Shown in pieces: positions 1 through 64,000 of a DNA stretch of 64,000 bases; position 1 is the first letter of the stretch, and every line of letters begins with the position of its first letter. The stretch is from Selaginella moellendorffii (Eukaryota > Plantae > Lycopodiophyta), in NCBI RefSeq assembly GCF_000143415.4, contig NW_003314336.1, positions 51,296 through 115,295 of the forward strand. Reading direction: 5' to 3'. The notes beneath the pieces are model-generated. The model was not told where the DNA came from. It saw nothing but the letters and a program-made list of their open reading frames with translations, and searched no databases. The position numbers were made by a program, and so were the translations under genes.

Positions 1-1060
1 CGAAGAGATGGATTGAGACTGAGACTGAGACTGAGACCAAGATTGAATGTGAGTTTGAAGTCCAAATCTGAAAGTGAAAGCCCAAAGTGATTGTCTCCCA
101 GACCCTAGTGAGCTTGAAAAGAATAGTAAGGGGAGGACTCCAGTGAAGCCAGTTTGGCCAAGAAAGGCTAGTGTGACCAAGGAAGGCTATACCTACGTGG
201 TGGGTGATGATATAACCACTGAGGAGTCCAAAGCTGGGGTGAACATAGATAAATAAGTGGAGTAACTTGGAATAGTGTTCAAGAGCCGGCTCTAACTTTC
301 TCGGGAGATTGAATGGTTGATCGAATGGTTGACACCCAATCCAAGTGTGGGTGGCACTACCTACTTGGATAGGCTCATTGGAACCTTGCTCTAGCCACAT
401 GGCTAGGGCACCCAAAGGCAGAAAATGGGGAGAGAACCCCTGAGGCTTGCGTTGGGCTGCAGTGTTTCAAAATGTCATCCCAAAGTTTTGGACTATGTAA
501 AAGAAGAGGAATAGTCCTCTTGTGTAGTGATCAAGGATACGGTTATGTGGCAAGGAAGCCCCAAAGGTCAATGAGACTTAGTGGTCGGGCATTCAGGCTT
601 TGACCCTGTGGCAATGTTGGCAAGCATGGCTATGGACGAAAAGGGACTTAATGGGGATCAAAGAAGGGATATTGGGGACGGGTGTTCCTTATGTCTCTAG
701 GCATCCTAAGGATGCTAAGATGTGGTTATGGGATGACCACTCATGGATGGATGGCCTAGTCTATAAAAAAGGAGACTATGGTAAGGGTGGTTTTGGATTA
801 TTCATGAGACAAAGGTGAATGGATATAACCTTAGCATAATGGGTTTATATGTTAGTGGTATTTTTGGGTGTCTGTCATGGGATTGGACACATGGAGCACT
901 TGGACCAAGTGCAAAGGCTAAGTGGTATAGATGCCATTCACAAGGCTAGTATGTCCCTGAGTTGGGAATAAAACTTATGGAGGTTGTGAGTGAGACTCCT
1001 CCAAATGGTCAAAAGTGTGGTTAAGTGACTAAAGTAAAATGGAAAATTTAGTTGCTTATA
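1..1060 (+). mobile_element. Family A LTR (5' part outside the window) of the oldest host element; PBS follows at 1064-1074
   Basis: Homologous to the LTR at 1114-2998. Ends GCTTATA and is followed by TGGTATCGGAG (tRNA-iMet PBS). Its internal region resumes at 15164 and again at 28863. Confidence 0.8.
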
Positions 1061-1339
1061 ACTTGGTATCGGAGTTATTCTTTAATCTAACTCTTATTAG
1101 TGGTCAAGTATATTGTGAGACACAAAATCCCTAGGCCCCAAAGTGAAGCCAGAAGGGTGCCACGTGGTAGTGGCCGAACCGAAAGCCAAACGAGCGTAAC
1201 GCGTTTGGACTAAAAGCTCCGACTTGAAAGGTCAAGAGTGCAAGTGGAATTCCCAACAAAGGGCTCGAGGAATGAGTATGAAGCAAGCAATAAGCGAGGC
1301 CCTAAAAAGGGACCCAAAAGGACCAACACATGACACGTG

Positions 1340-2010
1340 GAGGAGTCTGAGATGGAGTCCGAGATGGACCAAGACGGAGTCCGAGATGGAGTCTAAGATG
1401 GAGTCCGAGATGGACCGAGACAGAGTCCGAGATGGAGTCTGAGATGGAGTCCGAGATGGAGTCTGAGATGGAGTCCAAGATGGAGTCTGAGATGGAGTCC
1501 GAGATGGAGTCTGAGATGGACCGAGACGGAGTCCGAGATGGAGTCCAAGATGGACCGAGACGGAGTCCGAGATGGATCGAGACGGAGTCCGAGATGGAGT
1601 CTGAGATGGACCGAGACGGAGTCCGAGATGGACCCGAGATGGAGTCTGAGATGGACCCAAGATGGAGTCCGAGATGGACCGAGATGGAGTCCGAGATGGA
1701 GTCTGAGATGGACCCGAGATGGAATCCGAGATGGAGTCCGAGATGGAGTCTGAGATGGACCCGAGATGGAATCCGAGATGGAGTCCGAGAAGGACCCGAG
1801 ATGGAGTCTGAGGTCGAGACTGAGACCGGGACTGAGACCGAGACCGAGACTGAGACCGAGATCGGGACCGAGACCGAGACCGAGGCTGAGGCCAAGGCCA
1901 AGCTTGAGCCGAGTCCAAGTCCGAGTCCGAGTCCGAGTCCAAGTCTGAGTCCGAGTCCGAGTCCGAGTCCAAGTCCAAGTCCGAGTCCGAGTCCAAGTTC
2001 GAGTCTGAGA
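1340..2010. repeat. LTR-internal compound minisatellite: GAGATGGAGTCC/GAGATGGACC(C) units, then GAGACC units, then GAGTCC units
   Basis: Visible tandem units. The array recurs at about 4280-4566, 13615-14165, 30530-30905, 36115-36245, 36870-37155 and 40995-41375. Confidence 0.95.
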
Positions 2011-4570
2011 GGGTGAAAGCCCAAAGCGTTCGTCTCCCAGACCCTGAGGGGTTTAGTGAGCTCCAAAAGTATAGTAGGGGGAAGACTGCAGTGGAGCTAG
2101 TTTGGCCAAGAAAGGCCAGTTTGGCCCAGGAAGGCTGTACCCAGTGTTGGGTGATGAGCTGCCCACTGGGAAGTCCAAGACTAGAGTGAACACGGATCGA
2201 TAAGTGGGGTAGCTTGGTGAAGTGTTCAAGAGTCCGCTCTAGTTCCCCCGGGAGATCGAATGGCTGATGCTCCCAGTCTAAGTGTGGCAATACCTACTTG
2301 GATACTTGGTGTGGCTCAATGGAACCTCGCTCTAAGCCCATGGCTAAAGCACCCAAAGGCGAAAGGCAGGGAGAGTACCCACGAGGCTTGCGTAAGGCCA
2401 CGGTGTTCCGAAATGTTGCCCCAAAGTCCCAGACTGTGAAAAGGAAGAGGAGTCATCCTCTAGTGTAGAGACCAAGGATACGGTCATGTGAGGAGGAAGT
2501 CCTAGAGGACCGAGGGACTTAGTGGTCGGGCTTGTGGGCCTTGATCCAGTGGCAGTGTTGGCGAACACAACCATGGACAAAAGGGGACTTGGTGGGAACT
2601 GGAAAAGGGATATTGGGGAAGGCTAATCCTTATGTCTGTGAGCATCCTAAGGATGCTAAGGAGTGGATCTGGGATGATCACTCATGGATGGATGGCCCAG
2701 TCTTTGAGAGAGGGACTATGATGCAGGTGGTGTTAGACCACCGGTTTGACCAAGGTGAAGGGGCATGGCCTTAGCGTAATAGGCCGATATGTCAATGGTA
2801 CCTTGGGGTGTCGGTCATAGGATTGGACACGTGGAGCACTTGGACCAAGTGCAAAGGTTGAGTGGCAGGGATGCCATTCTAGGGGTTAGCAAACCCAAGT
2901 CTGAAATAGGACTTATGGATGTTATGAGTGAGACTCCTCCAAGTGGTCGGAGGTGCGGTTAAGTGACTAAAGTAAAATGGAAAAATTAGTCGCTTTCAAC
3001 TTGGTATTAGAGCTGTTCCTTAATCTGACTTTTATTGGTGCTCAAGTATATCACCACTGGTGTTGGCATCGGAAGGTCTGAGGAGTGGGCCTATTCTTGA
3101 GGAGTAGCAGGTCGGGAAGACATGGCTCTCCATTACAGTTCATGTGTGAAGTTGTAGGTGAGGTGGTGGATAGAAAAGCGCCAATAATGGAACAACTTTG
3201 GGATCTTGGGAACAGTGTAAGGTTTTCCTCATTGAGTTGAGGATGTGATCCAGATGAGCATTTGACTCAGCAAACTAGCTAATGTATTTGTGGTAAACAA
3301 CTATAGTTGGGATCACAAGGAAGATAGAGACTCCAAATGATAAAGGAGTCACAAGATTACCCTTATGAAATTGAAGTTGGTGCTCATGAATTTGAGACAA
3401 TAAGTAATGACTATGGCAAGTCAAATATAGAAAAGGACACAAGTCCTTGAAATGGTAGCCAAAGCTACCTCTAATAAATGCTGGAATAACCCAAGGAGTT
3501 GGGGGTGTACTCAGAGGATGAGTTGGTATTTTCATCACATGAACAAGTGGTCCTAAGGGGCAAAAGGTTGCCCCAAGAGAACAAATCAAGTGTTAGAGTA
3601 ACACTTGGAAAGATGGTCCTTGTGAGTAGAACTTGAATACAAGAAGTTGTATTTCAGTGAGCTGGCATCTCAAAGGTAAGACCTCATTGATTGTCGGATG
3701 ACAAAGTCCAAAAAGCTAGATGACTCAAATAGAGTCAAGGAATAATCCTAAAGGATTAATGGAAGCATTTGGACTGAGGTGTGTTGTACCCCACAAAGGA
3801 TGGGGGGGATCATAGGATCCAAGGATGATAACAGAGGGTATCTTATCTATGGCAGAATGTGCCATGCTAAAGTCGTGGGAAAGGTGTTCCCCAATAAAGG
3901 AAGCAACTTTGGCATAAAGTTGTGTGTGAACACTATGGTGCAGTGCTAACTGATAGCTGGCATGAAAAACGACTGCTTTAGTCTTGGCAAAGACCTAGAC
4001 ACAAGTAAGAAGTGTCATAGAGGTAGGCTCATGGAACTGTTGGTGTGGAGACACCAAATGTGCCAAAGTGAGATACCTGTGAGACACAAAATCCCTAGGC
4101 CCCAAAGTGGAGCCGGAAGGGCGCCACATGGTAGTGGCCGAAGCGAAAGCCAAACGAGTGTAACACATTTGGACTAAAAGCTCCGACTTGGAAGGTCGAG
4201 AGCGGGAGTGGAACACCCAACAAAGTGCTCGAGGAGCGAGCACGAGACAACCAATAAGCAAGGCTCCAAAAAGAGACTCGAGATGGAGTCCAAGGTGGAC
4301 TAAGATGGAGTCCGAGATGGACCAAGACGGAGTCCGAGATGGAGTCCGAGATGGACCGAGACGGAGTCCGAGATGGAGTCTGAGATGGACCGAGACGAAG
4401 TCCGAGATGGAGTTCGAGATGGACCGAGACGGAGTCCGAGATGGAGTCCGAGATGGAGTCTGAGATGGACTGAGATGGAGTCTGAGATGGAGTTCGAGGT
4501 GGACCGAGACGGAGTCCGAGATGGAGTCCAAGATGGACCGAGACAGAGTCCAAGATGGAGTCCGAGGAAA

Positions 4571-7500
4571 TGTAGCACATGTGGTTTTGACCCTTTATCC
4601 TATGGTGATTTACCATAGGATAACACCACGAAGCGGAACCTAAACCCTCTTTGTGCCACATGACAGATGCCACGTGTCCATGCCATGTGTCCACAGGAAC
4701 CCGAAGTTCAGGGCCTTGGGCCACTAAACGAAGGAACGGTGCCAAACTCCCAAGCATGGAGCCGAGGGGTGACAGAACCGAACCACAGAGCAACTCCCGA
4801 GCATGAAGCCCAAGGAGCGAAGGGAGAGGAGCCCGGAGCGACTTGGAATAGTCCTGGAGCAACCAGCACCCCAATGCCAGGACCAGCATGCAAAACGGAG
4901 CCAAACGGAGTCTGGCATTATTTCGGCATACCGGTGGCCTAACGCGAGGATATGGGTACTCCACCAACTAGCATGGAATGGAACTTGGGCTTAGACCCAA
5001 GCCGGACGCAGAACAAAGACAGGCACGCAAGCGGGAGCTAGACTATGCCTCAGGTTGGTCGGCCATGCCCGACCTACCCACTATCCCTACTATACATTTG
5101 GAACCCCCCACAGCCCCCCCCCCCCGTTGAGGAACACACGCTGTGGGCTTTCACCCCAAGCCTCCCTTAGTATTAGGAGTTAGTCTCTGGGACAAGCTCG
5201 AAACTTACTAAATATGGAATGTCCTTAGATTGCGAATTTGGACACGGGACAAACACCATTGTGTTCAGGACGATCTCTACTTTCCGTAGATATGCCAAAT
5301 GAGCAAATCTGGACACTTTCCATAAATAGCATTTAGGACTGAAATGAGACTAATACAAAGGGCATGATAGCGAGGGTGTTTGGCAGACACGGTAAGCTAT
5401 CATCCAGCGATATTGAGGGACCAATCTCAATACGCGAGGGTTCTTGTCAAGCTAGTGCAAGACAGAGCAAAAGAGAGCTAAGAGCCAGGCTGAGTATGCT
5501 TAGCTAGAAACACATAGGAGTTCCTACCTTATGTCCATCTGGCTAAGTACAGGTGCTAAGCCATATAAACTAACACTTGAACAAAAGGGGCTGATAAAGG
5601 GAACCAGCAATACCGACCTCCTGCCATCGTGGCAGTAAGGTAAGAGTGTCTGATCACGAAGACCACATCTTTGGATATCCACATTGCACTAACACTCTTC
5701 TTCAACCACCTTCAAGATCCAATGTGAAGCTAAAACACTAACAAGAAAATGACATGGAAAATCAAGTTCTAAGGAAAATTCCTCATCACTCAAAGTAACA
5801 ATGCCACTTCCACTAACACAAGTGCTAATGATGTCAATGCCCCAACTACACATCTTCTCCATCCAACAATTTACTCCAAGTGCTAACGAATCAACTAATG
5901 AGCTATAGCAAATGCTACAACCCTTTTCCAACACCACAATGGGCAAACTCAAGGAATTAAGGAACCAACTTAAGCTTAGCATAATGGACCAGCATTGAGA
6001 ATCCAGTCAAAGCTACTACAATGCTACTTCATGCAAGTAGACTTAGCTTCACCATCAACCACTTTGGGGTTGATCATCGTTTAACCAAGCAACTTCGTAA
6101 ACACATTGCTCATTATCACATGGATATGATATAAGTATCACAATGACTTGATCATCAATTGAGTAACACCACGAGCAATGCCAATGTCACTACTACAAAG
6201 GTTTATGCGAGTATCAAGTGCCAACTCGATTCGACAAAATGCAACATAAATGTCACACTCTACCGATAGAGACTTATAACACTGAACACCACTAACTTTT
6301 GTTCACAACACAGACAAGCTCATGCCACTCTCTTTCCGACCAAACTCAACACTAATCCAACACCAAGCTACTCAAGGAGCAATAGCAAGGTTCCTCGGAA
6401 AAGAATTGAGCATTGCAACCCAAGTCTTCCAATAGTAAGCCTAGACAAAATGGTATAACGCTTCACCGCTATCCATCCCACAACTCACCATTTGTAAGAC
6501 CATCATCTCCAACATGCATCAAGGTAAAGACTCTTGATTGCATAATGTGAACACGAGCAATGAGTCACACCTCGTTGCAAATCATCTCTCCAAGAAGAAA
6601 AGATGATTTACGTGTTTGATCCTCCGTCCCCGATGACTCTCTTTTCGGTCTCATCTTTGACCAAACCTCAAGCTTGCTTTTGCACTGCCTTCAGTCCAAT
6701 CCAAGAAAAGTTTATGAGAGAGCACAACAATGATTACTTGAACCAATAGACTAATCCCTACAGTCTTGATTGATCCACTTGTAATCATGCCTAAGAAGGA
6801 TCCACTAGTGCCGTGCTAAACAGCTACGGACCAGCCTATTTGCCACTCATAGCAAACCCAGGGAAGGTTTGCTTTTACCCATGGTACAAGGAACAACTCA
6901 TGGAACCACCGATAGGCTAACATTAATCCTGCCAACTCAAAGTGTAACCTCGAGTTGCTAATGTGCCTCACACATGAGCCCAAGAGTAAACTCGTGCTAA
7001 CGGAGCATCTCAAATCCATCCTATGAGCCCAAGAGCAAGCTCACATTATTAGGTACAAAAGGTAACTAAAACCATACCCAAGGAACGAATATGAACCCTT
7101 TGCACCAAACGTGTACCCACTCGGATCATCGTTTTCATCTCTACGTATGCAATAAGATTAGTTGCCCAATCTTATTGGATAGTTCTCGCCGAGACTCATC
7201 CTCTGATACCAAATGTAGCGCACGTGGTTTTGACCCTTTATCCTATGGTGATTTACCATAGGATAACACCACGAAACGGAACCTAAACCCTCTTTGTGCC
7301 ACGTGACAGATGCCACATGTCACATGCCACGTGTCCATGCCACGTGTCCACAAGAACCCGAAGTTCAGGGCCTTGGGCCACTAAACAAAGGAACGGTGCC
7401 AAACTCCCAAGCATAGAGCCGAGGAGTGACAGAACCGAACCACGGAGCAACTCCCGAGCATGAAGCCCAAGGAGCGAAGGGACAGGAGCCCGGAGCGACT

Positions 7501-8430
7501 TGGAACAGTCCTGGAGCAACCAGCATCCCAATGCCAGGACCAGCATGCAAAACGGAGCCAAACGGAGTCTGGCACTATTTCAGCATACCGGTGGCCTAAC
7601 GCGAGGATATGGGTACTCCACTGTAGCGCACTTTATCTCTCTCCCCTTAAGACAACTGGAAAAGGGGCAATTGCTTGATGAGAGAGCCCTTAGTGGCTAT
7701 TTTATCCCCATTTATCCCCCAAGGTTCCAAGGATCCACGGTGACAGTATATCCAAATCTCATCCCATGATCACATGCGCTACACTCACCCCCCCTTCAGA
7801 GATGTCAATGTCCTCATTGATTATTGACTAACAACCCCTACTGAGCCAAGGGGAACCATCACCTCCATTTCCGCACTGAATCTACCAATCCTTCCATTGT
7901 GTAGACCAGCTATTCCATGTGAGGCAACTAGTCATCCACCCGTACCGCAGTCCCACGGTGGATACCTTCGTCCGTGGATACTCCACACAAGAGGAAGGAC
8001 GTACGCATGGATGCCCAATACATACGATTTCAAATTTAGGGGTAGGAATATACCTTGCTCAAGGGTATATTATATTTTAAGTAGCCACTAATCAATGGGA
8101 ATCGAACCCGTGCCATTTGCTCCGATACCAACTGTAGCGCATCTTATCTCTCTCCCCTTAAGCCAACTGGAAAAGGGGCAATTGCTTGATGAGAGAGCCC
8201 TTAGTGGCTATTTTATCCCCATTTATCCCCCAAGGTTCCAAGGATCCATGGTGACAGTATATCCAAATCTCATCCCATAATCACATGTGCTACATCCACC
8301 AACTAGCATGGAATGGAACTTGGGCTTAGACCCAAGCCGGACGTAGAACAAAAACAGGCACGCAAGTGGGAGCTAGACTATTCCTCAGGTTGGTCAGCCA
8401 TTCCCGACCTACCCACTATCCCTACTGTAC
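4571..8430 (-). mobile_element. Family B non-autonomous LTR element (3' LTR about 4571-5694, non-coding interior 5695-7213, truncated 5' LTR 7214-8430)
   Basis: 4571-5090 is repeated at 7214-8430 (with a TRIM insertion). Minus-strand PBS (CTCTGATACCA at 7201-7211). Pyrimidine tract after 5694. The right end is fused to family A LTR sequence at a GTAC microhomology. Confidence 0.75.
7622..8294 (-). mobile_element. TRIM (673 bp, 162-bp LTRs)
   Basis: LTRs 7622-7783 and 8133-8294 (TGTAGCGCA...GCTACA, about 5 differences). PBS GCTCCGATACCA at 8119-8130 on the minus strand. PPT CTCACCCCCCCTT after 7783. TSD TCCAC at 7617-7621 and 8295-8299. Confidence 0.92.
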
Positions 8431-10117
8431 CTTGGGGTGTCGGTTATGGGATTGGACACGTGGAGCACTTGGACCAAGTGCAAAGGTTGAGTGGCGGGGA
8501 TGCCATTCTCGGGGCTAGTAAGCCCAAGTCCAAAATAGGACTTACGGAGGTTGTGAGTGAGACTCCTCCAAGTGGTTGGAGGTGCGGTTAAGTGACTAAA
8601 GTAAAATGGAAAAATTTAGTCGCTTACAATACCTTGAGGGTATGTTGATGGGTTCATGGGAACCCCTTGCCAAGGGAATGGCATAGTCTAAGCTAGAAGG
8701 CATGTGGTTGGAGTGTGGTGACCCAATAATAATGATGGAGGTGTGGAAGCACTAAGCAATGAGTTGTAGAACTTAACAACTATTGGGCAACTAAGCAAAA
8801 GGTGCAAGATAATTGGTTAAATGGGTAGAAGGTAGCTACCCAAGACTTCTTAATGGCATAATGAAGTTAGATATACCCTTATGGGGGATAAATTGTTTAT
8901 GTTGCGATATAGTGAGTCAATGTCAAAAAAGGAAATACTCATTGTCAAGGAAACCATCATTGGGACACCAAAACACTCTGGAACACCAGGAGGTGGTGTT
9001 TAGTGTCGCGAGGGCAATAAATAAAGCCCAAGGGATTAAGTCCCTAGCGAATGATGGATGGGAGATGCCATCCAAACGTCCAAGGTTGTGGAGACAGGAG
9101 GAATCTGCCTGCCCGATTTGGACAAAGTCAAAAATGGGATTCTGGCAAGGCTAGTGATGGGCATATGGATGCCCATAAGTAGCAATGGTAATCCCGGTGT
9201 GTGGGATTATAAAGTGAGCATGCCTAGATTGAGGAACCACTCCCTAAGCTATCAGGTAGGTTCATCCCTATGAATACTTGCTAAAGCATGGTAAAATGTG
9301 CAAAGCTATCCTCCTAGTTTGGAGGAGAATAACCAAAGGAAACATGTGGGGCCAAAAGGCAAGTAGTATTGGGATGGAACTGAGCCATAGAAATCGAAAG
9401 GCATAACCAATGGTGGTTATGTAAGTTGGGAGTGGAGAATCAAGAGAATGGTTGAGGAGGTTGTTACTAGCAACTACGGTGCCATGGAGAGTCGAAAATG
9501 TGGAATTATCCATGTTGAACCATATGGTGAGCAAGGAGCTTGCAAAGGAAAGGCCTTAGCAAGTTAAGGAACAAAGTTCCTTGAAAGTTCCCGAAGACAA
9601 TTCTAGGTAGATAAGTACCTATAAAGCCAAGTGTAAATGGTTCTTAGAGTGCGCGAAATTAGAGTGGTATAGCAGAAGCGTGGTCTTGAAGCTGGCCATG
9701 AGGCGAGGCTATCAAAATTGGGGAAGTAGTTCCCGAGTGTTCAAAGAGAGGGCTTTGAACAAAAGTCGATGGTTAAGGACTTTCACGCTTATGCATGAAC
9801 CATGTTACGGTGGCTGGATGACTTGTTAAGTGAGACTGGCAAGTCAGGGGGAACAAATACCTTAGTTGAAAGAGCCAACTTAAAAGGGGTGGCCTGTGGG
9901 GCCACGCATGGAGGAGTTCATGCATGATGACAGACTCGTCAAGTGAGAGGACTTAGCAATGCGAGGAATTAAGTTCCTAAGCTGTGATCTATAGCACGCT
10001 TTAAGTATATGTTGGTGCACTGGCGTGGGGAGTCATGCCAGGCATCTTGTGTGATGCCGTCCGTAGATGCATATACGGAGGTTATGTTTGAGTCTCAACC
10101 CTCTAGTGCGTGGGCTT

Positions 10118-12137
10118 GATGCAACATGTATGTACATTTCTCCAAGTCCCTTAGGGACTGATACAAAAAACACGAATCCCTTAGTGCTGTTCACTCAACT
10201 ATGCTGTCCTGCAATTCTCCACCTAATAGTGACTGCTGCCCTCCAATCGTGGCTGCTGTGGTCATCGCCTCCGCAGTGCCTCCAGTGCCAGATCGCCACG
10301 TCGAGCCTCCTTTGTTACTGTGTCCGAAGGTCTCCATTTCCACTTGATCTCCCCCTTGTGTTCAATTCCGTAGCAACGGAGTCCATAGTCGTCGCCCAAG
10401 CTGTGAGCGCCTCCCTGTTTTTCCCATGCTCCTGGAGTAGCGTGTCCCTCAAGCGGATAGCAGCCAGTGTGAGCCTCCACCAATTCGCCATGATCGCTGA
10501 AATCCGAGCACACTGTCCTTCGAAGTGGTTATGGTTCCGAGCCTCCCAGAGTGCCTCGCCGGACAATGGCCAAGGTGGCATGGCAGTCAATGGCGAGACC
10601 ACGAGTTTTAGGTGGCTTGGGGATAATCGACCCAAGTGACATGAGCAAGGCGTTGAGGTACAAAGTCATACTAATGGGCCTTCAACTGGGGGCCCAAGCT
10701 TGGAAGCTTCTTTTCAGGAAGAGCATGCTAGCCATCAGGCCAAAGCATGGATTCGCAAGAGTTTGGGACGAGGACCCCCGTTGGATGTTCGCGGAAGGAC
10801 ACACACAGGTGGTAGGGGGAGGCTAGTTGGTTTAGGGTCTTCATCAGCTCTGGAAGTCATTCCCAGTGACGTAGGTCATCCCGAACAGGGCAGAGGACTG
10901 GCTGAATCAGCTACTGTTTTTCAATGAGTTGTTCAAGGCAGGAGACAGAACACTAGGCCGAGAGAACCACTACACCATATGGAGGCGGGTACACCAAGGA
11001 GGCTTCAGGACAGTCAAGCAACTAGTTGGAGTGGTAGATCCGGATCCACAGATTTCGTCTCAGCGCTTCCAAGTTTTCGGGCCAGGGAAGTGGCGGGATG
11101 TGTAGTGGGATTTACTGAGGCTACTGCAGGCAGTGACAGAGGCACAGAAAGTAGATAAATGGCCAGCAAGAAGGTTACACGCTGGGGATTTTGTGGCAAT
11201 TCAAAGGGAGGAGACGTTGGACGGCGAGCAGGTACCACTTGGGAAATGGACTCAGGCATTCACGATGCCAACCCCAGCGTGGAATGTGGGGGAGATTGAG
11301 GTGTGGTTCGTGACAGACCCAGACCAAAACCTCGGCAGGCCGTTTCGGGTAGTGAGAGGCGACACACTCCTCAAGGCGGGAGGTCCCCAACAGATGCCAC
11401 AGGTCATGGATGATGAAGTGAAAGGACGAATCCGGGTTCTGAGACAGACAACAACTTGGACAGAGGTGCTAGAGTCCCCTTGCTGGTAGAAGGAGATGGA
11501 CGGCTAGTATGGTGGAGGAAAGAGTTAATAGAAGACCTGGACTGGGACCCAATAGCATGGAGACGCAGGGCGAACGGCTTCTTCACTTACGAGGTCAAGG
11601 ATGCGCAGAATGGTTTGATGGTGAACAGGGAATTTGAGAGAGAAGAAATCCCACGACTGTGGCAAAAGTGGATCGCGCTAGGAGTGGAGGCAGACCAGGT
11701 GATTGACAACACCGTGGTGTTCTGGAAGCTACCGATCTAGGAAAAAGCAAAGGTAACCTCTTGGCTCGTGGCGACGAATGGGCTGCCAGTAGGCTAGCGG
11801 TTTCAAGCGGAGAATGCTCGCAGGTGTTCGGAATGCGGGGAACTGGAGACGGTCACACACCTCCTCTGGGATTGTGACGTGGCCAAGGAGATGTGGCGGC
11901 AGGTAGCAAAAGCGACGAGGGAACTAGGGTACAAGCAGGACTTCGAAATTCGAGAAGGGGATGTCACCCAATGGTTTCCAGAGGCAAGGGGACCATGCAC
12001 AGGAGCAGCTTGGCGAAAGATAGGGTGTTGGGGACGCTCAGGATGGGGCACCCGAGTTAGGTGGGATGCAGTAGGAGCCGAAGTTGGGACCACAGTGTGG
12101 GAGGCCCTAGGACAGGCGAGATGGGAGGTATGGCGGG
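10118..12137 (-). mobile_element. 5'-truncated, 5'-inverted L1-type LINE fragment (ORF2 C-terminus, zf-RVT region)
   Basis: 15-bp TSD CTAGTGCGTGGGCTT at 10103-10117 and 12138-12152. The + segment encodes AKVAW...GGLGI and CSECGELETVTHLLWDC. The - segment encodes the terminal LWEARN...FEG motif. Confidence 0.8.
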
Positions 12138-15100
12138 CTAGTGCGTGGGCTTCAGTCCCAACTCACTAGGGCATGGTGATGGTTTGGAATATGAGGACAC
12201 TCATTTTTCGGTGGTCATGGACTATTAGTGAGGAGACTGGTTTGGGCACACCGCCAAGCGAGGGATGCCTTAGAGTCATGATGCATTGTTAGATTGCTTA
12301 ATGTGGCTCGGCATATCTAACTTGAAAACTTTGGTTAAAGTGGCATCAAGGATGTGGTGAATGAGATAGGAACACCTAGTCTTAGTGGCTATGGACCCTT
12401 GGCCGGATGGGCTGGCTTGGGTGCACCGCCAAGTGTGGGGGATGCCCCTGGCGTCATGGTCAACAATTTAAAGGTCTAGAAGATTTAGTACCTATTGGCA
12501 AACCTATTAAGATGCTAAGGTTAAATCACTAGGTGATTTTATGGCCAAAACAAGGATAAGGTCCTTGTGAGGTTAAGGGATAAAGTTTCAAGTTCAAAGT
12601 GTTGATTGGAACTATTGATGGTGGTGTGGCTTGGTCAAGGTGACCAAGTGAGAAGGACACCTAAGGGAAATGAGATATGTCAATGCGATGGCATAGTGAG
12701 TCCAAGGAAAGTAGTCTCTATAAGAGACCCATGGGAAGGTCACAAAGTTAGGCTGTGAATGAATTGTGGGAAAGACAATATGTTTCCAAGGATGGATTCC
12801 CAACTGCTCTGATTTGGCGAAAGTGGAAGCTCCAAGGAAGGGAGTGGTAAGGTAGCCAAATGATAGGGCCATGGATAGCTCTAACACAAAGTGTGATAAT
12901 TGGAACTTAATGCCTAAGGTAGCACAAAATAGAAGAGAGGATGATAGTGCCCTCAAGTAAAGAACTTCTTAGGATGGGGAAATGGAGTTGCACAATATGT
13001 GCAATGCAAGGTGTTAGAGACACCTAAGAAATTGACTTCAAGAGGTCAAAAAGTAAAAGTTCCAAAATGTAAACGTTCAATCAATGGAAACTGAGACTAC
13101 TCGAAAAGGAGTAGTGGGATTGAGATAGAGGAGGTGCCTCTAACATGTTTAGCGAGAACTAAACTAATAAACGGAGAAAACCACCATAAATGGTCAAATA
13201 AGTCTCTAAGTTGGAGAGACTATGCTCCTTAGAGGATGGACAAGGTGTGGTGAGCCTTGGGTTTTAAACCATAGACAAACTTTGGCTGGGTGCCAAGGAT
13301 GGAAATGGTAATACATGCGGGTGTTACTTTATAAAACGGGTTTACCGTTCGATGAGGACATCGAACTTCGTTTATGGGTGGTGGAGTTGTGAGACACAAA
13401 ATCCCTAGGCCCCAAAGTGAAGCCGGAAGGGCACCACGTGGTAGTGGCCGAATCGAAAGCCAAATGAGCATAACGTGTTTGGACTAAAAGCTCCGACTTG
13501 AAAGGTTGAGAGTGAGAGTGGAATTCCCAACAAAGGGTTCGAGGAATAAGCACGAAGCAAACAATAAGCGAGGCTCTAAAAAGGGACCCAAAAGGACCAA
13601 TATATGACATATAAAGGAGTCTGAGATGGAGTCCGAGAGGGACCTGAGATGGAATCTGAGATGGAGTCCGAGATGGACTGAGACGGAGTCCGAGATGGAC
13701 CGAGACGGAGTCCGAGATGGACCGAGATGGAGTCCAAGATGGAGTCCGAGACAGAGTCTGAGATGGACCAAGACGGAGTCCGAGATGGACCGAGACGGAG
13801 TCCGAGATGGACCCGAGATGAAGTCCGAGATGGACCCGAGATGGAGTCCGAGATGGAGTCTGAGATGGACCGAGATGGAGTCCGAGATGGAGTCCGAGAT
13901 GGACCCGAGATGGAATCCGAGATGGAGTCCCCGAGATGGAGTCCGAGGTCGAGACCGAGACTGGGACCGAGACTGAGACCGAGACCGGGACCCAGACGGA
14001 GACCGAGACGGAGACTGAGATCGGGACCGAGACCGAGACCCAGGCCGAGGCCGAGGCCAAGCCCGAGCTGAGTCCAAGTCCGAGTCCGAGTCCGAGTCCG
14101 AGTCCGAGTCTGAGTCTGAGTCCAAGTCCGAGTCCGAGTCCGAGTCCGAGTCCGAGTCCGAGTTTAAGTTTGAGAGGGTGAAAGCCCAAACCATTCGTCT
14201 CCCAGACCCTAGGGGGTTTGGTGAGCTCCAAAAGTATAGTAGAGGGAAGACTGCAGTGGAGCCAGTTTGGCCAAGAAAGGCCAGTTTGGCCTAGGAAGGC
14301 TATACCCAGTGTTAGGTGATGAGTTGCCCACTGGGAAGTTCAAGATTAGAGTGAACACAAACTAACAAGCGGGGTAGCTTGGTAAAGTGTTCAAGAGTCT
14401 ACTCTAGTTCCCCCGGGAGATCGACTGGTTGATGCTCCCAGTCCAAGTGTGTCACTACCTACTTGGATACTTGGTGTGGCTCAACGGAACCTCGCTCTAA
14501 GCCTATGGCTAAAGCACCCAAAGGCAAAAGGCAGGGAGAGTACCCACGAGGCTCGCGTAAGGCCACGGTGTTCCGAAATGTTGCCCCAAAGTCCCAGACT
14601 GTGAAAAGGAAGAGGAGTCATCCTCTAGTGTAGAGACCAAGGATACGGTCATGTGAGGAGGAAGTCCTAAAGGACCGAGGGACTTAGTGGTCGGGCTTGT
14701 GGGCGTTGATCCAGTGGCAGTGTTGATGAACACGACCATGGACAAAAAGGGACTTGGTGGGAACTGGAAAAGGGATATTAGGGAAGGCTAATCCTCATGT
14801 CTGTGAGCATCCTAAGGATGTTAAGGAGTGGATCTGGGATGATCACTCATGGATGGATGGCCCAGTCTTTGAGAGAGGGACTGTGATGCAGGTGGTGTTA
14901 GACCACTGGTGTGACCAAGGTGAAGGGGCATGGCCTTAGTGTAACAGGCTGATATGTCAATGGTACCTTGGGGTGTTGGTCATAGGATCGGACATGTGGA
15001 GCACTTGGACCAAGTGCAAAGGTTGAGTGGTAGGGATGCCATTCTAGGGGCTAGCAAGCCCAAGTCCGAAATAGGACTTATGGAGGTTGTGAGTGAGACT

Positions 15101-15626
15101 CCTCTAAGTGGTTGGAGGTGTGGTTAAGTGACTAAAGTAAAATGGAAAAATTAATCGCTTACATATATCATCTGTTGTATTAGCATTGGAAAGTCCCAAA
15201 AGTGGGCCTATTTTTAAGGAGTAGCATGTTGAAAGGGCATTACTCTCCACCTTAGTTCATACATGAACATGTTAGCAATGCGGTGGATAGAAAGAGGCTA
15301 ATAAAAGAACAACTTTAGGATTTTGGGAATAGTAGAAGGTTTTCCTCAGAGAGTTGAGGATGTAATCCATATAAACATTTGACTTAACAAACTGGCTAAT
15401 ATGGTTGAGGTAAACAATTACTGTTGGGATTAAAGAAAAGATAGAGACTTTGAGACAATAAAGGAGTCACAGAATTATCCTCATATGGTTGAGGATGACA
15501 CTTATATATTTGAGACTAGAGTTAATGATTGTGAGAAGTCAAATATGGATAAAGACACATGTAGGTGTGATGCCTTGAGGTCAAGTTGGTTGGTTCATGA
15601 GAACCCCTTTCCAAAAGAATCCCAAT

Positions 15627-15650
15627 ATGCTCTATTTCGTTAAAGTGGGA
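15627..15650 (+). repeat. Left TIR
   Basis: Inverse of 28839-28862 with one mismatch; the same core is at 60684. Confidence 0.9.
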
Positions 15651-16287
15651 TTTATTCAGTAAAATGGGACTAGGTACAAATTTTCAAGTATTTGAAAATG
15701 ACGTGAAATTATATGTTTTTTGTCCCGGGGCTAGACATATCTGGGGCATGGTGACTAGCGCGGTGACCTTATGTCCAGACTGAGTCCATCTAGTTGTATA
15801 ATAAATCTCATTGTCAAGGTGAACAAGCCGAATCTGAAGCTAAAGAAGAGCGATGGCATGCACGCACACACTATTTGTTTGTTCATTGAGCGTGTGGTGA
15901 GCTTTCCAAGATGAACATCATTCCTATTAGCCAGACATATAACTTAATGGTGAGAACATTTAGATATTATTCAATGTTATCTTTTTCTAACGAATCTAAT
16001 TGTGAAGGTGTAGCAAGAGGCATTGCTAGTCTGGAGAAGTCATTTAACTCATTTGACCCTTAGTGTATTTTCATGAAACTAAATAACATTCATATTATTA
16101 AGGAATTTCTTTAGTACCTTTTTTTTACGACATAGAGGCTTGCATTTCTTTCAAAGGTGATTTAGTAAAAGGCCTGAGGGCACATGCCATTCTATTTCTC
16201 AGACCGGTATTAAGATATACTAGTGTAAAGGGAAAAAAGGTATTTGGTGATCAAGTAAATGGCATGAGGGCACACGCCATTATAAGC

Positions 16288-16545
16288 CTAAGCGCTAGTG
16301 GACACCTCCTTTTTGGTACTCTCAGCGGTACTATCATCCTTCTCCGGGTCAGTTGTTTTGCTTTGGATTGTTGTCTCTGACGTTACTGGGGCGTTCTCGA
16401 TAGTTGTTAATGTTGCCGTTTGTTCAGAAAAATGATCACCTGGAGTATAGTACGGGGAGTTTGGAAGACTTATATATTCTACATCTTCACCTATCTCCTT
16501 CTCCGTCTCCTTTTCTGCCTCACTTACAGATTTTGTGCTTGCCAT
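16288..16545 (-). CDS. Small acidic, Ser/Thr/Glu-rich ORF (85 aa from its ATG), function unknown
   Basis: MASTKSVSEAEKETEKEIGEDVEYISLPNSPYY...; also open in copy 2 (ending at 61342). No recognisable domain. Confidence 0.35.
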   Translation of the reverse strand: MASTKSVSEAEKETEKEIGEDVEYISLPNSPYYTPGDHFSEQTATLTTIENAPVTSETTIQSKTTDPEKDDSTAESTKKEVSTSA

Positions 16546-17183
16546 GAGAACGCTCTTCACCCTAAAATATGGAGTTCGTTGTGTTATAAAAGGAAACCAA
16601 CACACACGCTGCAAGGGAATGATGGTACATAAAACACGTAAGCCCACAATATGGGTTTATGTGCCATTAATATGGGCCATACGCCATATTATTAGATTTA
16701 TGCACGTGTGATTGGTAAATGCATATGTCACATCATCTTTGTTTTACCTCACACACTATATCAGGCCTAATGAACCATATCACATGTGCGCACATGCTAT
16801 ATATATGGAGAAGTATTATGCAAGGATAGAAATTCAATGCATGATTGTGGAGAGCAATGGCATGAAGCCACATGCTAAATAACATTTTTGAGAAAGAATT
16901 AAAATAAAAACATGCAAACAGTACTGAGTGGACCAAGACTTAGAAGTGCACAATTGAATGAGGTATTTCTAATAAATACTTCACTCACCTCATATAGGAA
17001 TGGCTACCACTCTCAAATGGCGTATCGCCTCATGCCATCACCTCGCAATTTGTTATAACAATCCGATGAATTCATATTCGACTTGTTCACCTTGAACTTT
17101 AAGTAAGATTTGCTAGAACAACTAAGAATTTATACTTGTTATTTGTATCATCTCACCTAGGAATGGCGTAAGGCCACATGCCA

Positions 17184-20100
17184 TCACGCCTCCTCTGATT
17201 CAGATTCGGATTGTTCACCTTGAAATAAAATACATTAGAAACTTAGTAAAGGAATATTAATGAATCTCACCTTGAACCCGGGTTATGAATGCTCTTGCTG
17301 CATCTCTTGCATGGTCTGGCAAGGTGATGGTGGCACTCTACTTCCGCATCCAACCATGCACAACATTATCCACCGATATGCTCATGCTGGGATCCCTTGG
17401 ATTCAGCACCCATCTCTTTTCTAGGCAATCGTTCGTATATCCGGAACTTGGCTTGAACCACTCCACAGTTACATTGAAGGAGTTAGTTTCCGCGTCCTCC
17501 TCTGCATCAGTGATGCAGCGCCCCACCCATATCATTTGTTTTTTATTACTGGGTCTGACAAGCACGACCATTCCTTTGCAGACCTGTACTGGATTGAATG
17601 CTGAATCCGGCTTCTTGTTCCTCGGCCCACAATAGTGATCCTCAACATCGTTATCTGTCACTGCATTTCCAGAGGACATTGTTCCGCTACTATCTGGTGC
17701 TCTGGGTTCTGGCCAAAAGGACTCTTCCAATTCTTCATATACAACCGGCCCATTTTGGATAGCAGATATAATCTTCTCCTAGTATTCGAGCAAAGGCTTG
17801 CACCTCTGAAAATAGGATTCTCCACCAAACACCAACCCCCTCTTCCAGAAGGCAATATGCTATCTAATCCCGGCCACTATACTTTCCTGGTCTTTGAGTC
17901 CATCCGGGTGTATCGGCCGTGGGGAACCCTGAGGAATCATAGGTTCCCCAGTTATGGGATCTCTCTTGAAGAGTTCAATGCCGTCCACTGGCAGCCACAC
18001 TGTGTCCCATTCTCTCATCTTGTACCTCATCACTGGAGCACCGTCACACATGCTGAAATGAAACTGAAGAGGCTTGGAGTGGCCAATCAGTGTTTCGGAT
18101 CCGTCCCTGATGTAGCCTCTTACAAACCCCTTAAAGTCTGGAACCTCTGTCAGAAGTGCAGCTTCAACAGTGCCTTTGATGCAATTTTGGAATTCATCGT
18201 AGAGTTGTGGGAGGGTGAGGACATTGGATCGCCGGAGGGACTCTGCCAGGTGACTGAACATGGCATCGACGTCTTCATGAGTGTGCCCAACCATGAGAAA
18301 GCCAAGTGTAACCGTTTCAAATATGCCTTTGGCAACAAGCATCGCCAAGTACGCGAAGACGTACATGTTTTTGTTCTCACTGCCAGCATTGTCTGTTTGG
18401 AGCAGAAGATGGGGTGGAAGGCCACATCGGCCACAAGAACTTCCTTGAGATTCTGCTTCGTTTGGATGAGGCTGTGCATTCACCGGGCGACCAGCCTCGT
18501 CGGAATGGCATGAGGCCTCACGTGATAACCCTACAATCTGACGGCCAACATATTCACTGGGATGGCATGGGGCCCCACGCGATACTGCAAGCCTTTGCTC
18601 CTCCTCCAGCTGAACCCTGTATGGGGTTCGATCGACAAGGGCCTTATGCAAGGGTTGGCCGTTCAGCTCAGTCTGCGCACTTTGTAGAGACCTTAAGTGT
18701 TTTGCTAGGGACGCAATCATCATGTTTGCACCCCCGCCACCCCATAGAGGTACAAAGAAGTTCCCATAGTTCTAGGCACCATGCCCATGAGCGATTATGC
18801 CAAACAGAGACACAGGCAGCTGCATGGATGAAGAGATTGCCTTGGGGGCAGGATTGAGTCGAGGTAAGCACGTCTTTTTCTGGTCCATTTTGTCGTGGAT
18901 GATGCAGAGGTAAGAGTCAAGTCTCTCCATGGAGAGAATCCTGTTATGATAATATGTAGTCCTGCAGCTTCTCTGCTCGATGTTGTGGTCGAGCCGCCTT
19001 CTAACCAACGTCTCTCGCTCTTGAGCGCTGCAAGAATTCTTCGACGAAGCCATTTTGATAGCAGTGCACTCGTCACACTTTGAAAAGCTGGAGTACTTTC
19101 CTATACTCACATCCCTGAACCTGTTGCTCCACAATCTACTAAATCTAGATTGGCTCAGCTTCCTGTAGCCATTACTCTGGAGTTCCCGATTCACATCTTC
19201 CAATATGGCCCCCTTGGTATACATGGAAGGGAGAACTCGTTGGGTGTCTCGTGTTCCATCTTCCAAGAGGCGGGTTTTATGTGGTTGCTGCTCGCTACAT
19301 GTCTCGACAAACTTCTTGAAGATTGCCTCTCCATATACAACATGACCCCTGGTTTTGTGCGTACCGTCATTTCCATGGACTGCCTGTTGAACCCTTTGTT
19401 CCTCGAACTCAGTTTTGATTCTGTAGAATGTGGTTCGAGGGACTCCATAAATGATTCTCCATGCCTTCATGCAGACCAAACCCCTCTGGAAGACCATGCC
19501 CCCCACCTGATGTTCTGAAGCATCAACAGATGACCGTAATGCCTCATACACAAAATTGCGAGCTGCCTTCCAGGACAATGTCTTGTATCTTGCTTTCTCC
19601 TCTTCAATAGCATCCCAATCAGCATGTTGACAGCACCTCCTCTTGCAACAAGCAACTGTCGAGACCATTCGAACCTCCATCACCATTTTCTGCCTTTTCG
19701 GTTCGTTGCTTAGATCCCTTTGGCTGCGCTTTAGGAAGGTGTACTTTCTTTTCCCATGAAGAGATGTTCTGTCATCAGTTGTAGTGGTGTTTGATTGTGA
19801 ATCCTTCACATTCTCAAACACTAAGTGCCTCAATTTCCACCGCACAATGCTTCCAATAGTCAGACTGTTTTCTTTTGTGTCAACAACCTCTAAAATCGCA
19901 ACTCCAATATCATCCCAGCCCAATTCTTGATTAGCAACCGCATCTCTTGGATTGACAATTGTGGCTAAGCCCTCAGCTACCACCTCCCCCTCGGGGTTGT
20001 TTAGAAACACTTTTGCCTGAATCCATGTAGCACGGTTCTTAAGATCCACGGAGGGAACATGCGTCGCACTTGCGCTGTCCCCAACATCTGCTTTCTTCTG

Positions 20101-20344
20101 AAGATTTTTCAAGCCAACAACAACATTTACCCCGACGACCATCTCTCCTCGTTCAATAGCGACCACATTCCCATCGAAGACAGTCTCTACTGATACAGAA
20201 GCATTGCCTTCCCCAAGCCTTTGACAGTGTATAACAAAGTTCCGATCCATAGACACAAGAGTCCCTTTTGCAACTCTCTTCCCACCATTCAAAATGTAAA
20301 CCTTTTCCCCAACCCTGATCCCACCATTCAAAATGTAAACCTTT
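17184..20344 (-). pseudogene. Sola-like DDD transposase (5' end lost in the assembly gap) with 4 in-frame TAG stops
   Basis: One reading frame with KCDEC, LCIIHDKMDQ, LLLQTDNAGSENKN and FLMVGHTHEDVDAMFS. Stops at 18772-18774, 17860-17862, 17779-17781 and 17338-17340. Probable last intron 17219-17270 and stop at 17184-17186. Confidence 0.85.
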
Positions 20345-20444
20345 NNNNNNNNNNNNNNNNNNNNNNNNNNNNNNNNNNNNNNNNNNNNNNNNNNNNNNNN
20401 NNNNNNNNNNNNNNNNNNNNNNNNNNNNNNNNNNNNNNNNNNNN
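20345..20444. other. Assembly gap (100 N)
   Basis: Run of N, preceded by a 39-bp tandem duplication (starts 20281 and 20320). Confidence 1.
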
Positions 20445-20458
20445 TAGTGGTACCACTA

Positions 20459-20650
20459 ATGGGATGAGGCCTCACACTATCTTTGGCCCCTGCTAGCCTG
20501 TTGCTATGTTCCTTTTGCCTTACTGCAACTGTATATATTTTTGTGTGCGTGACTAGTCACCCATACAAAAATATATACAGTTGCAGCAAGGCAAAAGGAA
20601 TATGGCAATAGGCTAGCAGGGGCCAAAGATGGCATGAGGCCTCATGCCAT
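20459..20650. repeat. 192-bp spacerless inverted repeat (hairpin) capped by two copies of the 22-bp motif
   Basis: Centre GTGACT|AGTCAC at 20549-20560; 96-bp arms with about 10 mismatches. Confidence 0.9.
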
Positions 20651-21341
20651 CTTGATATACACACAGCTGCAGGCAAGTAAAAACATACATGACAATACGC
20701 TAGCCATGAAATTGCAAGGGCCCAAGATGGCATGTGGCCTCATGCCATTTCTAAATGTGGTCCTAAGCCATTCCATGGTGAACATACCAGGAAGCACAAG
20801 TGCCGAATATCAAGAGGAAGTGGTAGCCACACCAAAGACAGTGCCGCTCGCAACACCGCAACTACTCGTAGCGCCGCTCGCAACACCGCAACTGCTCGTA
20901 GCGCCGCTCGCACAAACTGCCACTCGCATAAACTGCCGCTCACAATGGCGCTCGCAATGCCGCAACCGCTCGTAGACGCATAAACCACAGCCCACAACGC
21001 CGCTTACACAAGCAGCGCTCACTGCGCTCAGCGGAACCAAGAACACGGCGCACAAAAATGATAGACCTAGGAATGAGTTCGAGAATTCAAAAATAACACA
21101 CGCTTGAACGTCACATCAAATCCTCTGACAAACCAGATCTTATGATTCCTCTGACAAATTTCAAACTGAGTAGCTTCTAGACTTTGCTGTCGGAGGTTGA
21201 ACTTTGTCACATCATGTCCTTGCCTCGATCCAGCTTTGCCATGTCAGTGATTCGAACTTTGCCATGCCATGTCAGCGATCCGCGCCAAGATTATTCGCCG
21301 TGTAAAGGAATAATTATGCTGTGTGTGTACGTCCATTTATG

Positions 21342-22740
21342 GCAATATAAGGCCACACGCCATTCAAAGAATAATGCTCGACATAAGGCCACACGCCATT
21401 CAAAGAATAATGCTAGTCGAGCATTTTTTGGTGCATTTTTGGGTTCAAAATTGCATGAGCCCACACGCTATAAAGTTTACCTGTACCAAAAATAGAAACA
21501 GCTTTATTTACTTGGGAATTTAAGTGGTTGAGGCATTTTTAAACTTACAAACACATGCCCTACTTACATTCCTTTGGTTGCCTAAAATTCAAAAATATTA
21601 TAAACCTTTCTTTTTGCATTTTCAATGTTTTCAATTATGGTTTTTGATTTTCGTAGGACCAGCCTAGTAATCTATTTGCATCCCGTCATGTTTATAGCTA
21701 GCTTTCGTTTGTCCCCTTCGCTAGCCTGAGATACATCTGCTCGGCATCTGCCTCTTACAGCATTTGCCCAGAAAGGGCATCTTTCTTCACGCAGCATTTG
21801 CCACATGTTTAGGGTTTAGGGTTTAGGGTTTAGGGTTTAGCAATTCAGTAGCTTGATAAACATGCAAATACAGAACTTGATGCAAAATCCTTTGATATGT
21901 CACAATGCCCCTAGGACCATAAACACATTTCAATAGAGAGGGTCCTTTCATTTCATAACTCCTTACGTAGATCTTGGTGAAACCAGAGTTAGTGAAGTTA
22001 GTTTCTTGTGATCCCGCATCTGATTGTGATGTCCCTTTGCAGTTTCGATGGAAAGGTCAATGCACACCAAACTGTAAAATCTTGGAGCAAAATAACGGTC
22101 GGATCTATGGCAAATGCCCCTGAAAGATTGTAAGGCTCGTGTGGTCTCATGTGGTGTCCGATCGAGATGCTTCTTTGCAGAGTCATCAAGAAAGACATTG
22201 TATACCATTCTGTAAAATCTAGTTGCGATCTAACGGTTGGATCTCCAGAAAACTCAAAAAAATCTCGTGCGTGTCAGAATATCCTAGGAATATACTCCTA
22301 TGTGCCCCTGAAAATGGCATGCGGCCCCACGCCATTCAAGAGATAATGCCAGATGACGCCGAGAATTTTTTGGTGCATTTCTTGGGTTCAAAATTGCATG
22401 AGCCCACACGCTATAAAGTTTATCTTTGCCAAATAGAGAAAAGTTTATCTGTGTCATGTGAGGTAGTTACAGTCCTTTGTGCTCGGCATCTGCCTCTTGC
22501 AGCATTTGCACTGAAAGGGAATTTTTCTCCATTCAGCATTTGGCCCTGAAAATGGCATGCGCCCACACGCCATTGAAGGAATAACGCCACATGACGCCTG
22601 GATTTTTGGGTTTAAAATGTTTGGGGTTTTTTGGGTTTTTTCAAAATATTTTGGGTCCAACGTTTTTTGGGTTTCTTTGGTTCAAAATTGCATGAGCCCA
22701 CACGCTATAATATTGATTTGAGAGAAAAATAGAAACAGAT
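21342..22740. repeat. Three related modules, each carrying palindrome copies, in the divergent intergenic region
   Basis: CACGCCATT...TTTT...GGTTCAAAATTGCATGAGCCCACACGCTATAA at about 21390-21475, 22325-22418 and 22565-22710. Confidence 0.8.
21808..21840 (+). repeat. Interstitial plant telomeric repeat (TTTAGGG)x4.7
   Basis: TTTAGGG four times followed by TTTAG. Confidence 0.95.
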
Positions 22741-23437
22741 AGAATTTCTTTATTTAGCTGAACATCTGCCATTTTTGGAAATACTAGATGCTTTGGAATA
22801 TCCAATCATGCATGGTATAAATATAGCGAGGGTATTAAATGATATCCCAATCATGATCTTTCTTTTGGATTTCGCGTGCATGCAGTCCGAGGAATGATGA
22901 CGTTGCGGATTTCTTTTGGATTTTGCGTGCTTGCATGCGCGCGGCAATCCAGAAATTAATGGTGGCGCCCAAGTCCGAGGAATGATGACGTGGCGGGATT
23001 ACCAACCGTTGTGACATTTCGCGCGTGTGAGGTTAGGTTTTGCATTTTGCTTTGTACTCGCGCTCGCACACTCGCACTCGCGCTCGCATCACACTCGCTC
23101 TCCCGCTCGCATCGCGCTCCCACTCGCGATCACGCTCACTTCTCTACAGGTTTCTCGTGTGCATCGGCGTCCACTCGCGCTTGCATCACACTCGCGCTCG
23201 CATCACGCTCGTGTGCATCGGCGTCCACTTCAAGACACACCCAGTTTGTAACTTCGCCGCCAACTCCGCCGCCCACTCCGCCACCCACACGCAGCCCACT
23301 TGGCGTCCCGGGAGATTTCAGCGCCACTCTCCAACTGTAAGTGGCAGAGTAGCCTTGCTGCTACGATCCGCTGCACACACAGTGCACATTCGCCAGCGAG
23401 TCCAGCCTCGATTGTCACGGCCTCCATTCGGCTTCAA

Positions 23438-26400
23438 ATGGTAAGTCTTTTAGGCCAAGTAGAAAATGGCATGAGGCCACATGCCATTCAGTAGCAACAT
23501 TGGCATGCACCGATTGGGCTCTCGAGTGCAGTCCGGTTATAGATGGCGTGTAGCCTCACGCCATCTTAGGATGCAGCCTCAAGACATCTGATGCAGTGGT
23601 GAATGGCGTGTGGCCTCACGTTATTTCCAGCTGCTAGCTTTTCATCTGTCAGCTCTAATTGTTGTGCATTTCTGAACAGGCGAGGAATTGCGTTCTTCTT
23701 CCAGCCACTGTCAATGTGGATGCAGAGAAGGGGGAGGAGCTCACCAATTGGACTTTCGGGATGGAAGGCGAGGATCTGATGCTGTACAACACAGATGGTG
23801 GGAGAAAAGAATGCATGGGGATCCTCATCCAAGTGACAGACACTCCATGCAGTTCCATGCAAGAATATGGACTGGCACTTGTGGTAGAGACAGCGTCCGC
23901 CTTCAAGATCCACCTTGCACATCCTAGCGGCTTCCCGGAGGGGGGCAGCGGCTATGAGGAATTCCTAGAGGGAGCTAGGGAGAGGTTGTCCAGGAGGCCC
24001 ACAATTTCAAAGACGTTGCGGGTCTATGAAGATCACATGGAATCCACGGACCTCACCTACGGCGATGTTCAAAAACTATATTCCAACATTGAGCCGTTGA
24101 GAGTGCCTCCAGTTTGCGAAGCGAAGGGGAAGGGGGTCGATCTGGAAACTACCCCGAAGCAGAAAAGGGTGGTCAAGCTCAAGCCGACGTCCGACTCTGC
24201 TGCTCCAAAAAAGAAGCTACTCGGTGATGCCATTGCCTCGGGTTCGAACACTACACCCACCAAAAAGAAGAGCCGCAAAGAGCAGAAAGAGCAAGAAGAG
24301 GCAGCAAAAATTGTCGCAGATAATAGTACTTGTTACTATTCCAACAAAGTATATACAATCGACGTGAGCCGTATCGAGATCCAAAGCAAATACAACCACA
24401 GGCTAGTATCTGATGAGTGGGTGGAAAAACTGAAGCAGAAGATGCTGGCAAGTCCAGTAACACCCGACATCGCAGACGTGATCCCCTACTACCGAACAAT
24501 GAAGGGCGAGACGAGGTTTCCAGACTTGATCAATAGGAAGGTGTTGGACGATCAGAACATCCGGTTCTATGCCGTCTCCGGGCAGCATTCTAGCTTGGCG
24601 ATGCAATAGATAGTTGTGGATATTATGGTGGGCGAGGAGGTGAAGAAAGTCTTCAAGACAAGAGTTGTCCGCCTGATAAAAGGCAACTCGCCCCTCCGAT
24701 CTATCATATACATCTCCCACGCGCAGAATGTCAAGCAAGAAACGTGCTACAAATCGGGTCTGCACGAGACATTGGCACGAACACGGAAGCTCTGGGTTCA
24801 ACTGAAGAAGCCACAAAAACCAGGACAAGGACGTGCACTAGCAACTAGCGCCTGGCAGGTAAGCCTCGTTGCATGTGGCCTCACGCCATTTCCATTGCAG
24901 GAATTCTCGAGTCTTCTCTCGAAAACACTGGGGGTCAATGACACACTCAGCATCCATAACATTCTACTCGCGACAAAAGTTGTTTTTGACAAATGGGTAG
25001 ATGTGCTAAGGAGGTACCATGACGGGGAGTTGCTAAACTCAATGGGTGTGGAGGACGGCCGGAAGCCCAATGATTTGAAGCTCAACGCCTTGCGTTTCTC
25101 GCGGTCTCTAGACGACGACGACCTTCTGACAGTGGCTAATGCTCTTCTACATGGTGAGGTAGTCTTCAACAAGACCAAAATGACTCCCGGCCATATTGTG
25201 ACATACGAGGACTTGTGCACGACTCTGAGAGCTCGTGCGCTATTGAAGGATTGGATCTTCGAGCAAGTGGCCATGGCGAGGGTGAGCATCGACACCACGC
25301 AAGAGATGATGGAAGAGCTGGACTTGTCAAATGAAGACATCGACGAGTACGTGAAGGGTGCCCCCAAGTTCATCGATCTGCTGCGGGATGCCACGAAAAG
25401 TAAAGCTGAGAAGTTGGATCAGTATCCAAATTTCATTAAGAGGGATGTCGACCGCCGGCTTCAGAAACAGCTCAACCCCGCAGCAGAGGCCTATCGAGAA
25501 CCTTACCGGGTATACGTGAATTCGGATGAGGATCAAAGGTGGAGGAGCATCGTTTCCCGCGGAGATGAGCAGGTCAAGAACATCTTTTGTGTGATGGACT
25601 TCACAAACGAGGAGATCACTCATGCAGACGAAGTCAGCTCCATCATTGACTTAATGGTGGGACTTGCGGAGGTGGAATCTTCAATCCACTATATGATCTA
25701 CGACTCCGAATCCTATCACAAGTTCTGGAAGGCCTTGAACGAGGTGAAGGCTCGGTTGAAAGGCAAGGAGATGCGGGAGATCCATGGGATAATGGCTAAG
25801 AAGAAGATACCGACGAATGTCCGCATCTTCACAGTCGCCCTTGTTATTGGTCCTGCAGCAGAGTGGGACTGGAGTGACTTCCCAGCTTCGTTCAACAAAG
25901 CAGATCGAATTGATCTGAGGGAGGTCAATTTACCAGTGCCTGAGGAACTGAAGACGGCTATGGAGCTTTCGAATCCAAAGAAAGCTCCAGGTGCAGCATG
26001 GGAAATTGATTCGAAAAGGAAGAAGGGCAACGAAAAGATGATAGGTAATGCCTCGCGGTTATGGCGTGTGTGCTCATGCCATTCATTGCAGATCAAGGGC
26101 TAAGTGAAAGCAGCTAGTCACCACCTCCTGACTCAGATTCCTATGGCGGACTCCCCTTCCCCAATCTCAATGGAGAGGTACAATGGATGAGGGATGCTTT
26201 TCAAGTTAGGGCCATGTTTTTCTCATCTCGTCGTCTTCGAAGGGTGCAAGAACGTGCAGAAACCATGTTAAGACAGTCGGGTGAGGATACGGTCCTAGGT
26301 CACGCACTAAAACAGGCTATGGATGTCTTGTATTTTGAGATGGAGACTCGGCCAGATGATTTTTCCAAGATGGTCCTGGAAAAACAAGCAATCCAGCCTG

Positions 26401-28420
26401 AGCAGCCTATGGAAGAAATGCAAGAGGGGGATGAGGAGCCAGAGAAAGATAATGAGCAGGAAGAGCAGAAGAACGAAGAGGAGGACAAAGAAGAGGAGGA
26501 CGAAGAAGAGGAGGATGAAGAAGAGGAGGACGAAGAGGACTTGGATGGTCCTCACAATGGTGACGATCACAATAACGACGATGACGATGATGACGACGAT
26601 GGCCAGCCTGAGGTGGCCAAAGAGAAGCGGAGGAAGGTCATACAAGACAAACCATCAGGTAAATAATAGTACATCCATTCCTAACCTTTTACCATTTCTA
26701 ACATTGTCCATGTAGGTCGCAGAAGAAATGGTAAGTAGAGATTATTCAGTTGAATTAAGATACAAACTCTAGCCTTTAGTGTCGAGGAAGGATAGTGCCA
26801 AGCAAGGGTCGAAACGTATGTCCAATCCTTCAGAATCAGCAGTGCGCCCAAGTGATATCGGTCCTAGTTCCTCAATAGCAGTTGATGGTAAATACAGTAT
26901 AGTTGATTCAATGTGCTAATGAGTTTGTTTTTAGTAGCACGGGAGGATACCATCTCAATCGAAGGGAGATATTTGGACATGCATATGGATCCGCCAGTGG
27001 ACTCTACTTGCTTGCAAGAGTCATCAGAGCTGGTGGAGGCTACTATCCATATCAACGCCAAGCAAGCTGACCACGCTCCACTTGATGCTGCCCATACCAC
27101 TGAGTCAATCTTGTCCACGTATCCAACTGACGGTGACCAGGCGCCATTGGACCCGCATGAGGCCGCCCCAGCCGCCGAGCCGGTCGTATCCTCATTTCCA
27201 ACGTGTGCCCAATCGTCTGACTACGCGCCGTTGGAACCTCCCTACACCGCCCCTGCTGCCTGTTCGGTCATGTCCACTTTGCCAACGGAGGCACCAGCTG
27301 AAATGGCGTGTGATCACACGCCATCGGAACCACCCCATGCCACTGTTGAGCCAGTTGTACCAGAGTCTACAGCTGAAATGGCATGTGCCCACACGCCATC
27401 GGATGCGATTGACCCCACATTGCAGAGGAGAGTATTTCTGCCCTTCACGTTTCCTCGACCAAAACCCTCTAAACGACCATCGGGAGCACCATTCGCTAAT
27501 ATTGTAGATGGTAAAATTGACTTGTACCATTTTTTATGCTGACGCATTTCATTTCAGAGTCACGGCAAAAGTACTGTATCGTTTTTGATCTGAACGGTGT
27601 CCTTTTCTCCCATGAGCGTGGCTCGTCCTCGAATGTCACTGCACCCTCCAAAGCCTGCGGTCGCAAGTTGGTCAAAAGAGACAGATTCACATTAATCACA
27701 CGGGAGAAATTGCGGGATCTAATAATGACCATGCGACACTTAAAACAGAGGGCCGGGTTCAATTTGCAATTGGGAGTTTGGACATCCATGATGCGCCACA
27801 ATGCATTAACGTTGCTACAGATGATGCACAATCAGACGCGAGTAATATTACCATTTGACTTTCTCCTAACGCAGGAGGATTGCTTGACTATGGTCCATGT
27901 GAGGGGTAACAAGCCCATCTTCGTCAAGGCAGAGGCTGTAGTGATGAACCGGACTGCTAGGTCAAGTGAAATCCTCATCATCGATGACTCGCCGATTAAC
28001 ACTGCAGCGAACACGCACACATATGCAGTGCACCCCATCTCTTGCAGTATGGAAACTAGGGAGAAGAAACCGTATGTTCTGGGGGACCTTGCAAAACGGC
28101 TTGAAGCGATGGTGATAGAGAACCGGCCAGTCCAGGAGGTGGCTGCAGAAATCAACCAAATGGCAGATGGAACGGTATATCAGAAGCCATTTGATCAGAC
28201 AGACACCAGTCATCATTTATGGCATGTATATTGTCTAGCCAAGCACTATCCGCATCTCCATAATCTGCTCAACCGGATGGGTTCTTCGACCACTGAACAT
28301 GAGCGTGGACGTATTAGAGAAGAGATGGCATTACTATTGGGTTTAAATCCTGATAGTGTGGAGAGTGATGAAATTCCAAGATTATTATATAGGCGTTGGA
28401 GGCAAAAAATAACAGTCTGA
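23438..28420 (+). pseudogene. Transposon cargo gene, about 1480 aa: ParB/Srx-like region, helical and alpha/beta region, acidic tract, Pro-rich repeats, FCP1/NIF-type HAD phosphatase; 2 in-frame TAG stops
   Basis: ATG 23438-23440, then GT-AG introns at 23441-23679, 24859-24900, 26045-26091, 26659-26715, 26731-26779, 26888-26937 (or 26934) and 27511-27557. These join all the + ORFs in phase. Motifs: RLVSDEWVEKL...FYAVSGQHS and IVFDLNGVL, LGVWTS, LTQEDC, KPIFVK, LIIDDSP. Stops at 24607-24609 and 26115-26117. Confidence 0.75.
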
Positions 28421-28838
28421 GATGGCATGTATTTATTTAAAAATGTAACTTATTATGGCATGGGGTTCCATGCCATTGTATTAATATTAAAAGACAATTC
28501 TTTGAGAGGATTTGCATTATACTAGAAGTGTTACAGCATGTTATTGGAAGTCTACGAAGTTGTTTTATTAATAAGGGGAAAGTAAAGATTGAATGGGGAC
28601 TTGGGCTCCACCTAGACTCGGAGCAACTGAGCCAATATTAAAAGGATGGAAAGAAATTGGACGACGATGACAAGGAGAAGAGAGAGGTGAAGCAGTGGCA
28701 GGGGGAGGAGAAGTGATTGAGTAGACATTTCCTTGTTTAAAATAAAATGGCATGTGCCTCAATGCAGTTGAATTTTGTTATATTTATATACTATATAAAG
28801 GTTTGGAAACCTTATTTTACAAGTGGGATAATGACAAT

Positions 28839-28862
28839 TCCCACTTTAACGAAATAGAGCTT
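28839..28862 (-). repeat. Right TIR
   Basis: TCCCACTTTAACGAAATAGAGCTT. Confidence 0.9.
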
Positions 28863-30299
28863 CAATGGAAATGGGATGAGCATAACCTAAGCTAAAAGGC
28901 ATACAATTTGATTGTGTTAACCCAAATAGTGATAGAGGTGTGAAAGCACTAGCAATGAGTTGTAGGACTTGATAACTATGATAGAACTAAGCAAAAAGTG
29001 TGATATAATTGATTGGATTGGTGAAATTTAACTTCCCAAGACTTTTTGTTGAGATAAGGAGGTGCTATCTAACATCCCAGGTTGTGGAGACAGCAGAAGT
29101 CTATCTATCCAAATTGGACAAAGCTAAAAGGATTTTCGTAAGGCTAGTGATAGGCATACAAACGCCCATTAGTAGCAACATTAATCTCGATGTGTGGGAT
29201 TATAAAGTGAGCATATCCAAATTGAAAAACCACTCCTTAGGCTATTGGGTAGGTTCATCCTAAAGAATACTTACTAAGGTATAGTAAAAAGTGTAAAGTT
29301 ATCCTCCTAGCGTATAGGAGAATAACTAAAAGGAATGTATAAAGCCAAAAGTCAATAGTAAAGGGATAGAATTAAACTATAAGAATCAAAAGGCATAGCT
29401 AAGAGTGGTTATGCAAGTTAGAAGTGAAAAATCAAGTGAGTGCTTGAAGGTGTTATTATTGGCAATCGTGGTGCTATAGTGAGTCTAAAATATAGGCTTG
29501 CCCATATTAAACTATATGACAGTTAGGAAGCTAATAGAAAAAGTCTCTTTAATATTCCCAAGGACAATTCTGGGTAGGTTAGTACTTAGAAAGCCAAATG
29601 TAAATGGTTCATAATGATGTGCAAAACAAGTGGTGTATCAAAAGTGTCGTCTTGAAGCTTGTTATAAAGCAAGGCTATCAAGGTTGGGGAAATGGTTCAC
29701 TAATATTTAAGATTTTGGCTTTGAACAAAAGTCGATGGTTGAGGACTTTCATGCTTATATAAAGAACCATCTTATGTTGGTTGGGTGACTTACTGAGTTG
29801 GATTGGCAGGTCAGGGGAACAAAGACCCTAGTTAAAGGTGATGAGTTCAAAAGGGTGGCCCATGGGGCCAAACATGGAGGAGTCCATGCATGGTCATAGG
29901 TAGTTAACTAGCTTCTCAAGTAAGAGGATTTAGAAGTTTGGAGGAACAAGCTTTCTAAGTTGTGATCTGTAATGCGCATTGGATATAAGTTGTTGCACCA
30001 ACGTGGGGAGTCACACCAGGTATCCTTGGTTATACCATTTGTAAATGCATATGTAGAGGTTCGAGTCCTAACCCTTTAGTGCTTGGGTTAGAGTCCCAAC
30101 TCACTAGGGCATAGTGATGGTTTGGAATATGAGAACACTCAGTTTTTGGTGATTATGGACTCTTAGTAAAGAGGCTGGCTTTGGCACACCACCAAACGGG
30201 GGATGCCATGGAGTCATGATGCATGGTTAGATTGCTTAGTGTGAAAGTTTGGCATATCTAATTTGAATACTTTGGTGCAAGTGGCACTAAGAATATGGT

Positions 30300-33200
30300 T
30301 GTGAGACACAAATCCCTAAGCCTCAAAGTGGAGCCGAAAGGGCGCTACATGGTGGTGGCTGAAGCAAAAGCCAAACGAGCATAACACATTTAGACTAAAA
30401 GCTCTGACTTAAAAGGTCGAGAGTGAGAGTGGAACTTCCAACAAGGTGCTTGAGGAATAAGCATGAAGCGAGTAATAAGTGAGTTTCTAGAAAAGGGACA
30501 CAAGAAACACATGACATGTAAAAGTGTTTGAGATGGACCCAAGATTGAGTCTGAGATGGACCTGAGATGGAGTCCGAGATGGACTTGAGATGGAGTTCTA
30601 GATGGAGTCCAAGATGGACCTGAGATGGACCCGAGATGGAGTCCGAGATAGATTTGAGATGGAGTCCAAGATGGAGTCCAAGATGGACCCGAGATGAACC
30701 CGAGATGGAGTCCAAGATGGAGTCCGAGATGGAGTTTGAGATGTACTCGAGATGGAGTCCGAGGTGGACCCGAGATGGAGTCCCAGATGGACCTGAGATG
30801 GAATCCGAGATGGAGTCCGAGATGGAACTGAGACCGAGATCGAGATCGAGACTGAGTCCGAGTCTGAGCCAAGATCAAGACCGAATCCGAGTTCGAGTCC
30901 AAGTCTGAAAAGTATAGTAGGGAGAGTGTGGGGGTTGGAGCCCAGTGGAGCCATTTGGCTAGGAAAGACCAGTTTGGCCCAGGAAGGCTGTGCCCAGGTG
31001 TTGGGTGATGAGGTGACCATTGGAAAGTCTAAGACTAGAGTGAATATGGACCGACAAGCAAGGTAACTTGGTGAAGTGTTCAAAAGTCAACTCTAGTTCT
31101 CCCGGGAGATCAAATGGTTGATGCTCCTAGTCCAAGTGTGGGTGGCACAACCTACTTGAATACCTAGTGTGGCTCAATAGAACCTTGCTCTAAGCCCATG
31201 GCTAGAGCACCAAAAGGTGGAAGGCGGGGAGAGTACCCACGAGGCTTGCATGGGGCCATGGTGTTCCAAAATGTTGTCCAAAAGTCCTAGACTGTGGAAA
31301 GGAAGAGGAGCAATCCTCTGGTGCAATGATCAAAGATACAGTCAAGTGGTGAGGAAGTCCTAGAGGACCGTGGGACTTAGTGGTCGGGCCTGTGGGCCTC
31401 GATCCAGTGGCAGTGTTGGCGAACACGGCCATGGGCAGAAAAGGACTTGGTGAAGACCGGAAAAGGGATATTGGGGAAGGCTATTCCCCATGTCTGTGGG
31501 CATCCTAAGGATGCTAAGGAGTGGATCTGGAATGATCACTCATGGACGGATGGCCCAGTCCTTGAGAGATGGGACTGTGATGCAGGTGGTGTTAGACCAC
31601 CAGTGTGACCAACGTGAAGGGGCATGGCCTTAGCATAACAGGCTAATATGTTAGTGGTACCTTAGGGTATCGGTCACAAGGTCGGATACATAGAGCACTT
31701 TGACCAAGTGCAAAGGTTGAGTGGCATGGATGCCATTCTCAGGGATAGCAAGCCCCAAGTCCGAAATAGGACTTATGGAGGTTGTGAGTGAGACTCCTCC
31801 AAGTGGTCAGAGGTGTGGGTAAGTGACTAAAGTAGAACGGAAAAATTAGTCGCTTACAATTTAGTATCAGAAATGTTCCTTAGTTTGACTTTTATTGGTT
31901 CTCAAATTATATCACCACTTGTGTTGGTATCGGAAGGTCCTAGGAGTGGGCCTATTCTTGACGAGTAGCATGTTAGGAGGACATGACTCTCCACTATAGT
32001 TTATATGTGAACTTGTAGGTGAGGTGGTGGATAGAAAAGAGCCAATAAGGGAACAACTTTGGGATCTTGGGAATAGTATAAGGTTTTCCTCATAGAGTTA
32101 AGGATGTGATCCAAATGAGCGTTTGACTTAACAAACTAGCTGATGTAATTGTGGTAAACAACTATAGTTGGGATCTTGGGAAAAATAGGAACTCCAAAAC
32201 AATAAAGGAGTCACAAGATTATCCTCATAAAGTTGAGGTTGGTGCTCATGAATTTGAGACCAAAATTAATGACTGTGGGAGGTCAAATACGGAAGAGGAC
32301 ACAAGTCTTTGAAATAGTAGCCGGAGCTGCCCTTAATAAATGTTAGAACAACCCAAGGGATTGCGGGTGCATTTAGAGGATGAGTGGACAAATACTCCTA
32401 AGATGCGAAGGTAGCCCATATGGAATAAAGAATAATCAAGTGTCGAAGTAACATTTGCAAGAATGGTCCTTATAAGTAGGACATGAATACAAGAAGTTGT
32501 ATTCTAACGAGTTGACACCTCGAAAATGGGAACTTATAGGTCGTCGGATTAGTAAGTCCAAAAGCTAGATGACTCAAGTGGAGTCAAAGAATGGTCCTAG
32601 AGGTAGTTGGACTAAGGTGTGTTGTGCCCCATGAAAGATGGGGAGGATCATAAAATCCAAGTATGAGAAGTGGGGTTTTCATTGATGGCAAAATGTGCCA
32701 TATTGAAGTTGTGGGAAAGGTGTTCCCAGAAGAAAATAACTTTGATACAAAGTTGTGTGTAAACTCTATGGTGTAGTGCTAACAGATAGTTGGCATGAGA
32801 AAGAACTGTATTGGTCTTGGCAAAGATCTAGACATAAGTAAAAAGTGTCATAAAAGTAAGCTTGTGGAGGCGATGGTGTGGAGACACTAAATGTGCCAAG
32901 GTATGATGTTTTGAGGTCAAGTTGGCGGGTTCATGAGAACCCCTTCCCAAAGGAATCCTTATGAAAATGGGAATGGCATAACCTAAGTTGGAAGGCATGC
33001 ATAGTTGTCAAGTCTTACAACTCATTTCTAGTGCTTCCACACCTCCATCATTATTTGGGTTACCACACTCCAATTGAGGCAACTAAGCAAAAAGTGCAAA
33101 ATAACTAATTAAACTAGTAGAAGGTAACTACCCAAGACCTCTTATTAGAATAAGGAAGTTGGACATACCCTTATGAGAGGATAAATTGCTTATGTTACGA

Positions 33201-36200
33201 TATAATAAGTCAATGTCATAAAGGGAATGCTTATTGTCAAAGAAGGCCATCATTGGGACACTCAAACACTCTAAAAACACCAGGAAATGGTGTTTAGTGT
33301 CGTGAGGGCATTAGGTAAGGCCCAAGGGACTAAGTCCCTAGTAAACGATGGATAGAAGGTGTTATCCAAATGTCTAAGGTTGTAGAGACGGGAGAAGTCT
33401 ATCTACCTGAATTGGACAAAGTAAAAAAAAGGATTTTAGCAAAGCTAATGATGGGCATATAAAGGCTTATAAGTAGCAACGTTAATTCCAGTGTGTGGGA
33501 TTACAAAGTGAGTATACCCAGATTGAGGAACCACCTCCTAAGCTATCGGGTAGGTTCATCCTTTCGAATACTTGCTAAGGCACAGTAGAAAGTGCAAAGC
33601 TATCCTCCTAGTTTAGAGGAAAATAACCAAAGGAAACGTGTGAGGCCAAAAGGCAAGTAAAAAAGGGATAGAACCAAACTATAGGAATCGAAGGGCATAA
33701 CCAAAGGTGGTTATGTGAGTTGGGAGTGGAGAATTAAGTGGGTGCTCGAGCGGGTTGTTATTAGCAATCGTGATACCATGGAAAGTCTAAAATATAGAAT
33801 TATCCATGTTAGACCATATGATAATTAGAAAACTTGCAAAAAAGAGAGGCCTTAGCAAGCTAAGGAACAGAGTTAGGTTCCCAAAAACAATTCTAGATAA
33901 ATAAATACCTAGAAAGCCAAGTGTAAATGGTTCATAGAGCGCGCGAAATCAGAATGGCGCAACAGAAGCATGGTTTTGAAGCTTGCCAAGATGCGAGGCT
34001 ATCAAAGTTAGGGAAGTAGTTATTGAGTGTTCAAAGAGAGGGCTTTGAACAAAAGTCAAGCTCTAGATGAAAGTTGATGGTTAAGGACTTTCACGCTTGT
34101 GCATGAACCATGTTACGGTGGTTGGATGACTTGCTAGGTGAGATAGGCAAGTTGGGAAACAAATACCCTAGTTGAAGGTGCTAACTTCAAAATGGATAGC
34201 CTATGGGCCCAAGCATGGAGGAGTCCATGCATGATCACAGACTTGTCAAGTGAGAGGACTTAGCAGTGCAGAGGAACTAGGTTCCTAAGCTGTGATTTGT
34301 ATCGTGCTTTAGGTATAAGTTGGTGCACTAATGTAGGGAGTCACGTCAGGCATCCTGTGTGATGCCATCCGTAGATGTATATACGGAGGTTGGGTTCAAG
34401 TCTCAACCCTCTAGTGCGTGGGCTCGAGTCCCAACTCACTAGGGCATGGTGATGGTTTGGAATATGAGGACACTCATTTTTTGGGATACTGGCTTGGGCA
34501 CACCGCCAAGTGGGGGATGCCCCAGAGTTGTGATACATGGTCAAATTGCTTTATGTGGCTTGGCATATCTAACTTGAACACTTTGGTGCGAGTGGCACCA
34601 AGGATGTGGTGAATGAGATGGGGACACCCAGTCTCAGTTGCTATGGACCCTTGGCCAGAAAGGCTTGCTTGGGTGCACTGCCAAGTGTGGGGGATGCCCC
34701 CAGAGTCATGGTCAACAAGTTAAAGGTTTGGAAGACCTAGTGCTTATTAGCAAACCTCTCAAGGTGACCAATGTGAGATCACTAAGTGTTCTTGTGGCTA
34801 AATAAGAATAAGGTCCTTGTTTGGTTAAGGAATAAGATTCCTAGTTCAAAGTGATGATTTGAACTGTTAGTAATAGCGTGACTTGGTCAAAGTGACAAAG
34901 TGGGAAAGACAGCAAAAAGGGAAAATAGTGGTGTCAGTGAGATGGTATAGTAAGTCCAAGGAAGTAGTCTTTAAGAAAGACCTATGAAAGGGTTGCAAAG
35001 TTGGGCTATGGATAGAGCCCATGGTAGAGAATGCTAAAGAGACTTATTAGGGGTGTGCACCCTTTATACTTGGTAAAGTGGAGCATTTGCCTTAGAACCG
35101 AAAGAATACCTCAAGGATGGAGGTAGTGAGCCTATATTGCTTGGTGCAACAATCAACAGATAGAAGCAAGAGACTAGTGGCCAAGTTTGGGCCATGGGAT
35201 TTGTTGGAAGGAATTCAAATGTCAAAGTTAGCTGAGGAACACTAATGTGTTGGATGCTAACGGATTGTGGGAAAGGAAGTGTGCTTTTAAGGATGGATTC
35301 GCAAGTGCTCAAATTTGGCGAAGTGAAAGCTCCAAGTGAGGGAGTGGCAAAGTAGCTAAATAATAGGGCTGTGGACAACCCTAACACAAATTATGATAAC
35401 TAGAACTTAGTGCCAAAGGTGGCACAAAAAAGAAAAAAAGATGATGGTGCCCTCGAGTAAAGAACTTTTTAAGATGGGGAAGTGGAGTTGCACAAAATGT
35501 GCAAAACAAGGTGTTAAAGACACCTAGGAAAATGACTACGAGAAGTTAAAATTTAAAGTTCCAATGTGCAAAGGTTATATCAATGGGAACTGAGACTATT
35601 CGAGAATGAGTAGTGGAATTGAGATAGAGAAGGTGTCTCTAACAAATTTAGCGAGAACTAAACCAATAAGATGAGAGAACCACCACAAATGGTTGAATGG
35701 GTCTTTAAGTTGGAGAGCCTATGCTCCTTAGAGGATGGATAGGGCATGGTGAGCCTTCACTGTCAAACCATTGACAAATATTGGTTAGGTGCCAAGGATG
35801 GAAAGGGTAATACATGCTAGTATTACTTTATAAAATAGTTTACCATTCGATGAGGACATCAAACTTCGTCTATGGGTGGTGGAGTTATGAGACACAAATC
35901 CCTAAGCCCCAAAGTGGAGCCGAAAGGACACCACATGGTGGTGGCCAAAGCGAAAACCAAACGAGCGTTACATGTTTGGACTAAAAGCTCCGACTTGAAA
36001 GGTTGAGAATGGGAGTGAAAATCCCAACAAGGTGCTCAAGAAACAAGCACAAAGCGAGCAATAAGTGGGTCTCTAGAAAAGGGACACAAGAGGACCAACA
36101 CATGACACGTGAAAGTGTCCGAGATGGACTCGAGATGGAGTCCAAGATGGACCCGAGATAGAGTCCGAGGTGGACCCGAGATGGAGTCTGAGATGGAACC

Positions 36201-36730
36201 GAGTCCAAGGCCAAGACCGAGACCGAGGCCGAGTCCGAGTCCGAATACTAATACAGGCTGTTGGGTGAAAGCCCAAAGCAATCATCCCTCAGGCGGGGCA
36301 GGGGGCTGCAGAGGGTTCCAAAAGTATAGTAGGGAGAGTGTGGGGGTTGGAGCCCAATGGAGCCAATTTGGCCAGGAAAGGCCAGTTTGGCCTAGGAAGG
36401 CTGTGCCCAAGTGTTGGGTGATGAGGTGACCACTGGGAAGTCCAAGACTAGAGTGAATATGGACTGACAAGCGGGGTAGCTTGGTGAAGTGTTCAAAAGC
36501 CAGCTCTAGTTCTCTCGGGAGATCGAATGGTCGATGTTCCCAGTCCAAGTGTGGGTGGCACTACCTACTTGGACACTTGGTGTGGCTCAATGGAACCTTG
36601 CTCTAAACCCATGGCTAGAGCACCCAAAGGTGGAAGGTGGGCAGAGTACCCACGAGGCTCGCGTATGGCCATGGTGTTCCAAAATGTTGTCCAAAAGTCC
36701 CAGATTGTGGAAAGGAAGAGGAGCTTTTTG
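30300..36730 (+). mobile_element. Family A element (5' LTR 30300-31858, interior, truncated 3' LTR from 35886)
   Basis: LTR termini, degenerate PBS near 31862, PPT ATGGGTGGTGGAGT before 35886, interior colinear with 42408-46450. Confidence 0.85.
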
Positions 36731-37160
36731 GTATTGAAACATTGACAAATGTTGGCTTGGTGCTAAAGAAAATAGTAATCCATGATAGGGTTACTTTATG
36801 AAGTGGTTTATTGTTTGATGAGGACATGGGAACATAATAGGATTAACACATGACACGGGGAAGTGTCAGGACCGAGTCTAAGATGGACCCAAGATGGAGT
36901 CTGAGATGGACCTGAGATGGACCTGAGTTTGACCCGAGTTGGACTCAAGATGGAGTTTGAGAAGGAGTCCAAAATGGAACCTAGATGGACCCAAGTTGGA
37001 GTCTAAGACATGGACCTGAGATGGAGTCTAAGATGGAGTCTGAAAAGGAGACCGAGATGAACCTAAGATGGACCTGAGATGAAGGAGTCTAAGATGGAGT
37101 CTGAGTTGGAGTTCGAGATAGAGCCTGAGGTTGAGTTCGAGACCGGGACCAAGACCAGGA

Positions 37161-37355
37161 TGTAAGCAACCAAAGAGAACGACTCGAAAGGCGATCCATA
37201 AGGGTTCAAATATAGAGGGAAAGGGCCCATGAACAAGAGTTCACCCCCTTTTCCAATTGGTTAAGGGTCTTGGGATATTTGGGGTTAAGTGTCCTTGGGT
37301 TTGAATAGTATTGGGCTAGGTGACCTCTCGGGAAGTCCAAACTCAGGAGCTTACA
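37161..37355 (+). mobile_element. 195-bp solo LTR of a TRIM family
   Basis: TGTAAGC...GCTTACA with near-TSD CAGGA/CAAGA. Reverse-complement relatives at 47585-48279. Confidence 0.75.
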
Positions 37356-37639
37356 CAAGACCGAGGCTAAGACTAAGACCGAAACTGAGGCTGAGACCAA
37401 GTTCGAGTCCAAGTCTAACTTAGACTCGGTCTAGGTCCTAATCCCAATCTCGTTCACCATCTCGGACTCCATCTCAATCTCCATCTTGAACTCCTTCTTG
37501 GACTCCATCTCAAACTCCATCTCAGATCCATCATGAACTCCATCTTAGATCCATCTCAAACTACATCTCTTAGTCTACCTTTGAATCCATCTCAAACTCC
37601 ATCTTGGACTCCTCAAACTTGGTCTTGGCACCTCCATGT

Positions 37640-40600
37640 GTCATTGAAATCTAGAAGGAGAATTTCTGGTGCTGTCAGGCTGCTGGGATTTTGTTGTGGG
37701 TGCGAGAGAGAATTTGGTGAAGAACTAGCTACGACAGTTTGGTGCTACAGTTATAGAAAGTCAAAGGGCTTTTGAAGTCATTGTTCTTGAGTTGGCACTA
37801 TGCTTCGTGCTGTGGAACATGCTACCTAACACACAAATCAATTACAAACTAACTTGAGACCTTTGATCCCTAAAAAGGCTTATGCAAGTGGTTGTAACTA
37901 AGGATATGCTTAACATCACTAGAATACTCCAAGTTTTAAACAAATGGATGTGTATTGGTGACAAGCTGAAGTATAATAGAGATAGGGATAGGGATTGAGT
38001 GCTAACTCTCCCCCTTAACTACTCCTACATGGTGGCAACTACCACTTCTTCCTGAGTCTTGATTGTCAAGATCATAACCTTGAGTGTCAAGGTTGCAATC
38101 CTGACTATTAGGAAAATGCCCAAATGAATGACTAATTGGTTGTGCTTCACTCTCCCACGACTGAATGGAGTTTTGTCTCGAGGCTCCTACTGCTCCATTG
38201 TGTCAGTTGGCTTAGTTGGCACTGGATTTCTTGCAAGTTCAACCTTGAATTTGTTGAGTCGCTGGTGGAACTGCTTGTCATCATCGTTATCCTTGTTGTG
38301 CTCACTCTCATTGTCATCTTCCATTATTGTGGGCTACTTTGCCTTGAGAGTGTGGATCTCACTGTGGAGCTCTACATTTTCCTTTGCAATCTGGTTGTTG
38401 ATGTGCTGTGTCTCTGCACAAACTGTCCCCTAGAAGGATGTACCTCGAATGCTCCTTTTGAGCTGCTGGATGTCGCTCTAGATTATGTTGAGCTTTGCAT
38501 CCAGGGGTTGGAAGATGACAACATTGATCATGGCCTGCAGTCTGTCATGTAGAAAAGCACTCATCTGTTCATCATGGAATTGCCATGCAAAGCCAGGATT
38601 GGCATCTGCGGCATTGGCTAAACGTGTTGGACTTCATCAACAAACTAGAGGAATGCTGAGCTGAGCAGCCGGTGTGGCAGCTCTGGTTCACATCATTGCT
38701 CCTGCTCTGGATCCCTGTGTCATTCCTGGTCTGGATGCTCTCTGCTGTGGTGCTCGTAGTGCTGTGGCATGGTGCTGTTGTCAACTGGTGCTTCTATGGT
38801 TGGGGATGCTGGCTGTTCTTTCTTGGTGTGAATTGCTGCACCATTGGTCGGGGTGGTTACAGAGTCAAGATTGATTTCTTGACTTTGTTCTTGACTCTTC
38901 TCCTCTGGTTCTTCCTTGGAGATGATGGTTTCGATTAGGCTTGTGGTTGATTTTGTCTTGTTCTTTGGAGGTGAGACTGTTGTCATCTTGGTTATTTTTG
39001 CCGGTGGAGTTGTTGTCGGTGGCAAAAGCTTCTTCTCATCCTCTTCTTCTTCCTCCTCTTCATCTTCTTCATTGGATACATGGAGTAGATATTCCCTTTT
39101 CTTTGATGCACATTCTTGCTTCTTGCTTGCAGAGTTGTTGGAGGTACTTTCATGCAGAATGAAAATGCTATGTCAAGAGCTGGCACAAGTGTGGTAATAT
39201 AGAAGAGTGTGAGAGTTTCACATTTCAGGCTGCTGTGCATTAGTTTCACAGAAGAGTGGATTTCCTTGATGAGTTTTTCATGGAGGTAGCTTGCGATGTC
39301 CACTTTGATTTTGTGTTGCAAGTCGTCATAGAGGATTGCGATGGCTTTGCTAGCGGAGCTACTCAACTTGCGCACTTCAAGAGTTGAGATGAGAAATTTG
39401 AGCCTTGGCTTCACCTCATTGGTGATATTACTCATTTGAAGTGAGCTTCCAGAGTTGTAATTCTTGATGATCTTAATGCATCTCGGTGGCATCACTTTTG
39501 TTTGTGATGTGGCTGTGATTTGCTTTCTGACATTTGGAAGATTGAATACCCATGTAATGTAGCCCATGGTGAAGATATATTTGTTGCCTTGAGCACACAC
39601 CATTTCTTCTCAAAAAGCTGGAAGCATCTTCTTTGCGATGTCGCTCTTGTACTTTTTCTCCATCATACAGGAGAACTTGTAGAGTCCGACCTCACACAGC
39701 TAGTCATCAAGTGCTGTTGTCCTCTTCCATGCTGGATTGCAGGCGAAGAGAAGAATTGTGCTCTCTAAACTCACTACTATTGGCTCGAAGACGAACTCCT
39801 TTGTGAGAGGGTGTGTTGCCATGCTGCCCTAGAGTGTTGAGTTTGAGTCTCTGTAGAGTTTTCTCTTTGTTGGTGTGGTAATGTTGGAGAAGCTTGCTTC
39901 ATGTTGGTCTTTGGCACGTTTGTTGATGAGTCTTGAGAGATTCATTGGTCTCTAAGTCTTGTTTTTGGTCAAAGTTCTTAAAGTCGTTATTTTTCTTCAT
40001 ATAGCTTTCTTGATCTTGATTCTTCAAAGTCTTTCTTGTGTTGGAATTTTGAACTTGAGCTTCATGTTTCTTGATTGTGTTGAGTTCTTGAGGTAGGCCG
40101 TATCTTGTGATGATATTTTTGTAAATGAACTTTGTTGTGTTCTTTGCTATTGCAATCTTCATTAACTGAGCTTTAACACATTTTGTTATGTAGTCAGTTG
40201 CTATGACAATGTGTTTGTTTCGCTTGGAGCTTGTTATGAGTGGTCTAATGAAGCTGAGTTCCCATAATTGAAATGGTTCCAGTGGTATTATTGGATGAGG
40301 CTCTTGAGTTTGTTTCTTCAATGTGTATTTGGCTTGTTAACAAATGTCACATTCTTGACAAAATTTTATTGAGTCATGCCAAAGTGTTATCCACTAGAGT
40401 CCTGCTTGCAAAATTTTTTGAGCTGTGACTTCTTCTACAAAGTGACCTCCTGCTTGTCCATAGTGGCTTCTTTGAGTAGATCTTGAGTTTCTTCAGGTTG
40501 TACACATCTTCGTCATACATTGTCTTGTCCTTTCTTGTGTAGTCTTCTTCCCATAATTGAATATGTTCTTGTCCTCAAGACAAATTGCTTACGGTGATCA

Positions 40601-40760
40601 AAGGTGGAGTATTGACTTGGCATTGTTGCTGTTGTGAGGTAGTAGTAAATGTCATCCATCCATGTTGGTGATGTGTGGATGTGAAGTATGTTGGAGTTAG
40701 GACTGTCATCGATGTTGTATTTTAGTTGTTTGCAAGTTGTAATGCGGCTGAGGTGGTCGG
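37640..40760 (-). mobile_element. Decayed Ty3/gypsy (Athila/Tat-like) remnant: integrase, extra 3' ORF(s), PPT and probable LTR
   Basis: Minus-strand GHF...KILQAG, FCQECDIC and PFQLWELSF...TDYITK...IITRYGLP at 39899-40760. PPT (CTCTCCCCCTT on +) near 38006. 37640-37775 recurs inverted at about 48975-49100. Confidence 0.6.
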
Positions 40761-43700
40761 TGTGAGACACAAAATCCCTAGGCCCCAAAGTGGAGCCGGA
40801 AGGGTGCCATGTGGTGGTGGTCGAAGCGAAAACCAAATGAGTGTAACATGTTTAGACTAAAAAGCTCCGACTTGAAAAGGTCGAGAGTGGGAGTGGAACT
40901 CCTAACAAAGGGCTCGAGGAATGAGCATGAAGCGAGCAATAAGTGAGGCTCCAAAAAGGGACCCAAAAAGGACCAACACATGACACGTGGAAGTGTCCGA
41001 GATGGACCTGAGTTGGGGTCCGAAGTGGAGTCCGAGATGGAGTCTGAGATGGACCCGAGATGGAGTCTGAGATGGAGTCCAAGATGGACCAGAGATGGAG
41101 TCCGAGATAGACCCGAGATGGAGTTCGAGATGGACCCGAGATGGAGTCTGAGATGGAGTCTGAGATGGACCCGAGATGGAGTCCGAGATGGAGTCCGAGA
41201 TGGACCCGAAATGGATTCCGAGATGGAGTCCGAGATGGAACCGAGACCGAGACCGAGACCGAGGCAGAGACCGAGACCGAGGCAGAGACCGAGACCGAGA
41301 CCGAGACCGAGTCCGAGTCCAAAACCGGGACTGAGACCGAGTCCGAGTCCGAGTTCGAGCCCGAGTCCGAGTCTGAATACTAATATAGGCAGATGGGTGA
41401 AAGCCCAAAGCGATCGTCCCCCGGGGGGGGGGGGGCTGCGGGGGGTTCCAAAAGTATAGTATAGTAGGGAGAGTGTGGGGGTTGGAGCCCAGTGGAGCCA
41501 GTTTGGCCAGGAAGCACCAGTTTGGCCCAGGAAAGGCCAGTTTGGCCCAGGAAGGTCATACCCAGTGTTGGGTGATGAACTGACCCTTGGAATCCAGACT
41601 AGAGGATACAGCCACAAGTGGGGTAGCTTGTGAAGTGTTCAAGAGCTGACTCTAGTTTCCCTAGGAGATCGAATGGTGAATGCTCGCCAGTCCAAGTGTG
41701 GGTGGCACTACCTACTGTGGATACCTGATGTGGCTCAATGGAACCTCGCTCTAAGCCCATGGCTAGAGCACCCAACGGTGGAAGGCGGGGAGAGTACCCA
41801 TGAGGCCCGCGTAGGGCCACGGTGTTTCGAAATGTTGTCCCAAAGGCCCAGACTGTGGAAAGGAAGAGGAGTAGTCCTCTGGTGTAGTGACCAAGGATAC
41901 AGTCAAGTGGTGAGGAAGTCCTAGAGGACCATGGGACTTAGTGGTCGGGCCTGTGGGCCTCGATCCCGTGGCAGTGTTGGTGAACACGGCCATGGGCAGA
42001 AAGGGACTTGGTGAAGACCAGAAAAGGGATATTGGGGAAGGCTATTCCCCATGTCTGTGGGCATCCTAAGGATGCTAAGGAGTGAATTTGGAATGATCAC
42101 TCATGGATGGATGGCCCAATCCTTGAGAGATGGGACTGTGATGCAGGTGGTGTGAGACCATCGGTATGACCAAGGTAAAGGGGCATGGCCTTAGCGTAAC
42201 GAGCTGATATGTCGGTGGTACCTTGGGGTGTTGGTCATGGGATTGGACACGTGGAGCACTTGGATCAAGTGCAAAGGTTGAGTGGCAGGGATGCCATTCT
42301 CGGGCAAGTCTGAAATAGGATTTATGGAGGTTGTGAGTGAAACTCCTCTAAGTGGTTGGAGGTGTGGTTAAGTGACTGAAGTAGAATGGAAAATTTAGTC
42401 GCTTACAACTTGGTATCGGAGTTGTTCCTTAATCTGACTTTTATTGGTGTTGAAGTATATCACCACTAGTGTTGGCATCGGAAGGTCCTAGGAGTGGGCT
42501 TATCCTTGAGGAGTAGCAAGTTGGGAAGACATGGCTCTCCACTACAGTTCATGTGTGAACTTGTAGGCAAGGTGGTGGATAGAAAAGGGCCAATGATGGA
42601 ACGACTTTGGGATCTTGGGAATAGTGCAAGGTTTTCCTCATTGAGTTGAGGATGTGATCTAGATGAGCGTTTGACTCAGCAAACTAGCTAATGTAGTTGT
42701 GGCAAACAACTATAGTTGGGATCACAGGGAAGATAGAGACTCCAAAATGATAAAGGAGTCACAAGATTACCCTCATGAAGTTAAGGCTGGTGTTCATGAA
42801 TTTGAGACCAGAAGTAATGACCGTGAGAGGTCAAATACAGAAAAGGACACAAGTCCTTGAAATGGTAGCTGGAGCTACCTCTAATAAATGCTGGAACAAC
42901 CCAAGGAGTTGGGGGTGTATTTAGAGGATGAGTTGGTATTCTCATCACATGGATAAGTGGTCATAAGGGGCGAAAGGTTGCCCCTAGAGAACAAATCAAG
43001 TGTCGGAGTAACACTTGCAAAAGATGGTCTTTGTGAGTAGGACATGAATACAAGGAGTTGTATTCCAGTGAGTTAGCACCTCAAAAGTAGGACCTCATGG
43101 ATCGTCGGATTAACAAAGTCCAAAAAGTTGAATGACTCCAATAGAGTCAAGGAATAATCCTAAGGGCTTGAGGAAAGCATCTGGATTGAGTGTGGTGCCC
43201 CACGAAGGATGGGGAGGATTTTGAGATCCAAGCATGAGAGCAGTATATATCTCATTGATGGCAGAAGGTGCCATGCTAAAGTCGTGGGAAAGAGTTTCCC
43301 GAAAGAAAACAACTTTGACACAAAGTTGTGCATGAACTCTATGGTGTAGTGCTAATGGATAATTGGCATAAGAGACAACCATATTGGTCATGGCAAAAAT
43401 ACCTGGACACAAGTAAGAAGTGTCATAAAGGTAGGCTTGGGGAGCTGATGGTGTGGAGACACTGAAGGTGCCAAGGGGTGCTGCCTTGAGGTCAAGTTGG
43501 TGGGTTTATGAGAACCCCTTCCAAAGAAATCCCAATAGAAACGGGAATAGCATAGCCTAAGGTGGAAGGCATGCGGTTAGAGTGTGGTGACCCAGATAAT
43601 GAAGGAGGTGTGGAAGCACCAGCAATGAGTTGTAGGACTTGACAACTATGAGGCAACTAAGCAAAAGGTGCAAAATAATTCATAAACTGGTAGAAGGCAA

Positions 43701-46666
43701 CTACCTAAGACTTTTTATTGGGACAAAGAAGTTCGATATACCCTTATAAGGGATAAATTGTTTATGTTGTGACATAGTAAGTCAATGTCAAAAAGGGAAT
43801 GCTCATTATCAGAGAGGCCATCATTGGGACACTCAAACACTCTAGAATACCAGAAAGGGGTATTTGGTGTCATGAGGGCAATGGATAATGCCCAAGGGAC
43901 AAAGTCCCTAGTGAATGAAGGATAGGAGGTGCTATCCAAATGTCCAAGGTTGTGGAGATAGGAGAAGTCTGTCTACCTAAATTGGACAAAGCCAAAGAGG
44001 GATTTTGGCAAGGCTAGTGATGGGCATATAAAGGCCCATAAATAACAACGGTGATCCTAGTGTGTGGGATTACAAGGTGAGTAAACCCGGATTGAGGAAC
44101 CACTCCCTAGGCTGTCGGGTATGTTCATCCCTATGAATACTTGCCAAGGCATGGTAGAAAGTGCAAAGCTATCTTCCTAGTCTGGAGGAGAATAACTGAA
44201 GAAAATGTATGAGGCCAAAAGGCAAATAGTATAAGGATAAAATTGAACCATAGGAATTGACAGGCATGACCAAGGGTGGTTATGCAAGTTGGGAGTGGAG
44301 AATCAAGTGGGTGCTCAAACATGTTGTTACTAGTGACCGGGATGCCATGGAGAGTCTAAAGCATGGGATTGTCTATGTTAGACTATATGGTAATTGGCAG
44401 GCTTGCGAAAGGAGAGGCCTTAGCAAGCCAAGGAACAAGGTTCCTTGAACGTCCCCCTAGGTAGATAAGTACCTAGTCAGCCAAGTGTAAATGGTTCATA
44501 GAACGCGCGAAATTAGAGTGGCGTAGCAGAAGCGTCGTCTTGAAGCTTGCCATGAGGCGAGGCTATCAAGATTGGGGAAGTAATTCTTGAGTGTTCAAAG
44601 AGAGGGCTTTGAACAAAAGTCAATGGTTAAGGACTTTCACGCTTATGCATGAACCATGTTACAGTGGCCGAATGACTTGTTACGTGAGATTGGCAAATTG
44701 GGGGGAACAAATCCCCTAGTTGAAGGTGCTAACTTCAAAAGGGGTGGCCCATGGGGCCGAGCATGGAGGAGTCCATGCATGATCACAGACTTGTCAAGCA
44801 AGAGGACTTGGCAGTGTGGAGGAATTAGGTTCCTAAGTGGTGATTTGTAGCGCGTTTTAAGTATAAGTTGGTGCACCGGCGTGATAAGTCACGCTAGGCA
44901 TCCTGGGTGATGCCGTCCGTAGATGCATATATGGAGGTTGGGTTCGAGTCCCAACCCTCTAGTGCTTGGGTTCGAGTCCCAAATCACTAGGGCGTGATGA
45001 TGGTTTGGAATATGAGGACACTCATATTTCGATGGTCATGGACTCTCAGTGAGGAGACTGGCTTGGGCACACCGCCAAGTGGGGGATGTTCCGGAGTCGT
45101 GATACATGGTTAGATTGCTTAGTGTGGCTCGGCATATCTAACTTGAACACTTTGGTGCGAGTGGCACCAAGGACGTGGTGAATGAGATGGGGACACCCAG
45201 TCTCAGTTGCTATGGACCCTTGGCTGGAAGGGCTAGCTTGGGCACACCGCCAAGTGTGGGGGATGCCCTCGGGGTCATGGTCAACAAGTTAAAGGTCGGG
45301 GAGACTTAGTACCTATTGGCAAACCTGTTAAAGTGTCAAGATTAGATCACTATGTGATCGTATGGCTAAACAAAGACGAGGTCCTTTTGAGGTTAAAGAA
45401 CAAGGTTCCTAGTTCAAAGCATTGATTTGAACTATTGATAATGGTGTGGCTTGGTCAAGGTGACCAAGTGGGAAGGACACCTAAGGGAAATGAACTACGA
45501 CGATACAATGGTATTGTGAGTTCAAGAAAGTAGTCTCTAGAAAGGACCTATGGGAGGGTCACAATGTTAGGCCGTGGAATGGGCCCATAGCAGAAGTTGC
45601 TAAAGAGATCTACTAGGGGTGAGCACCCTCTGGACTTGGCGAAGTGGAGCTTTGTCATGGAACCAAAAGATTACCTCAAGGAGGGAGGTAGTGATCCTTT
45701 GTTGCTTGATGCAATAATCAATGGATAGGAGCAAAAGACCAATGGCCAAGTTTGGGCCATGGAATTTAATGGGAGGAATCCAAATGGCGAGGTTAGCCAA
45801 GAAACACTAATGTGTTTGATGCTAACGAATTGCGGGAAAAGAAGTGGACTTCCAAAGTTAGATTCCCAAGTGCTCCAATTTGGCAAAGTAAAAGCTCTAA
45901 GTGAGGAGCGGTAAAGTAGCCAAAAGATAGGGCTGTGGACAGCCCTGGCACAAATGATGATAATTGGAACATAGTGCCAAGGGTGGCACAAAATAGAAAA
46001 GAGGATGATGGTGCTCTCAAGTAGAGAACTTCCTAGGATAGGGAAGTGGACTTGCACAATATGTGCAATGCAAGGTGTCGGAGACACCTAGGAAATTGAC
46101 TTCAAGAAGTCAAAAGTAAACGTTCCAAAGTGCAAAGGTTATGTCGATAGAATTTGAGACTACTCGAGAATGAGTAGTGGAATTGAGATAGAGACGATGT
46201 CTCTAACGGGTTTAGCGAGAACTGAACCAATAAAAGGGAGCAAACCACCCCAGGTGGCCGAATGAGTCTCTATGTTGGAGAGACTATGCTCCTTAGAGGA
46301 TGGACAAGGCATGGTGAGCCTTTGGTGTCAAACCATAGACAAATATTGGCTGGGTGCCAAGGATAAAACTGGTAATACATGCGGGTGTTACTTTATAAGA
46401 GGGTTTACCGTTCGATGAGGACATTGAACTTTGTCTATGGGTGGTGGAGTTGTGAGACACAAAATCCCTAGGCCTCAAAGTGGAGCCAGAAGGGTGCCAT
46501 GTGGTGGTGGCCGAAGCGAAAACCAAACGAGCGTAACACGTTTGGACTAAAAAACTCCGACATGAAAAGGTCGAGAGTGGGAGTGGAACTCCTAACGAAG
46601 GGCTCGAGGAATGAGCATGAAGCGAGCAATAAGCGAGGCTCCAAAAAGGGACCCAAAAAGGACACC
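40761..46666 (+). mobile_element. Family A element (5' LTR 40761-42407, PBS 42411-42422, interior to 46450, truncated 3' LTR from 46451)
   Basis: TGTGAGACAC...GCTTACA, TGGTATCGGAG, PPT ATGGGTGGTGGAGT. Confidence 0.88.
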
Positions 46667-47584
46667 AAGATTTGCACTAGGGGCCATTTCACTTGGGCTC
46701 GCGCCCAGGATGGAGGTAGCAATCTTATTTTTCTTGGTGCAATAATCAAAAGATAGGAGCAAAAAGACTAGTCAAGTAAGACCTTTACTCAAGGTTATCC
46801 AAGAGAGGTAGAACTTTATGTATTTATGTAAAGTTCAATTAAATTATCCATTTGTGAACTTGAGTAATGTCATATGTTAGGACCCAAAGGCGCACTAAAG
46901 GCATACTAATTGGCATAGGTTTAGCTAGGTTGACTAGGCGTAAGGAGCTATGCCCAACTCCTTGAAAAGCTGTCAAATCTGTAGATATATTTTACAGAGG
47001 TTGGGTTTGAATCCCAACCCTCTAGTAAATCAAAGTTGGGTTCAAGTCCCAATGGAAGGTGGGGGGAGTACCCACGAGGCTTGTGTAAGGCCATTGTGTC
47101 TTGAAATATGTGCCAAAGTCCCAAATTGTGGAAATAAAGAGAAGCAATCCTTTTGTGTGGTGACCAAAAATATGGTCATATGGTGAGGAAGTCCTAGAGG
47201 TCAATGGGACTCAATGGTCAAGCCTTCAGCTTATTACACTAAGGTTGTATCCATTCACTTTTGTCTCATTGGTAGTGTAAGACCTCTCGTACCATAATCC
47301 CATTTGTCCATCAATGATCACCCCATGATTACACCTTAGCATCCTTAGGATGTCTAGAGACATGGGGAATATTGTTCCCACCAAGTTCCTCTCCATCCAC
47401 GGCAATGCTTGCCAACAACACCATGGATTACTGTTAGTGGTACTTTTGGGTGTTTGTTATAGGATTGGACATACTTGAACTAAGTGCAAAGGCAGAGTGG
47501 CATAGAAGTCATTCAAGGGGCTAGTAATTCCCCAAGTCAGGAATCAAACTTATAGAGATTGTGAGTGAGACTCCTTTAAGTGGT

Positions 47585-48279
47585 TGTAAGCTCCTAAATT
47601 TGGATTTCCCGAGAGGTCACCTAGCCTAATATTATTCAAACCCAAGGATGATTAATCCCAAGTATCCCAAAACCCTTAATTTATTTGAAAATAGGATGCA
47701 CTCTTGTTCATAGGCCTTTTCCCTTTATATTTAAACCCTATATATTGTGTCTCAAGTCATTTTCTTTTGTTGTTTATAATCCCCAAGAGCCATAGCTCTC
47801 CCAAGAGCTCTGCTCTCTTGACACCTTACCCCTCAAATCAAGCCTAGCTAGAGTAAATTGGACTTGCCAAATGTCAATCAACATGTGGTGCAATTTCCCT
47901 AGTCAACCATTAGAGTCGGACCCAAGACCCCCTCTGACACCAAATGTAAACTCTTGAATTTAGACTTCTCAAGAGATCACCCAACTCAATACTATTCTCA
48001 ATGCAAAGTATGCCAATACTCTTAACCAATTAAAAAATAGGGTGTACTCTTATTTATAAGGCCTTTCCCTCGATATTTGAACCCTATAGATTGTCTGTTT
48101 AGTTGTTCTTTTTGGTTGTTACTCAACCTAATATTAATCAAACCCAATGACACTTAACCCTAAGCATCCCAAAACCCTTAACTAATTGGAAAAAGGGGTA
48201 CACTTTTGTTCATGGGCCCTTCCCTCTATATTTGAACCCCATGGATCATCTTTTAAATTATTCTCTTTGGTTATTTATA
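47585..48279 (-). mobile_element. TRIM with about 195-bp LTRs and a partial third LTR, inserted in a decayed family A LTR
   Basis: LTR copies start at 47585, 47945 and about 48125 (partial). PBS-like CTCTGACACCA before 47945. Near-TSD GTGGT/GTAGT. Confidence 0.65.
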
Positions 48280-50094
48280 GTAGTTAAAGGTGTGGTTAAG
48301 TGACTAAAGTAGAATGGAAAATTTAGTTGTTTACAACTTAGTATCAAAGTTATTCCTTAGTCTATCTCTTTTTAGCAGTCAAGTATATCACAATTTGATG
48401 TTGTTATGTGATGGTCTTAAGAGTGGGGCGATACTTGAAGAGTTGCATGTCAGAAGGGCATAGCTCTCCACTTTAGTTCATATGTGAACTTATAGGTAAT
48501 ATGGTCAATAAAAAGGGCCATTAAGAGAATGACCGTGGGAACTTTTGAATAGTTGAAGATTTTTTTAGAGAGTTGAGGATGTGATCCATATAAGTGTTTG
48601 ACTTAGAAAATTAGCTAATATGATTGTGATAAACAACTATAGTTGGGATCACTGGAAGGATAGAGACTTTGAGATAATAAAAGAATTGCAAGATTATCCT
48701 CATATAGTTAAGGATGGTGCTCACAAATTTAAGACTAAAGTTAATGACCGTGGAAGGTCAAATATAGATGAAAATATATGTCCTTGAAATGGTGGTTCAG
48801 GTTACTTTTAATAAAGGTTGGAAAAACCCAAGGAGTTAGGGGATATGCTCAAAGGATGAATGGTGTTTTGACCGTATGGAAGGATATTTCTAAATGGCAA
48901 AAGTGGCCTACATAGAACAAAGGATAGTTAAGTGTTGGAGTAACATTTGCAAAGATGATCCTTGTGAAGCCTCTGACTTTTTACAACTACAATAGTAGAC
49001 CGTTATAGCTAGTTCTTCACCAAATTCTCTCTTGCACCTACAACAAAATCCAAGCAGCAAGACTGCACCAAAAATTCTCCTTCTAGTTTTTACTAGTGAC
49101 CATGGTAGGATAGGAGACATCATAAGAAGAGCCAAAATCTGAGCAGAAAACACCAAGAAACACACCAAAGAGAAGAGAAAGAGATGAAGATGGTGAAATC
49201 GTAAAAATCTCAATGAAATCTAACAAAATGAGGATTGCCCAATTTGATTGAAGATGGCAAAAAATCAATATGCAAGTCTCCATTGAAATTAATGCAGTTA
49301 CAACTAAAATTCAAGAATCACTCAAGTTTGTGGGATTCAAGAAAGTTTTCTTGACAATCAAGAATGTTTTCTTAAGAATCAAGGATATCAACGATAGTGA
49401 ATGAAGCAACACAATTATCCTTTTAGAGACCGAACATATGGATTGTCTTCTTTGTGGTTTTCAGAACTGCACCAAGTCATACACCAAGTGTTACCCGAAA
49501 ACAAGATATGCTTATTGCATAGCTAAGAAGACTGTTTTGAGGAATAAAGACAAAGAGGAAGCTAGCAAAGTAGTAGAGAAGAAAGAAGACTAAGAAGGAT
49601 GGAAGCATGCACTACAATTAATTTAATCACTTCACAATAGTCTAGAGATTGACATGGTAAATCGAGGTCATATTTTCCATCAATTTCTTAGGAACACATA
49701 CACAAGACAATTTTATACCAATTACTTTTGTTTTCAATAACTACCTTTCTCAAGTGCTAGTAACAACCAAAAATAAGACTGTCGAATAGCAAATATGTCA
49801 ACTCCTCACTAGATAAAGAAATCTCAACACTCAAGAAAATGCAAAGATTCTACTTCAACTAATACAAGGACCAATTAGCAACACACTTCCAACAACAACA
49901 CTTACCCAAGTTCACGACTATGCACATCGAGCATAACAATGTGCATCAGTGAAACTAAAGACTGTCGACTTTACTATCAACCCACACCAACAAGATATCT
50001 TGAGATTAGAAGATCTGCTACAAATGAATGACCACAACTGTATCTCCCACCACATCTTTCAGTTCTATAGCAAAAGCTCTACTTTGCTAAGTCT

Positions 50095-50741
50095 AAGGGG
50101 TGTTCACCCTTAGTAAATCTCTCCAACATTATTTATTGTGGGCCATAGGTCCTTCCTTAGAGATTATTTTGTTAGACTCACAATACTATTACATTTCCAT
50201 AGTTCATTTCCCTTATGTGTCCTTTCCAATTGGTCATTTTGGCTAAGTCACACTATTACCAATAGTTTAAATCAACACTTTGAACTAGGAATCCTATTCT
50301 TTAATCTAACAAAAACCTTATCCTTGTTTAGCCATTAGATCACCTAGTGATTTCACTTTGACACCTTAATAGGTTTGCTAATAGGTATGAATTCTTTTAG
50401 ATCTTTAAGTTGTTGACCACAACCTCAGGGCATCCCCCACACATGGTAGTGCACCCAAGCCAACCCTTCTGACCAAGAGTGCATAGTAATTAAGACTGGG
50501 TATCCCCATCTCATTGACCACATCCTTGGTGCCACTTGCACCAAAGTTGCTCAAGTTATATATGCCAATTTTTCACACTAAATAATCTAATAGTGTATCA
50601 TGACTTTGGGGCATCCCCCATTTGGTGGTGTGCCCAAGCCAACCTCCTTACTGAGAGTATATGACCATTGAAAAATAAGCGTCTTTATATTCCAACCTAT
50701 CACCACACCCTAGTGAGTTAGGACTTGAACCCAAGCACTAA
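50095..50741 (-). mobile_element. Inverted fragment of the family A interior
   Basis: Reverse complement of the sequence at about 34410-35070 and 44960-45630. Confidence 0.75.
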
Positions 50742-51764
50742 GGGGACCTAAAAAACACTAGGGATCTAAAAAACATGTTTGGCTTTTTAGGGTGTGGAGA
50801 GGTGCAACATCCAGTGCCATGGCTGCTATGATCGGAGGCACAGCCAGAGGCGGAGGAGCACCTAGGGGAGAGTGCCCAATCTCCCCACACTTGCTACCGT
50901 CAGCAAGGGCATCTGCCACGCCACTTATGGAAGATTCTCTCTACTCTGTTCTCTGTGTAGGCTCACTTTCTTGCGCCCAAGATGGACCCAAGCAGATCGT
51001 TGGGCCGAGGAAGAGCTCGAGGACAGCCCATCACATTGGGGACAAGAGGGCGTGGCCTTAGCATTTGTTTAAGGCAGGGCAGACTGATTAAAGGGTGAGC
51101 AGCAAGCCATAAAATTTCAATGGGCATGAAGCAGCAACCTCTTGGCTGCCCAGACAGCGTAGGTATTGGTAAGATGAGCACAGCTAATATGCATCCAGCA
51201 GAGGAGACTCACAGGTGGAGCAGTCCTAGGAGTCAGATAGTGAGAAGTATGAGGCACAGGCAATAGAGGACCTTAAAGAGGAAGTACAGAGAGGAACAAA
51301 GGAGATGATGATCCGGGTAGAAGAAACTCTCAAGCTCCTCAAGGGGATGGAAGTGGCCAGCATGCCCAAGATAAGGGAACCACAAGCAGTGGCTGGAGGC
51401 ACCCCAGTCACCTCTGTTTGACCGGTGGGCAGATGCAAGGTTAACCGAGCTAGGGTATGTTATGATCCGGCGCAAAAAGACAAAGATCTTGTTGCCCTAG
51501 ACTATGCTACGCCACCTCTTGAGGTTCCTCACCACCCAACCACCCCCGAGCTACCTCAAAAGCTCCACTGCGCCGCCGCTCCACTGTGAGCCCTAGGGTA
51601 GGTTAAGTCCCTTACCCTAACATGCCTTAATATACCCTTGAGCCTCCCTTTGACCGATGTTGACCACGTAGTCAAAGCTGGCGCCTAACAATTCTTCCCC
51701 CCCAACAAAGTCCTTGTCCCAAGGACGAGTTGTACCAGTGATCACCCTTTCTGGGGAATCCTGC

Positions 51765-54530
51765 TCAAGCTCCTGGTCCATCTTCCACAGCCGTATACAT
51801 CAAGGAGGCATTGGGCCCGTCACTCCGAGATAGTACACCTTTCAACTGGCTGACATAAAATACCGGATGAATTTTCACCCCAGCTGGCAGCCGCACCCGA
51901 TAAGCCGCTTTACCAATGCGCTCCAGCACTTCATATGGACCAACATATCGATGGGAGAGTTTATCACTCTTCCCTATCCGTAAAGGCACCAAGGTGTTCC
52001 GCCGCTCACTTGACGGAAAGATCACTCGCACGAAGACGAGATCACCCACCTTATATTCCCGGAATTGGCGATGCTCATTAGCAAACTTCTCCGCTCTATC
52101 CTGAGCTGCTTGCAAATTCCGTTTGCATACCACCAGAATCTCATCAAGTTCTGTGGCCAGATCAGTTGCCTCGGAATCAAGCTTTTCTTGAACGTCCTTA
52201 CTCAAATGCAATCCCAACTCCACCGCTGTTCGAGGATGTCTTCCAAACATCGCAAAGTAAGGACTTAGCTTGGTTCCACTGTGTTGGCTATTGTTGTAAG
52301 CAAATTGCACCAACGGAAGATATAGATCCCACTGTCCTTGCCTTTGACCAATGCTACAACGTAGCATATCCTCCACCACCTGATTCACACGCTCAGTTTG
52401 CCCATCCGTCTGAGGATGATCTCCACTCGAGAGTTTCAAAGTCACTTGCATAGCCTTTGCAAAACTTTTCCAAAATCCACTGGTGAACTTTGAATCTCGA
52501 TCACTAATGATGTCCTCCGGCAAACCAAAATCAGGAAAAACCTTCTCCAAGTAAACCGCAGCCAAGTCTGAGGCAGTGACAGTCTTCCGAAGAGCCAACA
52601 ACCGCACATACTTCGTCAACCGATCTACTATGACCCATACTTGCTCCTTTTGCCTCTGTGTTCGTGGCAAACAAGTGATGAAGTCCATAGAGATACTACA
52701 CCAACGGCTCTGAGGAATAGGTAAAGGTTGCAAAAGTCCCCCCGGCTTCTCCCGTGGCACCTTAACCCGCTGACAAAGCTCGCATGATTTACAATACTTG
52801 AGGATATCAGCCTTCATATTCCTCCAATAAAAGTTGCGCTTAATCAACTCATACGTCTTCTTCCCCCCAAAATGACCGGCCTCTGGACGATCATGATAGT
52901 GGAATAAAACTTGAGTAATTAACGCATCCACCCGTGGCAAATAGACACGGCCATTGTAGTAGAGAATCCTATCCACCAATGAGAAAGGAGCTTCCATCTG
53001 GTCTCGCAAAGAGGCCACCTCAGCATCCTGAGCCTGAGCATGCTCAACCAACTGCCCAAACTCGCTGACCACCTTACTCAAATGATGACAAAATCGTGTT
53101 CGTAACATCGTCACATGACAAACATGAGATAAAGCATCCGCCACCACATTTGATTTTCCCGGACGATGCTCAATAGGAAACTCCCCAAACTCCATGAGTT
53201 TGACCATCCAACGAGCTTGCCTAGTGTTCAACTCCTTCTGTGTGAAAAGATACACAAGTGGTTTGTGATCTGTCAACACCACGAACACTGCACCATAAAG
53301 ATAGTGCCGCCACGTCCGCAAAGCATGAACAATAGAGAGTAACTCTTGCTCATATGTGGAATAGCGTTGCTCCGCAGAATTCAAAGTTCGACTCTCATAT
53401 GCAATAGGCTGTCCCTCTTGCATGAGAACTCCTCCCAGTGCATAACCACTCGCATCGCATGTCACCTCGTAAGGTTTCGATGGATAAGCAATGCGAAGCA
53501 CTGGAGCCTCAATCAACAATCGTTTCAGCGCCACAAAACTCTCCTCTTGTGGCGTCTTCCACTCGAATGGCACATTCTTGCGTAACAACCGCATCAATGG
53601 AATAGCCACCTCTGCAAACTTATGCTGGAAACGTCGGTAGTAACTAGCCATACCAAGAAAACTGCGCAACTCGGCCACTACAGGTAACTGGAAAGGCCTT
53701 TTCCATTACGACAGCCCCCTTGGATCTGTCTTGACACCCTTAGATGTCACAATATGGCCTAGATATTCCACCTCCGACTTTGCAAATTCACATTTGCTCT
53801 TCTTCGCATAAAGTTTGCTGTCTCGAAGTAACGAAAGAACCTTGTGCAAATGCACCCTATGCTCCTCCATATTCTTGCTAAAAACAAGAATATCATCCAA
53901 GAAAATCTCCACAAACTCATGAAGATAACGCCCAAATACCTCCGTCATCAACCGAGTAAATGTGGCCGGTGCATTCGTCAAACCAAACGGCATAACGGTA
54001 AACTCAAAATGTCCAAAGCTTGTGTNNNNNNNNNNNNNNNNNNNNNNNNNNNNNNNNNNNNNNNNNNNNNNNNNNNNNNNNNNNNNNNNNNNNNNNNNNN
54101 NNNNNNNNNNNNNNNNNNNNNNNNNAAGCTTGTCTAGGATATCATCCACACGTGGCATCGGCATCTTGTCCTTCACTGTCTTCTTGTTTAAAGCACGATA
54201 GTCAATACACATCCGCATTGAACCGTCCTTCTTCTTCACAAGCAAGACCGGAGCACCAAACGGAGACTTACTTGGCTGAATAAATCCAAACTCAAGTAAC
54301 TCCTTGACTTGCCGCTGAACGTAAGGTTTCGATGGATAAGCAATGCGAAGCACTGGAGCCTCAATCAACAATCGTTTCAGCGCCACAAAACTCTCCTCTT
54401 GTGGCGTCTTCCACTCGAATGGCACATTCTTGCGTAACAACCGCATCAATGGAATAGCCACCTCTGCAAACTTATGCTGGAAACGTCGGTAGTAACTAGC
54501 CATACCAGTAAAACTGCGCAACTCGGCCAC
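51765..54530 (-). pseudogene. pol: Pol: reverse transcriptase, RNase H and integrase (disrupted or rearranged; includes a 100-N gap at 54026-54125)
   Basis: [47 protein letters not shown]...CELCQ, ISMDF, SDRD, TDGQTE, GPY. Confidence 0.9.
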
Positions 54531-56128
54531 TACAAGTAACTTGAAAGTGCTTTTCCATTACGACAAGCCCGCTTCAAAGATGTAGCAGAGAGCATAACAA
54601 CTGGTGGTTGAACGCCCTCGCCAAACCACACATCTTTAACGCCACCATACTCCAGCGAGATACGCTTAATGCTCCACTTTATCTCTGGATCCACCTTCAC
54701 CAACCATGGCATCCCAAGAATGAGATCCACACGATGGATATCTGCGAGATAAAAAGTCTCCACAAGTGTGGTTTTGCCAACCAACACTTCCAGCCCCTCG
54801 ACACAAGCATCGAAATGCTGAGCAGAGGTAGCTGCACCTTCCACTGTGTATGGAAGAACTCCACGTGTGTTCAGGCGATGCTCCGCAACAAACTTTGCCG
54901 AAACAAAGTTGTCATCACTCCCACTATCCAGTAAAATCCGCACTGGATCGCCACGGAACACGCCCTCCAGCATTAAAGCTGATTCACGCGTATCCTCAAG
55001 CTCCATCTTGTTCCACACACAGTTGAGCTGACGAGCAACGATTGAAAGTCGCTTCCTCCGACTGGAATGGTCGTTCTCCTCCTCCTCACGCTGCAAAGTT
55101 TGCAACTTTTTAGTATCGGACTTACCGTGAGAAGAAGATTGGCCATTCTTCTTGTCCTGCTGCTTGTTCTTCAACTGCGGACAATCAGCCTTGTAGTGTC
55201 CAAGTTCACCGCAATGATGACAACCCTGTCTATAATTCTTCACAAAGAACTTCTGCTTCTTGGACCCCTTTGCATCCGAGGTAGTCACCACCGACTTCAA
55301 CTTGTGATGCTTGTTCCCATCCTTGTGTCCACGGCGATCATCACGACGATTCTCGACAGAAGGACTCCGCGAACGCTTGCGAGACTTGTGCTTGTCATTA
55401 TCAAGTCGACGAGCCGCATCAAAGAGCTCCTCCAAACTCTTTGTAGGCTGAGAATGACGCAAGTGTTGCCGCATGCTCTCACTATGTAGGCCATCAATGA
55501 AGTAGGATTTGTTCTGATCTGGATCCTTCGTTGGAACACGACTAATCAAGCGAGTAAGCTTCTCAATATAATCCCCAAGCGTCATTTTCCCTTGCTGGAA
55601 ATGGCGAAGTTCTGGACGAGCATTCTCCACGTCGTAATAAGGGGCAAAACGTAAACGGAAAGCAGCCTCAAACTCATCCATGGTAGATACTGATGATTTC
55701 TTATCCGCAACACGGGACTCCTCAAGCCAATTCCACCATCGAAGACCTGCATCACGCAAAACCATCGGAATAGCCACTAAAGCCTCTGCATCTGGAGTTC
55801 CTCTAGCAGCCAAAAACTTCTTCACATTGGCTAGCCAAGCAAGACACTCGTCCACACCACCATCACCGGAAAAGGTTGGAATCTTGAGTCGATCTACCAA
55901 AGAAGGCTTACTTGGAGCGCTACCCCGTCCAGCCTCGAGTGCCTCAACACGCCCACGCATGGTATCCATCATGCCATGCATCTCGTCTTGCATCTCTTGC
56001 TGATTTTTATTAAGGGCTCGCAGCTCATGAACCACATCTTGAATGGTCCAAATCTCCGCAGCTTCGTCGGCACCATCGTCGGCACCACCATTGATGATAG
56101 GATTCCAGCGTTCAGCTTGGTCGGCCAT
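54530..56128 (-). CDS. gag: Gag with CCHC knuckle, plus aspartic protease
   Basis: Retrotransposon gag-like region, [20 protein letters not shown]. Confidence 0.9.
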
Positions 56129-59071
56129 CGCAACCAATTCTCTGATACCAATGTTATGATCCGGCACAAAAAGACAAAGATCTCGTTGCCCTAGACTATG
56201 CTACGCCACCTCTTGAGGTTCCTCACCACCCAACCACCCTCGAGCTACCTCAAAAGCTCCACTGCGCCGCTGCTCCACTGTGAGCCCTAGGGTAGGTTAA
56301 GTCCCTTACCCTAACATGCCTTAATATACCCTTGAGCCTCCCTTTGACCGATGTTGACCACGTAGTCAAAGCTGGCGCCTAACAGGGTAGATAAAGGCTC
56401 AGGCCCGAGCTGGGCTAAGGAGGACTCACAATCCACGAAGGACACTCCTCGAGCGGAAACGTAGAAGGACAAGGTTGAAGGAAGGCTGAGCCCCAGGTGG
56501 ACAAGAAGCCTAGGGATGCTGGCAAGGAAGGTATGGGCAAAGGAGGATGATGTGTGAAGTCCTATAAGGCTCGGCAAGCTGGTGCAAAACGCAGGACTAA
56601 GCCTAGCTATTCTAGTGGAAAAAAAGCCAGTGGAACAACACCAGCTGTTGGGGGACTCAACGCTGAGGAGTCACTTAGGAGCCCTAGATGCCGGGGAGAT
56701 GGCACTTTTGAATCAGGAGACGCGAGGTGGTGAAGGTTCCCAAACAGCACCACCATGCAAGCAAGGGAGAGTCACATGGGAGCAAGGTGAGACAAGCCGA
56801 GCAAGTGAAGGTGAAGGGAAATAGGACAAGCAGGAACGAGTGCTCTATCCCCCACCACTAGCCCTATAGTGGAACGAGTGCCCTCTCCAACACCACATAC
56901 TCCAAGACAGGAGACAAGGGACAACCTTGTAAATTAGAATAGCCTGAATGAGCTTGAAGGGAGAGAAAATGCCCTAGGGGACAATGACCTGCCACTGGAT
57001 CGAGTGAGCACTAGAGACAAGAGCATTGTGGTATCACTCAGCCACAAATTCGCCCATAGATGCCTCTCAAACCTCACAAATACACTGAAGAAGCCAAAGA
57101 TGTAGTCTCCCACGAAATTGGAGGGATCCTGACCGAAGACCAAGTCTCATACGAGGGCAGTAGACATATAGGAGTTCATCCCATGCTTGCCCAACGTAGG
57201 AGAACTGAGTTGGTGTCTGAGGGACTTCAAGCTGAAGCTTAGTAGGTGCTCCACAAAGGACATCATCCTCCATCAGGATATCCTAATGGCAGAAATCTGG
57301 CACTAGGAGACAAATGTACTCAGGGAGGACCTAGTGCTTGGCCTGGCATACAGGGAAGCTTTCCACCTGCGGTGAAGACCAGGAAAACTTTGGACAAGGC
57401 AAAACTGCTAAATCAAGAAGAAAGGGTGGCAACCTGGGACAGGGAGGAGAAAGACACCCAAGGGGAGCAACAAAAGAACAGAGTCAAAGATAAGCTTCTC
57501 ACAGAGTTGCTCAAGGACCAGGAGAAGGAAATGGAACAAATGAGAGAGGAGGCCTAGAATGAGTGCAAGAAGAACAAAACAGAAAAGAAGAAGGAACGCA
57601 AGGTGACAAGGAGAAAGTTGAAGGCATGGAGCAAAGAGCAAGAAAGGATAGAGCGGACAGAAGCAATAGAAGATTTCCTACAACAAGAGGAATCACCAGC
57701 CCACAAGAAGAAGAAAGTTTCCAAGAAGGGCGGCAAGATGGGCAAGAAGAAACCAGGCGACCTGTCCGGAACGGAGGAAGCTGAGTGCCCCAAAGTCTGG
57801 TCAGAAAGGAAAGGAGAAAACGTTGGGAGGGACGACCAGTCTAAGGACCCTGAAGGATCGGGGCACTCACACAGGACAGAACAACAAGGAGGACACATGG
57901 GAGTGGAGATGGCCTAGAGACGAAGACAAACATTCAAGTCCCAAACAGTGGAAGGACAATATAGAACAGCAAAATCAAATCAGTGCAGCTACAAGATCAC
58001 TCGCAGCAAGTAGTGGCGGCCAAGGAAGTGGAGTTGAAACTAAAAGCAACCATCACAGTCTTCCGAGGCAGCTTCCCAACAAGGCGCCTAGCCACTGACT
58101 GGCTTAATGCATCGTTGGAGAAAGGGATCACAGTCTAGAAGTTACTCCTGCATGGCAAAGGGTGCTACATGGTCGTGTTCAAGGACAAGGAGACGAGAAG
58201 ACGAGTTGAGGAACTGCATGGAGTGATTGACAGCCAATGGGCCATGTCTTTCCACCTGGGTCCCAAGGTTCACAGCAGAAGTTCTCCTGCTGTTCCCCTT
58301 AACATTGCACTCTGGGATGTCTCAATGGAGATGAGATCACAAGAAATGGTGAAAGAGTTGGTGGAAAGTAGCATCGGGAATATTGCCTTAGGGTTGGAGA
58401 CTGTGGAAGCTGGTGGAGTGCTAGGGCCGATCAGGCTCAAAGTCTTCATAGACTCTCTGGCAGAGTCCCCAACAAAGCTGGCTGTCTTGGGACAGTACAT
58501 TAGGGTCCAAATAGAAGTCACGAGAAGAAGATGTAGGTTCTACCAGAAGCTGGGCCACCAGGAGGGGGCATGCGAGGATGGGGAAACCAGCCCTAGAGCG
58601 ACCTTTGAACTTCTAGTGGAGGAAGAAAAGGTGCTGTTACAACGGGAACCAACTTGTGCCCCACACATCAGGTTCCCATTGGCCCCAACCTGTAGCAAGA
58701 CCCAGCTCCAAGAGCAAGCTTTCAAAGGATGCTTAGGGGAAACCAGCGAGGAAGGCTTCCAAATAGTACTTCCTAAAATAGTGAATTTGCCGATCCAATG
58801 GATTCCCCTGAAGAGAGAACTAGCAACAGCAAAGGCAAGAGACTGGCTGGTCCAGTGAGGGAATGCAGCATTTCCCAGAAATAGTAGCTCTTAGGGACTA
58901 TCAGACTCAGATGGAGCAAGTGATAACAGAATGGACAGGATTCACAAAATACACGGTCCGGGGATTCTCTTAGGCCAAGCACCAAGGGAAGTCAACAGCA
59001 GTGTGGACCATATCCACAGAGTGGAGGGTGCAGCCAAGCACCAACAGGTTCTCCTAGAAGTACATGGTGCC

Positions 59072-59860
59072 ATGACGACCCTAATATTTTTTACGTGGAA
59101 CTGTCAGGGCCTTAGTTCCACAGATAGTAGGCTCCACAAAAAAATCCAACTCAAGTTGCACATAAGGGAGTTAGGACTAGAAGGCGGGATAGACTTCTTA
59201 TGCCTACAGGAACACAAGATGGATGCTGAACCAGACTACAACCTTGGCATGAGAGGGAAAACTTGGTGGAATGCGGCAATAACAGCTCGGTCCAGGCCAG
59301 GGGGTGGCACAGCCATTGTTGTCTCCACCAGATGGTCAGCGCAAGCAAGGGATCATGAAGTGTTGGTGCTAGGAAGAGCACAACTCCTGGTGCTCAGCCT
59401 GCACTTTGGACAAGTGGGGATCATAAATGTCTACGCCCCAACCAACAAGCAGGCTCGAACCCTCTTCTGGGAAGAACTTCGAGTGAAAGCAAGAGGCCGG
59501 GCAGAGCATTGGCTGATCCTAGGGGCCTTCAACATGGTGGAAGACACAGAAGATAGAAGGGGAGGCCAAGAGACCATTCAGGGCTGGGAACAATTACAAT
59601 GGCTGGCCTTGGTAGAGCAGTTGGACCTTGTGGACCTTCAGCACATGGAAGGATTCGCCCCTCATGCACACCCGTTTACCCGTCGGGATTCAACAAGCTC
59701 TCAAGCACGAGTAGACGGGTCTACGCTTCCCCAAGGGTGAGACAAGATGGTGGGAGTCTAAAGACATGTGGGAGTCTAAGCTTCCCCTCGATCCCAGACC
59801 ACGACCCAATCCGGTGCATAATCAAGCTCCAAAAAGACAAAGGCAACACAGTACAGTGAG
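59072..59860 (+). pseudogene. LINE ORF2 apurinic endonuclease (EEP) domain, frameshifted
   Basis: TWNCQGL, LCLQEHK, GGTAI, INVYAPT, LILGAFN, ARVD, PDHDPI. Confidence 0.85.
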
Positions 59861-60332
59861 CCATCTCACTCCATACCCTGGCAGATGCAAAGGCAGTGGC
59901 ACAAGTCAGCCGGATCCTAGAGGGAAGTGAATTGGTGCTCACCACAGTGCTACAAGATTGCTCGGACCAGCTGCGGGAGAGACAGTGGGCGATAAAGGGC
60001 AAAGTAATGAAGGACCTACAAACGGCAAGGAAGAGGTGGCGGCAGCGCAAAGGATGGTGCTGGCGGCCAAGGACACAAGGAAGTGGCAGGCAGCCCTAGA
60101 ACTGTTGGGGGAAGGAGGGGCGCCTCCCCTAACACTCGCTCAAACAAGGTGGCATGAACTGCTTGAGTAGAACAAGATTGCCATCCTCGAATGGTTTGGC
60201 AAACCGCTGGTGATCAATGATGGACTTGATCTTCTGCTTGCCTCGAAGGAGATGTTCAGTCATGAATTGTCACTATTCTTCCAAGGCAAGAACCTCCAAG
60301 TCATGTGCATGAAGCTTGTCTTCATCACTAAG

Positions 60333-60681
60333 CTACATCGTTGTTGCGTATCGAAGTGAAAGTGAGAGTGATGGCACTTGAATCTCCATTGGAAGCACGG
60401 CCTCAGTCCCATAGACAAGGGAGAATGGGGTCACAGAGATGGATGTCTTGAAAAATGTCTGAAAGGCCCACAACACCATAACCAAGTGCTTGTGCCAACG
60501 CCTTGGGTGATCCTCCACAAGATTTGAGATGACTGTCTTCAATATCTTGTTGTTGGACTCCACCTGGCCATTGCACTCAGGATAATAGCTGCTGCTCTTC
60601 ACGTGCTTGACCTGCAGCCATTGGAGAAGATCCTGCATCACTTGTCAAAGGAAGCTGCTGCCACGATCAGAAATCAAAATG
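60333..60681 (-). pseudogene. Gypsy (Tat/Athila-like) integrase fragment; insertion target of transposon copy 2
   Basis: ISDRGSSF, SSYYPECNGQVESNNK, TPFSLVYGTEAVLPMEI. Confidence 0.8.
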
Positions 60682-63600
60682 AAGCTCTATTTCGTTAAAG
60701 TGGGATTTATTCAGTAAAATGGGACTAGGTACAAATTTTCAAGTATTTGAAAATGACGTGAAATTATATGTTTTTTGTCCAGGGGCTAGACATATCTGGG
60801 GCATGGTGACTAGCGCGGTGACTTTGTGTCCAGACTGAGTCCATCTGGTTGTATAATAAATCTCATTGTCAAGGTGAACAAGCCAAATCTGAAGCTAAAG
60901 AAGAGCGATGGCATGCGCGCACACACTATTTGTTTGTTCATTGAGCGTGTGGTGAGCTTTCCAAGATGAACGTCATTCTTATTAGCCAAACATATAACTT
61001 AATGGTGAGAACATTTAGATATTATTCAATGTTATCTTTTTCTAACGAATCTAATTGTGAAGGTGTAGCAAGAGGCATTGCTAGTCTGGAGAAGTCATTT
61101 AACTCATTTGACCCTTAGTGTATTTTCATGAAACTAAATAACATTCATATTATTAAGGAATTTCTCTAGTACCTTTTTTTTACGACATAGAGGCTTGCAT
61201 TTCTTTCAAAGGTGATTTAGTAAAAGGCCTGAGGGCACATGCCATTCTATTTCTCAGACCGGTATTAAGATATACTAGTGCAAAGGGAAAAAGGTATTTG
61301 GTGATCAAGTAAATGGCATGAGGGCACACGCCATTATAAGCCTAAGTGCTAGTGGACACCTTCTTTTTGGTACTCTCAGCGGTACTATCATCCTTCTCTG
61401 GGTCAGTTGTTTTGCTTTGGATTGTTGTCTCTGACGTTACTGGGGCGTTCTCGATAGTTGTTAATGTTGCCGTTTGTTCAGAAAAATGATCACCTGAAGT
61501 ATAGTACGGGGAGTTTGGAAGACTTATATATTCTACATCTTCACCTATCTCCTTCTCCGTCTCCTTTTCTGCCTCACTTACAGATTTTGTGCTTGCCATG
61601 AGAACACTCTTCACCCTAAAATATGGAGTTCGTTGTGTTATAAAAGGAAACCAACACACACGCTGCAAGGGAATGATGGTACATAAAGCACGTAAGCCCA
61701 CAATATGGGTTTATGTGCCATTAATATGGGCCACACGCCATATTATTAGATTTATCCACGTGTGATTGGTAAATGCATATGTCACATCATCTTTGTTTTA
61801 CCTCACACACTATATCAGGCCTAATGAACCATATCACATGTGCGCACATGCTATATATATGGAGAAGTATTATGCAAGGATAGAAAAATTCAATGCATGA
61901 TTGTGGAGAGCAATGGCATGAAGCCACATGCTAAATAACATTTTAGAGAAAGAATTAAAATAGAAACATGCAAACAGTACTGAGTGGACCAAGACTTAGA
62001 AGTGCATAATTGAATGAGGTATTTCTAATAAATATTTCACTCACCTCATATAGGAATGGCTACCACTCTCAAATGGCGTATCGCCTCATGCCATCACCTC
62101 GCAATTTGTTATAACAATCCAATGAATTCATATTCGGCTTGTTCACCTTGAACTTTAAGTAAGATTTGCTAGAACAACTAAGAATTTATACTTGTTATTT
62201 GTATCATCTCACCTAGGAATGGCGTAAGGCCACATGCCATCACGCCTCCTCTGATTCAGATTCAGATTGTTCACCTTGAAATAAAATACATTAGAAACTT
62301 AGTAAAGGAATATTAATGAATCTCACCTTGAACTTGGGTTATGAATGCTCTTGCTGCATCTCTTGCATGGTCTGGCAAGGTGATAGTGGCACTCTGCTTC
62401 CGCATCCAACCATGCACAACATTATCCACCGATATGCTTATGCTGGGATCCCTTGGATTCAGCACCCATCTCTTTTCTAGGCAATCCTTCATATATCCGG
62501 AACTTAGCTTGAACCACTCCACAGTTACATTGAAGGAGTTAGTTTCTGCGTCCTCCTCTGCATCAGTGATGCAGCGCCCCACCCATATCATTTGTTTTTT
62601 ATTACTGGGTCTGACAAGCACGACCATTCCTTTGCAGACCTGTACTGGATTGAATGTTGAATCCGGCTTCTTGTTCCTCGGCCCACAATAGTGATCCTCA
62701 ACATCGTTATCTGTCACTGCATTTCCAGAGGATATTGTTCCGCTACTATCTGGTGCTCTGGGTTCTGGCCAAAAGGACTCTTCCAATTCTTCATATACAA
62801 CCGGCCCATTTTGGATAGCAAATATAATCTTCTCCCAGTATTCTAGCAAAGGCTTGCACCTCTTAAAATAGGATTCTCCACCAAACACCAACCCCCTCTT
62901 CCAGAAGGCAATATGCTATCTAATCCCGGCCACTATACTTTCCTGGTCTTTGAGTCCATCCGGGTGCATCGGCCGTGGGGAACCCTGAGGAATCATAGGT
63001 TCCCTAGTTATGGGATCTCTCTTGAAGAGTTCAATGCCGTCCACTGGCAGCCACACTGTATCCCATTCTCTCATCTTGTACCTCATCACTGGAGCACCGT
63101 CACGCATGCTGAAATGAAACTGAAGAGGCTTGGAGTGGCCAATCAGCGTTTCGAATCCGTCCCTGATGTAGCCTCTTACAAACCCCTTAAAGTCTGGAAC
63201 CTATGTCACAAGTGCAGCTTCAATAGTGCCTTTGATGCAATTTTGGAATTCATTGTAGAGTTGTGGGAGGGTGAGGACATTGGATCGCCGGAGGGACTCT
63301 GCCAGGTGGACCCATAGAGGTACAAAGAAGTTCCCATAGTTCTGGGCACCATGCCCATGAGCGATTATGCCAAACAGAGACACAGGCAGCTGCATGGATG
63401 AAGAGATTGCCTTGGGGGCAGGATTGAGTCGAGGTAAGCACGTCTTTTTCTGGTCCATTTTGTCGTGGATGATGCAGAGGTAAGACTCAGGTCTCTCCAT
63501 GGAGAGAATCCTGTTATGATAATATGTAGTCCTATAGCTTCTCTGCTCGATGTTGTGGTCGAGTCGCCTTCTAACCAACGTCTCTCGCTCTTGAGTGCTG

Positions 63601-64000
63601 CAAGAATTCTTCGACAAAGCCATTTTGATAGCAGTGCACTCGTCACACTTTGAAAAGCTGGAGTACTTTCCTATACTCACATCCCTGAACCTGTTGCTCC
63701 ACAATCTACTAAATCTAGATTGGCACAGCTTCTTGTAGCCATTACTCTGGAGTTCCCGATTCACATCTTCCAATATGGCCCCCTTGGTATACATGGAAGG
63801 GAGAACTCGTTGGGTGTCTCGTGTTCCATCTTCCAAGAGGCAGGTTTTATGTGGTTGCTGCTCGCTACATGTCTTGACAAACCTCTTGAAGATTGCCTCT
63901 CCATATACAACATGACCCTTGGTTTTGTGCGTACCGTCGCTCCCATGGACTGCCTGTTGAACCTTTTGTTCCTCGAACTCAGTTTTGATTCTGTAGAATG
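60682..64000. mobile_element. Second copy of the Sola-like transposon (runs off the window), with an internal deletion
   Basis: Starts AAGCTCTATTTCGTTAAAGTGGGA and is near-identical and colinear with 15627-19430. Palindromes at 60908, 61224, 61313, 61913, 62073 and 62219. Confidence 0.95.
62240..64000 (-). pseudogene. Transposase copy 2, lacking the segment with the second and third catalytic Asp
   Basis: The junction at 63308-63311 joins copy-1 position 18252 to 18741 with a 2-nt filler (FFVPLW-V-HLAESL). Confidence 0.88.

Follow-up and report, generated by a model that had tools for sequence, protein, structure and literature searches.

The new analysis indicates that a DNA transposon of Selaginella moellendorffii, lying in a window of 64,000 nucleotides (the whole stretch of DNA that was analysed), carries a 22-bp palindrome that is confined to the element, avoids its coding DNA and accompanies two divergently oriented genes, a Sola1-like DDD transposase and a second, accessory gene (Table 1). 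By analogy with known systems, we consider it somewhat probable that these palindromes are family-specific loading sites for the element's own ParB-like protein, which would work as VANC does on VANDAL transposons. Specifically, structural models predict that the accessory protein contains a nucleotide-binding and DNA-binding module of the ParB/Noc/KorB type.

Results

Between 15627 and 28862, ATGGCRTG-N6-CAYGCCAT occurs 11 times exactly, 23 times with up to two mismatches, 26 times with up to three and 28 times with up to four, the first site starting at 15853 and the last spanning 28747-28768. Since 100 dinucleotide shuffles of the element yielded a mean of 0.28 sites at up to three mismatches and a maximum of 2, the original prediction of about 27 dispersed palindromes from 15853 to 28768 stands. 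Its claim of an invariant 6-nt spacer is likewise borne out, as a search of the whole window at up to two mismatches returns 30 sites for 6 bp and at most one for any other length from 0 to 14. The spacer sequence, described as variable, is so in part: all six quoted spacers occur, but the letters are constrained, with G/C at the second/fifth position in 46 of 52 cases (both arms counted) and S in the middle in 48 of 52, so that the motif becomes ATGGCRTG-WGSSCW-CAYGCCAT. The palindrome bears no likeness to the terminal inverted repeats (TIRs), TRF reports no tandem array over the sites, and the roughly 47 kb of window DNA outside the two element copies holds a single site at up to three mismatches (10020).

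The placement of the sites is far from even. Non-coding DNA holds 22 of the 26, though 57% of the element is coding (p=1.7e-5), and within the body of the accessory gene 5 of 7 are intronic, with introns making up 11% of it (p=2.3e-4). Eleven of the 26 are in intron 1 or in the interval separating the two gene starts, and 5 lie within 1 kb of an element end; the sites are thus not limited to subterminal regions, as had been foreseen.

Table 1 Transposon copies, genes, predicted domains and palindrome groups, with positions in the window
Feature	Position	Strand	Remarks
DNA transposon copy 1	15627..28862	.	13.2 kb, with an assembly gap of 100 N
Left terminal inverted repeat	15627..15650	+	24 bp, 23/24 identical to right repeat
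Right terminal inverted repeat	28839..28862	-	
Likely 4-bp target-site duplication CAAT	15623..15626	+	Second copy 28863-28866; register +/- one base
Element copy 2	60682..64000	+	98% identical, cut by window end; 7 palindromes, 60908-62240
Sola1-like DDD transposase (DUF7869)	17338..20343	-	Pfam PF25273 E 3.5e-40; homologue alignment
Accessory gene	23438..28420	+	Predicted 8 exons, 1484 codons, two premature stops
Predicted ParB/Srx-fold nucleotide-binding domain	24346..24741	+	Motif SGQHSxxA; model pLDDT 78.7
Predicted helical region matching ParB/Noc/KorB DNA-binding domain	24757..25227	+	
Degenerate N6/N4 methyltransferase-like region	25507..26363	+	VIA Z 6-7.4, low pLDDT
FCP1/NIF-like HAD phosphatase domain	27572..28018	+	DLNGVL; Pfam PF03031 E 5.1e-6, above cut-off
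7 palindromes downstream of transposase	15853..17184		15853, 16169, 16259, 16779, 16857, 17017, 17163
2 palindromes in length-variable insert of transposase catalytic domain	18505..18583		Insert columns ~760-880 vary among homologues
8 palindromes between divergent genes	20459..22708		20459, 20629, 20727, 21450, 22314, 22393, 22552, 22687
Predicted intron 1, 239 nt	23441..23679	+	3 palindromes: 23466, 23543, 23603
Predicted 42-nt intron	24859..24900	+	Palindrome 24868; intron position common to homologues
Predicted 47-nt intron	26045..26091	+	Palindrome 26061; splicing restores frame
2 palindromes in low-complexity coding stretch of accessory gene	27303..27399		
2 palindromes downstream of accessory gene	28455..28768		

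Copy 1 is inserted in an LTR-retrotransposon-like repeat; a related empty site at 43474-43740 shows its two flanks joined, and copies of the element are abundant in other sequencing runs. The target-site duplication of copy 1, the single complete insertion in the window, is best read as CAAT/CAAT and not as a clean AWWT; the left junction of copy 2 reads AAAT, then GAAGCTC. The transposase, whose DUF7869 domain we take to be that of Sola1, reads in one frame over 1002 codons, is interrupted by three premature stops and loses its 5' end to the assembly gap, and its conserved Asp residues lie in HDKMD, QxDN and GHTHEDxD. The window copy has the look of a methylated, decaying one, since 50 of the 93 base changes between it and other copies are A/T for G/C and the three premature stops of its transposase are all TAG.

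The accessory gene is interpretable once splicing is assumed: predicted splicing leaves 2 internal stops, compared with 90 unspliced, and both are sense codons in other copies (24607 T>G, 26115 T>C). Removal of the 42-nt intron raises the score to 4 of the 4 homologues tested, and the Selaginella homologue P0055 reads WQEF across its position. Contigs of two runs taken as RNA pass unspliced through predicted intron 1, which is evidence neither way, and 0 GT-AG joints appear among the 15 listed of 39 joints in runs taken as RNA; these contigs being uninformative, all introns are predicted only.

Structural modelling provides the case for a ParB-type fold. The domain model superposes on Myxococcus ParB 7bnk with a VIA Z of 11.3 (rmsd 1.9 Å, 93 aa) and retrieves Noc 7ol9 in Foldseek at E 8.7e-5; the best 14 VIA rows are all ParB, Noc, PadC, KorB or pNOB8 ParB (Z 8.9-11.3), with sulfiredoxin lower at 6.3-7.6. 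A model of residues 13-319 follows KorB, pNOB8 ParB, ParB and Noc through their DNA-binding domains at rmsd 4.7-5.7 Å, covering 198 of 208 aa of KorB 8qa9 (a loose 5.6 Å) and aligning 206 aa of pNOB8 ParB 5k5a (a loose 4.7 Å), while a 577-aa model with a mean pLDDT of 66.7 gave zero Foldseek matches at E<=0.001. Sequence searches of Pfam, PHROGs and PDB returned no ParB match to the accessory protein, and Atlas gave leads below 0.9 only (DUF3723, DUF6551 and ParB_N). The arginine of the canonical GxxRxxA motif is replaced, with GQHSxxA or GQHTxxA in 12 of 12 aligned homologue rows, and this Ser/Thr makes a standard CTP clamp doubtful. Of the EN(I/L)QRE region, an invariant Asn (N140) stands at about the right place, and the remainder is not kept.

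Beta-class N6/N4 DNA methyltransferases carry a catalytic (D/N/S)PP(Y/F) motif and a SAM-binding FxGxG. The corresponding places read DFTN and RQSGE in the window protein and DVTH, DAAH or DATT in homologues, with Riccia keeping DFFSGG only, so a pseudo-methyltransferase part is predicted; the Riccia homologue matches PF01555 at E 0.007, below the cut-off. No ParA-like gene was seen in the element.

An exhaustive search with the accessory protein gave 17 matches, of which 15 were kept, P0034 and P0035 being dropped from the family alignments as repeat proteins matching by chance; a word-index search gave no match. Proteins with the accessory protein's parts were found in Riccia, Selaginella and Adiantum beyond this 15-member family, and none in viral contigs. 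Among 80 related transposase loci, the close relative L004 has ten TTTGGCCATATGGCCAAA palindromes upstream (best of 5 shuffles, 3), L001, L002, L003 and L006 have GCTCAAAC-N4-GTTTGAGC in common upstream (2, 2, 5 and 1 sites), and the more distant, compact L046 and L017, with no detected accessory gene, also carry palindromic repeats. Palindrome type roughly tracks the transposase tree, for which 19 rows were kept and 61 of the 80 loci left out for short cover; a long branch carries the six decayed, AT-rich loci, whose placement is unsure. A ParB-like gene was found at 0 of the 80 loci, the closest of which hold at most 1.9 kb upstream, compared with the 4 kb at which the domain lies here, so that the linkage of ParB gene and palindromes rests on one element. 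As a separate observation, an upstream ORF of the GC-rich DUF7869 loci L044, L062, L065 and L080 looked ParB-like by eye; it was not counted, given hhalign probabilities of 0.3% and 0.04% and no PDB match.

Discussion

ParB, Noc and KorB bind palindromes dispersed over their own replicon. In the reading that we favour, a dimer of the accessory protein would likewise bind each 22-bp palindrome and spread from it, flagging the whole element, and the genes of the bound element would be kept expressed despite host methylation. The anti-silencing or self-regulatory output may be delivered by the FCP1-like and methyltransferase-like parts, comparable to VANC on VANDAL. New palindromes would arise via short local duplications and be retained where their cost is nil, in introns, intergenic DNA and variable loops, and from family to family the motif would change in step with the protein. 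The element itself encodes this candidate binder, and a nuclear protein of the host is less likely to be the partner.

The alternative that survives best, which we judge unlikely, places the palindromes under the N-terminal domains of the transposase, as an internal transposition enhancer or for activation of its own copies, the ParB-like protein being otherwise employed. The transposase N-terminus indeed has cysteine-rich, HTH-like and two KOW-like parts (PF03017 is weak), and palindromes occur upstream of transposases L001-L006 as well as in L046 and L017. According to the accessible part of one source, AtMu1 transposase alone activates cognate copies, TnpA binds clustered motifs and transposases themselves can act as sequence-specific activators (10.64898/2026.08.24.746577). 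However, the sites here are not subterminal and bear no resemblance to the TIRs, 64 of the 80 related loci, most of them short, are without a clear palindrome array, and the ParB-type module of the element would be left unexplained.

It is improbable that the sites are a passive relic, now without function, left over from an ancient short repeat that local duplication had spread. Defined by similarity of the 30-bp flanks, the 26 sites form 21 groups, which means that most are not traceable to recent duplications; this agrees with the expectation that flanks are mostly unrelated and that not all sites stem from recent duplications with shared flanks. Nine sites do share flanks within four groups, some arms of duplicated sites have identical mismatches, and the L004 sites lie about 140 bp apart, like decayed tandem units, all of which a relic would explain. 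Against this, information content is down to background no more than two bases beyond the 22-mer, sites lie inside 42-47-nt introns and variable protein loops, and CpG tolerance is strand-asymmetric. Specifically, the CpG position reads CA in 29, CG in 19 and TG in 2 of the 52 arms, and CA in 25 versus TG in 1 when one site per flank group is taken (42 arms), which argues against passive methyl-C decay, as decay predicts equal CA and TG, although the asymmetry could come partly from an ancestral A.

Comparison between copies is compatible with a relic, in that conservation of the arms falls short of significance: the two window copies differ at 0 of 112 arm bases, versus 1.9% in non-coding DNA (p=0.11, underpowered), and 0 of the 40 differences listed fall inside sites (p about 0.15). 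The six left sites said to be retained in copy 2 are there at up to two mismatches, but the count becomes seven at up to three; sites 18505 and 18562 fall within a deletion in that copy. As far as sequence can tell, fixed spacing, coding avoidance, CpG asymmetry and the 21 flank groups support the original prediction of a selected site over a passive tandem repeat, and a selected, double-stranded putative binding site fits the palindromes.

We regard it as highly improbable that the element collected the sites as an enhancer to which a transcription factor or chromatin protein of the host binds. The sites cluster near both gene starts and their arms contain what we take to be G-box/RY-like cores (CACG, CATG), but the one site in the other window DNA speaks against a host factor, and the unrelated palindromes in related families point to an element-encoded, co-diverging binder. 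Hardly credible at all are DNA or RNA hairpins or cruciforms acting as splicing, small-RNA or recombination signals: the inverted arms are perfect and several sites lie in predicted introns, but arm-to-arm covariation is absent at all 11 pairs (212 pairs versus 210.2 expected, p=0.37), so that selection seems to act on the duplex sequence and not on a hairpin, the most frequent R/Y combination, A/C, does not pair (12 of 26 sites), the 6-bp spacer is fixed in length and letters, many sites are intergenic and Rfam has no match.

Returning to a ParB-like reader of the palindromes, its closest functional parallel would be VANDAL/VANC of Arabidopsis. As described in the accessible part of the source, the accessory gene is there too encoded by the transposon, the motif is short, family-specific and enriched in non-coding DNA (introns, intergenic and terminal), motifs differ between related families, and demethylation by VANC has been demonstrated (PMC5735166). 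In that same partial account, the VANDAL motif is 9 bp long, non-palindromic and accumulates in tandem repeats, whereas the motif here is a 22-bp palindrome with mostly unshared flanks. VANDAL is furthermore Mutator-like and the window element Sola1-like with a DUF7869 transposase, and VANC is replaced here by a predicted ParB-like protein that also has a phosphatase and a pseudo-methyltransferase part.

Site-loading clamps of the ParB type have been described in bacteria, plasmids and archaea, and KorB exerts long-range repression. The ParB-parS, Noc-NBS and KorB-operator systems (PDB 7bnk, 6t1f, 7ol9, 8qa9) share with the modelled protein a nucleotide-binding fold and, more loosely, the helical DNA-binding domain after it, and with the element many palindromes scattered over the DNA that encodes the protein. 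They have, in the accessible part of PMC11229316, the CTP-binding motif GxxRxxA, in contrast to GQHSxxA and no clear ENxQRE here; the setting also differs, in a eukaryotic transposon with a longer site, extra domains and no ParA-like gene. En/Spm TnpA, in the portion of its source that was available, is a sequence-specific regulator that its element encodes and that has clustered, family-specific motifs, as is proposed here, but it derives from a transposase HTH, whereas the candidate binder here is ParB-type (10.64898/2026.08.24.746577); TnpA sites are terminal, whereas those of the window span the element.

With Sola1 elements, the DDD-type transposase and short, 4-bp-scale target-site duplication are probably shared (PMC3845634), and about 17 of 24 TIR columns match insect Sola1 by eye (TATTT...AAAGTGG; PMC3845634 Table 1). 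The insect elements are 1.5-2.8 kb long and duplicate 4-bp AWWT (PMC3845634), whereas the window element measures 13 kb and has a second gene of several exons, and its duplication does not cleanly read AWWT. A Sola1 of Physcomitrella is listed (PMC9033089). Comparable too are the ParB-HTH adenine methyltransferases of eukaryotes and the ParB-Tls loci of phages, in that a ParB-type part is joined to an N6/N4 methyltransferase-like part in a eukaryote; the accessible text reports the former from chlorophytes, chytrids and haptophytes and not as land-plant transposon cargo (PMC4738411). The window protein differs from them in its lost catalytic motifs, its full predicted ParB N-domain and its FCP1-like domain.

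The literature searched, a coverage that leaves out the founding Sola paper, yielded no such ParB-like palindrome system. A bolder and rather doubtful extension is that transposons of seed-free land plants use a bacterial-style ParB-parS system, in which a nucleotide-gated clamp would load at family-specific palindromes, slide over the whole element and bring in phosphatase and methyl-reader parts to turn host silencing off, and that in other eukaryotes giant transposons related to these act likewise through other motifs. If true, a eukaryotic transposon with a ParB module and a parS-like array would represent a second, independent route of sequence-specific anti-silencing besides VANC and TnpA, and would give a physical answer to the question that VANC raises, namely how the reader of a short motif affects a whole multi-kilobase element. 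In addition, the motif-protein pairs of different families would serve as orthogonal targeting tools.

The transposase frame of the element, 1002 codons with three premature stops (all TAG), matches Pfam DUF7869 at E 3.5e-40 and retains conserved aspartates in HDKMD, QxDN and GHTHEDxD. DUF7869 is presumably the Sola1 transposase, and we call the element Sola1-like. Its ends are 24-bp inverted repeats (23/24 matching), similar by eye to those of insect Sola1 (Table 1 in the excerpt of PMC3845634, which gives the Sola1 target as AWWT), and a target-site duplication CAAT is likely, with its register uncertain by a base; a Physcomitrella Sola1 is listed in part of PMC9033089. In a DNA run the family shows a high copy number. 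Of 93 listed places where the window copy differs from other copies, 50 have A/T for G/C, which a methylated and decaying copy would be expected to show.

The motif ATGGCRTG-N6-CAYGCCAT lies where the original prediction had placed it, with 11 exact sites, 23 at up to two mismatches and 26 at up to three in copy 1, compared with a mean of 0.28 and a maximum of 2 in 100 dinucleotide shuffles. Outside both copies the window has a single site, at 10020, and in the left part of copy 2 seven sites are retained. The spacer had been described as fixed in length and variable in sequence: across the whole window a spacer of 6 yields 30 sites at up to two mismatches and no other length between 0 and 14 yields more than one, but its letters are restricted to WGSSCW, and beyond the 22-mer information reaches background level within two bases. 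Flanks are mostly unrelated, as had been claimed, the 26 sites forming 21 flank groups, except that nine sites share flanks in four of these. The motif has no likeness to the terminal repeats, and sites are indeed not confined to subterminal regions: five lie less than 1 kb from an end, and 11 in intron 1 or between the two gene starts. Coding DNA makes up 57% of the element, and 22 of 26 sites are non-coding (p=1.7e-5), while introns hold five of the seven sites in the accessory gene (p=2.3e-4), both statistics using predicted introns and scoring site 20459, which adjoins an assembly gap, as non-coding. The four coding sites occupy a length-variable transposase insert and a low-complexity stretch.

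Features of the window and of related transposase loci
Feature	Position	Strand	Remark
Element, copy 1	15627-28862
Element, copy 2	from 60682		98% identity to copy 1 (window self-comparison)
Empty-site relative	43474-43740		Self-comparison
Transposase	17338-20343	-
Small acidic ORF	16288-16545; copy 2, 61342-61710	-	Near left end; open in both; no Pfam match; candidate third gene or exon
Inverted repeat	20459-20650		96-bp arms, no spacer, 90% complementary; adjoins assembly gap; duplicates site 20629 as 20459
Between both genes	20556-23437		Short plant-type telomere-repeat tract, CG-rich simple repeats
Accessory gene	23438-28420	+
N-terminal domain of accessory protein	23680-24150		Beta-rich-looking; present in homologues; no family match
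Deletion joint	23813-23900		Telomere-like letters in one run
ParB-like region	24310-24870
Predicted mini-introns	24859-24900; 26045-26091		Each with a palindrome; similar outside the motif too, on donor and acceptor sides, which hints at common origin
Loose ends	26006		Runs X1 and X6, either side, suggesting an insertion in other copies
Riccia motif-I alignment	26217-26363
Decayed repeat family	1-15600; 28870-49100		Many copies with GGAGTCCGAGAT-type tandem arrays; insertion target of the transposon
Ty3/gypsy gag-pol	51765-56200	-	Stops and assembly gap
LINE-type endonuclease ORF	58139-59740	+
GC-rich DUF7869 elements	L044 46-11193; L062 599-9279; L065 3384-9627; L080 62-9462; L055/L057/L064/L071		ORF resembling C5 cytosine methyltransferase by eye; no Pfam match
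AT-rich decayed DUF7869 loci	L013 3581-7900; L074 2008-2720		GGTGGCCACC palindrome (4 sites); 46-bp tandem units

Removing seven predicted GT-AG introns (239, 42, 47, 57, 49, 47 and 47 nt) from the accessory gene leaves 1484 codons with two internal stops, both sense codons in other copies, versus 90 stops unspliced. The 42-nt intron coincides with the ends of several homologous ORFs, where a Selaginella RefSeq model has WQEF; splicing it out raises the alignment score to all four homologues tested, and one run has it extended by 12 nt, with a better site. An exhaustive search with the protein gave 17 matches at E<=0.001, two of which were dropped as repeat-protein chance matches. The homologues with a named source are those of a liverwort, a lycophyte and a fern, which makes a seed-free land plant the probable host. 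With a model of the putative ParB-like region (pLDDT 78.7), the sole Foldseek row at E<=0.001 is Noc bound to its site (E 8.7e-5), VIA-align gives Z 11.3 with Myxococcus ParB over 93 residues (rmsd 1.9 A), and its 14 best rows contain nothing but ParB, Noc, PadC, KorB and pNOB8 ParB. A longer 577-aa model (pLDDT 66.7) gave nothing in Foldseek at E<=0.001; its residues 13 to about 306-319 align across both domains in each of KorB (198/208, rmsd 5.6), pNOB8 ParB (206 residues, rmsd 4.7), Caulobacter ParB and Noc. The arginine of GxxRxxA, a motif of the ParB-type CTP clamp (excerpt of PMC11229316), is replaced by Ser or Thr in all 12 aligned rows, which counts against a standard clamp; the surrounding P, G, Q, H, R and N are invariant, and DpdB and SspE carry DGQQR as the corresponding motif (excerpt of PMC10164549). 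Atlas offered DUF3723 as a weak lead, a conserved Starship cargo of unknown function (excerpt of PMC9156397). For residues 400-515, Alba-like folds and SAM-dependent methyltransferases are matched at a middling level only (Z 6-7.4); in the Riccia homologue N6_N4_Mtase is matched below threshold and the motif-I stretch aligns to the window, and the catalytic methyltransferase motifs are not kept. The last exon encodes an FCP1/NIF-like domain above cut-off, found also in the Adiantum homologue and weakly in that of Riccia.

ParB, Noc and KorB act at dispersed palindromic sites. We lean modestly towards a model in which the palindromes are putative loading sites for the ParB-like protein, which would act on them as those proteins do on theirs and would work like VANC on VANDAL elements. 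That the transposase binds the palindromes is rather unlikely; this reading is supported by 10.64898/2026.08.24.746577, in whose available part Sola, ParB and palindromes go unmentioned, and is helped by L046 and L017, distant, compact loci with palindromic repeats and no accessory gene seen.

Of 188 related transposase loci the best 80 were retrieved from metagenome contigs. In a de novo palindrome scan 16 of these 80 beat the best of 2-5 shuffles by at least two sites, several being plain tandem or simple repeats, and the window motif occurs in nine of the 80 as single chance matches only. Upstream of the L004 transposase are ten copies of TTTGGCCATATGGCCAAA, and GCTCAAAC-N4-GTTTGAGC is common to L001, L002, L003 and L006 (2, 2, 5 and 1 sites); both motifs are absent from the window element, and sharing among close loci roughly follows the transposase tree. 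Because close relatives carry their own, differing palindromes, family-specific palindromes characterize the group. A ParB-like gene was detected in none of the 80 loci, of which the close ones extend no more than 1.9 kb upstream, too short for the gene to show. The dispersed motifs of GC-rich loci are different, mostly non-palindromic, and extend across coding DNA, each element having its own 9-mer scattered through coding and other DNA (ACCAAAGAC x13, ACCCTGAAC x10, ACGCCTGGA x7, CTGGAGTCC x15, ACCTTGGAC x5-6); these loci also have another conserved upstream ORF, for which comparison gave no link to ParB.

That the sites are a passive relic is improbable. At the CpG position the 52 arms read CA 29, CG 19 and TG 2, and one site per flank group gives CA 25 versus TG 1, a skew that speaks against passive decay because decay would yield CA and TG equally; an ancestral A could add to the CA excess. 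Direct rate tests are weak: the suggested comparison of arms with flanks came out lower in the arms between copies 1 and 2 (0/112 arm bases differing versus 30/1559 non-coding bases) but short of significance (p=0.11), and in other runs none of the 40 differences listed, out of 110, falls in a site (p about 0.15). Binding by a host factor is very unlikely, and a hairpin is least credible of all; covariation between arms was not found (212 complementary pairs versus 210.2 expected from column make-up, p=0.37).

VANC binds a family-specific motif in VANDAL introns and intergenic parts and removes methylation (excerpt of PMC5735166), and ParB-HTH methyltransferase fusions are reported from chlorophytes and chytrids (excerpt of PMC4738411). 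The system is a member of neither VANDAL/VANC nor Spm/TnpA, and by the GxxRxxA test it falls outside the ParB CTPases. In the literature searched, with subscription papers and Repbase outside its scope, neither a ParB-like gene nor a palindrome array is described for a Sola element or for any plant transposon; DUF7869 was absent among the matches listed, and the available parts of PMC5751038, PMC5753468 and 10.1101/2021.09.26.461848 contributed nothing further. Taken together, a transposon-encoded factor with cognate motifs is a known principle, and what would be new here is the unexpected, bacterial-type putative binder.
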